The position numbers and the translations under genes were made by a program. The notes under the pieces were generated by a model. It was not told where the DNA came from and searched no databases. It saw nothing but the letters and a program-made list of their open reading frames with translations. A stretch of 64,000 nt of DNA from a bacterium (lineage in GTDB: Archaea > Nanobdellota > Nanobdellia > Pacearchaeales > GW2011-AR1), in assembly GCA_036833455.1 (NCBI GenBank), contig DAITPU010000001.1, positions 7,549-71,548 on the forward strand, in the 5' to 3' direction. Shown here one piece after another: positions 1 to 64,000 of the stretch (positions are counted from its first letter, which is position 1; every line of letters begins with the position of its first letter).

Positions 1-2900
1 TGCCGTCGTAGAATCATTCAAATCAAAAGGTAAATTCAAAACAGCCCAAGAGGTTCCATTCAACCTCCAATCTGTAATATTATAAATTAAATCTTCATCT
101 AAATCTGTTGAATTAGAAATATAAACACTCAAATTTTCAAAAGTAGTATTAGTTCCCGAAGAGGAATTTAAAATAACTATTGGAAAAGTTGGAGCGCTAT
201 TAACTTGTTCACCTAAGATAGTCAAATTAGAACTTAAAACTGAAGTTCCTTCCGAAGAAAAATTAGTTGGAGTTACCATTACTGACCAATTTTCTCCAAC
301 TGAAGTTTCTTGCGAAACAATTGTTTCGATTGATTTATTATTTAATCCAGCTTGATAAATAGCACTAATTTGTTCTGCTGAAAGTGCTTCATCAAATATC
401 ATTACTTCATCTATTGAACCATTAAAATAATTACCTGCTGCATTAAATGTAGCAAAAAGTAAATTATTGGTAGATTTCCCGACAGAAAAACTTTTACTTA
501 AAGAAAAAACATTACTTCCATCTAAATAACCTTCCCACTTACTTCCATTATAAGAATAAACTATATGGTGCCAATTTGTATCTGAAAGAGTTATTCCAGA
601 ACCAGTTCGAGGATTATCTCCTGTATAAACCCCAGAATAAAATTCAACTTGATTATTTACATACTCCCAAATTAAAGAATAAACATTATCTGTTCCAGCA
701 TCATTCCTTTTAGATAAAAGATATCTATTAGTTTGACTTAAATCGCTAGGTTTAATCCAAAGTGAAAAAGCAAAATTATTTGTTAAATTTAAAGTTCCAT
801 TATAAGGAACGGTAATATAATCCCCTCCATCAAAATTGTAACATCCTCCCACTTTACAATTTGAACTCCAAGTTGGTTTTGCAGTTGATGAAGCCAGAGT
901 TCCATTATTTCCATAAGTTGAATAATCTTTTGCCGTCGTAGAATCATTCAAATCAAAGGGCATATTCAAAACTGCCCAAGAGGTTCCATTTAATCTCCAA
1001 TCTGTAATAGTTGCATTCGTATCAGTTGAAGAAATATACGCCGTTAAATTTTCATTAGTAGTATTAGTTCCCGAAGAGGAATTTAGAATTACTGAATTTA
1101 TTATTGGATTTCTTACTAAATCCAAAATAGTCAAATTAGAACTTAAAACTGAAGTTCCTTCTAAACTTAAATCTGTGGGAGTGGATCTAACTGACCAATT
1201 TTCTCCAACTGAAGTTTCTTGCGAAACAATTGTTTCGATTGATTGATTATTTAATCCAGCTTGATAAATAGCACTAATTTGTTCTGCTGAAAGTGCTCTA
1301 TTGAAGATCATAAATTCATCAATTCTTCCTTTAAAATATTTTTCACCATTATTAGCTTGATCTGCCGCTCCTATTTGATGGCTTGTATAGGTTCCAGACC
1401 AATCAAGAGTAATATTTCCGATAGTATTATTTGCTACACGAGAACCATTAAAATAAATTTTCATTTCATTTCCATCATAAGTTACCACAAGATGATGCCA
1501 TTGATTAGTTGAAGGGAGAGAAGCCGGATTCCATGCACAAGAATATCTAGTAGTAGAACTATGTAAATCATAATATATCGTGTTTAAACTTCCCCAACTA
1601 CTTATTGCAATACCTCCATCATAATTGTTGTTAGTAAGATGTTGCCCCCCATAAAAACCAGGATAAGTGTTTTGAGACCAATTTGAAGAATTTATCCACA
1701 TCACAATTGAGTGAGGTCCTGTTTGTCTAGCTGAATCTGGAAGAGTTATTTTATCGTTACTTCCATCAAAACTATAACATCCTCCAACCTTACAATTTGA
1801 AACCCAGGTTGCTCCACTTACAGAACCATTATTACTCAATGTAGAATAATCTTTAGTTACACTAGAATTTTCTAAATCAAAGGGCATATTCATCGCTGCC
1901 CAAGAAGCACCGTTTACTCTCCAATCCGTAATCGTTGAATTTGAATTAGTTGAATTTATATATGCGGTTAAATTCTCATTAGTAGTATTAGTTCCCGAAG
2001 AGGAATTTAGAATTACTGAATTAACAGTAGGGATTCCTACAAAATTTTCATAAGGTAAAACATTTCCTGAATTGTAAAGAGTTTGAATTTCCGATAAACT
2101 TAACTCTCTATTCCAAATTGCCCATTCATCATAATCTATATTTATTACGGCCCCCCCTCCAAGCAAACCAAGATTTGCATTAACTGTAGTTGCACCGCTT
2201 GTAGTCCTATTATAAGCTGAAACTGCATTAACATAAAGTTTTACATGGCTTGAACTATTCATTGTAATAACCACATGATACCATGTGTCTGCAGAAAAAT
2301 TTACTGAAGATGAATATTGAACCCAAGTTCCACTTGGCCTATCAGTAACATAAAAAACATAATTAGCTCCATCCAATTTAGTTCCTACAAAAAAGTTTAG
2401 ATTAGCTGCATTATTTGCATATTGCCCCCAAAATGCTCCTGGATTAGAATTATTACTCCTAACCCAAAAACTATGTGTAAAAGCTGAAGTTCTACTCTGT
2501 AATGCCCCTAAAGCAAGTCCTTGGTCATTAGTATTTCTTCCTCTAATTCTTAAAGCATTATTTTCTTTTCCACTAATCCAACTATATGTAAAAATAGCAG
2601 TTCTATTATCTGAAGCATGACTATCATATGCAGTACTTCCACTTGATTCATCTAACTTCCAATAAGAAACTAATCCGTTAGTTAAATTATATGAAGGATC
2701 AACAGCCAAATCACTAACAACTCTACTCTCGTCGGCAAAACTAAAATTCAAAACAGCGTATCCTGCTATATTCATAAATGAACTAAACTCTCCTGTATCC
2801 AAACAAGAATAATTTTCAACAAAAAATTTCAAAGGCTTAACACTTTCATTTATTTCCGAATATTTTAAAATTTCTTCATTTTCAGTAATAATATACAAAT
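1..2900 (-). repeat. In-frame tandem DNA repeats of about 910-930 bp (at least 3 copies) inside the giant surface-protein gene
   Basis: Exact 27-mer tgccgtcgtagaatcattcaaatcaaa occurs at 1 and 931. The 44-mer ttctccaactgaagtttcttgcgaaacaattgtttcgattgatt occurs at 291 and 1201. tattagttcccgaagaggaattta occurs at about 150, 1062 and 1985. Each unit encodes one LamG-like module. Confidence 0.8.
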
Positions 2901-4644
2901 CATCAATTAAATTTTCCTCTCCACACTTCAAATTTAAAAATTCCATTTCATCTTCAGTTTCTAAATTATCCTTAGGAATTTCTTCAAAAAATGCATTAGG
3001 AGAATAAATTGTTAAATTTCCAACTCCAGTAGTATTAAAATAAACTTTCCAAAGATCTCCATCTTTCAAATATTCTAAAGGATTCAAAACAGTTATAGTA
3101 ATTTCAAAAGTTTGATTAGAAAGATGAGGTGCAATCCACTCAACATAATCATAAAGCCCGTTTCCATTTAAATCATAAAACTCGTAACTCTCAATATATT
3201 TCTCTTCTTCCACCCAATAAATCTTAAATTCTGTTCCTTCTCTAAATTCTAATTCTTTTGAAATTTCTGCAAAAACTAAAACATTTTCATAATGAATATT
3301 TTCCGGTCCAACAATTTTTACAATTTTTCCTTTAGAAGTTTCTTCTTCCAAAGAATAAGGAGCAGGAGTTTCATATTCAATAACAACTAATTCTTTAGTA
3401 TTGTCAAGAACTAACTCCAAAGAGTTCTCTCTTTCCAAAATTTCAAATTCTTCTCCGACAGAAAAACCCGTAAAAACAAAAATCTTAGAAAAGAAATTTT
3501 TAATTCCCTCAAAAAAACCCTCTCCAGATTCAGAAATAGAATATCCCGTTAAAAAACTTCTAGAAGTTTCACCTTTTTCTCTAAACATTTCTTGATTATA
3601 ATCTTCTAACTTGTCTTCTATCTTTTCTGCCTTCGTTCCAGTTTTAATTTCAATTTTTTCAGAGTTAATAGGAATTTCAACTTTAACTTTTGTAGAATTT
3701 ATTTCCTCTAAATTTATTTTTTTAACCCAACGAACAGGTTTTCCTAAAACAATATTTGAATTAAGAGTTTCAATACTTTCATTATTCAGACCAAAAATTT
3801 CTTCTTCCAAAAGAGTTTCATTTAATTCAGATTCATTTAAGTTTTCATCTAATTCAGTTTGATTTAAACTTTCATTAAGTTCGGTTTCATTTAGTTGAAA
3901 TTCTTCTAAAGTTTGATTTACTTCAGTTTGATTTAAATTTTCTTGAAAAGAACTTCCCCCAGAACTAAAATCAAAGTTATTTTCTGTTTCCTCTAAAGGT
4001 TTTTCAGGAATAAACTCTGAATCATTAATTGAAATATTTTCAAGAATCTCAATTTCTCCAGAATCATTTAAAATTTCATCTTCAAATCCACTCTCTTTCA
4101 TTTCTTGGTTATCTTCAGTAATATCTCCTTCTACTTTTTCTTGAGTACTCTCTCCTTCTACTCCTTGAAAAACTTCCTCAGAATCTTCCTCAGAAATTTG
4201 TTCTTCTAAGTCAAGATTAGGGTTTTCATCAGAAACTTCATCTGAAGTAATCTCTTCTTCTACATTCCCTTCTTCTGAATTAGAAAAAGATTCATCTGTT
4301 AAACTCTTACTTCCGGTAGATATCTCCCTTTCAGAAGAAACTCCTTCTGAATCTTCTACCATAAAACCAGTTAAAGAAGAATAACTTTTAGAAATAGAAT
4401 CAAAAATTTTTTCAAATCCCAATTTTTCTTTATCAAAAGAATTTTCTCCGTAAGAAATAAAAGAAAAAACTCCTAAAATCAGGATTACACTACATAAAAA
4501 AATTAAAAAGAAGGGAGTTTTTTTCTTGGGTTTATAATCTTTTAAATATTTAGAAACAATATTCCCCTCTGAATCTCTATAGCTTTCATAATAGTATGGT
4601 CCAAAAACTTTATCTCCTCTTTTAATATACCTTTTATACACCAT
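1..4644 (-). CDS. Giant secreted or surface protein, 3'-partial (more than 1540 aa in window). It has an N-terminal TM anchor, an acidic NETELNE-type low-complexity linker and at least 3 tandem LamG/concanavalin-like jelly-roll modules.
   Basis: Manual reverse-complement translation from ATG at 4644 (MVYKRYIKRGDKVFGPYYYESYRDSEGNIVSKYLKDYKPKKKTPFFLIFLCSVILILGVFSF...) reads without stops to the window start. Repeated modules contain W..HHLVVTYDGNEMKIYFNG...IDEFMIFNRALSAEQISAIYQAG, typical of the Laminin_G_3 / concanavalin-like fold. It is not in the ORF track because it runs off the edge. Confidence 0.75.
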   Translation of the reverse strand, partial: MVYKRYIKRGDKVFGPYYYESYRDSEGNIVSKYLKDYKPKKKTPFFLIFLCSVILILGVFSFISYGENSFDKEKLGFEKIFDSISKSYSSLTGFMVEDSEGVSSEREISTGSKSLTDESFSNSEEGNVEEEITSDEVSDENPNLDLEEQISEEDSEEVFQGVEGESTQEKVEGDITEDNQEMKESGFEDEILNDSGEIEILENISINDSEFIPEKPLEETENNFDFSSGGSSFQENLNQTEVNQTLEEFQLNETELNESLNQTELDENLNESELNETLLEEEIFGLNNESIETLNSNIVLGKPVRWVKKINLEEINSTKVKVEIPINSEKIEIKTGTKAEKIEDKLEDYNQEMFREKGETSRSFLTGYSISESGEGFFEGIKNFFSKIFVFTGFSVGEEFEILERENSLELVLDNTKELVVIEYETPAPYSLEEETSKGKIVKIVGPENIHYENVLVFAEISKELEFREGTEFKIYWVEEEKYIESYEFYDLNGNGLYDYVEWIAPHLSNQTFEITITVLNPLEYLKDGDLWKVYFNTTGVGNLTIYSPNAFFEEIPKDNLETEDEMEFLNLKCGEENLIDDLYIITENEEILKYSEINESVKPLKFFVENYSCLDTGEFSSFMNIAGYAVLNFSFADESRVVSDLAVDPSYNLTNGLVSYWKLDESSGSTAYDSHASDNRTAIFTYSWISGKENNALRIRGRNTNDQGLALGALQSRTSAFTHSFWVRSNNSNPGAFWGQYANNAANLNFFVGTKLDGANYVFYVTDRPSGTWVQYSSSVNFSADTWYHVVITMNSSSHVKLYVNAVSAYNRTTSGATTVNANLGLLGGGAVINIDYDEWAIWNRELSLSEIQTLYNSGNVLPYENFVGIPTVNSVILNSSSGTNTTNENLTAYINSTNSNSTITDWRVNGASWAAMNMPFDLENSSVTKDYSTLSNNGSVSGATWVSNCKVGGCYSFDGSNDKITLPDSARQTGPHSIVMWINSSNWSQNTYPGFYGGQHLTNNNYDGGIAISSWGSLNTIYYDLHSSTTRYSCAWNPASLPSTNQWHHLVVTYDGNEMKIYFNGSRVANNTIGNITLDWSGTYTSHQIGAADQANNGEKYFKGRIDEFMIFNRALSAEQISAIYQAGLNNQSIETIVSQETSVGENWSVRSTPTDLSLEGTSVLSSNLTILDLVRNPIINSVILNSSSGTNTTNENLTAYISSTDTNATITDWRLNGTSWAVLNMPFDLNDSTTAKDYSTYGNNGTLASSTAKPTWSSNCKVGGCYNFDGGDYITVPYNGTLNLTNNFAFSLWIKPSDLSQTNRYLLSKRNDAGTDNVYSLIWEYVNNQVEFYSGVYTGDNPRTGSGITLSDTNWHHIVYSYNGSKWEGYLDGSNVFSLSKSFSVGKSTNNLLFATFNAAGNYFNGSIDEVMIFDEALSAEQISAIYQAGLNNKSIETIVSQETSVGENWSVMVTPTNFSSEGTSVLSSNLTILGEQVNSAPTFPIVILNSSSGTNTTFENLSVYISNSTDLDEDLIYNITDWRLNGTSWAVLNLPFDLNDSTTA

Positions 4645-4719
4645 CTTTTTTCAAATAAATTAAGAAAAATGTATATTTAAACCTTATTCTTGTAGTGTAA
4701 TTACTTTATTGAAGATAAA

Positions 4720-5904
4720 TCACCTTGTAATAATTTCTAAAGAATCCCTATGTTTTAAAAGATAATCTTTGCCTAAGGCCATTTTTGTTTTTGCATTAAT
4801 TGCTTTTATAAAATTTTTACCAAAATCAGTGTGTAAAAAATAAGCAAAATCTAAAGCAGTCGAACCTTTTGGAAGTAAAAAACAATCTGGGAGTATATTC
4901 CCTTTTGAATCTCCCAATTTATTTGCAGAACCCGGAAAAATAGCCAAATAACCTAATAAATCAAAAACAACCCTATTCAAAATTTCCTGGATTCCTGTTC
5001 CAAATTCATACTTCTCTAAAACATCTCCTTTTATTTTATTTAATGCTTCTACTTGTTTTTCTCCTAAATCTTTCAAAACTTTAAACGCTCTTTCACCAGG
5101 AATATAATCTATTAAACCCGCCTTAGATGCTTGTCTAAGTGCAAGTTCAGAATCTGCAGAACAAGGAATAAAAATTAAATGAGGAAATTCTTTAATCACT
5201 CTTTCATAATTTTCTCTTCCAGAGGCAATATCTATTTTATTTGCAGCAACAATCATTGGTTTAGAAATATGCCTTAACTCCGTTGAAAAAACCTTTAATT
5301 GGTTTTCATTCCAATTAGAGCATCTTGGGGGAAGATTTAACTTTGAAAGAACTGCTTTAACTTGTTCTTCATTAACTTTTAAACCCGAAAATTGTCTTGC
5401 AATAGCTTCTGAAAGTTTTTGCCCTTCCATATCTACTTTTCTTGAAAAACCCGGCCAAACTTTCATTAAAATATTGTAATACCAATTAGTCAATTCTTCT
5501 TCTAAAAATTTAACATCTTCTGAAGGATTATGATTTTCAGTAGGTTTTCCTTCTAAATCTGTAGTTCCAGAAATATCTACAATATGTATAAAAGCGTCCG
5601 CTTGTCGAAGATCATCTAAAAATTTATTTCCTAATCCTTTTCCTTCCGAAGCCCCGGGAACTAATCCCGCAACATCCATTAAATCCACTGGAACAAATCT
5701 ATTTGAATTTAAACAAAATCCATGATTAGGATTGCACTTAACTCCAAAATCTTTATCGATGCATTCAACTTTAACATAACCAACACCATGGTTTGCTTTT
5801 ATAGTTGTAAAAGGATAAGAAGCAATTTCAACTTCTGCTAAAGTGGCTGCTTTAAAAAAAGTGCTCTTTCCAACTGAAGGTTTTCCAACTAATCCTAATA
5901 ACAT
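4720..5904 (-). CDS. OBG/HflX-superfamily GTPase (YchF/DRG-like) with a C-terminal TGS domain
   Basis: G1 GKPSVGKST is at the N-terminus and G4 is NKID. There is a large insertion between G3 and G4. The C-terminal TGS-like segment reads GSTALDFAYFLHTDFGKNFIKA. Confidence 0.7.
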   Translation of the reverse strand: MLLGLVGKPSVGKSTFFKAATLAEVEIASYPFTTIKANHGVGYVKVECIDKDFGVKCNPNHGFCLNSNRFVPVDLMDVAGLVPGASEGKGLGNKFLDDLRQADAFIHIVDISGTTDLEGKPTENHNPSEDVKFLEEELTNWYYNILMKVWPGFSRKVDMEGQKLSEAIARQFSGLKVNEEQVKAVLSKLNLPPRCSNWNENQLKVFSTELRHISKPMIVAANKIDIASGRENYERVIKEFPHLIFIPCSADSELALRQASKAGLIDYIPGERAFKVLKDLGEKQVEALNKIKGDVLEKYEFGTGIQEILNRVVFDLLGYLAIFPGSANKLGDSKGNILPDCFLLPKGSTALDFAYFLHTDFGKNFIKAINAKTKMALGKDYLLKHRDSLEIITR

Positions 5905-5941
5905 AAAAACAAAATAAAAACATAATTTAAAACCATTTCTA

Positions 5942-7387
5942 TTAATCTAATTTAGGAATTTCTATAGAATCCCGTGAAATCTTACGGGCAACCGCAGCTT
6001 TTTTGATTTGCTCTTCCTTCTTTTTATTAAAAATTATTATTGGTCTATTGAATTTTGAATAATGTAATTTCCAAATTACATAAAATAAGATTAGAGAGAG
6101 AAGTAAAACGACAATTATCCAAGATAAAAGAGAAACAACTTCTACAGCAAAAGTATCATAACTACTTGCAGTTACATTTCCTGGAGCTAAAATACGAGTA
6201 TAGAAAAGATAATTCCCAATAGGAATATCCTTAGGCACATCTATATAAAAGACCCCATTATGAGTTCTATTTATTGCAAAATCTTCTTTTTTAATAGTAT
6301 ATTCTTTACCCTCAAAATCTACAATTTTATAAATAAACTCTATATCAAAATTTCTAAGTTCTCCCATATTAATCATGCTAACTTGTGCACGAACTCTTCC
6401 TCCGGGATTTATATATTTTTTAATAACTTCTGTTCTTATATCAAATAAAGCTCCTCTATCTTTAACATCCAAAATAATTCTTACTTGTTGTTCAAAATCT
6501 TCAGATTTGAATAAAATGTATCCAACATAAACATCAGCATAAACTCTATTAGAAATATAAATATCTAAATTTAAAGTTACATTTTCTCCTGGATAAACAA
6601 GTACATTTTTAGATTCCGGAAAAACAAAATCACTAACTCCGAAAACATAATTTTGAATTTCAAAAGAACTTGAACCATTATTTACAATAGTTAATTCTTT
6701 TTTAAAATAAGTTCCTTTATCCATCTTAAATGGAATAAAATCTGGGACAAGATAGAATGTTTTTTGTGAAGGAACGACTCCCGGAGGAGAATCCCCTCCA
6801 CCACCGCCCCCTCCTCCTGAAGGAGGAGTTGGAGGAGTTACTGAACAATCTGCAGGACAAGATGCAGCGGTTTCTCCAGGTTCACAAACTCCATTTCCAC
6901 ATACATAAACAGGAGGATCATATATTTCAACTACACTTGAATTAACCCAGTCAGAAAAAGAACTTCCAGAATAAAACTGAACAGAACATTTCCAAGCATT
7001 TCCCGAAGATAAATTTCCATTTCCTAAAACACTTGAAAAAGTACTTCCATTAACATAATTGTTACTAAAATTTTGACTAAAATTAAGAATATCCCATTTA
7101 TACCAACGAACTGAAACATTAACTTTAGTTTTAGAAGAATCAGAAATAAATGCGGAACAACTTAAATCTATATTTGATTTATTTGAACCATCTAAAGAAA
7201 CTAAATTCACATTTAAAGGATCACTTAATTTTGAAATCAAGCCTAAATCAAAAAAAAATCCTTCTATATTTGATCCAGGATTTATTATTAAATTATTATC
7301 TCCTCCTGAATTTATAGAGATTATATCTGCAGAAACAATTGAAAAAAAAATTAAAGAAAATATCCAAAAATAAAGAAATCTTTTCAT
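5942..7387 (-). CDS. Secreted surface protein with signal peptide, Cys motif CGNGVCEPGETAASCPADC, a poly-Gly/Pro linker, CARDB-like beta domains, and a C-terminal TM anchor with a basic tail
   Basis: The N-terminus is hydrophobic. It has GGGGGGGG and a PTPP linker. The C-terminus reads LLSWIIVVLLLSLILFYVIWKL followed by KKKEEQIKK. It forms an operon-like tandem with the two downstream genes. Confidence 0.5.
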   Translation of the reverse strand: MKRFLYFWIFSLIFFSIVSADIISINSGGDNNLIINPGSNIEGFFFDLGLISKLSDPLNVNLVSLDGSNKSNIDLSCSAFISDSSKTKVNVSVRWYKWDILNFSQNFSNNYVNGSTFSSVLGNGNLSSGNAWKCSVQFYSGSSFSDWVNSSVVEIYDPPVYVCGNGVCEPGETAASCPADCSVTPPTPPSGGGGGGGGDSPPGVVPSQKTFYLVPDFIPFKMDKGTYFKKELTIVNNGSSSFEIQNYVFGVSDFVFPESKNVLVYPGENVTLNLDIYISNRVYADVYVGYILFKSEDFEQQVRIILDVKDRGALFDIRTEVIKKYINPGGRVRAQVSMINMGELRNFDIEFIYKIVDFEGKEYTIKKEDFAINRTHNGVFYIDVPKDIPIGNYLFYTRILAPGNVTASSYDTFAVEVVSLLSWIIVVLLLSLILFYVIWKLHYSKFNRPIIIFNKKKEEQIKKAAVARKISRDSIEIPKLD

Positions 7388-7388
7388 T

Positions 7389-10300
7389 TTAACTTATTTT
7401 GATTTTTCCTCCGGAAGCTATATATAAAATTGAATCGATAGGGGGATATCCCATATTTTTTGTGTAAATAGTTGAATTGATCGTACAATTTCCTATTCCA
7501 GAAAAAAATAATTTATTCAAACCTAAATTCGTATTTAATGAAATTATACAAAAGTCCCCCATAGAAATATTCCAATCTCCAGAACCAGAATAAATACAAC
7601 TATCAAAGGAAAGTATTCTTTTTGTAGAACTATTAACCCAAGAAGAATTATAAGTTCCGTCGGAAGCTAAACAACTAAGAATCCAATCTTGACCTGCAGA
7701 AGTATTTTCACTAGATATATTTGCAACATTAACTTCAAAACTTTCAGAATATTCTCCAATATTTCCACTTAGATTTTCAATTCCATCCACATACCATTTA
7801 TAATGGTAGGTTAAATTCTGTTTTTCTATATCTGTCGCGTTACAATACCCTCTAAGAGTATCATTATAGTAAGAAAAAAGAGGTAAAATTAAAGAAGAAA
7901 CGATAAACGGATTTGGAGAATTTATCAAAACAGAATTTGATTGAACTCTATAATTATTATCAAAATCTTCATTAGTGGGAGTAACTCCGGCAATCCAAGT
8001 TTCACCTGGGGAAGTGTGAACATTCTCCAATATATCTAAATCTTTTGCTCCCATCCCGTACCAATATAATCTTTCAATTTCTGAAGGAGTTAAAGTCAAA
8101 TTATAAATTACAAATTCATCTAATTGACCAATAAAATACCCCCATCCTCCTGCATCTCCTCCTAAAGTCAAACTTGAAGAAGGGATTGTTCCCACCCAAC
8201 CAGATTCAACTGCCGAATTTTCTTGAACTCCATCTACATAAAGAGTAAAATTATTTTCTGGTTTATCATAAGTTAAGAGAGCATGATGCCAGTTTGTTAT
8301 TGAAGATCCATTACCATTAACTTGACTTGTATTTACTAAACTTGTTCCTAATAAACTAAATCTATCTGAAATTATAAATCTTATTTTTCCAGAACTAATT
8401 TCAAAATGAAATCCATCATATCCTCCATCATCACAAACTCCTTCCTCACACATTGCAAGAATTGTTCCAGAATCAGAATAGGTATTTATCCAAAAAGATA
8501 AACTAAAACTCTGGGCATACAAATCGAAATCATTCATAGTTGTATTTATGTAATCATTTCCATCAAAACTATAAGCTCCTCCAACCTTTCCTTCCTTAAC
8601 CCAAGTCGCTCCGTGTATACTTCCGTCGTATCCATTAAATCCATAATCCTTAACTGAAGAAGAATCATTCTTGTTAAAAGCGTATTTTATTATCTCAACA
8701 CCTCTTCCAGAGTTATCCCAATCACTAACATAAGAAACAGCATTTTCAGGATAACACTGACCAACTGAAGAACTTGTGTTTCCCGTATAAAAATTTGAAA
8801 TTTTAAGTGCATCAGTAGCAGAAATATTTCCACTATTATCCCAATCTCCGCAACATAAATGAACATTTTCATCATAACAAGATATTATTTCAACAAAAAT
8901 AGCTTGTGCTAAAAAAGAATCTTCACTATCTATCTTTCCATCTCCATTCAAATCTCCTTTCAACTGACCAGGACGACAAACAACTTCACAACTTGAACTA
9001 TCAGCATCTTCCAAATAATCAAAATGTAAAGTTAAATTATCCGTAGTAAAGTTGTAAGAGCTCGTAGTGTTTAAATAAGGAACTAAAGGGAAATAAATTC
9101 CTTTAACAGAACTATTCAACCAAGAAGAATTATCTTCTCCATCATATGCTAAACAACTTAAAATCCAGTTTTCACCTGAAGTTGTTAAAGAGCTAGAGAT
9201 ATTTGCAACATTTATCTCGGCTCCAGAAGCATGACCTCCCGCCGTAACTCCTGAACTATTTAAAACATTATTCTTATACCAAGAATAGTAATAAGTTAGC
9301 GTATCTCCATCGGCATCGGTTGCATTACAATATCCTTTAAGAGTATCAGAAGAATATCTTATCGAAGGTAAAATATTTGATTCAATAATAATTGGAGGTA
9401 CATTGCTTATAGTTAAAACAGAACTATTAACCCAAGAAGAATTTTCTAAAAAATCAGAAGCGAGGCAACTTAAAGTCCAATTCTCTTCTTTTGATGTGAT
9501 TGAACTTGAAACATTTGCAACATTTATTTCAGCTCCCGAAGAATAATTTCCTTCTTTTTTACCAGAAAGATTCAAACTTCCATTTTTATACCAAAGATAA
9601 TAATAGGTTAAATTATTATCCTCTAAATCACTTGCATTACAATATCCTTTAAGAGTATCATTCGTATAAGCTACGGAAGGAAATATTGTAGAATTTTCCA
9701 TCTCTGGAGCATTATTATAAATAAAAGGGTATGTGAGAGGATCCCCTTCATTCCAGATAAGTTCAAACTCTTCAAAATCCATAGAATAATTATCATAAAT
9801 TCCAAAATAATCTATCTTTGAACCATTTAACGAATAATCTTGTTCTGAAATTTCTTGATCTGGATTATTTATTCTTAACCCTATATGGTTTTTATAATTA
9901 GAATAATTTAAGGAATTATTCCCATTGTATTCCTGAGTTTCATTTAAAACATTTTCTTCATTAGCAATAAAAATTTTTCCAACCCCATAATCATCTCCAT
10001 AAGCTTCTCTAGAAAATCCAATTAGATTCCAAGTTCCCAATTGAACAGAATTTGTAGAAGTATAAATTCCGCTTTCCGGACCATCTGGATAAACTGCAGA
10101 TGAATTACCGCTGACTAACCTACCAGAAATAGTTCTATCTGTATTAATCCATAATCCAAAACCTACATTTAAAGAATCTTCTCCCTCTGAATTAAAACCA
10201 TCATCCAAAATCCAAATTTCTTTATCTAAAGATTCTGGAACATAAACCAAAGCTAAGTAACTAAAATGGGTTCCGGACATGACCCAAAAATTTTCTTGAC

Positions 10301-10622
10301 TTCCAAAATCCACATAATTTTCTCCATCAAATTGAATTGCCCCATTTACTAATCCTTCACTCCAAAGACTATCTTTTGTTAATTCTCCATTAAAATCTTC
10401 TTTTATTAAAGCATTAACTTCAATTCCTGAACTTTCATTAAATTCATAAAAAGCAACCAATTTGCTACTAGAATTCAAATAAAGAGCAGGATATGCCGGT
10501 AAATTTCTTTCCTCTCCAAAAATTCCAAAAAAACTTCCTCCATAAGAAGGATTAATTATAAAAAAAAATATTCCCAAGACAGAAATTATTCCTAAAACAA
10601 AAAGTAAAATTTTTTTTTTCAT
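7389..10622 (-). CDS. 1077-aa secreted surface protein with an N-terminal LamG-like domain, three PKD-like repeats, a canonical dockerin, a second LamG-like domain and a fourth PKD-like repeat
   Basis: It has a signal peptide. The dockerin has two Ca-binding loops, DLNGDGKIDSED and DWDNSGNISATD, each followed by a helix. The LamG-like motif is WHHALLTYDKPENNFTLYVDG...LDEFVIYNLTLTPSEIERLY. A roughly 80-aa unit YSSDTLKGYCNATD...NWILSCLA.D is repeated three times, with a fourth copy near the C-terminus. NxS/T sequons are very frequent. Confidence 0.7.
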   Translation of the reverse strand: MKKKILLFVLGIISVLGIFFFIINPSYGGSFFGIFGEERNLPAYPALYLNSSSKLVAFYEFNESSGIEVNALIKEDFNGELTKDSLWSEGLVNGAIQFDGENYVDFGSQENFWVMSGTHFSYLALVYVPESLDKEIWILDDGFNSEGEDSLNVGFGLWINTDRTISGRLVSGNSSAVYPDGPESGIYTSTNSVQLGTWNLIGFSREAYGDDYGVGKIFIANEENVLNETQEYNGNNSLNYSNYKNHIGLRINNPDQEISEQDYSLNGSKIDYFGIYDNYSMDFEEFELIWNEGDPLTYPFIYNNAPEMENSTIFPSVAYTNDTLKGYCNASDLEDNNLTYYYLWYKNGSLNLSGKKEGNYSSGAEINVANVSSSITSKEENWTLSCLASDFLENSSWVNSSVLTISNVPPIIIESNILPSIRYSSDTLKGYCNATDADGDTLTYYYSWYKNNVLNSSGVTAGGHASGAEINVANISSSLTTSGENWILSCLAYDGEDNSSWLNSSVKGIYFPLVPYLNTTSSYNFTTDNLTLHFDYLEDADSSSCEVVCRPGQLKGDLNGDGKIDSEDSFLAQAIFVEIISCYDENVHLCCGDWDNSGNISATDALKISNFYTGNTSSSVGQCYPENAVSYVSDWDNSGRGVEIIKYAFNKNDSSSVKDYGFNGYDGSIHGATWVKEGKVGGAYSFDGNDYINTTMNDFDLYAQSFSLSFWINTYSDSGTILAMCEEGVCDDGGYDGFHFEISSGKIRFIISDRFSLLGTSLVNTSQVNGNGSSITNWHHALLTYDKPENNFTLYVDGVQENSAVESGWVGTIPSSSLTLGGDAGGWGYFIGQLDEFVIYNLTLTPSEIERLYWYGMGAKDLDILENVHTSPGETWIAGVTPTNEDFDNNYRVQSNSVLINSPNPFIVSSLILPLFSYYNDTLRGYCNATDIEKQNLTYHYKWYVDGIENLSGNIGEYSESFEVNVANISSENTSAGQDWILSCLASDGTYNSSWVNSSTKRILSFDSCIYSGSGDWNISMGDFCIISLNTNLGLNKLFFSGIGNCTINSTIYTKNMGYPPIDSILYIASGGKIKIS

Positions 10623-13250
10623 TTAAGCGCTACAAATTGAACCTCCACTGGAAAAGATTATACAATTATCCACCGTTACATTTCCTGAAAGAGTAGATGT
10701 TGAAGTTACTTCAAAAGTTCCATTAACATGAAGGGTTTTAGAAGGTTTGTTGTGATTTATTCCCACTCTTGCATTATCAAACTGACCATAAATCAAAGGA
10801 ATTGAATTCACATTTGCTTGATGAAGAATAAATACATTTGAAGCGGTATTCCCATAGCCTGCTTGATAACCCAAAGCAATTACATTATTTCCTGAATTAG
10901 AATAAAGAGCTTCATCCCCTATAGAAATTGTTTTACTTCCCAAATTATAAGCTCCAGAATAATAACCAAAAGCAACTTGATTATCCCCTTCATTAGAAAG
11001 CCCGGCCCCATATCCAAAAGCGGATTGGTAATCTCCTAAGTTATACCTTCCTGAAGAAATTCCAAATGCACTTTGCCATGATGCTTTATTAGAAGACCCA
11101 GAATAATAACCAAACGCTGTTTGTTCAAAAGAACTTTCATTTCCTGCTGCTGCTCCCCCGAACGTATTCGTATATGAATTAGAAGTTCTCAAAATAGGAA
11201 TTCCTCCTTGCATATAAGAATATCCGTCTGGAATATTCACACTTCCTGCAATAACATCTAATTTATGTGAAGGTGCTCCTCCAATACCTATATTCCCTGA
11301 TGCTCCTTGATAAATTTCAGAATTGTTTAGAGAAGAAGTTCCATTCCATAAAGGAATTCTCATTGAAGTTCCTGCTCCAGAAAGATAAGTAGGAATCGTA
11401 CTTGAATTATAAAATCCGTAAGGATTTACTAAAGGATAGTAATTAGCTAAAGAAGAATTGAAAGCTAAAGTTCCATTGTAAGCTAATGGATCTGATTCAG
11501 AAGTTAAAAAACTTGAAGTATCAATAGACCAATTAGCTATCAATCCTGTTGAATTCCAATCTTTAATTAAACCTGATGAATTATATTGATGATAAGTTGA
11601 ATTATAAGTAGAACTCCAAGATGAATTATACAAACTAAAATTTCCGCTCCAGAATGGATCTGTTTCTGTATAACTTTGTAAATATCTGTCATCACTTTGT
11701 GTTTTGTTATAAAAAGTGTCATTAATCCAAGCATCTTCATAATTTCCAACGGGCAAAGTTGTAGAATTATAATATCCGAATGGGTTGCTTGTTAAATATA
11801 AGCTTCCATTGTAAGCTAATGAATCTGTTTCAGAAGTTAAAACTCCACTTAAACAATTTCCTCCTTCAATACAAATATCTCCCGTAGAATTTATTGATCC
11901 AGACACTCCTAAATTATTTCCAACATAAGCATTTCTACCTAAATATAAATCTCTCCACCTTAAACTAGAATTTCCTAAATCAAACTGATTATGATAACCT
12001 ATTTCTGGAACAAGGGATCCATTAATCTGAAGATTATTTACTGAAATAGAATTTAATGTATAAAAATAACCCGTTTGAGCATATATAGCTCCTCCAATAA
12101 TGCTTAATCCATTTGAAGTCCACCCCCCATTAAAATCAAATTGTCCGAAAACCGAATTATTCAAAGGCATAAAAAAACTAGAATCATAACCATCCAATTT
12201 ATCTGTATCTAAAAAACTATCACTCCAATTAATTATCAACCCTGTTGAGTTCCAATCTTTAATTAAACCTGATGAATTATATTGATGATAAGTTAAATTA
12301 TAAGTAGAACTCCAACTCTCATTATAAGCTGTAAAATTAGAAGCCCATAGTGGGTCTATTTCTGTATAACTTTGTAGGTATCTATCATCACTTTGTGTTT
12401 TATTATAAAAAGTATCATTAATCCAAGCATCGTCGTAACTTCCGACGGGCAAAGTCGTAGAATTATAATATCCATAAGGATTATTTATTGAATAATATAA
12501 ACTATCTGCATAAGTTTTGTTCCATGAAAACAAAGATAAATAATTTGAATAATTAGAAGTCCATAATGGATCTGTTTCTGAAGTTAAAACTCCACTTAAA
12601 CAATTTCCTCCTTCAATACAAATATCTCCTGTTGCATTAATAGTTCCATTTGATAAAATATCTCCTGCCACATGCAATAATCTCTGAGGAGAATTAGTTC
12701 CAATTCCCACATTTCCTGAAGTAAAAAAAAGATTTCCTCCATTCAGCTCCCAATAATTAATTTGACTTAAATTAATTGCAGAAGTATTAATGTCTGTCAA
12801 ATACCTTCCGCTTCCCAAAAAATAAAAAGCACTCAAATTATAAGTTCCAAAATTCAAAGAAGAATCAATTTCTATTCCAGAACTGTTAACATATTTAGAA
12901 CGAAAAGAGTAAGGCGTCCTAGAAATTTTAGTTGAATTTATTAAAGATCCATTACGATAATAACACAAATAATATTGTTGATCATAATTTAAATTAGTAT
13001 TTTGAAGATAGTAAGAAATAATCCCTCTGGAATCGGTAGTTAAAGTTTCAGAATCAGAATAGATAACATTCAAACAATTCGAATCTGTAGTAATATTAAA
13101 AACAAAGTTATATGTTCCAGCTAAAATATTGCCTTCTGAATCAGTTGTCTGAATATTCAAATGAAGTTCATCTAAAATTTCTGCTGAAGAAGTAAAACTA
13201 ATAAGAAAAAAAATCAAAAATAAACCCAGGAAATACCTCTTTGTTACCAT
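10623..13250 (-). CDS. 875-aa secreted, heavily N-glycosylated surface protein with an internal duplication of about 240 aa and C-terminal YadA-head-like repeats
   Basis: It has a signal peptide. The GDICIEGGNCLSGVLTSETD...WINDTFYNKTQSDDRYLQSYTE block occurs twice. SAFGY.AG..N.G.NQVAFGYYSG...VIALGYQAG repeats resemble the left-handed beta-roll head of trimeric adhesins and phage fibres. More than 60 NxS/T sequons are present. Confidence 0.6.
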   Translation of the reverse strand: MVTKRYFLGLFLIFFLISFTSSAEILDELHLNIQTTDSEGNILAGTYNFVFNITTDSNCLNVIYSDSETLTTDSRGIISYYLQNTNLNYDQQYYLCYYRNGSLINSTKISRTPYSFRSKYVNSSGIEIDSSLNFGTYNLSAFYFLGSGRYLTDINTSAINLSQINYWELNGGNLFFTSGNVGIGTNSPQRLLHVAGDILSNGTINATGDICIEGGNCLSGVLTSETDPLWTSNYSNYLSLFSWNKTYADSLYYSINNPYGYYNSTTLPVGSYDDAWINDTFYNKTQSDDRYLQSYTEIDPLWASNFTAYNESWSSTYNLTYHQYNSSGLIKDWNSTGLIINWSDSFLDTDKLDGYDSSFFMPLNNSVFGQFDFNGGWTSNGLSIIGGAIYAQTGYFYTLNSISVNNLQINGSLVPEIGYHNQFDLGNSSLRWRDLYLGRNAYVGNNLGVSGSINSTGDICIEGGNCLSGVLTSETDSLAYNGSLYLTSNPFGYYNSTTLPVGNYEDAWINDTFYNKTQSDDRYLQSYTETDPFWSGNFSLYNSSWSSTYNSTYHQYNSSGLIKDWNSTGLIANWSIDTSSFLTSESDPLAYNGTLAFNSSLANYYPLVNPYGFYNSSTIPTYLSGAGTSMRIPLWNGTSSLNNSEIYQGASGNIGIGGAPSHKLDVIAGSVNIPDGYSYMQGGIPILRTSNSYTNTFGGAAAGNESSFEQTAFGYYSGSSNKASWQSAFGISSGRYNLGDYQSAFGYGAGLSNEGDNQVAFGYYSGAYNLGSKTISIGDEALYSNSGNNVIALGYQAGYGNTASNVFILHQANVNSIPLIYGQFDNARVGINHNKPSKTLHVNGTFEVTSTSTLSGNVTVDNCIIFSSGGSICSA

Positions 13251-13446
13251 CTCTTTTTAACCTTTCATAAACCAAAACTCCTACTTCTATTTTAGAGCTT
13301 TTTAGTATATAAATATTATGTTTACTTACTTTTTACTTACCGACGGAAAAAAGCCATAAAATAAAGAGGCAAATAAATTTAAATAAAAATAATTTTACTT
13401 ACAAAAAATAAAAAAGATTTTTATACTTAACTAACTAATATGTATA

Positions 13447-13773
13447 ATGAAAAGAAGATTAAAAAAACTAAAAAATTCTTTAAAAAAAATTCCCTTCAGA
13501 AATAAAAAGAAATCTAAATTTGAGATATTCTTAAATAAAATAATTTATCTCGTAGGAATACTGGGACCAATAATGACTTTACCTCAAGTTTTGAAAATAT
13601 TCCTAGATAAAAATGCAGCAGGCGTTTCTGCAATATCTTGGGGATTTTATTTCTTATTTTCAGGAATATGGTTAATGTATGGAATAGTAAACAAAGAAAA
13701 ACCCATTATTGTAACTTATTCTTTTTGGGTATTATTTGATCTTTTAGTCTTTATAGGAGCTTTAATCTATTAA
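13447..13773 (+). CDS. SemiSWEET / PQ-loop sugar transporter (3-TM) with a lysine-rich N-terminal extension
   Basis: TLPQVLKIF, WGFYFLFSGIWLMYGIVNKEKPIIV and three predicted TM helices match the SemiSWEET triple-helix bundle (PQ motif, W..YG, PII). Confidence 0.65.
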   Translation: MKRRLKKLKNSLKKIPFRNKKKSKFEIFLNKIIYLVGILGPIMTLPQVLKIFLDKNAAGVSAISWGFYFLFSGIWLMYGIVNKEKPIIVTYSFWVLFDLLVFIGALIY

Positions 13774-13894
13774 TGATCCTGCTGAGATTTGAACTCAGGA
13801 CCTCTGGCTCTCTTAGAAAGCTCCAAGAGATAGCAACCCTAACGAATTACTTTCTTATAAGACCAGCGCTCTAACCAGGCTGAGCTACAGGATC
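13774..13894 (-). tRNA. tRNA-Ile (anticodon UAU) with a 47-48 nt intron 3' of the anticodon; CCA not encoded
   Basis: Manual cloverleaf on the minus strand reads GATCCTG-TA-GCTC-AGCCTGGTTA-GAGC-G-CTGGT-CTTATAA-[intron GAAAG..AAGAG]-GCCAG-AGGTC-CTGAG-TTCAAAT-CTCAG-CAGGATC-A. All stems pair. Confidence 0.7.
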
Positions 13895-13936
13895 AATATA
13901 AAAGAAATAAAAATTAATCCTTATTTAAAATTATCC

Positions 13937-15313
13937 TTATTCTCTAGGTTTAGATTGAGCTAAAAAATAAGCCATGTTAGAATCAACTTCTTTAGACTTT
14001 CTATCTTTTTTATAAGTTCCTTTAGTCCTAGGCAAAGCAAATTTACCTAAAACTCCTACTTTAGAATAGATTATATAAGATAAAATCCTCTTTTCTCCAG
14101 GTTCTAGTCTATCAAATTCCCATTCAAAAATCTTACTTCCTTTGTGGAACCTTTTAGGTATTTCTCCTCCAAAATGATTATATACATCAACTAATGGGGG
14201 TAATCTATCTATAATTTTAACATTTTCTAGATGATCGTTAGCTTCTAAGATGATAGAAACTTTCAATCCAAATTCCCCTCCTTTGGCATTAACAAAATTA
14301 ACTTTTTTCTTAATTAAAAGATCTCTTTTAGAATATTTATCTGTTAAATACCAAACCAAAATTAAAAACAATATAACTGCAAAAGGGAGAAACCAGTTTG
14401 TTTTAGTTTTAACTTCTAATTTTTCCCCAGGATTTAATTCTTGAACCCAAGTATAATAAATCTTAGAACCCTGCCTTTCTACAAAATCCGGTTCAATACT
14501 GAATGTAGTAAAAAGTCTAGAAAAGATATTTTTTTTGGCAGTTATTACTGCTGGCAGGGGAATATTTCCCTCATTACTTTTCTCTTGAATTTGAGTCAAG
14601 ATAAAAAAACCATAATTTTGTTCCCGAGTTGAAATTAAACTTTTTTCTTCAAATTCCAATTTACCTTCAAGCTCTACTTCAGAATCTTTAACTTTTAGAA
14701 GAGCATTTATACTATAAAAACCAGCCCCCAAACTACTAAAATCCTTCTTATTTAGCGAAACTTTAACACTCTTTTTTTCAGAAGGACCTAAATCAAAACT
14801 ACCCGAAGTTTTAAAGAAAGCCGAATTAAATTCAAAATCTAAATCGCTAAAATAAAAGTTAACTTTGTTATAGACATAAATATCTGTATATTTAGATTCT
14901 GGATCAATTTTTCCAGCACTTATTTCAAAAGCATCTTCCAAATCAATTATATTCACAATTAACTCTTCTTTAATTTCTTCACCTTTTGAAGATTGAATGT
15001 AATATTCAAAAAGAACGTATTTTCTCAAATGAAGATCTTCTCTAGGATGCAAATAGAAAGTAACTTCTTTTGTTTCCCCCGATTTTATTTTAAAACTCTC
15101 CATAGGAGTTATTCCTCCTGCAAAAAGAGAATAAATATGAAAATTATCTGTTGGCCCATTGTTAGTAATATTAATTTTAAACGTCGCTGGATCTCCCGTA
15201 CCAAGAACCAAAAATTCATTTGAACTAACTTTCTGAACTTCCAAATCAATAGCAGATACTAAAGGAAATAAAATCAAACTAAAAAATAAAATCCCCAAAA
15301 TCACTTTTTTCAT
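13937..15313 (-). CDS. Membrane protein with a signal peptide, an extracellular CARDB/DUF11-like beta domain, one TM helix and a cytoplasmic domain of about 150 aa
   Basis: The N-terminus is hydrophobic. LVLGTGDPATFKINITNNGPTDNF is present. The TM helix FLPFAVILFLILVWYL is at about residue 305. Confidence 0.4.
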   Translation of the reverse strand: MKKVILGILFFSLILFPLVSAIDLEVQKVSSNEFLVLGTGDPATFKINITNNGPTDNFHIYSLFAGGITPMESFKIKSGETKEVTFYLHPREDLHLRKYVLFEYYIQSSKGEEIKEELIVNIIDLEDAFEISAGKIDPESKYTDIYVYNKVNFYFSDLDFEFNSAFFKTSGSFDLGPSEKKSVKVSLNKKDFSSLGAGFYSINALLKVKDSEVELEGKLEFEEKSLISTREQNYGFFILTQIQEKSNEGNIPLPAVITAKKNIFSRLFTTFSIEPDFVERQGSKIYYTWVQELNPGEKLEVKTKTNWFLPFAVILFLILVWYLTDKYSKRDLLIKKKVNFVNAKGGEFGLKVSIILEANDHLENVKIIDRLPPLVDVYNHFGGEIPKRFHKGSKIFEWEFDRLEPGEKRILSYIIYSKVGVLGKFALPRTKGTYKKDRKSKEVDSNMAYFLAQSKPRE

Positions 15314-15357
15314 AATAAGAAATAAATAAAATTCTATTTAAACATTTCTATATCAAA

Positions 15358-15861
15358 TTATCTTTTACCTGACAAAGATAAAAAGGCCTTTACTTGGGCC
15401 AAGAATTCATCACAATCTCCAGCTAACTTATTTTCCATTTGCTTAACTTGATTAGGAATTATCCATTTCTCATAAATACTTCTCCACAATTTCATTCTTG
15501 CACTTGTCTCAAACTTACCATCATAATCACTAACTAGAGTTCCAGAAACAGCAACTTCAGGATCCCCTTTATTGGTCTTTATTTTTTTTCCATCCTCATT
15601 CAGTTCCACATCTAATAAGGGAATTATTTTAACCTCCACTTTAACCTCAAATTTAAAGTAATCGGTTACCTTTTTAGTCCCTTTCCATTTAAAAGAAATT
15701 TCCTTTGAAGAACCCTTTATCTTCTCTGAATATTCTTCCTCTGCAACATCAAGGTCAAGTTCATTTGTTAACCATTCATATGAAAATTGATAAAACTCTT
15801 TAAAATCAAAAAGTCCGCTATATTTCACCTTACTGGAATAAACTTTATTCTTTCCACTCAT
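15358..15861 (-). CDS. Hypothetical protein. The start is set at the internal Met (MSGKNKVY). The longer ORF to 15948 would remove the thermosome promoter.
   Basis: ORF-track frame. A TATA-like element for the divergent thermosome gene lies at about 15919-15926, so the longer start is unlikely. Confidence 0.35.
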   Translation of the reverse strand: MSGKNKVYSSKVKYSGLFDFKEFYQFSYEWLTNELDLDVAEEEYSEKIKGSSKEISFKWKGTKKVTDYFKFEVKVEVKIIPLLDVELNEDGKKIKTNKGDPEVAVSGTLVSDYDGKFETSARMKLWRSIYEKWIIPNQVKQMENKLAGDCDEFLAQVKAFLSLSGKR

Positions 15862-15918
15862 AGAAATTATATGAATTTTAGTTTTAAATATTCTTCTATT
15901 TATACTCCTAGCAACAAC

Positions 15919-15926
15919 AATCTTTA
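15919..15926 (+). promoter_or_regulatory. Putative archaeal TATA box (TTTAAATA) about 26-33 nt upstream of the thermosome ATG; the transcript is probably leaderless
   Basis: Sequence tctttaaataacttttaagagttttcaaattATG. Confidence 0.3.
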
Positions 15927-15951
15927 AATAACTTTTAAGAGTTTTCAAATT

Positions 15952-17565
15952 ATGGTGAAAAATAATAATATCCTTTCTGAAAATATGGATCGGCTTTTAG
16001 GAAGAGACGCTCAAAGAAATAACATTTTTGCTGCAAGAATGGTGGCTGAAATAGTAAAAACTACTTTGGGCCCAAAAGGTATGGACAAAATGTTGGTTAC
16101 TCCTACAAACGAAATAATAGTTACAAATGATGGGGTGACCATTTTAGAAGAAATGGAAATTGAACATCCGGCAGCAAAAATGATGGTTGAAGTTGCAAGA
16201 ACCCAAGAAAAAGAAGTGGGAGATGGAACAACTACTTCTGTTATGATTGCTGGAAAATTATTAGAAAACGCAGAAAAACTAATTGATAAAAAAATTCATC
16301 CTACAATTATTTCTAAGGGATATCGAATTGCGGAAAGAAAAGCACAAGAAATCCTCCAAGAAATATCTTTAAAAATTTCCCCAGAAGATTTATCCACACT
16401 AAAGAAAATTGCAATGACCGCAATGACTGGAAAAGGTGCAGAAGATGAAAAAGAAAAATTTTCAGAAATTATAGTTAGCGCAATAAAAACAATTCAAAAT
16501 AAAGGAAAAATAAATATAGAAGACATAAAAATAGAAAAAGTCCTGGGCGATGGAATTAAAGACACAGAATTAATTCAAGGAATAGTTTTAGATAAAGAAA
16601 AAACTTCAAAAGATATGCCCTCTTTAATTGGGAAAGCTAAAATACTTTTAATTGATTTTCCCTTGGAAATCCAAACTCCGGAATTACAAACGAGAATTTC
16701 TATTTCAAGTCATTCAGAACTTCAAAAAATCTTAGGTGAAGAAGAAAATTCTATTAAAAAAATGGTTGAAAAAATATCTGAATCCGAAGCAAATGTTATT
16801 TTTTGTCAAAAAGGAATAGATGATTTTGCAAATTACTTGTTAGCTAAGAGAGGGATTTATACTTGTAGAAGAGTTCCAAAATCAGATATGGAAAAAATCT
16901 CAAAAGCAACTGGCGGAAAAATAATTTCAAACTTAAATGAAATAAATTCTTATGAATTGGGAGAAGCTGAAAACGTAGAAGAGATAAAAAGAGGAAAAGA
17001 GATAATGACTTACATAAAAGGATGCAAGAATCCAAAAGCAGTTACAATACTTATTCACGGAGGAACAAAACACATACTTGATGAAATCGAAAGGGCCTTC
17101 CTTGATGGAATAGGAGATATTGTTTCAACAATAGAAACTGGATTAGTTGTTCCAGGAGGAGGTGCAATAGAAATTGAATTAGGGAAAAGATTAAGAGAAT
17201 TTTCAAACACACTTCAAGGAAGAGAAAGATTAGCCGTAGAAGAATTTGCCAATGCTCTTGAATTTATTCCAACAACTTTAGCAGAAAATGCTGGATTGGA
17301 CCCAATAGATATTTTGACTGAATTGAAAGCAAAACATGAATCAGGAGATAAAAATGCCGGATTAAATCTTTTTACAAATAAAGTGGAAAATGTCTTAAAT
17401 GCAAGAATAATTGAACCTTACAAAATTAAATCCCAAGCCCTAAGTTCAGCAACAGATGTTGCAACAATGATTTTAAGAATAGATGATGTTATTGCGGCAA
17501 AACCTGCCAAAAAAGGAATGATTGATTCTGGAAAAGTTCCTGATTACTTTGGGGGATTGAGTTAA
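15952..17565 (+). CDS. ths: Thermosome subunit (group II chaperonin, Cpn60/TCP-1 family)
   Basis: Contains [24 protein letters not shown] and IEPYKIK. The length is 537 aa. Confidence 0.95.
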
Positions 17566-17601
17566 CAAAACACCTTTAAACTAATTCTTCTAAAATAATT
17601 C

Positions 17602-18699
17602 ATGCATTATCATATAATCTTAACCGAAAGATGTAACTTACGTTGCAAATATTGCTATGAAAAATCTATGAAAGAATTCGAAAATGGTTTGGAAAAAAAA
17701 TGGAATTATGATGAAAATGTGCCTTTTGACACAGAAGTTCCAATTGAAAAATTAAAAAATTTCTTAAAATCAGAAGATACTTTAATATTTTACGGAGGAG
17801 AACCCTTAATAAAAATTGATAAAATAAAAGAAATTATAGATAATTTAAATTGTGAATTCGCCATGCAAACAAATGGAATTCTTTTAAATAAACTCCCAAT
17901 AAATTATCTAAATAAAATTAAAAAAATATTAATTTCGCTTGATGGAACTCCAGAAAGAACAAATCATAACAGAGGAAATGGAAAATACGAAATAATTTTA
18001 AAAAATATAAAAGAGATTAGAGAAAAAGGTTACAAAGGAGAAATTGTAGCAAGAATGACTCTTTCATATCCAGACATTTACGAACAAGCACTTCATCTCC
18101 TAAATCAACCAAAAATATTTAATTCTATACATTGGCAAATTGATGCTGGTTTTTACAAATTCGACTTTGATAAAGAAAAATTCACAAACTTTGTTGAAGA
18201 ATATAATGAATCTGTAAACAAACTTTTAAATTATTGGATAAAAGAAATGGAAAGAGGAAAAGTTTTGAAAATTTATCCATTTTTAGGAATATTTGACACG
18301 TTATATTATAATAAAAAATCTTTAATACAATGTGGATCTGGGCATTCAAATTTTACAATAAATACTTCTGGAAAAATTTCTGCATGCCCAATAATAAATT
18401 CGGTAAAAAATTTTTATTGCGGGGATATTTCAAATAAAAAAATAAAAAATTTAATTTTGAATGATAAAGAATGTGAAAAATGTGAATTTTTCAAAATATG
18501 TGGTGGGCGTTGTTTATATTGGCGTAGTGCAAAATTATGGCCTCCAGAAGGAGACAAATTAATATGCGAAACAATCAAAAATTTAATATTAAAAATAAAA
18601 GAAAAAATTCCTGAAATAAAAGATTTAATCGAAAAAAAGATAATCTCTGAAAAAGATTTTGAATTTGAGAGATATTTTGGACCTGAAATTATCCCTTAA
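17602..18699 (+). CDS. Radical SAM enzyme with a C-terminal SPASM/twitch auxiliary Fe-S domain
   Basis: CNLRCKYC is a CxxxCxxC motif at the N-terminus. The C-terminal Cys cluster is CGSGHS...SACP...CEKCEFFKICGGRCLYW. Confidence 0.75.
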   Translation: MHYHIILTERCNLRCKYCYEKSMKEFENGLEKKWNYDENVPFDTEVPIEKLKNFLKSEDTLIFYGGEPLIKIDKIKEIIDNLNCEFAMQTNGILLNKLPINYLNKIKKILISLDGTPERTNHNRGNGKYEIILKNIKEIREKGYKGEIVARMTLSYPDIYEQALHLLNQPKIFNSIHWQIDAGFYKFDFDKEKFTNFVEEYNESVNKLLNYWIKEMERGKVLKIYPFLGIFDTLYYNKKSLIQCGSGHSNFTINTSGKISACPIINSVKNFYCGDISNKKIKNLILNDKECEKCEFFKICGGRCLYWRSAKLWPPEGDKLICETIKNLILKIKEKIPEIKDLIEKKIISEKDFEFERYFGPEIIP

Positions 18700-18707
18700 A
18701 AACATTA

Positions 18708-18857
18708 TTATTTATTTTTCAAACTAATAAAAGTCCTTTCTCTTTGAATTTCTCTAGACTTCTTATTTTCCGCTTTTTGTTCTTGAGACATAGGCTTTTT
18801 CCCATGTTTCTTGTTCATTCCTCTTTGCTTATTTTTCTTTACTCTTTTACTCGCCAT
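18708..18857 (-). CDS. Unannotated small ORF encoding a 49-aa lysine-rich basic protein (MASKRVKKNKQRGMNKKHGKKPMSQEQKAENKKSREIQRERTFISLKNK)
   Basis: Manual translation. It is below the ORF-track length cutoff, has no Cys, and is convergent with the radical SAM gene. Confidence 0.3.
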   Translation of the reverse strand: MASKRVKKNKQRGMNKKHGKKPMSQEQKAENKKSREIQRERTFISLKNK

Positions 18858-18896
18858 CCTAAAATTAGATTTAATTAGTTTATATTGCTTTGTTTT

Positions 18897-19664
18897 TTAT
18901 AAAACTTCATCCTTAAATATTTTATAAAAATTTTCATCTATAATTTTATCTGCTTTTTTTATCGGAACTTTCCATATTTCAGAAATCTTCTTTAAACCCT
19001 CAAAAACAAAAGAAGGCTCATTTTCAATTTCCTTAAACGGAGAGGCATAAGGACTATCAGTCTCAGTCAATATATTTTCTTTAGGAGTTATTTCAAGAAG
19101 CTTTTGAAAATGCTCTGACCTAACTACATTTGCTGGAATTGAAAAGTAAAAACTTGAATTAATTGCCTCTTTCACTAAAGTAAAATTTCCTGAAAAAAAA
19201 TGGAGAATAATTTTTAAATCTTTAAAATCTTGGAGAATTTCTATCACTCTTTTTTCAGCCTTTCTTGTATGAATAATTACGGGTAAATTTAGGTTCCTAG
19301 CCAAATTTAGTTGATTAATAAAAATTTTTTCTTGAATTTCCCGAGAAGGTAATTCCTCTGAAAAATCCAATCCAACCTCTCCAATAGCAGAAATATTTTT
19401 TTTATTTTCTAAGACCCATTTCTCAAAAATAGCATATTTTTCCAAAGAGATATTTTTCTCTGGATAAAGCCCAACTGCAAGCTTAACAAAATGAAATTCT
19501 TGGGAAATCTTTAAATTTTTTTTGCACGAATTTAAATTAACGGAATTAGTTACAATAAATTCAACCCCAATTTTTTTAGCATTATCAATTATTTTTAATA
19601 ACTTTTCTCTTGAATAAAAATCCAAATTGGCGTGAACATCTATCATAAAGGAAAAAGAGAACAA
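18897..19664 (-). CDS. tatD: TatD-family metal-dependent hydrolase/DNase
   Basis: MIDVHANLD, GEVGLDF and IIHTR are the TatD signature His/Asp/Glu motifs. Confidence 0.8.
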   Translation of the reverse strand: MFSFSFMIDVHANLDFYSREKLLKIIDNAKKIGVEFIVTNSVNLNSCKKNLKISQEFHFVKLAVGLYPEKNISLEKYAIFEKWVLENKKNISAIGEVGLDFSEELPSREIQEKIFINQLNLARNLNLPVIIHTRKAEKRVIEILQDFKDLKIILHFFSGNFTLVKEAINSSFYFSIPANVVRSEHFQKLLEITPKENILTETDSPYASPFKEIENEPSFVFEGLKKISEIWKVPIKKADKIIDENFYKIFKDEVL

Positions 19665-19680
19665 GAGTTTTTAGGGTTTT

Positions 19681-20538
19681 CTAAAAAACAGTTGCATATA
19701 CTACTGCAAGAACAATTATTATTGAAGATAATATGTTTCTCCAATCAGGTTTATCTTTTAAAAACTTCCAAGCGAATAAATATACAAAAACAGGTCCAAG
19801 CATAATCATAAGAGTTGTTTCTATAATCCCCAAAGTAGTATATCCGTAATAAATTAAAATTCTAAATCCTACCCATAAAAAAGAAGTCAATAAAATATGT
19901 AAAATAGTTTTATTGTCAACTTCTCCAAATAGTTTAGGTCTAAATAAAATAAAACTAAGCCCAAATATTAAAATACATCTTACAAAATAAAAAGAGAAAG
20001 GAGAATAAATATCCAGTAAAATTCTTGAAACAACTAATTCTGCTGCAAAAAATAAACTTCCTAAAATTGCAAATTTGAAATACTTATTAAATTCCAAATG
20101 ATCTCTTCTAAAATGAGAAAAAATCAAAGCTGCTCCTGCTACAAGTGCAGGAATTATAAATTTTAGATTACGTTCATAAAGACCTTCTCCAAAAATATAA
20201 CTAAAAATAACAGCAAGCATTACTGTAAACAAAGGTTCCATCATTCTTGCAGGCTCCAAACGAGAAATCTTCTCCCATTTCAAAGATTGGAAAATAAACC
20301 AATTTGCAAATAAAGCCAAAACAACTACAACTAATAAAATCAAAATATTTTCTAAAGAATAAGCCAAACTAGAAACATCCCAAAAAAAGAAAGTGAAAGG
20401 AATCATCACGAGAACTATAAACAAAAAGCTATAAGTTTCATAAAATTTAACAGACATATTCTTTCTTTTCAATAAAATTCTTTCAATTAAAGTTCCCCCT
20501 GCCAAAGCAGTAGCACTAAGAATAGGAATCCAAATCAT
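19681..20538 (-). CDS. Polytopic membrane protein, DMT/EamA-like transporter fold (about 10 TM helices)
   Basis: Hydropathy only, with two repeated 4-5 TM halves. Confidence 0.4.
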   Translation of the reverse strand: MIWIPILSATALAGGTLIERILLKRKNMSVKFYETYSFLFIVLVMIPFTFFFWDVSSLAYSLENILILLVVVVLALFANWFIFQSLKWEKISRLEPARMMEPLFTVMLAVIFSYIFGEGLYERNLKFIIPALVAGAALIFSHFRRDHLEFNKYFKFAILGSLFFAAELVVSRILLDIYSPFSFYFVRCILIFGLSFILFRPKLFGEVDNKTILHILLTSFLWVGFRILIYYGYTTLGIIETTLMIMLGPVFVYLFAWKFLKDKPDWRNILSSIIIVLAVVYATVF

Positions 20539-20576
20539 GCATTATAAAAATAATTGAAGTTTAAAAAAATGTTGAA

Positions 20577-20675
20577 TGGGCTCAGTAGGTGAAAAAGTTC
20601 ACGAGCCTTATGTGAAACTCGGAAGTGGGCTTGAGAGTTAGAACCTGCGATCTACTCGGTGTAAATAACATGACG
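20577..20675. other. GC-rich structured element of about 100 nt that does not fold as a tRNA; possible tRNA-Val-derived remnant or small ncRNA
   Basis: GC is well above the local background. Internal hairpins are present (GGCTC...GAGCC, GTGAA-AAAG-TTCAC). It shares gatct[a/t]ctcggtgtaaa (17 of 18 nt) with the anticodon/variable region of the adjacent tRNA-Val, but its T-arm and acceptor cannot pair. Confidence 0.2.
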
Positions 20676-20713
20676 GTTTTTCTTGGTTTTTAGAAAAAAT
20701 AATAAAAATATGA

Positions 20714-20786
20714 ATGGACCCTACCAGAATCGAACTGGTGATCTTCTCGGTGTAAACGAGACGTCGTAACCACTAGACTAAGGGTC
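20714..20786 (-). tRNA. tRNA-Val (anticodon UAC)
   Basis: Minus-strand cloverleaf reads GGACCCT-TA-GTCT..-TCTCG-TTTACAC-CGAGA-AGATC-ACCAG-TTCGATT-CTGGT-AGGGTCC-A. Confidence 0.85.
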
Positions 20787-20885
20787 CGCCAATAAGAAGA
20801 AAACAATCTTCCCTTTTAAAAAACTTTTGAAAAGGCTGTTCTTTAATTATTCTAAGGAATTCAAAAAGAAACAGCAGGTTTTTTA

Positions 20886-20957
20886 TGCGCGAGCCGGGAT
20901 TCGAACCCGGGTCTAAACGTTGGCAACGTCCAATTCTAACCACTGAACTACTCACGC
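20886..20957 (-). tRNA. tRNA-Gly (anticodon GCC)
   Basis: Minus-strand cloverleaf reads GCGTGAG-TA-GTTC-AGTGGTTA-GAAT-T-GGACG-TTGCCAA-CGTTT-AGAC-CCGGG-TTCGAAT-CCCGG-CTCGCGC-A. Confidence 0.85.
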
Positions 20958-21034
20958 TCAAAAATTTAAAAACAACTTAATTAAAAAACCTTATCATAAC
21001 AAACTTTTATAAATAAAACCAAACTATTTCAATT

Positions 21035-22810
21035 ATGAATCCTGAACAAAACATTCCCGGAATGGATCTTAACACAAAATATTCTAAAAATCCTATTCCA
21101 AAACAAGAAGATCCAGAAGAAGCAAAAAAGAAATTTGAGAAAACAAAAAAAGAATTAGAAAAATTAAAAGCCTATATTTTAAAAAAATACAAATTTATTG
21201 AAGCCATAGGGGTTCTTCCCCCCCAAGCAATTCCAAAATTTATTGATGAAGAAGAAGTTCCAAAAGAATCAAAAGATCACGTTCATATTGAATTAATAAT
21301 TCAAGAAGATAAAATAAAAGAAATTCCCAAATTAAAGGAAGATTTAATAAAAGAAATAGAAAAAACTAAGGAAAAAATTTGGTTGCATATCTTTACTCCA
21401 AAAGAAATATGGGAAATTTGTTTTGATCAAAAATTTGAACTTTCGGGTGCAATAAGTATGGCTTATCCTCTTTATGATAAAGGAATTTTAGGAGCTTTAC
21501 GTGTAGCTGAAATTCATAAATCATTGGTACTTCAAAAATTCGATAAATATGTTGTTAGTTACGTAATTGGAGGAAGTTTAGTTAGAGGGGAGGCAGAAAA
21601 AACTTCAGATGTTGATGTGTTTGTTGTTATCAATGATACTGATGTTAAAAGAATGCCTAGAAGAGAACTTCTTGATAGATTAAGAGGAATGATTTACCAA
21701 TATGTTGCAGAAGCAACTCAAATTGCAGGAGTTGAAAATAAATTAGAACCCCAAATATACTTATTAACTGATTTTTGGGATGCAGTAAAAGATGCTCATC
21801 CTGTAATGTTTACTTTTATTAGAGATGGAGTTCCTTTATACGATCGAGGAACTTTTATGCCTTGGAAGGCACTTTTAAGAATGGGTAAACTTAAACCTTC
21901 TCCAGAAGCAATTGATATGTTTATGAGTATGGGGGACGGCGTTATTCCAAGAAGCAAAAAAACACTTCTATCTGAAATATTTACAAATATTTTCTGGGGT
22001 GTCACAACTCCTGCTCAAGCAATGGTTATGCTTAACGGATCTCCCCCTCCAAACGCAAAAAAAGAACTCGTGAGGGATTTCAAAAAACAATTTCTAGAAA
22101 CCAAAATGATTGAAAAAAAATATGTTGATTTCTTAGAAAAAGTTATTCAAACTTGGAGGGATTATGAACACGAAAAAATAAAAGAAATTTCAGGAGCTGA
22201 AATTGATAAACTCTTAAAACAAACTGAAGAATTTTTAAAAAGATTAAAAGAATTAAGAGAACAAATAGAAAAAAAATATCAAGGAGAAACAATAGAAAAA
22301 ATTTATCTGGACGTAATTGATTCTTTAAAAACACTTTTAGGCAAAAAATCCCAAACTAAACTAATAGAAGATTTTGAAGAAGAATATGTTAAAAAAGGTA
22401 AATTTAGCAAACAGCACTTAAGAATTTTAAAATCAATTCTCTCTTCAAGAGAGGATTATAAAAAAGGTAAAATGGACTCTCATAAAGCAGACAGAGCTAG
22501 AAGAGATGCAGATATTTTAATAAAAGATTTGGTTGAATTCAATCAAAGAAAAGAATTGATTCCTTTAGAAAAAGGGAAAATGAAATTGAGATTTAAAAAT
22601 AAAATAATTGAACTGATTCATGCAGATAAAAAGAGTTTTTTTATTGAAGGACAAAAAGTAAAGAAAATAGAAAAAGTTATTGAAGATTCTACATTAGAAG
22701 AATTGGATCAAGCTTTAGGAAAACAAAAAGAAAATGAGGAAGTAGAAATAAATCCAAAAGTTTTTGATATTCTTAGAAAAGCATTTGGAGAATTTGAAAT
22801 TATTTTATAA
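21035..22810 (+). CDS. 591-aa protein with a Pol-beta-superfamily nucleotidyltransferase motif, flanked by K/E-rich helical regions
   Basis: GGSLVRGEAEKTSDVDVFVV matches the hG[GS]x9-13DhD NTase core. No further recognisable domains. Confidence 0.45.
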   Translation: MNPEQNIPGMDLNTKYSKNPIPKQEDPEEAKKKFEKTKKELEKLKAYILKKYKFIEAIGVLPPQAIPKFIDEEEVPKESKDHVHIELIIQEDKIKEIPKLKEDLIKEIEKTKEKIWLHIFTPKEIWEICFDQKFELSGAISMAYPLYDKGILGALRVAEIHKSLVLQKFDKYVVSYVIGGSLVRGEAEKTSDVDVFVVINDTDVKRMPRRELLDRLRGMIYQYVAEATQIAGVENKLEPQIYLLTDFWDAVKDAHPVMFTFIRDGVPLYDRGTFMPWKALLRMGKLKPSPEAIDMFMSMGDGVIPRSKKTLLSEIFTNIFWGVTTPAQAMVMLNGSPPPNAKKELVRDFKKQFLETKMIEKKYVDFLEKVIQTWRDYEHEKIKEISGAEIDKLLKQTEEFLKRLKELREQIEKKYQGETIEKIYLDVIDSLKTLLGKKSQTKLIEDFEEEYVKKGKFSKQHLRILKSILSSREDYKKGKMDSHKADRARRDADILIKDLVEFNQRKELIPLEKGKMKLRFKNKIIELIHADKKSFFIEGQKVKKIEKVIEDSTLEELDQALGKQKENEEVEINPKVFDILRKAFGEFEIIL

Positions 22811-22867
22811 TTCTATCTTAAATTTAAAGAACCCAAATAATAAAAACCAAGAATTCTTTTAAAGTGT

Positions 22868-23968
22868 ATGAAATATTTATTCATACTTGGAAGAAATCCT
22901 GAATTATCCAAACTAGAATTAAAAGAATTTTTTAAAGGAAAAATAAAAAGCTCTGAAGAAAAAGATACCGCTTTAATCTTAGATTTAGAATATTTAGAGA
23001 AAGATTCCTTAAAAAAATTAGGCGGAATAATAAGAATTGGGAAAATTTTATTGGAAACTTCAGAAAAGAATTTAGAGAAGGATTTAGAAAAAATTGAAAT
23101 TTATTCTGAAAAAAGCAATAAACTAACTTATACTTTATGGGAATATTCTTCTTATTCAGAAGAACTAAAAGAATATTTGAAAAATAGACTTAAATCAGAA
23201 AAAATAAAAGCAAATTACAAGGGATTGAACAGAGAAATAAAAATGCAAGAAAATTTCCTAAGAATTCCATCCTCAAAAACTCTGAACAAAGAATACTTTT
23301 TATTTTCTTCAAAAGATAAAGAATACTTCGGAGAAATAACTGAATTTCCTAATTCAGAAGAAATTGAAAAAAGGGATATTGAAAAACCTGTAAGAAGAGA
23401 AGAACTAGCTATTTCTCCCAGGCTTTCAAAAATAATGATAAATTTAGCAAATTTAAAAGAAGGAGAAACTTTGATTGATCCTTTTTGTGGAATCGGCGTT
23501 ATTCTCTCTGAAGCACTTTTACAGAAAATTAAAGTTATAGGAATAGACAAAGATAAAAGCGCAATTCAGGGAGCAGAAAAAAATTTAAAATGGTTTAAGT
23601 TCAAAAAAGATAATTATCTTTTATTTAATTCAGATTCAACAAAAATAAAAATTCCTAAAGGGGATTCAATCGTAACTGAACCTGATTTAGGAGAAACCTT
23701 TAAAAAAATACCTACAAAAGAAAAAGCAAAAAAAATAATTAAAGAATTTGAAGCATTGATTGAAAAAACGATAAATAATTTAAAAGAAAATACTGAAAAT
23801 AGAATAGTTTTCACCTCTCCTTACATAAGAATTGGTAAAAAAAGAATCTCTTGCGATATAGAAAAAATATGCAAAAACACTAGAACTAAACTAATTTTCC
23901 CCGGAATTCCAGAATATAGGGAAAACCAAATTGTTGGAAGAAAAATTTATGTTCTTGAAAAGAATTAA
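22868..23968 (+). CDS. Class I SAM-dependent methyltransferase, probably a Trm11/THUMP-like tRNA or RNA methyltransferase
   Basis: Motif I LIDPFCGIGVILSEA matches the DPFCGSGT type. The D/NPPY motif is non-canonical (IVTEPDLGE). Confidence 0.4.
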   Translation: MKYLFILGRNPELSKLELKEFFKGKIKSSEEKDTALILDLEYLEKDSLKKLGGIIRIGKILLETSEKNLEKDLEKIEIYSEKSNKLTYTLWEYSSYSEELKEYLKNRLKSEKIKANYKGLNREIKMQENFLRIPSSKTLNKEYFLFSSKDKEYFGEITEFPNSEEIEKRDIEKPVRREELAISPRLSKIMINLANLKEGETLIDPFCGIGVILSEALLQKIKVIGIDKDKSAIQGAEKNLKWFKFKKDNYLLFNSDSTKIKIPKGDSIVTEPDLGETFKKIPTKEKAKKIIKEFEALIEKTINNLKENTENRIVFTSPYIRIGKKRISCDIEKICKNTRTKLIFPGIPEYRENQIVGRKIYVLEKN

Positions 23969-23990
23969 TTTCAAGCGAGCAATACATTAC

Positions 23991-24635
23991 TCATTCTTCA
24001 ATCAACTCTACCCGAAAACAAGGATTCCGATTCAACAGCTCCCTGCTAGCACCGAGGTTAAGCCTGCCCCAGCCATCGTAAAGCCCCCCAACTCTTTTGA
24101 TATCTTCTCCTTGGGGTCTTGAATTTACTCTCCATAAACAAGCATCATTTGAATTAACCGAATTAGAAATTTTATTTAAGAAAGGAACATTATTTATTCC
24201 AGTTAAAGAAGCTAAAGTTCTTTTATCTGAAATATCTCTTGCCCAATCATCATTTCCAACAAAATTTCCTTCAAAAAAATATTCATCTGGAGTTCCTTCA
24301 TAATGAATTATTTTATCTTTTCCATTTGCAGAATAATTTATCGCACTAAAAAAATTCGACCATCTACCAATACCTGCTTTCAAAAAATTTAAAAAATCCG
24401 AATCTTTATTTTGCATTCCGGATTTAGCCAATTGAAAAAACATAGGAATTGAAATCAACCTCGGATCGCCTTTCTCCCTTGCTCTTGCATCAAACTCTTG
24501 CATTTGTTCATAATCCATAGGATCTGAAAGATCTTCCATAACTTTCGCTGTGTAAAGTTTTCCGTTTTCTCTTACATGAGGAATTTTGAAAGATGCCGGA
24601 ATAATAACGGCGGGTTGGTATTCTATTCTTGCCAT
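23991..24635 (-). CDS. Hypothetical protein; the 3' part has locally raised GC
   Basis: ORF only. Confidence 0.3.
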   Translation of the reverse strand: MARIEYQPAVIIPASFKIPHVRENGKLYTAKVMEDLSDPMDYEQMQEFDARAREKGDPRLISIPMFFQLAKSGMQNKDSDFLNFLKAGIGRWSNFFSAINYSANGKDKIIHYEGTPDEYFFEGNFVGNDDWARDISDKRTLASLTGINNVPFLNKISNSVNSNDACLWRVNSRPQGEDIKRVGGLYDGWGRLNLGASRELLNRNPCFRVELIEE

Positions 24636-24740
24636 TAAATTCTTTAATTTTGATTCATTTATAAAAATTTATATTCAAAACATAAAGCTTTTTCACGAAA
24701 AGCTTTTTAAACCATTTTCTACTTTAAATTTCGAGTTAAA

Positions 24741-25355
24741 ATGTTTTATCTAACAGAAATAGAAGATTACGTAAGAGTTGAACCAAAACTATTTGGGCTT
24801 CCTACTGAAAAAGCGGTTACAGAACAATTAGTTGAAACTTACAAAGAATATTACGATAAAGAGATTGGACAAGTTATAAGCATTGTTGAAATAAAAGAAG
24901 TTGGTGAAGGAGTTATTATTCCTGGAGATGGGGCTTCATATTATAAATCGACATTCGTACTTCTTGCTTGGAAACCAGAAATGCAAGAATTGGTTTTCGG
25001 AAAAGTAGAAGAAATAACTAATTTCGGAGCATTCATAAATCTAGGAAAAATGAAAGCAATGATTCACGTGTCTCAAACAATGAATGATTTTGTTAGCTTT
25101 AGTGATACTGGTTCTTTATCTGGAAAAAGCTCTGGAAGAAGTTTAAAACAAGGAGATTTATGTTTAGCAAGAGTTGTTGCTATAAGTCACAAGGGTAACG
25201 ATCCAAAAATAGGTTTAACAATGAGACAACCAGGTTTAGGTAAATTAGATTGGATACACGAAGATAAGGTAAAGGCTGAAGCTGAAGCTAAAAAGGCAAC
25301 TAAATCAGCAAAATTAGAAAAACCGGAAGTGAAGAAAGGAGCTAAAAAGAAATAA
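24741..25355 (+). CDS. rpoE: DNA-directed RNA polymerase subunit Rpo7 (E') with a C-terminal K/A/E-rich tail
   Basis: The N-terminus MFYLTEIEDYVRVEPKLFG is followed by an S1 domain (MIHVSQTMNDFVSF). A conserved rpoE-spt4-S24e-S27ae gene order follows. Confidence 0.9.
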   Translation: MFYLTEIEDYVRVEPKLFGLPTEKAVTEQLVETYKEYYDKEIGQVISIVEIKEVGEGVIIPGDGASYYKSTFVLLAWKPEMQELVFGKVEEITNFGAFINLGKMKAMIHVSQTMNDFVSFSDTGSLSGKSSGRSLKQGDLCLARVVAISHKGNDPKIGLTMRQPGLGKLDWIHEDKVKAEAEAKKATKSAKLEKPEVKKGAKKK

Positions 25356-25552
25356 TGGCAAAAACAAAAGAAAAAGCTTGTAAAATATGCAAATCAATAT
25401 ATGAGGAAGGAGATAAATGCCCAAATTGCGAATCAAAAGAATTTACAGAAAATTTTAAAGGAAAGATGGAAGTTATTAATGCTGAAAAATCCCAAATTGC
25501 AAAAAATTTAGGAATAAATAAAAACGGACTTTACGCCATAAAAACAAGATGA
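25355..25552 (+). CDS. spt4: Transcription elongation factor Spt4 (RNAP subunit E'')
   Basis: Zn ribbon CKICKS...CPNCES. The C-terminus NLGINKNGLYAIKTR matches Spt4. It follows rpo7 directly. Confidence 0.85.
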   Translation: MAKTKEKACKICKSIYEEGDKCPNCESKEFTENFKGKMEVINAEKSQIAKNLGINKNGLYAIKTR

Positions 25553-25896
25553 AAGTAAAAGAAAAAAAGGAATTTGAAAATAAATTATTTTCCAGAAAGG
25601 AAATAGAAATAGTTGTTGAAACAGAAAGAGTACCGAGTCAAACAGAAGCTAAAGAATTTATTAAAAAAGAATTTAATACAAACCCTAATTTAATAAGGAT
25701 AAAAAGAATTTTAGGAAAATTTGGATCAAGAGAGTTTACAATATCTGTAGACATATATAATTCTCAAGAAGAATTTAATAGAATAGTGAAAAAAACAAAA
25801 CAAGAATTAGAAAAAGAGAAAAAAGAAGCAGAAGAAAAAAGAAAAATAGAAGAAGCTGAAAAATCAAAACAGATAGAAAAAGAGGAAAAAGAATAA
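25549..25896 (+). CDS. rps24e: 30S ribosomal protein S24e with a K/E-rich C-terminal extension
   Basis: RKEIEIVVE....NPNLIRIKRILGKFGS matches the S24e core. Operon position supports the call. Confidence 0.8.
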   Translation: MKVKEKKEFENKLFSRKEIEIVVETERVPSQTEAKEFIKKEFNTNPNLIRIKRILGKFGSREFTISVDIYNSQEEFNRIVKKTKQELEKEKKEAEEKRKIEEAEKSKQIEKEEKE

Positions 25897-26106
25897 ATGG
25901 CAAAGAAAAAAATAGTAAAAAAAGGCAAAAAACCTCATAAAAACAAACCAACTAGTAAAAAGTACACAAAATATACCCTAGAAGGCACTAAAGTGACAAA
26001 AAAAAGAGAGTGCCCAAGATGTGGTCCTGGGGTATTTTTAATGATTACAAAAAGCAGACTTTATTGTGGAAAGTGCCATTATACTGAATTTACAGGTCAG
26101 AAATAG
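25897..26106 (+). CDS. rps27ae: 30S ribosomal protein S27ae
   Basis: Lys-rich N-terminus and a C4 zinc ribbon CPRCGPGVFLMITKSRLYCGKCHYTEF. Confidence 0.85.
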   Translation: MAKKKIVKKGKKPHKNKPTSKKYTKYTLEGTKVTKKRECPRCGPGVFLMITKSRLYCGKCHYTEFTGQK

Positions 26107-26355
26107 GCTAAAATTTCTTAAAAAAACAATTATTTCTAAGTAATAAAAGAAATTACCACTTTTTCCTAAAAACCCATGTCATTTTTAAAGAGTAACATGA
26201 ACGAAAGCTTTAAATAGTTTAAATTACTGGCTTAATTATCACCTCTTTTTACCCAGGAGAGGACGCGTGCTATCTATTTATACTTGGTACGAAGAATCTC
26301 CTAGGTTTTTCTAATTAAACTTTATTTTTATAAACCTTAACAACCTTGATAAATA

Positions 26356-27183
26356 ATGGAAGAGGTAGAAAAAATAAGCCAAGAACAAATAGAAACAATT
26401 CTTTTTAACAGAGAAATTGGTTGGCAAGAAATAATTTATGACTTAATAAACACTGAACAATTAGATCCCTGGGACATAAATATTACTATTTTAACACAAG
26501 GATTCTTATCCAAAATACAAGAATATGAAGAAATGGATTTTTTTGTATCCAGTAAAGTTTTATTTGCAGCTTCTTTGCTATTAAGAATAAAATCAGAACT
26601 AATCTTAAGTAAATTCATGAGATCCATTGATGAAATACTCTTTGGAAAGCCCGAGCCAAAAAAAAGCGTATTAGAAAGAATAGAACTTGAAGGAGAAATT
26701 CCCTTTTTAATTCCCAAAAGTCCTATGCCTAGATTTAGAAAAGTCACTTTAAATGAACTTATTGAATCCTTAGATAAAGCAATTAAAACTGAAAATAGAA
26801 GAATAAAAAAAGAAATAGTAAATAGAAACGCCTTAAGAGAAACAGGAATTTCATTACCTACAAAAAAATACAATATTAATGATAGAATTAATGGATTTCA
26901 TACTAAAATAGAAAGTCATTTCAAAAACAATTCAAACGAAGAAAGAGTTTCTTATACTACTTTAACTGGAGAAGAAAGAGAAAATAAAATTCTTTCTTTC
27001 TTTCCTGCACTACAACTAGAAACTAATGGAAAGATTTGGCTTGAACAAGAAACACATTTTGAAGAAATATATGTTTGGTTAAAACATATTTTTTTAAAAA
27101 AGAATCCAAACCCTTACCAAGATTTAATTTTAGGTGAATGGAGTATTGAACATATAGAGGAAGGAGAAGTATTAACTGAATAA
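26356..27183 (+). CDS. scpA: ScpA-like kleisin (segregation and condensation protein A)
   Basis: LDPWDINITILTQGFLSKIQEYEEMDFFVSSKVLFAASLLLRIKSELIL aligns with the ScpA N-terminal winged-helix region. Confidence 0.6.
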   Translation: MEEVEKISQEQIETILFNREIGWQEIIYDLINTEQLDPWDINITILTQGFLSKIQEYEEMDFFVSSKVLFAASLLLRIKSELILSKFMRSIDEILFGKPEPKKSVLERIELEGEIPFLIPKSPMPRFRKVTLNELIESLDKAIKTENRRIKKEIVNRNALRETGISLPTKKYNINDRINGFHTKIESHFKNNSNEERVSYTTLTGEERENKILSFFPALQLETNGKIWLEQETHFEEIYVWLKHIFLKKNPNPYQDLILGEWSIEHIEEGEVLTE

Positions 27184-27186
27184 GTT

Positions 27187-27495
27187 TTATTGTATCTTTT
27201 CCCCAAGTCCCGTCTTTTCATCTAAACAATATTCAAGAGTTTTTACTACGGCTAAATCTTCTTTACTAATAATTCCTCTTCTACTCCATTCTGAATATTT
27301 TCCAAAGGAGTCAAATAATTCAATTTTTCTTTTAATATAATCTGGTCTATTTTCTTCCAAAATTTCTCCTGTATCTCGGTTTCTATTAATTGAAAAAGAA
27401 GATTCCATAATTAAATCCAAAACAATTTTCCTATATTTTTCATAAAGTATCCTATATGCTCTTTCTTTAAATCCCTCAAAAGTATTTTCTTTCAT
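27187..27495 (-). CDS. Hypothetical protein (102 aa)
   Basis: ORF only. Confidence 0.3.
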   Translation of the reverse strand: MKENTFEGFKERAYRILYEKYRKIVLDLIMESSFSINRNRDTGEILEENRPDYIKRKIELFDSFGKYSEWSRRGIISKEDLAVVKTLEYCLDEKTGLGEKIQ

Positions 27496-27555
27496 ACAAA
27501 TAAAGAAAATAATTACTTCTTAAAGATTTATATACTAAAAAAGAGAAATATCCTT

Positions 27556-28227
27556 ATGAAATTAGGAGTTTTATTTTCAGGAGGAAAGGATTCAGTTTAT
27601 GCAACTCACCTTGCAAAAAAAGAAGGCCATGAAATAGTTTGCCTAATTTCAATATTTTCTGAAAATAAGGAATCTTATATGTTCCACACTCCATCAATTG
27701 AAAAAACGAAAAAACAAGCCAAAGTTATGGAAATTCCTTTGTTAATTCAAAAAACTAAGGGAGAAAAAGAAATTGAATTAAAGGATCTTGAAAAAGCAAT
27801 AAAAAAAGCAAAAGAAAAATACTCAATTGAAGGAATAATAACCGGCGCAATTCAATCCGTTTATCAAGCTTCAAGAATACAAAAAATATGTAAAAACTTA
27901 AAACTAAAATGTGTAAATCCTCTTTGGCAAAAAGATGAATTAAAATATTTAAACGAGCTCATAAAAGAAAAATTTGAAATAACAATTGTAGGTGTTTTTG
28001 CTTATCCTTTAGATGAATCTTGGATTGGAAAAAAAATAGATGAAAAATTTGTAGATGAAATAAAAAAATTAAATGAAAAATATAAAATCCACGTAGCTGG
28101 AGAAGGAGGTGAATTTGAAACCTTTGTTTTAAATTGCCCTCTCTATAAAAAGCCCCTAAAAATAGTTAATAAAAAAATATTCAAAGAAGGAGAAAATTCT
28201 TTTAGAGCTGAAATAGACGTAATTTAG
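27556..28227 (+). CDS. PP-loop ATP pyrophosphatase of the MJ0570/Dph6 family (diphthine-ammonia ligase-like)
   Basis: N-terminal SGGKDS PP-loop. The length of about 220 aa fits the archaeal stand-alone domain. Confidence 0.6.
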   Translation: MKLGVLFSGGKDSVYATHLAKKEGHEIVCLISIFSENKESYMFHTPSIEKTKKQAKVMEIPLLIQKTKGEKEIELKDLEKAIKKAKEKYSIEGIITGAIQSVYQASRIQKICKNLKLKCVNPLWQKDELKYLNELIKEKFEITIVGVFAYPLDESWIGKKIDEKFVDEIKKLNEKYKIHVAGEGGEFETFVLNCPLYKKPLKIVNKKIFKEGENSFRAEIDVI

Positions 28228-28315
28228 CCAAAAATCAATGTTTCTTTTATAAACTTAGTGTTATCTTTAAAAAGGGAAAAAGCACACTTTTAAACTAAAA
28301 ATCAAATGTATATTA

Positions 28316-28576
28316 ATGAACTCAAAAAGTTTAGATTCCTTAATCAAAAGAGCTCTAAAATGTGATTGGAAATTTAAAAGAAAAAAAGACTCTGAATTTC
28401 CTTACTTAATTGCTCCTTCAGGAAAAATTTATTCTTCCGAAGAAAATAGAAAAGAAATTGTAACTGAATTTGATTATCAAACAAAAGAAGAAACAGAAAT
28501 AGCCGAAAGAATATTCTTCCTTTTAAGAAAAAATCCGGATTATATTAAGAGATATTCTAGATATATTGCAGCTTAA
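28316..28576 (+). CDS. Hypothetical protein (86 aa)
   Basis: ORF only. Confidence 0.25.
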   Translation: MNSKSLDSLIKRALKCDWKFKRKKDSEFPYLIAPSGKIYSSEENRKEIVTEFDYQTKEETEIAERIFFLLRKNPDYIKRYSRYIAA

Positions 28577-28584
28577 ATTTTAAA

Positions 28585-29703
28585 TTATTTTAATAAAATT
28601 TCTTTTCCGGTTTGTAAATCTTTTATGATGAATTTTTTCTTTTCTATTTCTTTTTTACCAACAAAGATTATTTTTCTTATCCCATATGAATTCGCATATT
28701 CCATTGCCTTGTTTATTTTTCCAAAATAAACATTTACATTTTTTCCTTGAGAACGTAATTTCTTAGCTATTTCAATTGATTTTTTATCTTCATCTAAACT
28801 TACAACAAGAATCTTATCTATATCAATAATAATATTAGTAACAGCCATAATTCTTTCAATAGAAAAAGAAATTCCTACTGAATCTACTCCTCCAACTTTA
28901 TAAGTTCCTCCTCCGCAGATAGTCTCCTTTATATCTGATTTTATTTCAAAAACATTTCCAGTATAATAACTTAGACCTCTTGCCAAAGAAGGTTGAAATA
29001 TAACTTCAAAACCATAGTATTTTGCAAATTTCTTTAATTCCTGTATTTCTTTGTAAGCAGGATATCTAGCAAAATAATTTTCTGGTTTCTTCATAATCTC
29101 AAGAATTCCTTCTGCATTGTATTTTTTTAAATTATCTTTAATCTCTTTCAGAGATAATTTATCTAACTTATCTATTTGACGAATTACTTCTAGTTTATCT
29201 TTTACTTCAAGCTCTTCTAAAATTTGATTTAATAATTCTCGGTTATTTACATAAATAATTGAATTGACCTTTAAAGCCTTTAATACATCATTAACTGCTG
29301 AAAGAATTTCTGCTTGATCCTCTATGCCTGCTCCAACTGTATCTATATCACATTGGGTAAATTGCCTAAACCTATTTGAACTTATAGGCTCATCTCTAAA
29401 AACTGGCCCGATTTGAAAACGTCTAAAAGGCAATTTCTGATTTTTAGCTATTCTTTTTAATTGAAATGTGAATTCGTAACGAAGAGCAAGCTCTCTGTTT
29501 CCCCTATCTTTTAATTTAAAAATTTCCGAAATAACATCATCTCCAGAATTTTCCCCTTTAACAAAATTTTCATATTCAATTATAGGAGTATCTGCTTCTT
29601 GAAAATTATAACGTTCAAATGTTTGCTTCGCTACTTCTCGTATAAAAGCCGCTTTCTCTGCTTCCTTCCCTAATTTATCTTTAAATCCTTTTACAGTTTC
29701 CAT
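28585..29703 (-). CDS. hisS: Histidyl-tRNA synthetase (compact, 372 aa)
   Basis: Motif 2 FRRFQIGPVFRDE...RFRQFTQCDIDTVG, motif 3 ICGGGTYKVGG...SIERI, and a C-terminal anticodon-binding alpha/beta domain. Confidence 0.85.
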   Translation of the reverse strand: METVKGFKDKLGKEAEKAAFIREVAKQTFERYNFQEADTPIIEYENFVKGENSGDDVISEIFKLKDRGNRELALRYEFTFQLKRIAKNQKLPFRRFQIGPVFRDEPISSNRFRQFTQCDIDTVGAGIEDQAEILSAVNDVLKALKVNSIIYVNNRELLNQILEELEVKDKLEVIRQIDKLDKLSLKEIKDNLKKYNAEGILEIMKKPENYFARYPAYKEIQELKKFAKYYGFEVIFQPSLARGLSYYTGNVFEIKSDIKETICGGGTYKVGGVDSVGISFSIERIMAVTNIIIDIDKILVVSLDEDKKSIEIAKKLRSQGKNVNVYFGKINKAMEYANSYGIRKIIFVGKKEIEKKKFIIKDLQTGKEILLK

Positions 29704-29744
29704 AGCTAACTAAAGATTAAGAGAGTTATAAAGTTTTTCAGAAA

Positions 29745-29817
29745 AGCGGAAGGAGGGAGTCGAACCCTCTTCTCACGGACCACAACCGTACGTCATAACC
29801 GTTAGACCACAACCGCC
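29745..29817 (-). tRNA. tRNA-His (anticodon GUG) with a genomically encoded G-1
   Basis: Cloverleaf reads G(-1)-GCGGTTG-TG-GTCT-AACGGTTA-TGAC-G-TACGG-TTGTGGT-CCGTG-AGAA-GAGGG-TTCGACT-CCCTC-CTTCCGC-U. The acceptor stem has two U.U mismatches (5-68, 6-67). Confidence 0.6.
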
Positions 29818-29908
29818 GTAATACATAGAATTAATTCTTTTTTCTGGTTTTTATAGGTTTTGATTAAGAGTAGAACCTTTTTTTGGTCTTCAAGTAGATT
29901 ATTTTTAT

Positions 29909-31165
29909 TTAATTTTTTTCCTCAATTAAATTAATCGCCCAATTAACAAAATCTTCATCTTTTTCAAAAGTAATTAACTCATTTTCATTAAACAAAGCAT
30001 ACATTCTTCTTTCATTTGGATTCAATCCATACCAGTCAAAATAATCATTTCTCATTTTTCTTATTGCAATCTTATTGTCTTGCATTACCCCAGAATCATT
30101 TATATTTTTTATTTCTAAGGCTGTAGAAAACTTAGTTCTACCTTGATCATAAATTGCAAAATGATTATTTTTATAACAAAGAATACTCAAATGAGTTGGC
30201 CACAAAATGTTATAACAATTAACAGAATTATTATACTCTCTCATTAAAGATAATGTTGTAATTGCCCAATCTTCACAATCCCCCATTTTTATCCTTAATA
30301 CTTCTGCAGGCGTTTGCCAATATTCTGATTTTTTAAATCTATTTTGATCAGAAATATAAGAAATTCTCATGTAATTTGCAATTACATCTAAATCTTCCCA
30401 TGTGTTATTTTTAAAATATTTTTTTAAATTATCCTCCAAATAAGATCTTGTTTCTTCTGGACGAACAAAATCTTGTATTTCAACATAATATTTTGGCCAA
30501 CGAGGATCTAAATCCATATCAAATTCCAATGTTTCATTATTATCAAAAAAATATTTTAGATCATGTATTGACCAATATTCTGCAAAAGGGAGATTTGCAT
30601 CTTTTTCAAAACAAAAATCTGTCCTTCCAAAAATATGAATCGTAGAATTTATCTTAAATTTTTGATTATACTCTTTTTCTGTTAAAAGAAAAGCCCCTTC
30701 TTGAGTGTCTCCTATAAAAAAATCATCAACATAAACTTTTCCGTTTAATTTGCAATTTGTTTTATTATCGTAAAAAAGAAAATTCATTGTTTTGATTTTT
30801 AACTGTTCTTCATAGACAATAAAATCTTGCTCCCCTTTATTAAGTAAATCTTGAGAAAAATCATAAGTAAAATTAAAAAAATTATCTTCATAAAATACTC
30901 TAAATTCAAATAAAACAACATTCGACAAATCTTCAACTAAAATAGTTATTTTACCTTCCTCGGTTACCCCCAAAGAAATATTGTTAATAAATAATTCTCC
31001 ATTCAATTTTTCCCCCGTCTCTTCTACATAAAAATTAAATGTAAAATTAGTATAGTCAGAAGGATAAATAAGGATAAATAAAAATAAAAAAATAAAAATA
31101 CTCCCCCCAAAAATTAGTATTTTTCTACACTGACCTTTATCTATTTTTGGACCTTTTTTTTTCAT
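29909..31165 (-). CDS. Membrane-anchored transglutaminase-like cysteine protease-fold protein
   Basis: N-terminal TM helix. The catalytic-core motif GDCEDWA (G.C..FA type) is followed by His and Asp candidates. Confidence 0.5.
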   Translation of the reverse strand: MKKKGPKIDKGQCRKILIFGGSIFIFLFLFILIYPSDYTNFTFNFYVEETGEKLNGELFINNISLGVTEEGKITILVEDLSNVVLFEFRVFYEDNFFNFTYDFSQDLLNKGEQDFIVYEEQLKIKTMNFLFYDNKTNCKLNGKVYVDDFFIGDTQEGAFLLTEKEYNQKFKINSTIHIFGRTDFCFEKDANLPFAEYWSIHDLKYFFDNNETLEFDMDLDPRWPKYYVEIQDFVRPEETRSYLEDNLKKYFKNNTWEDLDVIANYMRISYISDQNRFKKSEYWQTPAEVLRIKMGDCEDWAITTLSLMREYNNSVNCYNILWPTHLSILCYKNNHFAIYDQGRTKFSTALEIKNINDSGVMQDNKIAIRKMRNDYFDWYGLNPNERRMYALFNENELITFEKDEDFVNWAINLIEEKN

Positions 31166-31206
31166 TTTTTATATTATTGAATTAATTTCAAAATTTATAA
31201 ACATGT

Positions 31207-31842
31207 TCACTCAAAAGAGAATTCCATAAAGTAAGGAACTTTTTCAACCTTATCTAAAAACGCACGCATATTTTTTCCTGAACCTTCAAAAACATAATGA
31301 AGAGTTAAAATTTCCTCTTTTTTATTTACCTTTTTATGAAGAAGCCTACGTTTCTTAATTTTAAATTCCTTAAATAAATCGTCCAATTTCTTTTCTTTAT
31401 CTAAACCTTTAATTTTTATTTCCAATCTTTTTTGATAAGAAATTAGCCATCCTTTTTCTAAGAATCGATTAGTCAAGATAGTTAACCAAATCATTCCATA
31501 CAAGATCAGCGCAATTTTTATACTTCCCACACCAACAACCAATCCTAAAATAGCAAAAAGCCAAATTCCGGCTGCAGTTGTAAATCCGAAAATTTTATCC
31601 GTAGTTTTTATCAAAGCTCCAGCACCCAAAAAACCAATACCAGTTACTATCGCTGCCAAAAGCGGAATTGGATTGTCATATCCCAGTCCTATCGCAGTCA
31701 AAGTTAACCCGCAAGAACCAACTGCAACAAAAATAAAGGTTCCAAACCCAACCGGTTTATGAGAAAATTGTCTCTCAAGCCCAAATGCAAAAGATAAAAT
31801 AAAAACTAAAATAAGCCTAAAAAAAACAACTTCAAATTCCAT
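31207..31842 (-). CDS. mgtC: MgtC/SapB-family membrane protein
   Basis: GLERQ...GSCGLTL...TTAAGIWLFAILGLVVGVG matches the MgtC N-terminal membrane domain. Confidence 0.75.
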   Translation of the reverse strand: MEFEVVFFRLILVFILSFAFGLERQFSHKPVGFGTFIFVAVGSCGLTLTAIGLGYDNPIPLLAAIVTGIGFLGAGALIKTTDKIFGFTTAAGIWLFAILGLVVGVGSIKIALILYGMIWLTILTNRFLEKGWLISYQKRLEIKIKGLDKEKKLDDLFKEFKIKKRRLLHKKVNKKEEILTLHYVFEGSGKNMRAFLDKVEKVPYFMEFSFE

Positions 31843-31877
31843 CTTAAAATAAATCTTTTCTCCTATTTAAATTAATC

Positions 31878-32243
31878 TCAATTTCTTTTCCAAATCTTAA
31901 TTAAAAAAGCGACCAAAACTAAAATTACTCCAAATATGAAATAACTATAACCTCCAGAAAGTAAAGGAAAAATTCTAGCTAAAATTTCGGCAAGACCAAC
32001 TATCAACATAACAATTCCAGAGAAGAGAAGAATTCCAAATGCAATAGATTTTACAATTGTTTTTCTAACTTCTTTAACTTCAGTTCTTATAATTTCGATT
32101 AAAGAATTTTTAAATTTAGTTCCAAGAAATTCTTCCTTTAAAAAAGAAGATACTTTGGCCCCATCTAAAGATTCGTAAATCTTCTTCCCTTCCTCCTTTA
32201 AAGTACTAAAAAACCCCTTCTTTTTACCCTTTTTAGACGCCAT
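31878..32243 (-). CDS. Small membrane protein (121 aa, 2 TM)
   Basis: Hydropathy. Confidence 0.35.
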   Translation of the reverse strand: MASKKGKKKGFFSTLKEEGKKIYESLDGAKVSSFLKEEFLGTKFKNSLIEIIRTEVKEVRKTIVKSIAFGILLFSGIVMLIVGLAEILARIFPLLSGGYSYFIFGVILVLVAFLIKIWKRN

Positions 32244-32248
32244 GAATA

Positions 32249-32497
32249 TTATCTCCTCTTATTTGAACCTTTATTTTTTTGAAACCAAATTAAATAAATT
32301 ATTGGAAGAATTCCTGCAGTATTAAAAATGAACAAACATACAAACCATCCAAGCTGATTTCCCTTTCCCGCTTTCCAAAGTGCGATTCCCTTCCAAATAG
32401 CTTCCCAAATAATAAGAATTACCAAGACAGAATAAAATAAAGTTAAATCAATCATAAATAATATAATATTTTTGTATTTAAATAACTTACCAATCAC
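32249..32497 (-). CDS. Small membrane protein (82 aa, 2 TM)
   Basis: Hydropathy. Confidence 0.35.
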   Translation of the reverse strand: MIGKLFKYKNIILFMIDLTLFYSVLVILIIWEAIWKGIALWKAGKGNQLGWFVCLFIFNTAGILPIIYLIWFQKNKGSNKRR

Positions 32498-32554
32498 TTC
32501 AATTTCATTTGAACTCTTCGCATCATTTAAATATTAGTTTTTACAACAAATAGA

Positions 32555-33142
32555 ATGGTAGAAGAAAAATTTATGTTAATCTCTATGGACGACGAAAAAA
32601 TAAAATACATTGCAGAAATTTTAGGAAATAAAACTTGTAAAAAAATATTAGATTACCTTTCTGAAAATAATGAAGCAAGTCAGCAAGATTTATCTGAAAA
32701 ACTCAAAATTCCATTAAACACTATAGAATATAATATCAAAAAGTTGATAAAAGCAGAATTAATTCAAAAAAGAAAAAATTTCTTTTGGAGTAAAAAAGGA
32801 AAAAAAATAATCCTATATGAAATTTCTAAAAAATCAATAATTATCTCTCCCAAAAATTCAAATATAAAAAAGAAAATAAATTCAATATTACCAGGAATTT
32901 TTTTAGTTGGTTCATTAAGTTTCTTAATCTGGACTTATGAAAAAATAAAATTTTCCTTAGATCAAACTAGAAATTTAGCATCTGAATCCTTTGAAATAGA
33001 AAGTTTAAAATTAGCATCTACTCCTCAAGATATAATACAAAATTCATTAAATCAATCTCCTCCAACTTTATGGACTTGGTTTTTAGCAGGAGGATTAATT
33101 GCATTATTAATTATTTCTATATTAAATTGGAGAAAGTTATAA
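32555..33142 (+). CDS. ArsR-like winged-helix transcription regulator fused to C-terminal TM helices (membrane-tethered)
   Basis: ILDYLSENNEASQQDLSEKLKIPLNTIEYNIKKLIKAELI is the HTH. Two C-terminal hydrophobic helices follow. Confidence 0.5.
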   Translation: MVEEKFMLISMDDEKIKYIAEILGNKTCKKILDYLSENNEASQQDLSEKLKIPLNTIEYNIKKLIKAELIQKRKNFFWSKKGKKIILYEISKKSIIISPKNSNIKKKINSILPGIFLVGSLSFLIWTYEKIKFSLDQTRNLASESFEIESLKLASTPQDIIQNSLNQSPPTLWTWFLAGGLIALLIISILNWRKL

Positions 33143-33143
33143 A

Positions 33144-33149
33144 GGAGGT
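33144..33149 (+). promoter_or_regulatory. Shine-Dalgarno-like AGGAGG 8 nt upstream of the SIMPL gene start
   Basis: aaAGGAGGttattcaaATG. Confidence 0.4.
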
Positions 33150-33156
33150 TATTCAA

Positions 33157-33903
33157 ATGAAAAATCAAAATAAAACAATTATAAGCACAGCAATTATTTC
33201 AGGAGTGATATTAGTTATTGCAATAACTGCTTTGATAATGTTTAAACCAGTTAATTCAAACCAAAGTATAACTGTTCAAGGAATCGCAGAAGTTAAAGCT
33301 ATGCCAGATTTAATTGTAGTCTATTATAACATTGAAACAAAGGGAGATAATCTTTCTCAAGCAAAAGAGGAAAACATTGAAATTTACAATAAACTTCTTT
33401 CTGAATTAGTTATTGGAGGATTTGATCCTAAAGATTTACTAACTGAAAGTTTCAACGTATATCCTGATTACATTTGGGATGAAGGAATAAGAAAAGATAA
33501 CGGATACAAGGCAACCCATTATCTTAAGATAAACATTCCTTCTGAAGAATTGGATAAATTAGATATAGCAATTGATTCAGCAGTAATTTCAAATACTTCA
33601 ATAAACTACATTAATTTTGAACTAACTCAAGAATCTCAAAACAAATATAAATCTGAAGCAATAAAATTGGCAAGTAAAGATGCGCAAGTAAAAGCAAAAT
33701 CTTTAGCAGAAGGATTTGATAAGGATTTAGGAAAATTAGTTAATGTATATGTAGATAATTTTGGGTATTCTCCTTGGAACGCTTATTCTTCAGTTGGAAT
33801 GGACTCAAAAGAAGAAGTAGTTAGGTCAATTTCAATGGCTAAAATTAATCCTTCAGAAAAAGCAATATCTGCTTCAGTTTCTGCAACTTTCAAACTGAAA
33901 TAA
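33157..33903 (+). CDS. SIMPL/DUF541-family secreted protein (26 kDa periplasmic immunogenic protein-like). The start is moved to the internal ATG preceded by an RBS.
   Basis: Signal/TM at the N-terminus (MKNQNKTIISTAIISGVILVIAI). ITVQGIAEVKAMPDLIVVYYNIETKGDNLSQAKEEN matches the SIMPL core. The ORF-track start at 33070 overlaps the upstream gene out of frame. Confidence 0.65.
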   Translation: MKNQNKTIISTAIISGVILVIAITALIMFKPVNSNQSITVQGIAEVKAMPDLIVVYYNIETKGDNLSQAKEENIEIYNKLLSELVIGGFDPKDLLTESFNVYPDYIWDEGIRKDNGYKATHYLKINIPSEELDKLDIAIDSAVISNTSINYINFELTQESQNKYKSEAIKLASKDAQVKAKSLAEGFDKDLGKLVNVYVDNFGYSPWNAYSSVGMDSKEEVVRSISMAKINPSEKAISASVSATFKLK

Positions 33904-33967
33904 GATTCTAAATTTTATTTTTTATTTTTTTATATTAAAAAAGAAAAGGGCCATTCGGCCCCCACTA

Positions 33968-34113
33968 TCCATCCACCCAGATTCGAACTGGGAACCTCTC
34001 GGGCACTGCTATGCCTTTTAGTTCTTGACTTTTAGGGTTTCATCGTATATCTTACTAGACACTCCGCCTTAGGATATCTACAGCCAAGCGCTCTGCCATT
34101 GAGCTATGGATGG
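33968..34113 (-). tRNA. tRNA-Tyr (anticodon GUA) with the archaeal/eukaryal C1-G72 pair and an intron of about 74 nt
   Basis: Cloverleaf reads CCATCCA-TA-GCTC-AATGGCA-GAGC-G-CTTGG-CTGTAGA-[intron]-CCGAG-AGGTT-CCCAG-TTCGAAT-CTGGG-TGGATGG-A. Confidence 0.7.
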
Positions 34114-34386
34114 TTACAAAAAATTTACGACATATTCATTTTTAAAAGTTCTTATTGTTCATATATTGAAAAATAGATGCAGTGAAAAAAACCATTTATA
34201 AATTTTGCCCTCGAAAATAACATACAAAAATTAACAGAAGACTTTATATACTAAAATTTTATAAAAAAAATATAAAAAACGAGGTGCAAGATTAAACTTG
34301 CAAAATATAAAAATGTATGACGAAGAAGATAGAATAGAGATGTTGGAAGATACACTCGAGGAAGACATTGATGAACTTGGATTAGA

Positions 34387-35355
34387 TTAATTTTTTATTT
34401 TTTTAAGGAGTACTTGATTATTATCCAAAGAAAGTTCTTGCTTAGAACTTTCAACAACAATCAAAAGCTCCTCTATTTTTATTTTAGGTACCCAAATCTT
34501 TTCATAACTAACTGATAAACCGTTCCCTATTTTTATATCTTCGAATTCAGAAGATTTTATTTCGCTTGATCCAGAAAAAATACTCAATTTCCAATTTCCA
34601 GATTCAGAAAGCCCTTGATTTTTAATAGAAATGTTTATATCAAGATATTTTCCATAAAGTTCAGCACTAACTTCACTTATCTCTAAATCTGGTAAACTTG
34701 GAGAATAATAAAGCTCGTTTATTTTCAAAGGAATTTCATCTCCTATTTCTTGATTGCATTTGACTACTGGATACATAATATTTTTAGGATTATCTGAATG
34801 ATTAAAGCCTAAAACATGAAGAAGCTCATGCATTTCAACTAAAGGAAAACCACACTCAACAGATCTTAAAAGCAAAACCTCTCCTTTCAAAATAACATTA
34901 AAATTTTTTAAAGGAAGGATTTTAACTGGCCCACCCTCTCCTGCAATAAACATACTATCTTCGCTAAATTTAGATTTCTCCTCACAAAAAATACTAATTT
35001 CTTCTTCTTCTTCAACCGAATAGAATTCTAAAATAGTAGAATTTTCTAAAATTTTAAAAGCACGCTCCATATTATTTTTCTTGCTTAATATACAATCTTC
35101 AGAAATTCTATACGAAATTTCTTTAGAGGGAAACCTCATATTTGGATAAAATTGCATTTCAGAAGAAACATTTCCTAAATTAAAGCTTGGATCGCTATTT
35201 AAACTAAACTCTACCTCTTGAAAGGGAATAAACCAATAGGCCATTAATAAGATAAGGAAAAAGGTTATAATTCCTAAAGTAATCTCTTTTTTCATATACT
35301 GCATTAGTAAAATAATTATATAAACTTTCTTAAAACCCGTAACTATTAAAAACAA
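34387..35355 (-). CDS. Secreted or membrane-anchored zinc metalloprotease of the metzincin clan
   Basis: HELLHVLGFNHSD is an HExxHxxGxxH motif, followed by a Met-turn (IMYP). N-terminal TM/signal. Confidence 0.75.
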   Translation of the reverse strand: MFLIVTGFKKVYIIILLMQYMKKEITLGIITFFLILLMAYWFIPFQEVEFSLNSDPSFNLGNVSSEMQFYPNMRFPSKEISYRISEDCILSKKNNMERAFKILENSTILEFYSVEEEEEISIFCEEKSKFSEDSMFIAGEGGPVKILPLKNFNVILKGEVLLLRSVECGFPLVEMHELLHVLGFNHSDNPKNIMYPVVKCNQEIGDEIPLKINELYYSPSLPDLEISEVSAELYGKYLDINISIKNQGLSESGNWKLSIFSGSSEIKSSEFEDIKIGNGLSVSYEKIWVPKIKIEELLIVVESSKQELSLDNNQVLLKKIKN

Positions 35356-35380
35356 AGGAAGTTTTTTCCTCTTTATTAAA

Positions 35381-37162
35381 ATGGAAAAAATACAAATAAA
35401 AGAATCGTTTTCTAATGAAGATTTAAACTTCTTTGAGAAATTAGAAAAAAAACAATTTGAACATTCTAATTTACTTAATCTAAAAATAAAAGCAGAAGAA
35501 ATTTCAGGAGATAATGAAATAAATGAATTACTATGTTATGAAAAAATAAGCAAAAATTTATCTTTAAAATTGAATTACCAAATAGAAGGAGCAATAAAAA
35601 TTTTAAGAGATTTTGGGGGTTCTGCCCTTTTAGCAGACGAAGTTGGATTGGGAAAAACAATTACTTCTGGATTAGTCTTAAAAGAAAGTATAGAGAGAGG
35701 ATTTGTAAAAAAAGCACTAATAATCACGCCGCCATCCTTAGTTACTCAATGGTTAAATGAATTAAAAGATAAATTCGATTTGGATTTTAAAATAATTGAA
35801 AAAGAAAAAGATTGGGAAAACACTCATTTTGCAATTGCTTCTATAGATAGAATAAAAACATACGAAAATAAAACTAAAAATTTTAAACATAAAAAAGCAC
35901 ATGAAATAGATTGGGATATTTTAATGGTTGATGAAGCCCATAAACTTAAAGAAAAGAATACTGTTCGATGGAAATTTGTAGATAAACTTCAAAAAAAAAG
36001 ATTTATTCTTTTAACTGCAACACCCTTTCAAAACGACTTATTTGAACTCTACAATTTGCTTCATTTATTAAAAAAAGGCCACCTTGGGACAATAAAAGAA
36101 TTCCGAAAAAAATTTTTACAAAATGGAAATAAAAGACACCCTTTAAATTCAAAAGAATTAAAAAATAAATTAGAAGAAGTCATGATTAGAAGAAGACGTG
36201 CTGAAACCGGAATAATTTACAAAAAAAGAATTCCAAAAATAGTTCAAATTTCTCAAACTGAAGAAGAAAGAAAAATATATGAAAAAATGAGTGAATTACT
36301 AAAAGAAAAATATTTTTCTATAAATGGATCTGAAATAAACGGAAGATTAATTATTTTTTCACTTCTTCCAAAAATGACTAGTTCTTTAGCCTCTGCAATA
36401 GAATCTTTAGAAAAAATTTCTAAAAATGAAAAATACCACCAAAATACAAGAGAATTTGCAAAAGAAATTTTAGAAGATTGCAAACAAATAAAAATAGATT
36501 CTAAAATGAAAAAATTAAAAGAGATCATAGAAAAAAAATTAAAAAGTAATCCTTCCGAAAAAATTCTAATCTATACTAAGCATCCTAAAACAGTTAAATA
36601 CATGACTGAAAATTTAAAACCATATAATTTAATTATAACCGAATTTACAGGAGGGCTTTCAAGAGAAGAAAAGCATGAAAAAATTAAAGAATTCAGAAAA
36701 AAATCTCAAATAATGATCTGCACCGACGCTGGAGCCGAAGGACTTAATTTGCAATTTTGTAAAACATTAATTAATTATGACCTTCCTTGGAATCCTATGT
36801 CTGTAGAACAAAGAATTGGTAGATTGGACCGAATTGGTCAAAAAAACGATATTGAAATTTACTCTTTAGCAATAAAAGACACCATGGAAGAATACGTTGT
36901 AGATTTAATTATAAATAAAATGTGTTGTGTTGGGTTAGTCATTGGAGAACTCCCCATAATATTATTTAATATGGGATTAGATTCAGAAGGAACCACAGGA
37001 AGAAATAAAGTAGAGGAATATCTTCTTAATACTTTTTTGAAATCAAAAAATAATTTAGAAATTTTTGCAAAAGGGATTAAAGAAATAGAAAGAGTTATTG
37101 AAGACGGAATGAAAGAATATGAAAAATCAAAATTATCTAATTCAGAATTTTTAGACAAATAG
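35381..37162 (+). CDS. SNF2/SWI2-family ATP-dependent helicase (helicase core only)
   Basis: Motif I LLADEVGLGKT, motif II VDEAH, TAT(P) motif LLTATPFQN, helicase-C motif QRIGRLDRIGQ. Confidence 0.8.
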   Translation: MEKIQIKESFSNEDLNFFEKLEKKQFEHSNLLNLKIKAEEISGDNEINELLCYEKISKNLSLKLNYQIEGAIKILRDFGGSALLADEVGLGKTITSGLVLKESIERGFVKKALIITPPSLVTQWLNELKDKFDLDFKIIEKEKDWENTHFAIASIDRIKTYENKTKNFKHKKAHEIDWDILMVDEAHKLKEKNTVRWKFVDKLQKKRFILLTATPFQNDLFELYNLLHLLKKGHLGTIKEFRKKFLQNGNKRHPLNSKELKNKLEEVMIRRRRAETGIIYKKRIPKIVQISQTEEERKIYEKMSELLKEKYFSINGSEINGRLIIFSLLPKMTSSLASAIESLEKISKNEKYHQNTREFAKEILEDCKQIKIDSKMKKLKEIIEKKLKSNPSEKILIYTKHPKTVKYMTENLKPYNLIITEFTGGLSREEKHEKIKEFRKKSQIMICTDAGAEGLNLQFCKTLINYDLPWNPMSVEQRIGRLDRIGQKNDIEIYSLAIKDTMEEYVVDLIINKMCCVGLVIGELPIILFNMGLDSEGTTGRNKVEEYLLNTFLKSKNNLEIFAKGIKEIERVIEDGMKEYEKSKLSNSEFLDK

Positions 37163-37200
37163 TCATTAGAAACAAGTATAACAATCTTTATAAAAAATAT

Positions 37201-38178
37201 GTGATTATGCAAAATATGACAACTGAAATTTGGACTGAAAAATATAGGCCTACAAAATTTAACGAAATAGCTGGACAAGAACAAATAGTTAAAAGAATAG
37301 AGGCTCTTACAAATTCCCTTAACATCCCTCATTTATTATTTGCTGGGCCTGCTGGAACAGGAAAATCCACTTTAGCCTTAATTGTAGTAAGAGAGTTATT
37401 TGGAGAAAATTGGAAAGAAAACTACCTTGAATTAAATGCATCTGATGAAAGAGGGATAAATACAGTAAGAGAAAAAGTAAAAGATTTTGCAAGAACAAAA
37501 TCCTTGGGAAGTGCTCCTTTCAAAATAATTTTTTTAGATGAAGCGGATGCTTTAACTCCTGAAGCTCAGCAGGCTTTAAGACGAACTATGGAAAATTATG
37601 CAAAAACATGTAGATTTATTTTATCTTGCAATTATTCCTCAAAAATAATTGATCCGATTCAATCCCGATGCGCCACTTTTAGGTTTAAACTTTTAGAAAA
37701 AAAAGACGTTACAAAAGTCATTAAAAAAATAGCGGAAAAAGAAAAAATAGAAATTGATGACCCCTCAATAGAATCAATATATGAGGGAAGTGAAGGAGAT
37801 TGTAGAAAATCTATAAACTTGTTACAATCCACAGCTTCGATATCTCCTAGAATAACTAAAGATTTAATCACGACTGTACTATCTGAAGCAAAACCAAAAG
37901 ACATTAAAGTTATTTTAGATTACGCTTTATCTGGAGATTTTCAAGGAGCAAAAGATAAATTGCTGGATGTTATGTTAAAAGAATCTGTATCTGGACAAGA
38001 TGTTATAAAAACTATTCAAAAAGAACTTTGGAATCTTCCAATAGAACCAGATATTAAAGTAAGACTAACTGAAAAAACAGGAGAAATCGAATTTAGAATA
38101 GTTGAAGGTTCTGATCCATTTATTCAATTGCAATCTCTTCTAGCAAGTTTTGTCTTAGCTGGAATGGGAAAGGAGTAA
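37201..38178 (+). CDS. rfcS: Replication factor C small subunit
   Basis: WTEKYRPTKFNEIAGQE, AGPAGTGKST, DEADALT, SRC motif. Confidence 0.92.
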   Translation: MIMQNMTTEIWTEKYRPTKFNEIAGQEQIVKRIEALTNSLNIPHLLFAGPAGTGKSTLALIVVRELFGENWKENYLELNASDERGINTVREKVKDFARTKSLGSAPFKIIFLDEADALTPEAQQALRRTMENYAKTCRFILSCNYSSKIIDPIQSRCATFRFKLLEKKDVTKVIKKIAEKEKIEIDDPSIESIYEGSEGDCRKSINLLQSTASISPRITKDLITTVLSEAKPKDIKVILDYALSGDFQGAKDKLLDVMLKESVSGQDVIKTIQKELWNLPIEPDIKVRLTEKTGEIEFRIVEGSDPFIQLQSLLASFVLAGMGKE

Positions 38179-38179
38179 A

Positions 38180-39358
38180 ATGATACAATGGACAGAAAAA
38201 TACCGGCCACAAAAAATTTCTGAAATAAGAGGTCAAGAGGAATCAATAAAAAAAATATTAATTTTTTTAAAAAATTTTCCAAATAAAAAAAAATCTATTG
38301 TTATTAATGGACCTCCGGGAGTTGGAAAAACTAGCATAGTTCATGCCCTAAAAAAAGAAACAAAGTCTGAGATATTTGAGATAAATTCCTCAGATTTAAG
38401 AAATAAAGAAAAGCTAATGGAAACTCTAAATCCGGCAACTAAACAACAATCTCTTTTTCATAAAAATAAAATAATCCTAGTCGATGAAGTTGACGGAATA
38501 TCTGCTGTAGATAAAGGAGGACTAACTACTTTAATAAGCCTAATAAAAGAAACAGACCATCCCATAATTTGCACATCTAACGATTTATGGTCAAAAAAAC
38601 TAAGCGATCTAAGAAAAGTTTCTGAAATAGTTGAATTAAAACCTATCAGTCCATCAACTCAAAAAAATTTTCTAAATGAAATACTTGAAAAAGAAAAAAT
38701 ATTTTTTCCAGAAAAAACCTTAAATCAAATAGTGATAAATTCAAAAGGTGATATGCGAGCAGCAATAAATGATTTACAAACTGCAAGCTCCATGGAAAAA
38801 CCAGAAGAATTTATTATTGAACAAAGAAAACTAAAAACGGACATATTTAATTCTTTAAGGGAAATATTTCAGGATAAAGCTTCAATAGAAATGTTAGGCA
38901 CTTTTGATAAAATAGATATGCCTATAGATGAGATAATTCTCTGGGTGGAAGAAAATATTCCAAAAGTTTATTCTGGAGTTGAACTAAAAAATGCGTATGA
39001 AAAACTTGCAAGAGTTGACCTCTTTAAAGGAAGGATTTACAAACAACAATATTGGAGATTTTTAGTTTACGAAAATTTCTTTTTAAGTTATGGAATATCT
39101 CAGGCAAAAGGAGATGTGGAAAAGAAAGGATTTTACAAATATGGAAAACCAGAAAGAATCTTAAAAATATGGTTAAATAATCAAAGAAATGCAAAGAAAA
39201 AAACAATAGCAGAAAAATATGCAAAAGAAACACACAAATCAATTAAATTAACAATGAAAGACTGGAGAATAATAAGTAAGATAATAAAATCAAATCCTTC
39301 AATACAAAAACAACTTAAGTTAGATTCTGATGAAATTATTTATTTGAATAAATATTAA
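38180..39358 (+). CDS. rfcL: Replication factor C large subunit (compact, 392 aa)
   Basis: WTEKYRPQKISEIRGQE, NGPPGVGKTS, VDEVDGIS. Starts 2 nt after rfcS. Confidence 0.85.
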   Translation: MIQWTEKYRPQKISEIRGQEESIKKILIFLKNFPNKKKSIVINGPPGVGKTSIVHALKKETKSEIFEINSSDLRNKEKLMETLNPATKQQSLFHKNKIILVDEVDGISAVDKGGLTTLISLIKETDHPIICTSNDLWSKKLSDLRKVSEIVELKPISPSTQKNFLNEILEKEKIFFPEKTLNQIVINSKGDMRAAINDLQTASSMEKPEEFIIEQRKLKTDIFNSLREIFQDKASIEMLGTFDKIDMPIDEIILWVEENIPKVYSGVELKNAYEKLARVDLFKGRIYKQQYWRFLVYENFFLSYGISQAKGDVEKKGFYKYGKPERILKIWLNNQRNAKKKTIAEKYAKETHKSIKLTMKDWRIISKIIKSNPSIQKQLKLDSDEIIYLNKY

Positions 39359-40465
39359 TTAGTAGTTATATATTATAGTTAAATTATAATCACTATCTTT
39401 AACACTTGCATGAGGGACTAGAATATACCCTTCGATTAATTCTATTTCTTCTTCATAAAAATTAATCCCCTTTTTATGAAAAATTTCGTCGTAAGAATTT
39501 CCTTTTAACAATTGTTCATAGTCTTCAATTGATTTCAATAAAAGTATATCCATTTTTTCACTAGAGTTGAATATAATCTTCGCATTTACAGGAGAACTAA
39601 ACCCTAATCCTTCTGAATAAAGCTCATAAGGAATATAATAATCTCTTCTTAGTTCATCTGAAAAAAAAGATTCTAATCTTCCAAAAAGACCAACCACATA
39701 ACAAACAATTCCTTCTTCATTTTCTTCACAAGAAACCCCTATTCCCAAACTTTCCCAATAAATTGGTTTTCCTGAATCCAAAATTGTAGAACGATGACTC
39801 GGGCTCTTAATCCATCCCTCCACAACATCAGAAACAAACTCTTCTTCTTGATAAAAATATGTTTGAGAAAGAACCTCTGAAAAAGACAAGTAAAAAATAT
39901 CTTTTTTTTGCAACCTTTCTCCTGGACCATAACCTTCATAAGGCTCATGAGCAAATAATTCTGTAATAATCATCTCTTCAGCATAATCTTGTGCAACTTT
40001 ATCTAAAAGAATATTCCTTCTAACTTCTTGAATTTGGTATTCATCTCTTTTTTTATTAATTAAATTAAAGATTTTATCTCTTAAGATAGTTTCATTAATT
40101 TGAGAAAGATCTAATTGAGAATAAGTTATATCTTCATTAGTTATGATAAAAGAGATATAGTAAGATAAATAATCCTCCTCTATCATATCAAAATAAATGG
40201 TATATTCCTTGCCTTCTTTATCAATCCCAACAAAAGCCAATTCTCCAGGGCCAATCTTATTTTCAGAAATTTTAATTAATCCATTATTTGTAGTTCCAAT
40301 AAATTCTTTCTCAAAATAAACAAACCCATCAATAGTAGAATTATCCTCTAGATAAAACTCTAGGGAATACTTGGCTGGAAAAATTAAAATTGCCAAAATT
40401 AATAAAAATGCCAAAATAAAAACCCCTCCAAGAAACATCAGAATATTCTGGAATTGTTTTTTCAT
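39359..40465 (-). CDS. Membrane-anchored CAP/SCP/YkwD-like domain protein
   Basis: N-terminal TM. GWIKSPSHRSTILDSGKPIYWESLGIGV resembles the W.NSPGHR.NIL...VGVG CAP signature. Confidence 0.45.
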   Translation of the reverse strand: MKKQFQNILMFLGGVFILAFLLILAILIFPAKYSLEFYLEDNSTIDGFVYFEKEFIGTTNNGLIKISENKIGPGELAFVGIDKEGKEYTIYFDMIEEDYLSYYISFIITNEDITYSQLDLSQINETILRDKIFNLINKKRDEYQIQEVRRNILLDKVAQDYAEEMIITELFAHEPYEGYGPGERLQKKDIFYLSFSEVLSQTYFYQEEEFVSDVVEGWIKSPSHRSTILDSGKPIYWESLGIGVSCEENEEGIVCYVVGLFGRLESFFSDELRRDYYIPYELYSEGLGFSSPVNAKIIFNSSEKMDILLLKSIEDYEQLLKGNSYDEIFHKKGINFYEEEIELIEGYILVPHASVKDSDYNLTIIYNY

Positions 40466-40512
40466 TATAGGCTAGGAAAACAAAATATCTATATAAAATT
40501 AACTAATAAAAC

Positions 40513-41565
40513 CTAACAATTACCTGCAGCTGTTGCGCCTGCTGAAGATAAAGCTTCTGCACATAATTCTGGTGCGTTATTGAAAGCACTACAAACTGAA
40601 CTCTTGAAAGCTTCAGCATTTCTTGCAGCATTAACTATAACTCCATTTATTACAAGTGTTGGCGAACCTTGAACTCCCAATGCTTGAGCTCTAGCCTTAT
40701 CTGCGTCGAACAAAGCTTGACCTTGAGTTTGAACACAACTTAAAACTGCGTCTGAATCTATTCCTAATGATTTCATAACTCTCACAGATTCTGTTTTATC
40801 ACAATCAATATCTCTTGTAGCTCCACAAGTTGGATAAATTTCATCTACAAACAAAGTAGCATAATCCCAATACTTATCAGGGGAAACAACTTGAATACAC
40901 TCTTGAATCATATTTTGTTGCTTTTCATAAGCTCCGTGCCCATCGTGATACATTACAGCTTTAAAGTTTGCGCTACCTTTTAACAAATTAGCAACTTCAG
41001 CTAATGGACTCTGAGCAGTAACACCGTAAGGACAATAAGCCCAAAGGAATAATTCAATTTCAGGTTTATCTGATTTTGGAACATCTGTACTCACAGGATT
41101 ATTATTAGAAGGACTAACTCCATTTTGATTAAAATCACTTAAATCATAAAATCCGCTAAATAAACTATTTCCATTTTTGGTAATATAAACAGGAATCACA
41201 TTACCTTCAATAACTAAAGAAACTTCATACAAATCTTTTGAATGACTTTTAATTCCTTGAACCTCATTATCATAACCTAATTGTGAAGCAACATAAGCGG
41301 AAGCAATATTTCCAACTTTATTTTTAGAAACTCCAGAAAAAACAATAAAAAGCCCAGCAACAATTATAAAAGCAATTAAAACAAAACTAGTAACTTTCCA
41401 AACATCAAGTTTTTTTTTCTTATGTGCAATTTTATGTTCTTCAGCCCTTTTTTTATCTTCACTCATTTCCTTTCTAAATAAAAAGCTTTTATAAAACTTT
41501 CCAAAAAATTCAAAAATAAAAGATTTTTTGCATTTTAATAAATAAGAAAAATTAAAAACACGCAA
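40513..41565 (-). CDS. Membrane-anchored DsbA-like thioredoxin-fold protein with a single-Cys CPYG active-site variant. GC is elevated relative to neighbours.
   Basis: N-terminal K-rich region plus TM. LFLWAYCPYGV with ...GSPTLVINGVI matches the DsbA-like fold. Locally about 40% GC versus a genome background of about 28-30%. Confidence 0.5.
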   Translation of the reverse strand: MRVFNFSYLLKCKKSFIFEFFGKFYKSFLFRKEMSEDKKRAEEHKIAHKKKKLDVWKVTSFVLIAFIIVAGLFIVFSGVSKNKVGNIASAYVASQLGYDNEVQGIKSHSKDLYEVSLVIEGNVIPVYITKNGNSLFSGFYDLSDFNQNGVSPSNNNPVSTDVPKSDKPEIELFLWAYCPYGVTAQSPLAEVANLLKGSANFKAVMYHDGHGAYEKQQNMIQECIQVVSPDKYWDYATLFVDEIYPTCGATRDIDCDKTESVRVMKSLGIDSDAVLSCVQTQGQALFDADKARAQALGVQGSPTLVINGVIVNAARNAEAFKSSVCSAFNNAPELCAEALSSAGATAAGNC

Positions 41566-41579
41566 TTCTTAGAACTAAC

Positions 41580-42893
41580 ATGGCTTATGACATAATAATT
41601 GGTAGAAATGAGAGTGATAAAAAATTTTTCAAGGAAAAAGGACTTATTAATGTAGGAAAAGGTTACGTTAAAATGGGTCAATATACTTCTTTATCGAATA
41701 ATATTTTTATTGATGTTGCAAGAAGCCACGTAATTTTAATTGCCGGAAAAAGAGGATCTGGAAAATCTTACACAATGGGAGTATTAACAGAAGAAATGTC
41801 CAATCTTCCTAAAGAAGTTAGTTCAAACATAGGCTCTCTTATATTCGACACGATGGGAATATATTGGACAATGAAATATGAAAATGAAAAAGATAAAGAT
41901 TTGCTTCATGAATGGAATTTAAAACCAAAAAAACTTCCCGTTAAAATTTTTGTTCCTTTCGGACATTATGACTCTTTTTTAGAAAAAAAAATTCCGGTTG
42001 ACCTTCCTTTTGCCTTAAGTGTTTCAGAATTAAGTGCAGAAGATTGGATAATAACTTTCGGACTTGAACTAATCAACCCTGTTTCTGTTTTAATAGATCG
42101 AACACTTAATAATTTAAAAAATGAAAAAGAAAATTTTGACATTGAAGAAATAATTTCTGAATTAGAAAAAGATAAGAAAAGCGAAAAAGAGATAATAAAT
42201 GCGGCGGTAGGATTATTTCAAACTGCTAATAACTGGGGAATTTTTGCAAAAAAGAAAATACCTCCTACAAAAATAAGAGATTTGATTGAAGGTGGAAAAA
42301 CAAGCGTACTAGATTTAAGTGTATACAATTCAATAGGAGCTTTTAATGTAAGAGCATTAGTAATTAGTTTAATTTCAAGAAAACTTTTTAACGAAAGAAT
42401 GTCCGCAAGAAAAATAGAAGAGATTAAAGACCTTGAAAGAAGAATGGATTATTTTAAAGAAGGTGAAGAAAAAGAAACTCCTTTAATTTGGTTATTTATA
42501 GATGAAGCGCATGAATTTTTACCTAAAGATGAAAAAGTGATTTCAACTGATGCTTTAGTTCAAATTTTGAGAGAAGGTAGGCAACCAGGAATATCTGTGG
42601 TTTTAGCAACTCAACAACCCGGAAAAATTCATACTGATGTTATAACTCAATCGGACATCGTAATTTCTCATCGTGTTACTTCCAAGCAAGATATTGAAGC
42701 TCTTAACCACATGATGCAGAGTTACCTAACAAATACAATTCAAGGCTATATGAACGATCTTCCTGGATTAAAGGGATCGGCTATAATTTTAGATGATAAT
42801 TCTGAAAGAATTTACCCTATGAGAATAAGACCTAGATTTACTTGGCATGGAGGACAAGCCCCAACAGCGGTAGATATTAAAAAAGAGTTATAA
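41580..42893 (+). CDS. HerA/FtsK-superfamily P-loop ATPase (DUF87-like) without a HAS-barrel
   Basis: Walker A IAGKRGSGKSYTMGVL at about residue 55. Walker B LIWLFIDEAHEFL. Downstream ATQQPG and SHRVTS. Confidence 0.5.
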   Translation: MAYDIIIGRNESDKKFFKEKGLINVGKGYVKMGQYTSLSNNIFIDVARSHVILIAGKRGSGKSYTMGVLTEEMSNLPKEVSSNIGSLIFDTMGIYWTMKYENEKDKDLLHEWNLKPKKLPVKIFVPFGHYDSFLEKKIPVDLPFALSVSELSAEDWIITFGLELINPVSVLIDRTLNNLKNEKENFDIEEIISELEKDKKSEKEIINAAVGLFQTANNWGIFAKKKIPPTKIRDLIEGGKTSVLDLSVYNSIGAFNVRALVISLISRKLFNERMSARKIEEIKDLERRMDYFKEGEEKETPLIWLFIDEAHEFLPKDEKVISTDALVQILREGRQPGISVVLATQQPGKIHTDVITQSDIVISHRVTSKQDIEALNHMMQSYLTNTIQGYMNDLPGLKGSAIILDDNSERIYPMRIRPRFTWHGGQAPTAVDIKKEL

Positions 42894-42938
42894 CTACAAA
42901 ATAGGAACATTTTTAAAATATAAAAAACTAAAATTATA

Positions 42939-43169
42939 ATGATTGCAAATTATCAAAGTATTCAAGAATTATATGGATTAGAAAGAACTCCAAAAAGGGG
43001 ATATCTTATTGAAACAAGCGGATCTGAATATGGAATCTCTGATTTATATCGTTTAATGGATTTACAACCCCCAATAAAAAAAAGAAATACAAAAAGATTA
43101 ACAAGAATAAAACCTTCCTTAGAAGAAATTGAACTAGATTTCAAAGAATTACTTAATCTTCAACAATAA
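42939..43169 (+). CDS. Hypothetical small protein (76 aa)
   Basis: ORF only. The 3' end overlaps the convergent methyltransferase by 17 nt. Confidence 0.25.
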   Translation: MIANYQSIQELYGLERTPKRGYLIETSGSEYGISDLYRLMDLQPPIKKRNTKRLTRIKPSLEEIELDFKELLNLQQ

Positions 43170-43941
43170 AATCTATTCTTATCCTAAATTTAAACGGACC
43201 AATTTCTCCGGCTTTTTTTACATTTAAAATTTTAATTTTTTTCTTTACCTTAAAAGCAATTTCCTTAACCATTTGAATTTTAGAATCAATTTCATCTTCT
43301 TTACAAAAATCATAATAGTAAACTCTGGTTTTTTTCTTAGTTAAAGGAAAAATATTCTCAAGAAAAGTATTTTTTAATTGAGGTCTTGCCATAACAATCA
43401 CGTCAAAAACTTTTTTTTCCTTAACTAATTTTAGAGCAACACGTTTTATATCTCCGGGAACAAGCTCAACTTTCTCTTGGACTTTATTTCTCTTAATATT
43501 AATTTCCCCATATTCGTTTGCTTTCCTATTGATTTCATTAGAATAAACTTTTTCTACTTTTGAATTTTTTGCAATTACAATTGAAAACGGAGACACTCCT
43601 GCAAAACAAACAAAAACTTTTTCTCCTTTCTTCATTAAACTTGAAATCTCTTTTCTTTCATTAGAAAGTCTAGGAGAAAAATAAGTTTCATCTATGTTAA
43701 ACCTAAATTCACATCCATTTTCTCTGTATAAAACTTCTTTAGTCTTATCTCCTAAAATCCAAGAAGTTTTTTGCTTTCTTAATCTCCCCTTAAATTTTTC
43801 TGATTTTTCCAAAACAGTACGAACACCTTTATTTAGTTTTAAAATTTCCTTTGCAAAATTCTTTTTATCTTTGATTTTAAAATCCAAAGGAAAATTAACG
43901 ACCGCTATATTTCCGTAAATAGTATAGGCCTTCTGTTTCAT
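43153..43941 (-). CDS. Trm5/Taw2-family (Met-10+ like) tRNA methyltransferase or aminocarboxypropyltransferase
   Basis: VNFPLDFKIKDK, FRFNIDETYFSPRLSNERKEI, VFVCFAGVSPFSIV (cf. DMFAGIGPF). The length of 262 aa fits Taw2 better than Trm5. Confidence 0.6.
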   Translation of the reverse strand: MKQKAYTIYGNIAVVNFPLDFKIKDKKNFAKEILKLNKGVRTVLEKSEKFKGRLRKQKTSWILGDKTKEVLYRENGCEFRFNIDETYFSPRLSNERKEISSLMKKGEKVFVCFAGVSPFSIVIAKNSKVEKVYSNEINRKANEYGEINIKRNKVQEKVELVPGDIKRVALKLVKEKKVFDVIVMARPQLKNTFLENIFPLTKKKTRVYYYDFCKEDEIDSKIQMVKEIAFKVKKKIKILNVKKAGEIGPFKFRIRIDFIVED

Positions 43942-44011
43942 AAATTTAAATCATAAATTAAATATATAAAAGATTCTATAATTTTAAAAACACAAAAAAC
44001 TTAATAATTTA

Positions 44012-44962
44012 ATGAAAAGAGGTCTTGTAATTGTCGCTTCAATATTTTCTTTAGCTTTTGCAAGCGCTTATATAAGGTACGACCAATATTCAAACAACCT
44101 CTATTATGGGGGATATGGAAGATTTTCTCCTATGGGTTTATTTGATAGCCTAAATATTGATTTAATTGCTTTAGCAATGGCCTTCTTAATGGTGTTTGCT
44201 ATGTGTATGTTTTCACTAAAAAAATTCTTCAAAAGTGACAGAACTACTGCAGCTATTCTCTCGATAGGAATTTCTTTCTTTGTTATTTATGGTTTAGTCC
44301 GTTCAAACTTCAGCGTCGGAACCGTTTTCTTTAGTTTGGGTATAAGTGAAAATGCTTTTTACACAATGCTTCCTTGGATAGTTATTGGGTTGATGATCTT
44401 AATCTTTTTACTATTTGGATTTTGCGCTCTTCTTGCAATTACTGGAGGAGTTTTCTTTGCAGTAGGATTTTTTAAACTAGTTTACCAATGGGAATTATCT
44501 GTGGTCCTAGGAATAATTTTCTTAATCCTAGATTTTTTCTGCTTGAAAAAAGAAAGAACCAGAATTGGTCCTGATATGTTTAAAGATCACCAATGGAAAA
44601 TATGTCCTATAATCTTTATCGCAGGAATCATAATAATCACACTGGGAATTTATGGTACAAACACCATGTTGATAATTATTGGGACTGTTCTAGTTTTAAT
44701 CTGGATATTCTTTTGCTTATTAAAAAAAAGTGCCTCTCCTGGAACCTCTATAATAAGTCCAAGGAAAACAAGAATTAGATCAGATAGTGAATTACAAAAT
44801 AAATATGATTTTTATTCACAAAAAATAAGGGATATTCAAAGAAAAAATAAAGGGAAAATACCCGCAATTGGAACTCCTGATGGAAAATTAAGACATCGTT
44901 ACATCCAGGCAATGAAGGCAATAGAAAATATAGCAAAAAATCAAGGATATAGATTAAAATAA
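44012..44962 (+). CDS. Polytopic membrane protein, function unknown
   Basis: Hydropathy shows 7-8 TM helices. Confidence 0.35.
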   Translation: MKRGLVIVASIFSLAFASAYIRYDQYSNNLYYGGYGRFSPMGLFDSLNIDLIALAMAFLMVFAMCMFSLKKFFKSDRTTAAILSIGISFFVIYGLVRSNFSVGTVFFSLGISENAFYTMLPWIVIGLMILIFLLFGFCALLAITGGVFFAVGFFKLVYQWELSVVLGIIFLILDFFCLKKERTRIGPDMFKDHQWKICPIIFIAGIIIITLGIYGTNTMLIIIGTVLVLIWIFFCLLKKSASPGTSIISPRKTRIRSDSELQNKYDFYSQKIRDIQRKNKGKIPAIGTPDGKLRHRYIQAMKAIENIAKNQGYRLK

Positions 44963-44965
44963 AAA

Positions 44966-45400
44966 TCACTTTTTCTTTAATCTCTTTTCTAATCCTTTCC
45001 AAGTTTCAACTGAATCTTTAATCGGATCAGTCTTATTATTTAAATAGCCCTGAACTGCATCTTTACCTGCAACATAAGCCATAGAACCATCAAAAAATAA
45101 AGGGATTACATATTCTAAATGCCCATTTCCAATTTGAACTAAATCTGCTGCCGCTTGAATTCCATAGAAAAGAGTACCGGCTGATTTAACACTTCTATTT
45201 AATTTTCCTCCAGCTTTACTCAAAAAATCTACTGCTGTAAAAATCATTGGCCCCCACATATGACCAATTCCCCCTACGCTAGAGCTAAAATCTTTTATTT
45301 TAGAACCAACTTCTCCCAAATAATTAGAAGAAGCATTTATCAAAGATTTAGCTGCAAAATTTGTTCCATAAATAATATAATTCAAATTTTTATCTTCCAT
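44966..45400 (-). CDS. Hypothetical protein (144 aa)
   Basis: ORF only. Confidence 0.3.
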   Translation of the reverse strand: MEDKNLNYIIYGTNFAAKSLINASSNYLGEVGSKIKDFSSSVGGIGHMWGPMIFTAVDFLSKAGGKLNRSVKSAGTLFYGIQAAADLVQIGNGHLEYVIPLFFDGSMAYVAGKDAVQGYLNNKTDPIKDSVETWKGLEKRLKKK

Positions 45401-45463
45401 AAAAAATTGAAGAAAGAATACTTTATAAGTTTTACTATATGTTATTACAAAATAATGACTACA

Positions 45464-46501
45464 CTATATCCAACTTCCTAAACCTTTTTGCTGTTTTGCT
45501 TTCCTAATTCCTTCCAACCTTTCAAGTTGCTTATCAACTCTTTCTTTATTAAAACCGTGCCTCTCAACTAAAATTTCTCTAACTTTTTCAAAATCAAAAG
45601 AAGGAATTTCAACTTCAACATCTTTAACGTTAGGAGTTTTAATTAAATTAAAAATTTCTTTCCAATCAAAATAATCTTCTTCATTTAATTCTTCTATTTT
45701 TTCTTTTATTGAACTAAAAATTTCTTCGGGTTTCTCATACTTCCTCACAATTTCCAAAGCTTTTTTTTGTCCTATTCTGGGAATTCCCTTAGGGTTATAA
45801 TCTGTTCCAACCATAATACCTAAACAAATAAATTGATCTAAATTAATTTTTAATTCTTTTAAAACAGAATCAATTTCAATAATTTCTGGTAAAACTTCAA
45901 CATAACCCGAAACAGTTTTCTTTTTTCTTGAAATAGTTAAATTCCTAATTAAAACAGGGGAACCAAAAAGCAAACTATCATAATCTTGACTTACACAAGC
46001 ATACACTTTTTTTTGAGCACACATGTAAGATGCTTGTGCTTCTCCTTCTCCAGGGGCATTGACAACTTGAACTCCCAAAGCTTGCAAGAGTTCCTTGCTT
46101 TCTTCAATCATTTCATCATTTAATCTTATAAGCTGAGAACTATATTTTTTCATTCCTTCTGTATCTTCACTTGCTTTTGCTTCTTCATATTTTTCCTTCA
46201 TAATTTCCCTAAGATTTTGTCTCTTTTCATGTGTTTTCTTCTTTAATTTAGGGGCTTCCCCATCAAAAACATAGATCAATTTAACCCCCTCTGAAAGTAA
46301 AGCAACACTTCTATAAAAAATTCCAGAAAGATGAGAAGTTATATTTCCCTCTTCGTCTAGTAGCGGACTTCCATCATATTGCCTAATAGTTGAAATAAAT
46401 TGATAAAGAGTGTTAAATGCATCTACTGAAAGTGTTTTTCCTTTAAGTTTAGAAATTTCAATTTCTTTTCTAGAAACAATCTCTCTAATGTTCAATCCCA
46501 T
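45464..46501 (-). CDS. fen: Flap endonuclease 1
   Basis: MGLNIREIVSRKEIEISKLKGKTLSVDAFNTLYQF, GEGEAQASYM, and a C-terminal PIP-like tail. Confidence 0.92.
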   Translation of the reverse strand: MGLNIREIVSRKEIEISKLKGKTLSVDAFNTLYQFISTIRQYDGSPLLDEEGNITSHLSGIFYRSVALLSEGVKLIYVFDGEAPKLKKKTHEKRQNLREIMKEKYEEAKASEDTEGMKKYSSQLIRLNDEMIEESKELLQALGVQVVNAPGEGEAQASYMCAQKKVYACVSQDYDSLLFGSPVLIRNLTISRKKKTVSGYVEVLPEIIEIDSVLKELKINLDQFICLGIMVGTDYNPKGIPRIGQKKALEIVRKYEKPEEIFSSIKEKIEELNEEDYFDWKEIFNLIKTPNVKDVEVEIPSFDFEKVREILVERHGFNKERVDKQLERLEGIRKAKQQKGLGSWI

Positions 46502-46523
46502 AAATTAAAATATAAAATAGAAA

Positions 46524-47027
46524 TTAAATACTTAACCCTTTTCTACCATGATACTCTCTTAAAAAATTTCCATAAATTTCTTGACCTCTTTCGTATCTCT
46601 GCATAAAAGCAGCCCTTATCTGTCTCATATTGTGAGCAGTATGCATATCATCAAGATTCATTTTCATACCTTCGGCAATGTTTAGTCTGTAAATTCCTTT
46701 TTCTTTTAAAAATTCGGCTAAATCAAGAGTAAGGTTATTTCCTCCCAATCCTTTCTTTTTAGCATCTAAATAAAAAATAACTAAATTTTTTTGAGGATCC
46801 TTTAAAGAATTTATCTTTGCCCAAATTTCGGGAGGCAACTCTTTTGATCTCCTTTTAACAACCTCTGCCAAAGAAATTCCTCTTCCTCCGTCTTTATCTT
46901 CATCAGGATCATAACTCAGAAATTCTCTCGCTAGAACTTTATTAGATAGTTGAGTGTAATATTTTTCCCATTCTGGTACGCCTTTCATATATTCATTCTC
47001 TTCCATGTTACTACTAACAAATAACAT
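46524..47027 (-). CDS. Hypothetical protein (167 aa)
   Basis: ORF only. Confidence 0.3.
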   Translation of the reverse strand: MLFVSSNMEENEYMKGVPEWEKYYTQLSNKVLAREFLSYDPDEDKDGGRGISLAEVVKRRSKELPPEIWAKINSLKDPQKNLVIFYLDAKKKGLGGNNLTLDLAEFLKEKGIYRLNIAEGMKMNLDDMHTAHNMRQIRAAFMQRYERGQEIYGNFLREYHGRKGLSI

Positions 47028-47221
47028 TATTTAAATCTTTTGGTTTTTCTCAAATCCTCAAAAGCATAACCTATGCTAGCTCCCAAAGCTATTCCAGATC
47101 CAATTCCAATTGCAAGCCAAACTGCAAGGTCTCCTTGAATCATCCCTACAAACACCCCCACAAGAGATCCAATTGCAAAACCCAAAAAAATTCCAAAAGA
47201 AAGTGCATTAACTTTTTTCAT
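47027..47221 (-). CDS. Small Gly-zipper membrane protein (64 aa)
   Basis: GxxxG repeats in two TM helices. Confidence 0.3.
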   Translation of the reverse strand: MKKVNALSFGIFLGFAIGSLVGVFVGMIQGDLAVWLAIGIGSGIALGASIGYAFEDLRKTKRFK

Positions 47222-47287
47222 AAGGTAATTTAAAATTTAAAGTATATAAAACTTTATTGACAGATTAAAATTACTCTAAGATCTAAA

Positions 47288-49024
47288 TTACTCTAAAACA
47301 GCCTTTATTCTCCTAACTCCAGAAGAAGAACTTTCTTCTTTTTTTATCTTAAATTTTCCCAATACTTTTATATTTTCCACATGAGGGCCAGTACAAATTT
47401 CCTTCGAAATTTTTCCAATAGTATACACAGAAACCTTATCTCCGTATTTTGTTTCAAAAACTCCTTCTGCTCCGTATTTTCTGGCTTCTGACAAAGACAT
47501 TTCTTCACGCTTTACTGGCAATTCTTTTCTAATATTTGAATTAACTTCTTCTTCAATTTTTTTTATTTCTTCATCTGTTAATTTCCTATCAAAATTAAAA
47601 TCCAATCTTAACCTTTCTGGAGTTATATTTGAACCCTTCTGATGAATTGAAGAATCATTTAAAATTTTCTTTAAAGCTGCTAAAAGAAGATGCGAAGCGG
47701 TATGCAATTTAGTTGTCTTTTCAGAATCATCTTGTAATCCAGATTTAAATTTTCCAACAGAAGCTGTTCTTGAAAGTTCTTGGTGTTTTTCTAACTCTTT
47801 TTCAAAATCAGAAATATTCACTCTTATATTTTTTTCTTTTGCTAATTCTTCTGTTATTTCTATTGGGAACCCATAAGATTGAAATAAAAGAAAAGTATTT
47901 TTTCCAGAAATTTCTTTTTTATCTTTAATTATTTTTTTGAATACATTCAATCCTCTTTCTAAAGTTAAATTAAACTTTTTTTCTTCCTGTTCCAATTCTT
48001 GTAAGATTTTATCTTTATTTTCTTCTAAATGTTTGTAATCCTTGTAAATTTCAAATACGGGATATGCCACTTTTTTAGTAAAATCTTCAAGTCCAATTAA
48101 TTTTCCATAACGGATAGCTCTACGAATTAACCTTCGTAAAATATATCCTTGTTCAGTATTACTTGGTCTAATTCCATCTGCAATTATAAAAATTGAAGCT
48201 TTGATGTGGTCTGCAATTATCCTCATTTCCCTCTTATTTTCAGAATATGATTTATTTGATAATTTTTCAATCTCCTTGATTATTGGTTTCCAAACTTCAG
48301 TAAGATAATTATCGTCAAATCCTTGAAGGATTGCAATTGTTCTTTCAACTCCTCCTCCAAAATCAATATTTTTTTGCTTAGCTTTTAGATAACCTTCCTT
48401 ATTTTTTACATATTCCATTAAAACATCGTTTCCTAATTCAACCCAATTTTTTTCATCTTTTGGATCAAAAATTTCTGGAGCAGGAGTATTTAATTTCCAG
48501 TAAAAAATCTCCGTATTTGGCCCACAAGGTCCTGTTTGTCCTGCAGGTCCCCACCAATTTTCTTCAAGCAAGACTATTCTTTTTTCTGGAATACCTAAAT
48601 TTTTCCAAATTTCAATAGATTCTAAATCTCTTGGAGAATTTTTATTGCCCTTAAAACAAGTAACTGCCAACTTATTAAGCGGAATTTTCAGAGTTTTCGT
48701 AAAAAATTCGAAAGTTAATTTTATGGCTTCAGATTTCCAATAATCCCCCAATGACCAATTACCCAACATTTCAAAAAAAGTGTGATGATATGCATCTCCT
48801 ACCTCCTCTATATCGACAGTTCTTATGCACTTCTGAACATTAACTAATCTCTTTCCTGATGGATGATTCTGCCCCAATAAATACGGAACAATTGGTTGCA
48901 TTCCTGCGATTATAAATAAGACCGTTGGATCATTTTCAGGAATTAAACTATAGTTAGGAATTTCCTCATGGCCTTTTGATTTAAAAAAATCTATGTACTT
49001 TTTTATTAATTCTTTTCTTTTCAT
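47288..49024 (-). CDS. alaS: Alanyl-tRNA synthetase, unusually short (578 aa, catalytic plus editing motifs, no extended C-terminal domain)
   Basis: HTFFEMLGNWSLGDYWK and NDPTVLFIIAGMQ are catalytic-core motifs. TASHLL (HxxxH) and CTGPHV (CxxxH) are editing motifs. Confidence 0.8.
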   Translation of the reverse strand: MKRKELIKKYIDFFKSKGHEEIPNYSLIPENDPTVLFIIAGMQPIVPYLLGQNHPSGKRLVNVQKCIRTVDIEEVGDAYHHTFFEMLGNWSLGDYWKSEAIKLTFEFFTKTLKIPLNKLAVTCFKGNKNSPRDLESIEIWKNLGIPEKRIVLLEENWWGPAGQTGPCGPNTEIFYWKLNTPAPEIFDPKDEKNWVELGNDVLMEYVKNKEGYLKAKQKNIDFGGGVERTIAILQGFDDNYLTEVWKPIIKEIEKLSNKSYSENKREMRIIADHIKASIFIIADGIRPSNTEQGYILRRLIRRAIRYGKLIGLEDFTKKVAYPVFEIYKDYKHLEENKDKILQELEQEEKKFNLTLERGLNVFKKIIKDKKEISGKNTFLLFQSYGFPIEITEELAKEKNIRVNISDFEKELEKHQELSRTASVGKFKSGLQDDSEKTTKLHTASHLLLAALKKILNDSSIHQKGSNITPERLRLDFNFDRKLTDEEIKKIEEEVNSNIRKELPVKREEMSLSEARKYGAEGVFETKYGDKVSVYTIGKISKEICTGPHVENIKVLGKFKIKKEESSSSGVRRIKAVLE

Positions 49025-49153
49025 TCTAAATCTAATATAAAATAAGAAACTAATATAAAAAGTTATTCCTTGCTGTTTAATTTAAAAAACATTTTATAAG
49101 TATTAATTTTATAAAGAAAATAAACTATATATAATAAACCTAATAAATTAAAA

Positions 49154-51610
49154 ATGGAAACTGAATTTATTCCCTTAGATTACCATCCTTTTGATTTTCA
49201 AGAAAAAAATTTTATTCAAATTTTTGGAAGAGATCAAAACGGAAAAAAAATATGCATAATTGATTCTTGCGATATTTTTTTTTGGGCAATTTTAAAGGAA
49301 AATTTGAATGAAGAAGAAATTGGTTCTTTAATTGAAAAAATTAAAAATATAAAATTTGAAGAAAAAGAAATAAAAATTGAAAATATAGAAATAAAGAAAA
49401 AAAACTTTTTAGGTAAAGAAGTAAATGCACTAAAAATTTACACTTCAAATTATAAAAATTTACAAAAAATTTCAGAAAGAATAGACTCAAAATTAATACA
49501 AAAAAAGAGAGGATACGATTTAGGTTTAATAACTCATTATATTATTGAAAAGAAAATAGAACCTCTACAATGGTATAAAATAAAAGGGGAAGTTCTAAAT
49601 AACTCCTCTGAATTTGGGGGAATTGATAATTCCTTAAATGTAACTTTTGTAATTCATTTAGAATCATTTAAAAAAATAATTGAAAAAAAATTTAATCCTA
49701 AAATTTTAGCTTACGATATTGAAACTGACGCATTAGAAATTGGAAAGGGGGAAATTTTAATGATTTCTTTATATGGAGAAAAATTTCAAAAAGTTATAAC
49801 TTGGAAAAAACAAAAAACCAACAAAAAATATGTTGAATTTGTTAAAGATGAGGGAGAACTTTTAGAAAAATTTTCAGAACATATTTCCAAGCAAAACCCA
49901 GATTTTTTAGTGGGATATAATTCAGACTTATTTGACCTACCCTATCTAAAAGAAAGAGCTAAAAAATTAAAAGTTCAACTTTCTTTAGGGGTTGACTTTT
50001 CTGAGCCAAAATTATCTGGGGGTATGAATCCTTCTGGAAGAATAAAAGGAATTGTCCATGTTGATTTATTAAAATTTATAAGGACAACTTATTCTCAATA
50101 TATGCAATCTGAAACCCTTTCTTTAAACGAAGTGTCAAAGGAATTTTTAGGAGAGAATAAAAAAGATTTCAAAATTATTCACTCTTCAAAATTAACAAAA
50201 GAAGATTGGGAAAAATATTATGAGTACAACTTACAAGATTCTAAATTGGCCTTGAATTTATTTAAAAAATTTTGGCCAGATTTATTTGAATTTTCGAAGA
50301 TAATAAAAGAACCTGCATTTGAAATTTCTAGAAATGGCCTTTCAAAACAAATAGAAGGATACATCTTACATAATCTTGAAAAATACAATGAAATTCCAGA
50401 AAGAAAACCTTCTCAAGAAGAAATTACCGAAAGAAGAAATTATGGAAGTGTCGAAGGTGCATTTGTATATGAACCAAAACCCGGAATTTATGAAAACATC
50501 GTGATGTTTGACTTCACTTCAATGCATACATCAATTATAATTACCCACAACATTTCAAAAGAAAATTTAACTAAAGAAAAGAAAAACTCTCATCCTTCTC
50601 CGGAAATAGAAATAGGAGGGAAAAAAAACATATTTTATTTCAAAAAAGACAAAAGTTTTTTTCCAGAATTATTAAGAGAGATATTTGAAAAAAGAAAACA
50701 ATACAAAGAAGAATATAAAAAAAATCCCGATAGAATAACTTTAGCAAGAAGTAACGCTTTCAAGTTGCTTTCTGCGTCTGCACACGGATACATTGCTTTT
50801 TTTGGTGCCAGATATAATTCTCGTGAAGCTTCTTCTTCTATTCTTGCTTTTGTAAGAAAATACAACAAAGAAATAATTTCAAAAATAAAAAATGCTGGTT
50901 ATAATGTTATTTACGGGGATACAGATTCCGTAGCTTTTGAAAGAGGACAAGGATCAAAAAAAGATATAATGGATCTTCTAGAAAAATTAAACAAAGAATT
51001 ACCTGGAGTTATGCATTTAGAATTAGAAGATTTTTTTAAAAGAGGTATATGGGTAACAACTCGTTCTGGAAAAACTGGTGCGAAAAAAAAATATGCCCTT
51101 ATCGACGAAAATAATCGGTTAAAAATAAGGGGTTTCGAAACGGTAAGAAGGGATTGGTGTAAGCTTTCAAGAGAAACACAAGACAAAGTATTAAGATTAA
51201 TTCTTGAAGAAGGAAATGAAAAAAAGGCATTAGAATATACAAAAAAAATTATTGAAAAAATAAAAAAAAGAAATGTAAAAAAAGAAGATTTGATAATTAA
51301 AACTCAATTAAAAAAAGAGATTTCGGAATACAAATCAATATCTCCTCACGTCATTGCTGCAAAAAAAATGAAAGAAAGACAAATTCCTATTTCTGAAGGA
51401 GGTTTAATAGAATATTATATTTCAGATGAAAAAGGAAAATTAGTAAGAGAAAAGGTAAAACTTCCAGATGAAAAAGGAAATTATGATATAGATTACTACT
51501 TAGAAAAACAGATAATTCCCTCTGTAGAAAACATTTTTCATATTTTTAACATAAATTCAGAAGAATTAATAAAAGGACAAAAACAAGAAGATTTAAAGAA
51601 ATGGTTTTAA
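49154..51610 (+). CDS. polB: Family B DNA polymerase
   Basis: Exo I LAYDIETD, Exo II YNSDLFDLPYL, Pol motif C VIYGDTDSVAF, and KKKYA. No intein. Confidence 0.93.
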   Translation: METEFIPLDYHPFDFQEKNFIQIFGRDQNGKKICIIDSCDIFFWAILKENLNEEEIGSLIEKIKNIKFEEKEIKIENIEIKKKNFLGKEVNALKIYTSNYKNLQKISERIDSKLIQKKRGYDLGLITHYIIEKKIEPLQWYKIKGEVLNNSSEFGGIDNSLNVTFVIHLESFKKIIEKKFNPKILAYDIETDALEIGKGEILMISLYGEKFQKVITWKKQKTNKKYVEFVKDEGELLEKFSEHISKQNPDFLVGYNSDLFDLPYLKERAKKLKVQLSLGVDFSEPKLSGGMNPSGRIKGIVHVDLLKFIRTTYSQYMQSETLSLNEVSKEFLGENKKDFKIIHSSKLTKEDWEKYYEYNLQDSKLALNLFKKFWPDLFEFSKIIKEPAFEISRNGLSKQIEGYILHNLEKYNEIPERKPSQEEITERRNYGSVEGAFVYEPKPGIYENIVMFDFTSMHTSIIITHNISKENLTKEKKNSHPSPEIEIGGKKNIFYFKKDKSFFPELLREIFEKRKQYKEEYKKNPDRITLARSNAFKLLSASAHGYIAFFGARYNSREASSSILAFVRKYNKEIISKIKNAGYNVIYGDTDSVAFERGQGSKKDIMDLLEKLNKELPGVMHLELEDFFKRGIWVTTRSGKTGAKKKYALIDENNRLKIRGFETVRRDWCKLSRETQDKVLRLILEEGNEKKALEYTKKIIEKIKKRNVKKEDLIIKTQLKKEISEYKSISPHVIAAKKMKERQIPISEGGLIEYYISDEKGKLVREKVKLPDEKGNYDIDYYLEKQIIPSVENIFHIFNINSEELIKGQKQEDLKKWF

Positions 51611-51611
51611 G

Positions 51612-52493
51612 ATGGAAAAACAAAAAATAGTTCAAGCAGGAGAAATTGCAAAAAAAGCAAAAATATACGCAAAAAATATAATCAAAAAAGACATGCCTCT
51701 TTTAGAAATTGCAAATTTAATTGAAGACAAAATCATAGAATTAGGGGGATTTCCCGCATTTCCTGTAAATCTTTCAATAAATGAAATTGCAGCACATTAC
51801 ACTCCTTCTTACGACGATAAAAATTTAGCAAAAGGTTTACTAAAGGTGGATTTAGGGGTGCATATAGATGGATGGATAGCAGATACTGCATTTACCCTAG
51901 ATTTGGAAAATTCTGAAGAGAATAAAAAATTAATTGAAGCTTCAAAAAAAGCATTAGAAATAGTTGAAAAAAATATTTCCAAAGAGATGCATCTATCAAA
52001 AATAGGAAAATTGGTTTCAGAAACAATAAAAAGTTTAGGATTTAATCCAATTTCTAATTTATCTGGACACTCTTTAGGAGAATATGATTTGCACGAAGGA
52101 ATTTCAATTCCAAATATCGATAATGGATCAAATAAAAAAATAGGAAAAGGCGCATTTGCAATAGAACCTTTTGCTACAAGCGGGATTGGAAGAGTTCACG
52201 ATGGAAAACCTTCTGGAATTTATATTTTAGTAAGCAACAAAAATATTAGAAGCCCCTTAGCAAGGGAAATTTTAAACGTAATTGAAGACAATTTTCAAAC
52301 ACTTCCTTTTGCTTCAAGATGGTTAATTGATGAATTTGGAAATAAAGCGCTTTTAGGATTAAAACAATTAGAACAAAATGGAAATCTTCACCAATTTAAC
52401 CAGTTAATTGAATCCTCGGGAGCAAAAGTATCTCAAGCAGAAAATACTTTTTTAATAGAAGAAGATAAAGTTATCATAACTACAAAGGATTAA
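51612..52493 (+). CDS. map: Methionine aminopeptidase type 2 (archaeal)
   Basis: AHYTP, DLGVHIDGWIADTAFT, GHSL..Y.LHEG. Confidence 0.88.
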   Translation: MEKQKIVQAGEIAKKAKIYAKNIIKKDMPLLEIANLIEDKIIELGGFPAFPVNLSINEIAAHYTPSYDDKNLAKGLLKVDLGVHIDGWIADTAFTLDLENSEENKKLIEASKKALEIVEKNISKEMHLSKIGKLVSETIKSLGFNPISNLSGHSLGEYDLHEGISIPNIDNGSNKKIGKGAFAIEPFATSGIGRVHDGKPSGIYILVSNKNIRSPLAREILNVIEDNFQTLPFASRWLIDEFGNKALLGLKQLEQNGNLHQFNQLIESSGAKVSQAENTFLIEEDKVIITTKD

Positions 52494-53023
52494 AATTCAA
52501 ATTCAGAAAATCTTTCGTCTTCAAAATTAAAAATAGGTATACTTTGACTTTTCTTAGAATTAGGAATATCCAAAAAACTCCAATGATACGGATCTACAAA
52601 ATAAGTTTGATTTTCTTCCGGCACCCAAACTGAATTAGATAAAAAAGGATCATAAATACAAACTCCCTTTTTTTTAGCCAGTTCAAGTTGACTTTTCCTA
52701 GATTCCATCGCAAGATCAAACTCCTCTCCAAATAAATTATCTAAAGATTTAGAACCTAAATCCCTCATAAGTAAAACAGGCATCTTTTTAAAATTCTTAA
52801 AATTAAATAAATCAGAAAGACCTTCATATTTAGGTAACTTTAATCCTCTAGAAATGGCTTCAATAGCCTTGAGATATTCTATTGATAGCATCCTTTTTGA
52901 AGAATCATAATCAAAACCAGGAATTATTTTTCCGGCTAATCCTTGCCCAAAAGAATAAACTTTCCCTAAATTTCCCTTTCCCCTAATTCGAGTTAAAAAA
53001 TTAACATAAAATTTTTTTTGCAT
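52490..53023 (-). CDS. Hypothetical protein, paralog of 53058..53600 (177 aa); Gly-rich loop near the N-terminus
   Basis: YSFGQGLAGKIIPG, ELAKKKGVCIYD and FVDPYHWSF align with the neighbour's YSIGNGLVGKCLKG, EKAKSLGFIPSLD and FLNDFRYW. Confidence 0.4.
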   Translation of the reverse strand: MQKKFYVNFLTRIRGKGNLGKVYSFGQGLAGKIIPGFDYDSSKRMLSIEYLKAIEAISRGLKLPKYEGLSDLFNFKNFKKMPVLLMRDLGSKSLDNLFGEEFDLAMESRKSQLELAKKKGVCIYDPFLSNSVWVPEENQTYFVDPYHWSFLDIPNSKKSQSIPIFNFEDERFSEFEF

Positions 53024-53057
53024 GAATAGAAATTATAACCTGCATTTAAATATTTTT

Positions 53058-53600
53058 TTAAAAAATCATCGGTTTTGGAGGTATTAAACCTAGTTTTTCA
53101 TTTTTCCAATACCTAAAATCATTAAGAAAAACCTTATTTCTCTTAAAAGAAGGATCTATTTTACCATAAATTACATTAGCAAATTCTCCCGAATCAAGAG
53201 AAGGTATAAAACCTAAACTTTTTGCTTTTTCAATTTCCAAACGTGAATCTTCTTCTATTTTCCTTATATCTTTTAAACTCCAATAAAAAGGTTCCAAACT
53301 AAAAATTTTCTGCATAACAAAAGTAGGAAAAAATTCCCCTGTATTTCTCTCCCTAATTAAAAAAACCCCATATGGTTGAGGAACCGAAATTCTTTCTTTA
53401 AATGATTCTTGCGAAACTTTATCTTCATACTTTAAAATCTCTTCAACAGAATCCCCTTTTAACAAAAAATCTTCTCCTTTCAAACACTTTCCAACTAACC
53501 CATTTCCAATTGAATAAATATTTGATTCCATTCCTGAAGAAGAAAGTGGTCTATCATAATGAAACCATAATTTTTCCGGATTAAATTTTAACTTTGCCAT
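53058..53600 (-). CDS. Hypothetical protein, paralog of 52490..53023 (180 aa)
   Basis: See the paralog alignment above. It lies directly downstream of cdc48. Confidence 0.4.
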   Translation of the reverse strand: MAKLKFNPEKLWFHYDRPLSSSGMESNIYSIGNGLVGKCLKGEDFLLKGDSVEEILKYEDKVSQESFKERISVPQPYGVFLIRERNTGEFFPTFVMQKIFSLEPFYWSLKDIRKIEEDSRLEIEKAKSLGFIPSLDSGEFANVIYGKIDPSFKRNKVFLNDFRYWKNEKLGLIPPKPMIF

Positions 53601-53629
53601 AAAAAAATAAAAAAACTCTATTTAAAAAG

Positions 53630-55954
53630 TTATCCCAAATAGCTTCCATTATCTGTAGGAAGTGCAGATTTTGCTTTATTCAAGAAATTTTCTTCGATCT
53701 TTTTATAAAAAGAAATTGATTGTTTAGTAACGCTGGGGCTAACTTTCTTCATCGCTTCTTCAAAATGTTTCTTCTTCACTTCTTTGGATTCTATATCTTC
53801 CCTTAGAGAAACCATTGCCGCTTCACGAACAAGGGCTTCTAAATCCGCACCAGTATATCCCTCTGTTTCTTTCGCAATTAAATCCAAATCAACTCCCTTT
53901 CCTAACGGCATATTTTTTGTGTGAATATTAAGAATATTTTTTCTACCTTCTTCAGTTGGAGCATTCACAAGTAAAATTTTATCAAATCTTCCAGGACGAA
54001 GTAAAGCTGTATCCAACATATCTGGTCTATTTGTTGCAGCTAAAACAAGAACATCATTCATTTGTTCCAATCCATCCATTTCTGCAAGCATTTGATTTAA
54101 AACTCTCTCGGTAACTTTTTGACCATAATCTACTCCTCTTTTTCCGGCTAAAGAATCTATCTCATCAAAGAAAACAATACAAGGAGAAACCTGTCTTGCT
54201 TTTTCAAAAATCTTCCTAACTCCTTCTTCTGATTTTCCAACCCACATGGATAATAAAGAAGGTCCTTTTATTTGAATGAAATTCGCTTCTGCCTCTTTCG
54301 CAACCGCTTTAGCTAACAAAGTTTTACCTGTTCCAGGGGGTCCATACAACAAAATTCCTCTCGAAGGCCTTATTCCCATTCTCTTAAAACTTTCAGGAAA
54401 TTTCATGGGCCATTCAACAGCTTCTTGTAAATCTTGTTTTATTTTATCTAATCCTCCTATATCGCTCCAACCAATATTAGGAGTTTCAACTAAAACTTCC
54501 CTCATTGCAGAAGGCCTAACTGTCTTTAAAGCATCTAAGAAATCTTCTTGTCTTACTACTAATTTTTCCAAAATCTCAGGAGAAATTTTATCATCATCAA
54601 TTTTAATCTTGTTCAAATTTTTTCTTAGTACATTCATGGCCGCTTCCTTTGTTAAAGATTCTAAATCTGCACCAACAAACCCATGAGTTAAACTAGCTAT
54701 TTTTTCCAAATCCACTCCCTTTACCAAAGGCATCCCTCTTGTATGGATTTTCAAAATAGCCAATCTTCCTTTTTTATCTGGAACCCCAATTTCAATTTCT
54801 CTATCGAATCTTCCAGGTCTACGCAAAGCAGGATCAATAGAATTTACTCTATTAGTTGCTCCAATAACTATTACTTTTCCTCTTGCATTCAGTCCATCCA
54901 TCATAGTTAACAATTGGGAAACAACTCTTCTTTCAACTTCTCCTTGAACATCCTCTCTTTTAGGAGCAATAGCGTCAATCTCATCTATAAAAATTATTGC
55001 AGGAGCATTTTTTTCCGCCTCCTCAAAAATTGTTCTAATTTTCTTTTCAGATTCTCCATAAAATTTACTCATTATTTCTGGCCCATTTAACAAAATAAAA
55101 TGTGAATCTGTTTCTGTTGCAACTGCTTTCGCTAACAAAGTTTTACCTGTTCCAGGAGGGCCATGCAACAAAACTCCTTTAGGAGGACTAACTCCTAATT
55201 TGTTAAAGATTTCTGGATGTTTCATAGGAATTTCAACCATTTCTCTAATTTTTTTAATTTCTTCGCTCAATCCTCCAATATCTTCATAATTAATTGTAGG
55301 AATTTTTGAACCAATATCTTCAACTGCTTTTGAATTCAAAATTATTTCAGTATTTTCTGTTATAACAACCGGACCATTTGGATTAGCTGAAACAACTGAA
55401 AATTTTATTTGAGAAATTCCTCCTCCCAAATTTCCAAAACCCATTCCTCCAAAAAGATTCTCTAAATTTCCAAAAATATCCCCAAAATCTCCAAAGTCCT
55501 CACTCATTAAATCTTTCCTTCTTTGAACTCCTCCAAAAACCACCAAATCTCCTTTAATTACTGCTCTTCCTAATAACCCTCTTTTCAAACTTTCAGAATC
55601 TCCTTGAACCATAATTCCTTTCTGAGCTGGAGCAATAGTAATTTTTTTTGCTTCTTTAACTTGAGCTCTTTTGACTTCAACTTCTTCTCCTATTGAAACA
55701 CCTGCATTTCTTCTAAGAATTCCATCCATCCTAATAATTCCCTCTCCAACGTCGGCAGGATAAGACCTATCGGCAATAACAACTGTTTCTCTTGAACCTT
55801 TGATAGAAATAAACTCTCCTCTCTTAACATTAAGCTCTTTCATCAAATCCAAATCAATCCTAGCAATTCCCTTATATGCATCATCCTGTAAAGCTTCGCT
55901 AACTTTCAACTTAACTGACTCTTTGTTATTTTTTTCTTTTTTATTCATCTTCAT
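53630..55954 (-). CDS. cdc48: Cdc48/VCP-like AAA+ ATPase (N domain plus D1 and D2)
   Basis: Two [15 protein letters not shown] Walker A motifs, two DEID Walker B motifs, and an SRH arginine finger in each domain. Confidence 0.93.
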
Positions 55955-56432
55955 TTTCCTCGATTATCTGTTTTTTATTTCTCTCTGGATGGGCCGAATC
56001 AGAAAATTCCCGAGTATGAATTACCGGCTTATTGTTTTTAACAACTTTAATTTCCCTTGCTTTAATAACTCTTGCATTTGAATTTGTATTTTCAGGTGTA
56101 TTGAACATTAAACTTAATCTTCCTGTATTTTCAAACGAAAGACGAACCATGTCGTTTATCATTCTTTCTTGTTCTTTCATAAAATCTACAATCTCTCTCG
56201 GAATTGAAACGGCATAAGAATTTCCAACCATCCTCATTTTAACAGAATATTCTTTTTGTTTAAGCCTCATATAATTCTCATATTCAACTTTATCAACAGG
56301 ATGCAAAGCCAAAGAACCGCAATTTTTACATTTTTTTGCTCTAAGGTTAAAACCATTCTTAGAAATAAGCAAAGGTTCCATTTTTCTATTGCACTTGTTA
56401 CAAAAAGTATTACAATCAAATATATCTGCCAT
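55941..56432 (-). CDS. Zn-ribbon plus SpoVT/AbrB-like swapped-hairpin DNA-binding protein, overlapping the cdc48 start by 14 nt
   Basis: CNTFCNKC...CKNCGS is a C4 ribbon. MVGNSYAVSIPREIVDFMK is an AbrB/MazE-type looped-hinge motif. Acidic C-terminal tail. Confidence 0.5.
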   Translation of the reverse strand: MADIFDCNTFCNKCNRKMEPLLISKNGFNLRAKKCKNCGSLALHPVDKVEYENYMRLKQKEYSVKMRMVGNSYAVSIPREIVDFMKEQERMINDMVRLSFENTGRLSLMFNTPENTNSNARVIKAREIKVVKNNKPVIHTREFSDSAHPERNKKQIIEENEDE

Positions 56433-56658
56433 GTGTATACATAAAAATATACACTATTTAAATCTTACGATTTTAAGCATGAAAAAAATATAAAAACCCC
56501 CAAATTCAATTAGTTAAATGAAAAATAATAAAAGAGGCAATTTTTTTGAAAGGCACATTTATCCTTTACTTTTAATTACAATTTCTGCTATCCTTGTTTC
56601 GTATGTTTTCGCAGCGGAATTTGCAAAAATCTACCTCGAAACAATTAGATAAACACTC

Positions 56659-59600
56659 TTAAATGGAAGAACACAGTTGACCTGCATAACCTGTGTTTGG
56701 ATAACCTACAAAATATCTCATTACTAAAAGAGAATCTGCAGAATTTATTGTTCCATCTCTATTAACATCCAAACAACAAATATTATTTGGAGTTGGAATA
56801 AGTTGAACAAAAACTTTGCTTATTAAAAGTGCATCTGCAGAATTTATTGCTCCATCTGCATTAGCATCTCCTATTAAAGATGAAGAAAAGCATTGTACTT
56901 CTGGGGAAAGTAAAGGATTATTTTTTTCATATTTTCCTGTATGTTGTAAATCATGCATAAACATTGGCCAATCTATCCTTGATTCATTATATAAAACACT
57001 TAAATTCCAAGCATAAATTTTAGTTTTGGGGTAGGAAGCTCCAAGAACTAAATCTAAAAAATCATCTTTATCTAAATCACTAACAATTAATCTATCTGAA
57101 GTTCCAAAAAAATAACCCGAAATTGGAGATTGAATAAAAGAACCAAATCTATCATATATTCCTAAACTAGGTCCAGAAACTATGATTTCTCTATAGTGGT
57201 CTCCATTTATATCTGCTATGATTGGGGAAGAATAACTAAAATCTCCTGTTTGAATTAAAGATTTATTAAAAATTAAATTCCCTTCATAATCAAAAGAATA
57301 AAGTATAAAATAAGGCTGTTGAATCTGTGAAACTAATGTTATTACTTCTAATTTTCCATCTCCACCTAAATCTCCTACTGAAGGACCTGAAGTAATTCCT
57401 CTGATATTTTCTTCAAAAGTATATGGCCACCCTGAAAAAATTGTTCCATTATAATTCCAAACATACAATTTAGAAAAATTTGGATCTGAAAAAATTCTCA
57501 AATCCCCCATAATAATCTCTAATTTTCCATCTCCATCTAAATCTCCTATTGCGGGAGAATTTAAAAAAGCATTTTCCGAATATTGAGGCCATCCATTAGC
57601 AATAGTCCCATTATGATGCCAAACATAAATAATACCATTATAATTTTCAAAAGAAGATGAATAATAGGGGAACCCCATTACAATTTCTGAATTTCCATCT
57701 CCATCTAAATCTCCTATTGCAGGATAGGAAATCTTATCCCACTGCATCATGAAATTTGGTTCTCCTATTTCTTGCGGCCATCCCGAAAGAGAATTACCAT
57801 AAATATCAAAAATATACACTACCTTATCGGTAGTTATAACAAAATCTCTTTTTCCATCATTATTAATATCAGCTAAGGATAAAGAAGAACTAAATTCTTC
57901 AGAATAAATACCAGAAAAATCCCAATAGTTAACAAGAGTTCCGTTATAACTAATAGCATAAATATAAATTCTGCCTAGTCCACTTATCAAAACTAAAACT
58001 TCTTCAATATTATCCCCGTTAATATCTTCTGAAGTCAATAATAAAGGACCATTACCCAAACTAGTATTTATCAAAAATGGCCAACCAGAAAGTGTTTCTC
58101 CTTCATAATTCAACAAATTTATTTGTTGATTTAATGAAGATCCGAAATAAGAATTAAAAAGTATTTCTTTATATCCATCTCTATTTAAATCTACAACAAC
58201 TGGCCAAATTTCACTTCTAATATTTGAATTTCCTTGAAATTCGACTTTTCTAGGCCATCCCTCTTTTAAGGTTAAATCTAAATAAATAGGAAAAGATATA
58301 GAAAAAGAATCAAAAAAACTACTAAAACTGAAAATCAAAAGATAATATCCTTGGTTGAAACCAGAAGTATTCCAAACTGCAAAAGAATCATTCAAAATAT
58401 TTATACCTTGATAAGAATGAGGGGTTGATCCAAAATAAGAAATATTCGAAAGATTATAATACGGATTTAAAATATTCCACTTAAGATTAATTTGATCTCC
58501 AATTCTATAAATTTCTGAAAAATCTGGATTAAGAATTTCTACGTTCTTTATTTTGAAAAATCCAAAATCTTTACTTTGAATAGAATTATTTCCATAAACA
58601 GATAATTTAAGATTATAAATTCCTTCTTTTAAAACATTGGGATCAAAATTAGAGCATAAAACACCTTCATCAACAACATTATTTCCAGAACATATTAAAT
58701 TCCAAGTATTGCTATCAGAAGAATAAAAAACAGAATAAGAATAAAAATCATCTCCTTTTGCACTACCCAAAATATTCATTTGGCCTGATGGAAGATAATC
58801 TATTTCATTTAAAGAAGCTATCAAAGGTTTACTAAAATTTAAAGAAGAACGAACATTTATTCTTCCTTGGCCTTGATCTTTAATTCCAGCTCCATTTAAA
58901 TTCTGTGCAGAATTTTTTAAAACCATTTTAATTTCTTCTGGAGACCAATCTGGATGAGCTTGCTTGATTAAAGCTACTGCTCCTGCAACATGGGGAGTAG
59001 CCATACTTGTTCCGGGAATTGAAGTGTGTTGATTATCAATACATTCTCTATCGCTCCAAGCATCATTCCATTGAGCTGCACAAATTCCTTGAGAACTAAA
59101 AAATCCATCTCCAGGAGCAACAACATCTGGTTTAGATAAGGACTTTATTTTTCCTTGAGCATCTTCCCAAAGAACCGGCCCTCTAGAAGAAAAGGACGCC
59201 ATTAAATCATTCTTATCCGAAGCACCTACACTAATTGCTTTTCTGGAAGTAGCAGGAGAACCTATAGGTCCATTCCAAAGTCCATCATTTCCTACAGCAA
59301 TTACTGCAATTACTCCTGCACTTACAACGTTATCTATAGCTTGACTAACAGGATCATCTGGATTTCCTTGACCTCCCAAACTCAAACTTATAATATCCAC
59401 ATAATCATTTTCATCTTCCAAGGGTATTCCATTGTTATTCAAATCTACTGATCTTTCAATAGCAGAAATAACATCGGAAAAATCTCCCCCTCCTGCCGAA
59501 CTTAAAACTTTAAAACCATATAATTTTGCATCTGGAGCAACACCTTTTAAAATTCCCTTTCCTGCGGCAATAGAAGCACAATGAGTTCCATGCCCATTAT

Positions 59601-60591
59601 CATCCATTGGATCAAAATCATTATTAACAAAATCATAACCTCCTAAAACTTTTTCACACTTGCCTTTTAAAAAACTAGAAGAAGTACATGATCCTAAATC
59701 AGGATGAGTATAATCAATCCCCGTATCAATAATTGCAATTTTTATTCCTTCTCCAGTTAAATTTAAAGAAGAATTATTTGGATCTGAAATTTGCCAAACC
59801 AAATCTGCTTCAACCAAAGAAACAGAATCCATTAAAAAGGCTTTTACTCTATAATTTGGAGTGACTCTTTTAATTCCAGGCATACTTTCAATTTTTTCTT
59901 TTTCTTCTTTTGTTAATTTACCAACACTAACTCCACTAAAAGAAAAATAAAATTCTTCAGAAATAATTTCTCTACTTATAGATTCCTCTTCTAATTTTGC
60001 CTTAAAATTTTCACTTGTTTGTTGTAAAATTTCTCTTTGTTTTTCAAGTTTTACACTTGCCTCTTCTTCCAAGATTTCAGAATCTTTAGAAAAAGTTTTT
60101 AAAATAAATTTAGAAACTCCTTTAGTTTGAGCTTCAGTTTCCTTTTTATAACTTACCTCTTCTTCAAGATCTGATTTTAAAACCAATAAAGGTTTCTCTT
60201 CAAATTCAACAATATATCCTTCGTATTCCCCAATATTTTCTCCCTTATTTATAGGAAAATTCTCATTTTCTCTATCAGATAAAAGAAAATCATTTTGCCC
60301 CAAAAACATATTATCCCTACTTCTATACTGAAAAGAATTAAAATCATTTTCAAAAATATTTGTTTCTTGTTCCTCAAAAAAATTATTATTTGTTAACTTA
60401 TCTTCAACTGAAATTTTTTCTTCATTTTGTTTTTCAAGAGTTTTTGCATTTTTTGCTAAACATTCAAAAAAACTTCCCTTACAATCTTCATCAACTGCTC
60501 TTCCAGTAAAAGAAACCCCAGATAAAAAAATCCCTCCAAAAAAAATTAAAATTAAGAAAAAAGAAGAATAAAGATAAATTTGTCTTTTCAT
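56659..60591 (-). CDS. 1310-aa secreted subtilisin-like (S8) serine protease with a pro-region, FG-GAP/beta-propeller repeats and a C-terminal dockerin
   Basis: Catalytic triad contexts DTGIDYTHPDL, HGTHCASIAAG and GTSMATPHVAGA. Seven or more D.[DN].DG...[ED] FG-GAP loops (DLNRDGYKEILF, ADINNDGKRDFVI, IGDLDGDGNSEIVMG and others). Dockerin: GDANADGAINSADALLISK ... LDVNRDGTINSADSLLVMR. Confidence 0.85.
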   Translation of the reverse strand: MKRQIYLYSSFFLILIFFGGIFLSGVSFTGRAVDEDCKGSFFECLAKNAKTLEKQNEEKISVEDKLTNNNFFEEQETNIFENDFNSFQYRSRDNMFLGQNDFLLSDRENENFPINKGENIGEYEGYIVEFEEKPLLVLKSDLEEEVSYKKETEAQTKGVSKFILKTFSKDSEILEEEASVKLEKQREILQQTSENFKAKLEEESISREIISEEFYFSFSGVSVGKLTKEEKEKIESMPGIKRVTPNYRVKAFLMDSVSLVEADLVWQISDPNNSSLNLTGEGIKIAIIDTGIDYTHPDLGSCTSSSFLKGKCEKVLGGYDFVNNDFDPMDDNGHGTHCASIAAGKGILKGVAPDAKLYGFKVLSSAGGGDFSDVISAIERSVDLNNNGIPLEDENDYVDIISLSLGGQGNPDDPVSQAIDNVVSAGVIAVIAVGNDGLWNGPIGSPATSRKAISVGASDKNDLMASFSSRGPVLWEDAQGKIKSLSKPDVVAPGDGFFSSQGICAAQWNDAWSDRECIDNQHTSIPGTSMATPHVAGAVALIKQAHPDWSPEEIKMVLKNSAQNLNGAGIKDQGQGRINVRSSLNFSKPLIASLNEIDYLPSGQMNILGSAKGDDFYSYSVFYSSDSNTWNLICSGNNVVDEGVLCSNFDPNVLKEGIYNLKLSVYGNNSIQSKDFGFFKIKNVEILNPDFSEIYRIGDQINLKWNILNPYYNLSNISYFGSTPHSYQGINILNDSFAVWNTSGFNQGYYLLIFSFSSFFDSFSISFPIYLDLTLKEGWPRKVEFQGNSNIRSEIWPVVVDLNRDGYKEILFNSYFGSSLNQQINLLNYEGETLSGWPFLINTSLGNGPLLLTSEDINGDNIEEVLVLISGLGRIYIYAISYNGTLVNYWDFSGIYSEEFSSSLSLADINNDGKRDFVITTDKVVYIFDIYGNSLSGWPQEIGEPNFMMQWDKISYPAIGDLDGDGNSEIVMGFPYYSSSFENYNGIIYVWHHNGTIANGWPQYSENAFLNSPAIGDLDGDGKLEIIMGDLRIFSDPNFSKLYVWNYNGTIFSGWPYTFEENIRGITSGPSVGDLGGDGKLEVITLVSQIQQPYFILYSFDYEGNLIFNKSLIQTGDFSYSSPIIADINGDHYREIIVSGPSLGIYDRFGSFIQSPISGYFFGTSDRLIVSDLDKDDFLDLVLGASYPKTKIYAWNLSVLYNESRIDWPMFMHDLQHTGKYEKNNPLLSPEVQCFSSSLIGDANADGAINSADALLISKVFVQLIPTPNNICCLDVNRDGTINSADSLLVMRYFVGYPNTGYAGQLCSSI

Positions 60592-60679
60592 TTAATCACC
60601 TAAATAAAAAAAGAGGGAGAATATTTAAAACTTATTACTAATTCCCAAATCTTAAAAACCCCTTCTCCTTTATGAAATC

Positions 60680-61330
60680 ATGAAAAAAAGAGTTGCTGAT
60701 ATAAAAGATAAAAACAAATTTAAGCAATTTCTAAAAAGATTTTGGTTCATTGTATGGAAAGATGAATCTATCAGAGGTTGGATTTTCTCCCTTATTTTTT
60801 TATTTGTAGTTATAAAATTAATTTTTTTTCCCCTGCTCTCCTTAACAACCGGAACAAGTTTGCCTTTGGTTATTGTTGAATCTTGCTCTATGTATCATGA
60901 AGGAAACCTTTTATCAAACTTCGACACTTGGTGGAAAACTCAGGACATGAAATATTTCAAATTTAAATTGACTAAAGAAAATTGGGAAACATTTCCCATG
61001 AAAAAAGGATTCAATAAGGGAGACATCCTATTCATAACTGGTGTTAAACCAGAAAAAATAAAGGTAGGAGACATAATAATTTTTGAAGCTAATTACCGGA
61101 ATCCAATTATCCATAGAGTTATTGAAATAAACCAAAATGGAGAAAGATATACTTTTTCCACGATAGGAGATAATAATGGAGGCCAATTATCTATAGAAAA
61201 AGAAATATCTGAAGATCAAATAGTAGGAAAAGCCCAAGTAAAGTTAGCTCCTTATCTAGGTTGGATTAAATTAATTTTCTTTGAACACCTAAAACCCGAA
61301 TATGAAAGAGGTTTTTGCAAAAAATCCTGA
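60680..61330 (+). CDS. Signal peptidase I (archaeal/Sec11 type, S26B)
   Basis: TM anchor. VIVESCSMYHEG contains the Ser nucleophile box. Also IIHRV and GDNNGGQ. Confidence 0.7.
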   Translation: MKKRVADIKDKNKFKQFLKRFWFIVWKDESIRGWIFSLIFLFVVIKLIFFPLLSLTTGTSLPLVIVESCSMYHEGNLLSNFDTWWKTQDMKYFKFKLTKENWETFPMKKGFNKGDILFITGVKPEKIKVGDIIIFEANYRNPIIHRVIEINQNGERYTFSTIGDNNGGQLSIEKEISEDQIVGKAQVKLAPYLGWIKLIFFEHLKPEYERGFCKKS

Positions 61331-61377
61331 ATTTCTAAATCCATAAAATATATAAAAGAGATTAATCTAAAAATAGG

Positions 61378-61686
61378 ATGGAATTTTGCCCAAAATGTGG
61401 TTCGGTTCTAATGCTTAAAGTTAAGAATAGTTCTTGCCCAAGATGCGGTTATACTAAGAAAGGGAAGCTAGAAATGTCCACGAAAGAGAAGATAAATGAA
61501 AAAAAAGAAATCCCGGTTATAAAGAAAGACATGGGTTCAACAGCTCCCGTAGTTAATGAAAAATGTTCTGAATGCGGGCACGAAAAAGCTTATTTCTGGA
61601 CTGTTCAAACAAGAGCATCAGATGAATCTGAAACAAAATTCTACAAATGTGTTAAGTGCGGTAGAACAAAAAGAGATTACAATTAA
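61378..61686 (+). CDS. tfs: Transcription factor S (TFIIS-type cleavage factor, RpoM paralog)
   Basis: N-terminal ribbon CPKCGS...CPRCGY. C-terminal TFIIS ribbon CSECGH...QTRASDE...CVKCG with the acidic hairpin. Confidence 0.88.
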   Translation: MEFCPKCGSVLMLKVKNSSCPRCGYTKKGKLEMSTKEKINEKKEIPVIKKDMGSTAPVVNEKCSECGHEKAYFWTVQTRASDESETKFYKCVKCGRTKRDYN

Positions 61687-61742
61687 TTCTTAAAAAATGG
61701 CCAAAAGAAAAGTATTAAAAAGAATTACCGAATTAAATATTT

Positions 61743-62228
61743 ATGTTTGGAGATTCACTTTTTAATCGCTGCATAAATCTGATAAAAATTTGGAAACCGA
61801 AACAGAGATATAATGAAGAATTAAACTATCGTGACGATTTAAGAGATTTTTTATTTGTGGAACTAAATAAACAAAATTTCTTTTCTTTTGGACAATCCGA
61901 AAAAATAAATGTAAAAATAGAATCAAGCCGTTCTCTTTGCGATATTGCAATTGGAAGAGCAATTGGGATAGAATTAAAATTCAGTAAAAACGGAAAGATA
62001 AAAAAAGCAGAAATAGATAGATTATATGGTCAAATTGCCGGACACAAAAAAGAATATTCTCAAGGAATAATTCTTGTTTTAGTGGGAGATGTGGATGACT
62101 ATTCAGAAGCGGAAATTAGAGATAAATTAAAGGAATTAAATAGTTCTTTTAATGTTAATAGTTTAGGATTAAACAGATTTTATTTGGGTTTAGTCAATAA
62201 ATCTAATAAAAAACAAAACGTATCTTAA
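61743..62228 (+). CDS. Hypothetical protein (161 aa) with a possible PD-(D/E)xK-like motif
   Basis: CDIAIG...IGIELKF is a D..(n)..ExK pattern only. Confidence 0.25.
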   Translation: MFGDSLFNRCINLIKIWKPKQRYNEELNYRDDLRDFLFVELNKQNFFSFGQSEKINVKIESSRSLCDIAIGRAIGIELKFSKNGKIKKAEIDRLYGQIAGHKKEYSQGIILVLVGDVDDYSEAEIRDKLKELNSSFNVNSLGLNRFYLGLVNKSNKKQNVS

Positions 62229-62281
62229 AACCAAGAATTCTCTTTCAGAAGAATCTTCTTCATTTATCTTTTTCATTTGAA

Positions 62282-62356
62282 TGGCCCCGACGGGAGTTGA
62301 ACCCGCGACACCTGGATTAAGAGTCCAGTGCTCTAACCAGACTGAGCTACGGAGCC
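62282..62356 (-). tRNA. tRNA-Lys (anticodon CUU)
   Basis: Cloverleaf reads GGCTCCG-TA-GCTC-AGTCTGGTTA-GAGC-A-CTGGA-CTCTTAA-TCCAG-GTGTC-GCGGG-TTCAACT-CCCGT-CGGGGCC-A. Confidence 0.88.
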
Positions 62357-62460
62357 ATATGAAAATTAGTTTATATCTATTTAAAAAAGTTTAGAAATTT
62401 TCTAAATTATAAAAACTTCTAGAGTTTTCCATTCAGAGTTCGGTAGCGATCACCTCTACC

Positions 62461-62727
62461 TCACTTTACAAGAGACTGTATGTTTTCTATTGCATTCGCA
62501 ACTTCTTGACCTTTCTTTGTAAGTTTGATTAATTTTATTCTTCCTTTTTTATCAAACTCAACAAGGTTTAAAGCCTCTAAAGTCTGCAGTATTTTTACTG
62601 CATGGCTATAAGTGCAGTCCACTTCTTTAGCCAAAACACTACCATACCTCATCCGCGAATTCTTCTTCAAAGAAACCAACATCAAAGCGGGTTTTCTTCG
62701 GAAGAAGACATCAAAATTGTCTTCCAT
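62461..62727 (-). CDS. Small winged-helix transcription regulator (88 aa)
   Basis: RYGSVLAKEVDCTYSHAVKILQTLEALNLVEF is an HTH plus wing. Confidence 0.5.
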   Translation of the reverse strand: MEDNFDVFFRRKPALMLVSLKKNSRMRYGSVLAKEVDCTYSHAVKILQTLEALNLVEFDKKGRIKLIKLTKKGQEVANAIENIQSLVK

Positions 62728-62863
62728 TGGATTTGATATGTGTTATTTAATGTATATGTTATGAACATTGTTTCTTTTTAAATATTTTGAAAACCTCATG
62801 TTCAAATAACTGGTGACAAAAAAAGAACAAAAAACTTATTAACGTTCTTCTCTAACAAAAAAT

Positions 62864-63454
62864 ATGAAAATTCTTGCAATTTCAGACATACATGGTGATA
62901 CGGGATTAGTAAAAAAGATAGAAAAGATAGCCAAAAAAGAAAAAGTAGATTTAATAATTGTAGCGGGAGATCACACTTGGTTTAGTCAAAAAGAAGAAAA
63001 GTTAGTAAGCCCAATTGCAAAAAAACCCACATTAATGATTCACGGAAATCACGAAACTGAATCTTTAATAAAGAAATGGGAACAAATGTATCCTCGATTA
63101 AAAAATTTACATGCAAAACATTTTGAAAAAGAAGGCATAGGTTTTTTTGGATCGGGAACTACAGATTGGGGAGTAAAAAAAGATTCCGAAGCAGTATTTA
63201 AAGAATTAGAAAAAGCCCATAAACCAATAAAACATTTAGAGAAAAAAATAATGGTTTCACACTGCCCTCCTGAAGGAAGCGCTATAGAACTTTTAGGTTT
63301 TCCTGGATCCTATGGAGTTAGAAAAGCCATAAAAAAATTTAAACCAACCGTAGTAATCTGCGGCCATATTCACGAAGGTGCGGGTATTTTAGAAGAAATA
63401 GACGGAGCAAAAGTTATGAATGTTTCAAGAACTCCAACAATTTTTGAAATTTAA
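62864..63454 (+). CDS. Calcineurin-like metallophosphoesterase
   Basis: DIHGD, GDH, GNHE and GHIHEG motifs. Confidence 0.8.
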   Translation: MKILAISDIHGDTGLVKKIEKIAKKEKVDLIIVAGDHTWFSQKEEKLVSPIAKKPTLMIHGNHETESLIKKWEQMYPRLKNLHAKHFEKEGIGFFGSGTTDWGVKKDSEAVFKELEKAHKPIKHLEKKIMVSHCPPEGSAIELLGFPGSYGVRKAIKKFKPTVVICGHIHEGAGILEEIDGAKVMNVSRTPTIFEI

Positions 63455-63518
63455 TCTTAACTAGATAAGGACACTCAACGGCAATAAACCTTAAAAACCA
63501 ATTTTCTTTTAGAAAAAT

Positions 63519-64000
63519 ATGAACATATCAAGAACCTTTTTAATAAAAGAAAAAGAAAAAATATTTCAATCTCCCTTTGAAATCAATCAATTAAAAAAAG
63601 ATATAAAGACTTACGGAAAAGAGATAACTCAAATTTATCTTCCTTTGGAATTATTGAAAAATTTTGAAGAGCTCTTAAATTTTAAGATAAACTTCAAACC
63701 CTCTGAAATAAAATTAAAAAAAGAAGACAAAAAATATTACCTAATAATAAAGAATAATTCATTAACCAGAACAAATAAGATAAAAAAATTAATCTCAAAA
63801 GACATATTTTTAGAATTTGAAAAATTAGGCTTAAGGAATTTAAATAAGATTCGAATGAAAAAAATATATGAAGAAAAGATGATTTTCATTGATTACTATC
63901 CAAAAAAATCCCTAATCTTGGGGGAATTCCAATTTAAAAATAAACTTGAAGCAAAAAAATTTTCTTGGAAAGGAAAAGAAATAACTAATGATAAAAATTA
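63519..64000 (+). CDS. Hypothetical protein, 3'-partial (runs off the window)
   Basis: Manual translation from ATG at 63519 (MNISRTFLIKEKEKIFQSPFEINQLKK...) stays open to the window end. Confidence 0.35.
   Translation, partial: MNISRTFLIKEKEKIFQSPFEINQLKKDIKTYGKEITQIYLPLELLKNFEELLNFKINFKPSEIKLKKEDKKYYLIIKNNSLTRTNKIKKLISKDIFLEFEKLGLRNLNKIRMKKIYEEKMIFIDYYPKKSLILGEFQFKNKLEAKKFSWKGKEITNDKN

Follow-up and report, generated by a model that had tools for sequence, protein, structure and literature searches.

Proteases of the S8 family are often free exoenzymes, and the I9 propeptide serves as an intramolecular chaperone and inhibitor of subtilases. The propeller of Bap1, a biofilm adhesin of Vibrio cholerae, has eight blades. 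Non-cellulosomal dockerins are already on record, among them archaeal examples that lack scaffoldins; binding has been demonstrated for archaeal cohesin-dockerin pairs, and archaea with cohesin or dockerin modules generally lack multi-cohesin scaffoldins (PMC9012536). In ultra-small bacteria, non-cellulosomal dockerins within giant proteins are regarded as possible adhesins (PMC10066038), and raised non-synonymous diversity has been documented for surface proteins of Nanoarchaeota (PMC6142677).

A gene in the 64,000-nucleotide stretch of DNA analyzed here (the window) is predicted to encode a secreted subtilisin-type serine protease zymogen whose active site is intact in sequence, joined to a propeller and a dockerin. 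Its features are as follows.

56659..60591, minus strand: complete gene, 1310-aa pre-pro-subtilase with propeller and dockerin (ORF listing)
60502..60591, minus strand: signal peptide or signal anchor, aa 1-30 (MKRQ, then a 22-residue hydrophobic stretch)
59842..60216, minus strand: Inhibitor I9 propeptide, aa 126-250 (PF05922; 25.9 bits, cut-off 21.2)
58837..59754, minus strand: Peptidase S8 catalytic domain, aa 280-585 (Pfam, motifs, Tk-SP alignment)
nt 59725-59727, minus strand: D289 (DTG), S8 catalytic motif
nt 59590-59592, minus strand: H334 (HGTH), S8 catalytic motif
nt 59287-59289, minus strand: oxyanion N435 (GNDG), S8 catalytic motif
nt 59005-59007, minus strand: S529 (GTSMA), S8 catalytic motif
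58222..58824, minus strand: two beta-sandwich spacer domains, aa 590-790 (no Pfam family; strands predicted in the modelled part)
56935..58221, minus strand: eight FG-GAP repeats, aa 791-1219 (Ca loops, Pfam, AlphaFold beta-propeller model)
56671..56892, minus strand: type I dockerin with four cysteines, aa 1234-1307 (Pfam Dockerin_1, PDB dockerins)

The catalytic domain matches Peptidase_S8 (PF00082) over aa 280-571 at 211 bits (cut-off, 21.8; E=3e-62); all Pfam matches quoted for this protein exceed their gathering cut-offs. Asp, His, and Ser occur in the order and motifs of the S8 family (DTG, HGTH, and GTSMAxP), together with the oxyanion Asn, and D289, H334, N435, and S529 align with those of Tk-SP (PDB 3afg; E=6.8e-55). 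The S8 catalytic triad claimed in an earlier, sequence-only reading of this DNA is thereby borne out. A hydrophobicity scan marked a transmembrane-like segment at aa 4-22 and no C-terminal transmembrane segment; cleavage of the signal is presumed. Export of the subtilase and autoprocessing of its I9 propeptide are likely. In the spacer (aa 590-790), 79 homologues align with a median identity of 29%. An identical 1310-aa protein is present on three other assemblies.

Thermosome, TFS, PolB, RFC, FEN1, and Rpb7 genes point to an archaeal origin, and homologues are named Woese-, Pace-, and Nanoarchaeota; the source is best read as a DPANN archaeon of that group. Next to the protease lies a divergently transcribed gene.

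60680..61330, plus strand: archaeal signal peptidase I, 216 aa (NCBIfam TIGR02228)

This gene is divergent from the protease, with 88 bp to the protease start codon, and has no Pfam match; the TIGR02228 equivalog match (82.9 bits; cut-off, 51.85) confirms the divergent pairing with signal peptidase I that had been proposed. The pairing is kept only within the species and is absent beside more distant homologues, so the adjacency is probably incidental.

The core of I9 propeptide, S8 domain, and FG-GAP propeller is widespread. Among the candidates scored, it gave 2059 matches at an E value of 1e-5 or better, from Woese-, Pace-, and Aenigmatarchaeota and from Parcubacteria lineages, and proteases joined to a propeller are common among the ultra-small DPANN archaea and CPR bacteria. 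Family members resemble the subtilase in core architecture and have its WPxFxHDxQHTG motif at the propeller end. In metagenome-assembled genomes they are labelled only "S8 family serine peptidase," and no experimental study of the family was found in the literature searched. The 1310-aa protein itself is an unremarkable member of this large, uncharacterised family. Dockerin_1 is present in only 9 of the 120 top family matches; in most members, the C-terminus is instead an unrelated domain of about 100 aa or consists of CARDB, LamG, PKD, or Fn3 modules. Dockerin-mediated display is therefore not essential to the function of the family.

The propeller contains eight DxDxDG-type Ca loops, 45 to 57 residues apart, in repeats that begin at aa 801, 856, 908, 961, 1017, 1074, 1127, and 1172. 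Both FG-GAP (PF01839; 97.2 bits against 22.1, E=4e-28) and FG-GAP_3 (PF13517; 98.9 bits against 26.9, E=2.5e-28) match, and the propeller ends in the family-invariant motif WPMFMHDLQHTG, whose W and P are invariant in 33 sequences. The AlphaFold model has a pLDDT of about 85 to 95 across the repeats and forms a closed propeller, with Bap1, BBS1, and integrin alpha as its top PDB matches. The integrin-alpha-type Ca loops reported earlier are thus present, and their number, previously given as at least seven, is revised to eight regularly spaced repeats. The corresponding count of eight blades derives from the repeats and strand groups rather than from coordinates, and it agrees with the blade number of Bap1. 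Over 114 homologues, the median identity is 54% in the protease domain versus 28% in the propeller, which puts the evolutionary rate of the propeller within the family at about twice that of the protease. It may well act as a ligand- or substrate-recognition module.

One other strain differs in the same part of the gene.

56899..58719, minus strand: strain-variable cassette, codons 625-1231, comprising the second spacer domain and the whole propeller (blastn, codon-wise identity profile)

In that strain, the flanks are 99.6 to 99.8% identical to the window by blastn, and the 1.8-kb cassette is replaced by unrelated sequence. Its propeller has about 30% amino acid identity, whereas the protease on one side is identical and the dockerin on the other nearly so (96% amino acid identity between the two strains). 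The propeller appears to have been traded as one complete cassette among strains that are otherwise almost the same.

The C-terminal dockerin that had been claimed passed the Dockerin_1 HMM check (PF00404, aa 1241-1294; 43.7 bits, cut-off 22.9; E=3.1e-11). It has the duplicated 12-residue Ca loop and helix of a type I dockerin, with the loops GDANADGAINSAD and LDVNRDGTINSAD found by pattern, and phmmer matches it to the solved type I dockerins 2y3n_B, 2ccl_B, and 1ohz_B, all from cohesin complexes, at E values of 7e-9 to 3e-7. These alignments remain in register through both Ca loops and both helices. The domain further contains four cysteines, C1234, C1272, C1273, and C1307. A library search with the dockerin returned 3768 matches, and at least 33 of the 149 top ones have the four-cysteine pattern; the domain belongs to a widely distributed subtype marked by four conserved cysteines. 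FG-GAP_3 occurs together with this subtype in 17 of 79 carriers. The window also contains a gene for a DsbA-like secreted thiol oxidoreductase (40513..41565), consistent with disulfide-bonded exoproteins.

Other proteins of the organism carry the same kind of dockerin, one of them in the window.

7389..10622, minus strand: 1077-aa LamG surface protein with internal dockerin (ORF/Pfam)
8754..8990, minus strand: second dockerin of the same four-cysteine type, aa 545-623 of the LamG protein (Pfam, BLASTP)

The sequence-only reading had named a second dockerin some 47 kb away. That dockerin is real, at a distance of about 47.9 kb, but it lies inside the LamG protein and is not C-terminal. Its Pfam score of 22.9 bits equals the cut-off exactly, and BLASTP aligns it with the subtilase dockerin at E=2e-14, cysteines included. 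Two more carriers came from outside the window. P0273 combines a papain-type C1 protease, an FG-GAP propeller, and a dockerin of the same type, and it derives from the same samples (ERZ724098 and SRR6007447) and the same contig set as the subtilase; a member of its cluster lies on a 237,015-bp contig that agrees in length and sources with the longest contig carrying the subtilase. P0270, an SBBP/NHL propeller protein whose dockerin is 72% identical, occurs in the same runs, SRR6007447 and SRR6007444; its placement in the same genome relies on shared samples and similar coverage, the genome not being closed. The subtilase dockerin is accordingly accompanied in the organism by those of the LamG protein, P0273, and P0270, and at least these four proteins are predicted to bear one cysteine-stapled dockerin type. 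With several dockerin-tagged proteins in one organism, a common receptor is plausible.

We favor, at a probability of about 55%, a reading in which the subtilase is a displayed zymogen protease, held by its dockerin and aimed by its propeller, together with the other dockerin proteins on one receptor. The N-terminal signal would direct Sec export, after which the protein would fold and be freed from inhibition by autocleavage of the I9 propeptide, in line with established subtilase behavior. This cleavage would also cut any N-terminal membrane tether, leaving the dockerin as the sole module able to hold the mature enzyme on the surface, and retention by this route is what we infer. The propeller, located between protease and dockerin, would recognize a ligand or substrate. 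The four dockerin proteins would most likely be displayed together on one receptor, perhaps not a canonical cohesin, and would jointly equip the cell surface with adhesive and proteolytic tools for making contact with other cells or proteins or for feeding on them.

It seems very improbable that the enzyme is a nutritional protease that is set free and diffuses away, binds substrate through its propeller, and has a dockerin without any role in retention. S8 enzymes are commonly free in this way, most family members lack the dockerin, and no anchor was found in the window proteins examined. Against this, a diffusing enzyme would be a poor investment for an ultra-small cell, and the dockerin stayed nearly identical across the recombination that replaced the adjoining 1.8 kb. 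The organism moreover attaches the same propeller-dockerin tail to a protease of another class (P0273), which speaks for a selected function of the tail.

From the two dockerins, the sequence-only reading had also deduced a cellulosome-like assembly on a shared cohesin-bearing anchor, stating that the cohesin partner was not evident in the window. In agreement with the latter, Pfam detected no cohesin in window ORFs of at least 150 aa; none was present in the 3165-aa giant surface protein or in the precomputed Pfam calls for about 55 kb of additional flanking sequence of this genome. Altogether, about 120 kb of genome, the neighbours of all four dockerin genes included, contained no Pfam cohesin. 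The best in-window anchor candidate, a 481-aa membrane-anchored protein encoded directly downstream of the LamG-dockerin gene, was rejected, its fold being tandem Ig/FnIII-like rather than that of a cohesin. The dockerin region of the subtilase was modelled at a pLDDT of <50, because few alignment rows include a dockerin. Of the assembly itself, the part that stands is its several dockerin subunits, on at least four proteins; the cargo is not of the carbohydrate-active kind. The dockerins are borne by an S8 protease, a C1 protease, an SBBP/NHL propeller, and LamG, with no glycoside hydrolase among the four. As proteases and lectin-like or propeller modules, they make "cellulosome-like" at most an architectural analogy, and the scaffold is unproven since no cohesin partner was found in the 120 kb.

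A true cohesin-dockerin assembly, with a cohesin anchor or scaffoldin elsewhere in the genome and a proteolytic and adhesive complex of cellulosome-like form, is nonetheless a tentative alternative, which we consider rather doubtful. The subtilase dockerin is canonical in sequence save its cysteines, one dockerin subtype (35 to 72% identity) is attached to several unrelated cargoes, and archaeal pairs do bind (PMC9012536). In one relative, P0084, the dockerin is followed by a tail that weakly resembles a cohesin, but at 18.2 bits this tail is below the Pfam cut-off, and it matches no PDB cohesin. Archaea that carry cohesin or dockerin modules also generally lack multi-cohesin scaffoldins (PMC9012536), and besides the empty 120 kb and the fold of the 481-aa neighbour, the 25 commonest families among the 79 carriers of the four-cysteine dockerin do not include cohesin.

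The same missing receptor could mean that the dockerin-like module docks to no protein of its own cell, being instead an EF-hand-like Ca stabiliser or a binder of foreign ligands (such as a surface glycan, an S-layer, or a cohesin of the host), with the enzyme acting on other cells. Many carriers of the subtype have 5 to 13 tandem dockerins, and EF-hand families co-match in 38 of 79, a pattern more like that of an adhesin array than of a plug; this resembles the view taken of dockerins in ultra-small bacteria (PMC10066038). The adjoining propeller is variable, as expected of a host-facing module. The dockerin, however, is conserved between the two strains while the propeller changes, which fits a constant own-cell partner better than a variable foreign one, and we regard this explanation as unlikely.

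Little is known of how DPANN archaea and CPR bacteria recognize other cells, attach to them, and feed on them, and their reduced genomes devote much coding capacity to huge surface proteins. The locus offers testable candidates: an intact protease with a strain-exchanged recognition module and a dockerin tag on at least four surface proteins. Finding a receptor for this tag would establish a surface-display system for these organisms; should there be none, the widespread "dockerins" require another functional explanation. As a long shot, DPANN archaea and the CPR bacteria that share the family might use the disulfide-stapled subtype to mount interchangeable "warheads" on a receptor not recognisable as cohesin, with propeller-cassette swaps re-aiming the protease. 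Here, the serine and cysteine proteases and the lectin or propeller adhesins would be the warheads. Propeller swapping would then take place at the symbiont-host interface, each swap resetting the targeted host or substrate in a recombination-driven modular system for host range or attack evasion.

Compared with known systems, the best solved relative of the catalytic domain is Tk-SP of Thermococcus kodakarensis (3afg), an archaeal pro-subtilase with all motifs conserved; its solved chain has 539 residues and, unlike the 1310-aa subtilase, neither propeller nor dockerin. Bap1 (PDB 6mlt) is the best fold match to the propeller model (Foldseek E=2.7e-11), followed by integrin alpha-subunit propellers (about 1e-6), at low TM-scores (0.35 to 0.41) and 12 to 14% sequence identity. 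Both share FG-GAP-type Ca-binding blades with the subtilase but have no fused protease or dockerin. Cellulosomal type I dockerins, such as those of Clostridium thermocellum Xyn10B (1ohz/2ccl) and of Cel48 (2y3n), are likewise C-terminal on an enzyme and have the same duplicated Ca loop and helix of about 22 residues (DxNxDGxIxxxD) in the same length and register. They differ in that the organism here is an archaeon, in that their cargo is a glycoside hydrolase instead of a protease, in the cohesin partner, for which about 120 kb gave no counterpart here, and in having no cysteines at the aligned CC position; in the subtilase, the cysteines lie before loop 1, as a CC pair just before loop 2, and after helix 2. 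In ANME archaea, the typical cargo is ABC-transporter binding proteins, and some proteins pair a dockerin with up to five cohesins (PMC9012536), whereas this organism has proteases, propellers, and a lectin-like module as cargo and no cohesin in the same 120 kb. As in Archaeoglobus fulgidus and ANME archaea, where large scaffoldins are mostly absent, the cargo is varied, and the dockerins reside on surface proteins unrelated to cellulose degradation (PMC9012536).

The minus-strand ORF at 56659..60591 encodes a 1310-aa protein, the position and length given by the sequence-only reading. Domain searches for Peptidase_S8, FG-GAP and Dockerin_1, proposed there as a check, returned all three, and every Pfam match in the protein exceeds its gathering cut-off:

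aa 126-250: Inhibitor_I9 propeptide, 25.9 bits
aa 280-571: Peptidase_S8, E=3e-62
propeller region: FG-GAP and FG-GAP_3, E=4e-28 and 2.5e-28
aa 1241-1294: Dockerin_1, 43.7 bits (cut-off, 22.9)

The previously proposed S8 triad corresponds to D289, H334 and S529, which, together with the oxyanion residue N435, each lie within a canonical motif. FG-GAP calcium loops are also present, but they number eight, regularly spaced, and not seven. The protein opens with a basic start that leads into a 22-residue hydrophobic stretch, and it contains no C-terminal membrane segment. The original observation is thus confirmed with small corrections.

The window has a G+C content of approximately 29% and encodes archaeal-type genes (thermosome, TFS, PolB, RFC, FEN1, Rpb7, and CDC48), and named homologues belong to Woese-, Pace-, Nano- and Aenigmatarchaeota. 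Among GTDB representative genomes, the closest are Woesearchaeota and Nanoarchaeota MAGs (32-49% identity), while the same protein is present in assemblies ERZ724098, SRR6007447, and SRR6007444. The sample accessions turned up in no paper of the literature search. At 121 and 146 nt, two tRNA genes, 13774-13894 and 33968-34113 (-), greatly exceed the 71 positions of the model and therefore presumably contain introns. Intron-containing tRNA genes are common in archaea.

The I9-S8-FG-GAP core is very common, with 2059 matches at E<=1e-5 among the candidates scored, most of them with no annotation beyond "S8 family serine peptidase." Its carriers are DPANN archaea and CPR bacteria (Buchanan-, Sung-, and Vogelbacteria and other Parcubacteria). 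Proteins from the two groups share 31-40% identity across approximately 85% of their length. The occurrence of one architecture in ultra-small symbionts of both domains of life suggests lateral transfer. A conserved WPxFxHDxQHTG motif closes the propeller in this family and is usually followed by an unrelated domain of approximately 100 aa, sometimes by CARDB, LamG, PKD, or Fn3. Dockerin_1 follows the propeller in only 9 of the best 120 matches. A literature search found no paper on the S8-FG-GAP family, and the protein is another member of a large, uncharacterized, already catalogued family. Its interest is moderate and lies in a four-cysteine dockerin subtype, in one tail shared by two protease classes, and in a swap of the propeller cassette.

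In the model of aa 740-1310, pLDDT is approximately 85-95 over the propeller repeats and below 50 in the dockerin part. The best match of the propeller among solved structures is Bap1, a biofilm adhesin of Vibrio; BBS1 and the integrin alpha propellers come next, and all TM-scores are low. The Bap1 propeller has eight blades, in agreement with the eight repeats counted here.

The locus of a second strain, L004 (Logan SRR26719225), is 99.6-99.8% identical to the window over more than 10 kb of flanking sequence. Codons 1-624 (1872 nt) of the two protease genes show two differences, both synonymous, and codons 1240-1310, encoding the dockerin, share 97-99% nucleotide identity. Between these, codons ~760-1200 of the propeller share 45-59% nucleotide and approximately 30% protein identity. 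The replaced segment is delimited as follows:

56899-58719 (-), codons 625-1231, versus L004 12165-13789: unrelated sequence in place of the entire propeller and some of the spacer

The median identity among 114 homologues is 54% for the protease domain and 28% for the propeller, so the two strain alleles differ like propellers from separate phyla. Gene conversion from the paralogous propeller of P0273, a cysteine protease of the same organism, was rejected, as identity to it is 25-27%, no nearer than to distant relatives. A diversity-generating retroelement was likewise dismissed: the window encodes no reverse transcriptase, and the divergence is total over approximately 1.5 kb and not codon-targeted. 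No donor was found in P0273 or in 120 relatives, and both alleles are at most 34% identical to any retrieved relative. As judged from these alignments, the change is a cassette replacement through recombination with an unsampled donor, and neither hypermutation nor a retroelement product. Such a swap would single out the propeller as the module that sets specificity. Nanoarchaeota have been reported to show raised diversity in their surface proteins (PMC6142677); PMC9723730 contains no mention of the protease or adhesion terms looked for in it.

The two strains also differ by a small indel adjoining a tRNA gene (62282-62356). This 578-bp segment (61702-62280), missing from L004, holds an ORF of 161 aa (61743..62228) without a family match.

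The C-terminal dockerin identified from sequence aligns in register, through its two loops and two helices, with type I dockerins solved in cohesin complexes, most closely with 2y3n_B (E=7e-9) and also with 2ccl_B and 1ohz_B. When all six frames of the window were scanned by pattern, dockerin-type loops turned up in two genes only. The second lies at nt 8754..8990, and its Pfam score equals the cut-off exactly (22.9 bits). It is nevertheless real, as it aligns with the first dockerin at a BLASTP E value of 2e-14 with the cysteines matched. The earlier proposal of two dockerin proteins in the window thus stands, except that this second module is internal (aa 545-623) to a 1077-aa LamG protein (7389..10622, minus strand).

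An exhaustive search with the 83-aa dockerin module returned 3768 proteins at E<=1e-3, 266 of them at E<=1e-10. The four-cysteine pattern C..GDxNxDG...PxNxCCxD..DG...GxC occurs in at least 33 of the best 149 matches, and dockerins of this subtype often form tandem arrays of 5-13 copies (many database proteins, P0122-P0255). In the C-terminal module, the four cysteines (C1234, C1272, C1273, and C1307) may plausibly pair in two disulfides. A DsbA-like secreted oxidoreductase is encoded within the window. Of 79 further proteins with this type of dockerin, 17 also contain FG-GAP_3. No paper on the four-cysteine subtype, or on dockerins in these DPANN lineages, was found in the literature search.

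Cluster look-up of the best dockerin matches traced two additional carriers to the same organism. P0273 (1120 aa; locus L005, 10001-13363, outside the window), which comes from the same samples, is a papain-family cysteine protease (Peptidase_C1, 1e-53) that is fused to an FG-GAP propeller of its own and to a four-cysteine dockerin (Dockerin_1, 30.3 bits). One of its contigs, at 237,015 bp, agrees in length and in set of sources with the longest contig carrying the subtilase. Two proteases of different catalytic classes therefore share a propeller-dockerin tail. P0270 (452 aa), which the same sequencing runs contain at comparable coverage, combines an SBBP/NHL-type propeller with a dockerin 72% identical to that of the subtilase. 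Together with the subtilase and the LamG protein, at least four proteins of one organism have the four-cysteine dockerin.

We propose that the subtilase is exported and self-activates by cleavage of its I9 propeptide, a cut that would also free it from any N-terminal tether. Once mature, it may be retained via its calcium-binding dockerin on a putative receptor common to the other dockerin proteins, and the variable propeller would select its target.

The divergent neighbor at 60680..61330 (+) is an archaeal signal peptidase I, as had been read from the sequence (TIGR02228, 82.9 bits versus 51.85; no Pfam match). The two genes are paired only within the species; homologues in MAGs of other Woese- and Nanoarchaeota lack this neighbor. 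A functional link based on conserved synteny was therefore rejected, and the pairing is treated as incidental.

Surface enzymes are abundant in the window. The following further proteins are predicted to be exported or anchored:

29909-31165 (-): transglutaminase-like protein
34387-35355 (-): M10 matrixin-like metalloprotease with CARDB
39359-40465 (-): CAP-domain protein
40513-41565 (-): DsbA/thioredoxin-like protein

In addition, an operon-like surface-protein cluster (5942-13250, minus strand) consists of three genes abutting by 0-1 nt, which encode an 875-aa fiber-like protein in which GNVGIGT..LHV motifs recur and which matches no family, the LamG-dockerin protein, and a 481-aa anchored Ig/FnIII-like protein. 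A 3165-aa giant with five LamG domains and one discoidin (F5/8 type C) domain occupies 1-4650 (-), runs off the window start, and continues in locus L022 (11261-20758); a sister assembly supplied its full sequence.

In line with the sequence-only reading, no Pfam cohesin is evident among the window ORFs of 150 aa or more. Nor is one present in the giant, which also lacks a dockerin and was rejected as a scaffoldin, having LamG and discoidin domains only. The most suggestive candidate was the 481-aa protein (5942..7387, minus strand), which has a C-terminal membrane anchor and whose gene is separated by a single base from the LamG-dockerin gene upstream of it. Its family is conserved in DPANN and has no Pfam annotation, and the protein was modeled at pLDDT >90 across aa 207-415. 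In the PDB, the model resembles tandem Ig/FnIII/ASH-like domains (RbmA and ciliary ASH proteins, for example); none of the best 50 matches is a cohesin, and the protein was rejected as the cohesin anchor. Precomputed Pfam annotations of the flanks of other dockerin genes contain no cohesin either, which brings the total inspected to approximately 120 kb, a minority of the genome. Negatives resting solely on these annotations are weakened by a 995-aa protein of the same organism (L007 4654-7641, on a 161-kb contig), which has no precomputed Pfam entry although a direct scan gives ten NHL repeats (E=3.8e-107). The tail following the dockerin in a relative, P0084, is cohesin-like, but its 18.2 bits fall short of the Pfam Cohesin cut-off. 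It matched no solved cohesin, and a search seeded with it returned only two proteins, so no custom cohesin profile was built.

With respect to known systems, the S8 domain resembles that of the Thermococcus pro-subtilase Tk-SP (3afg), with which it aligns at E=6.8e-55. At the position aligned to the CC of the four-cysteine subtype, solved cellulosomal dockerins lack cysteines. The cellulosome-like assembly put forward earlier is plausible as an analogy but unproven, with no cohesin in the approximately 120 kb inspected and with cargoes (the subtilase, P0273, P0270, and the LamG protein) that are not carbohydrate-active enzymes. Many archaea have dockerins and cohesins of the non-cellulosomal kind; archaeal cohesin-dockerin pairs can bind, and multi-cohesin scaffoldins were generally lacking (PMC9012536). 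Dockerins of this kind in ultra-small bacteria have been viewed as possible adhesins (PMC10066038).
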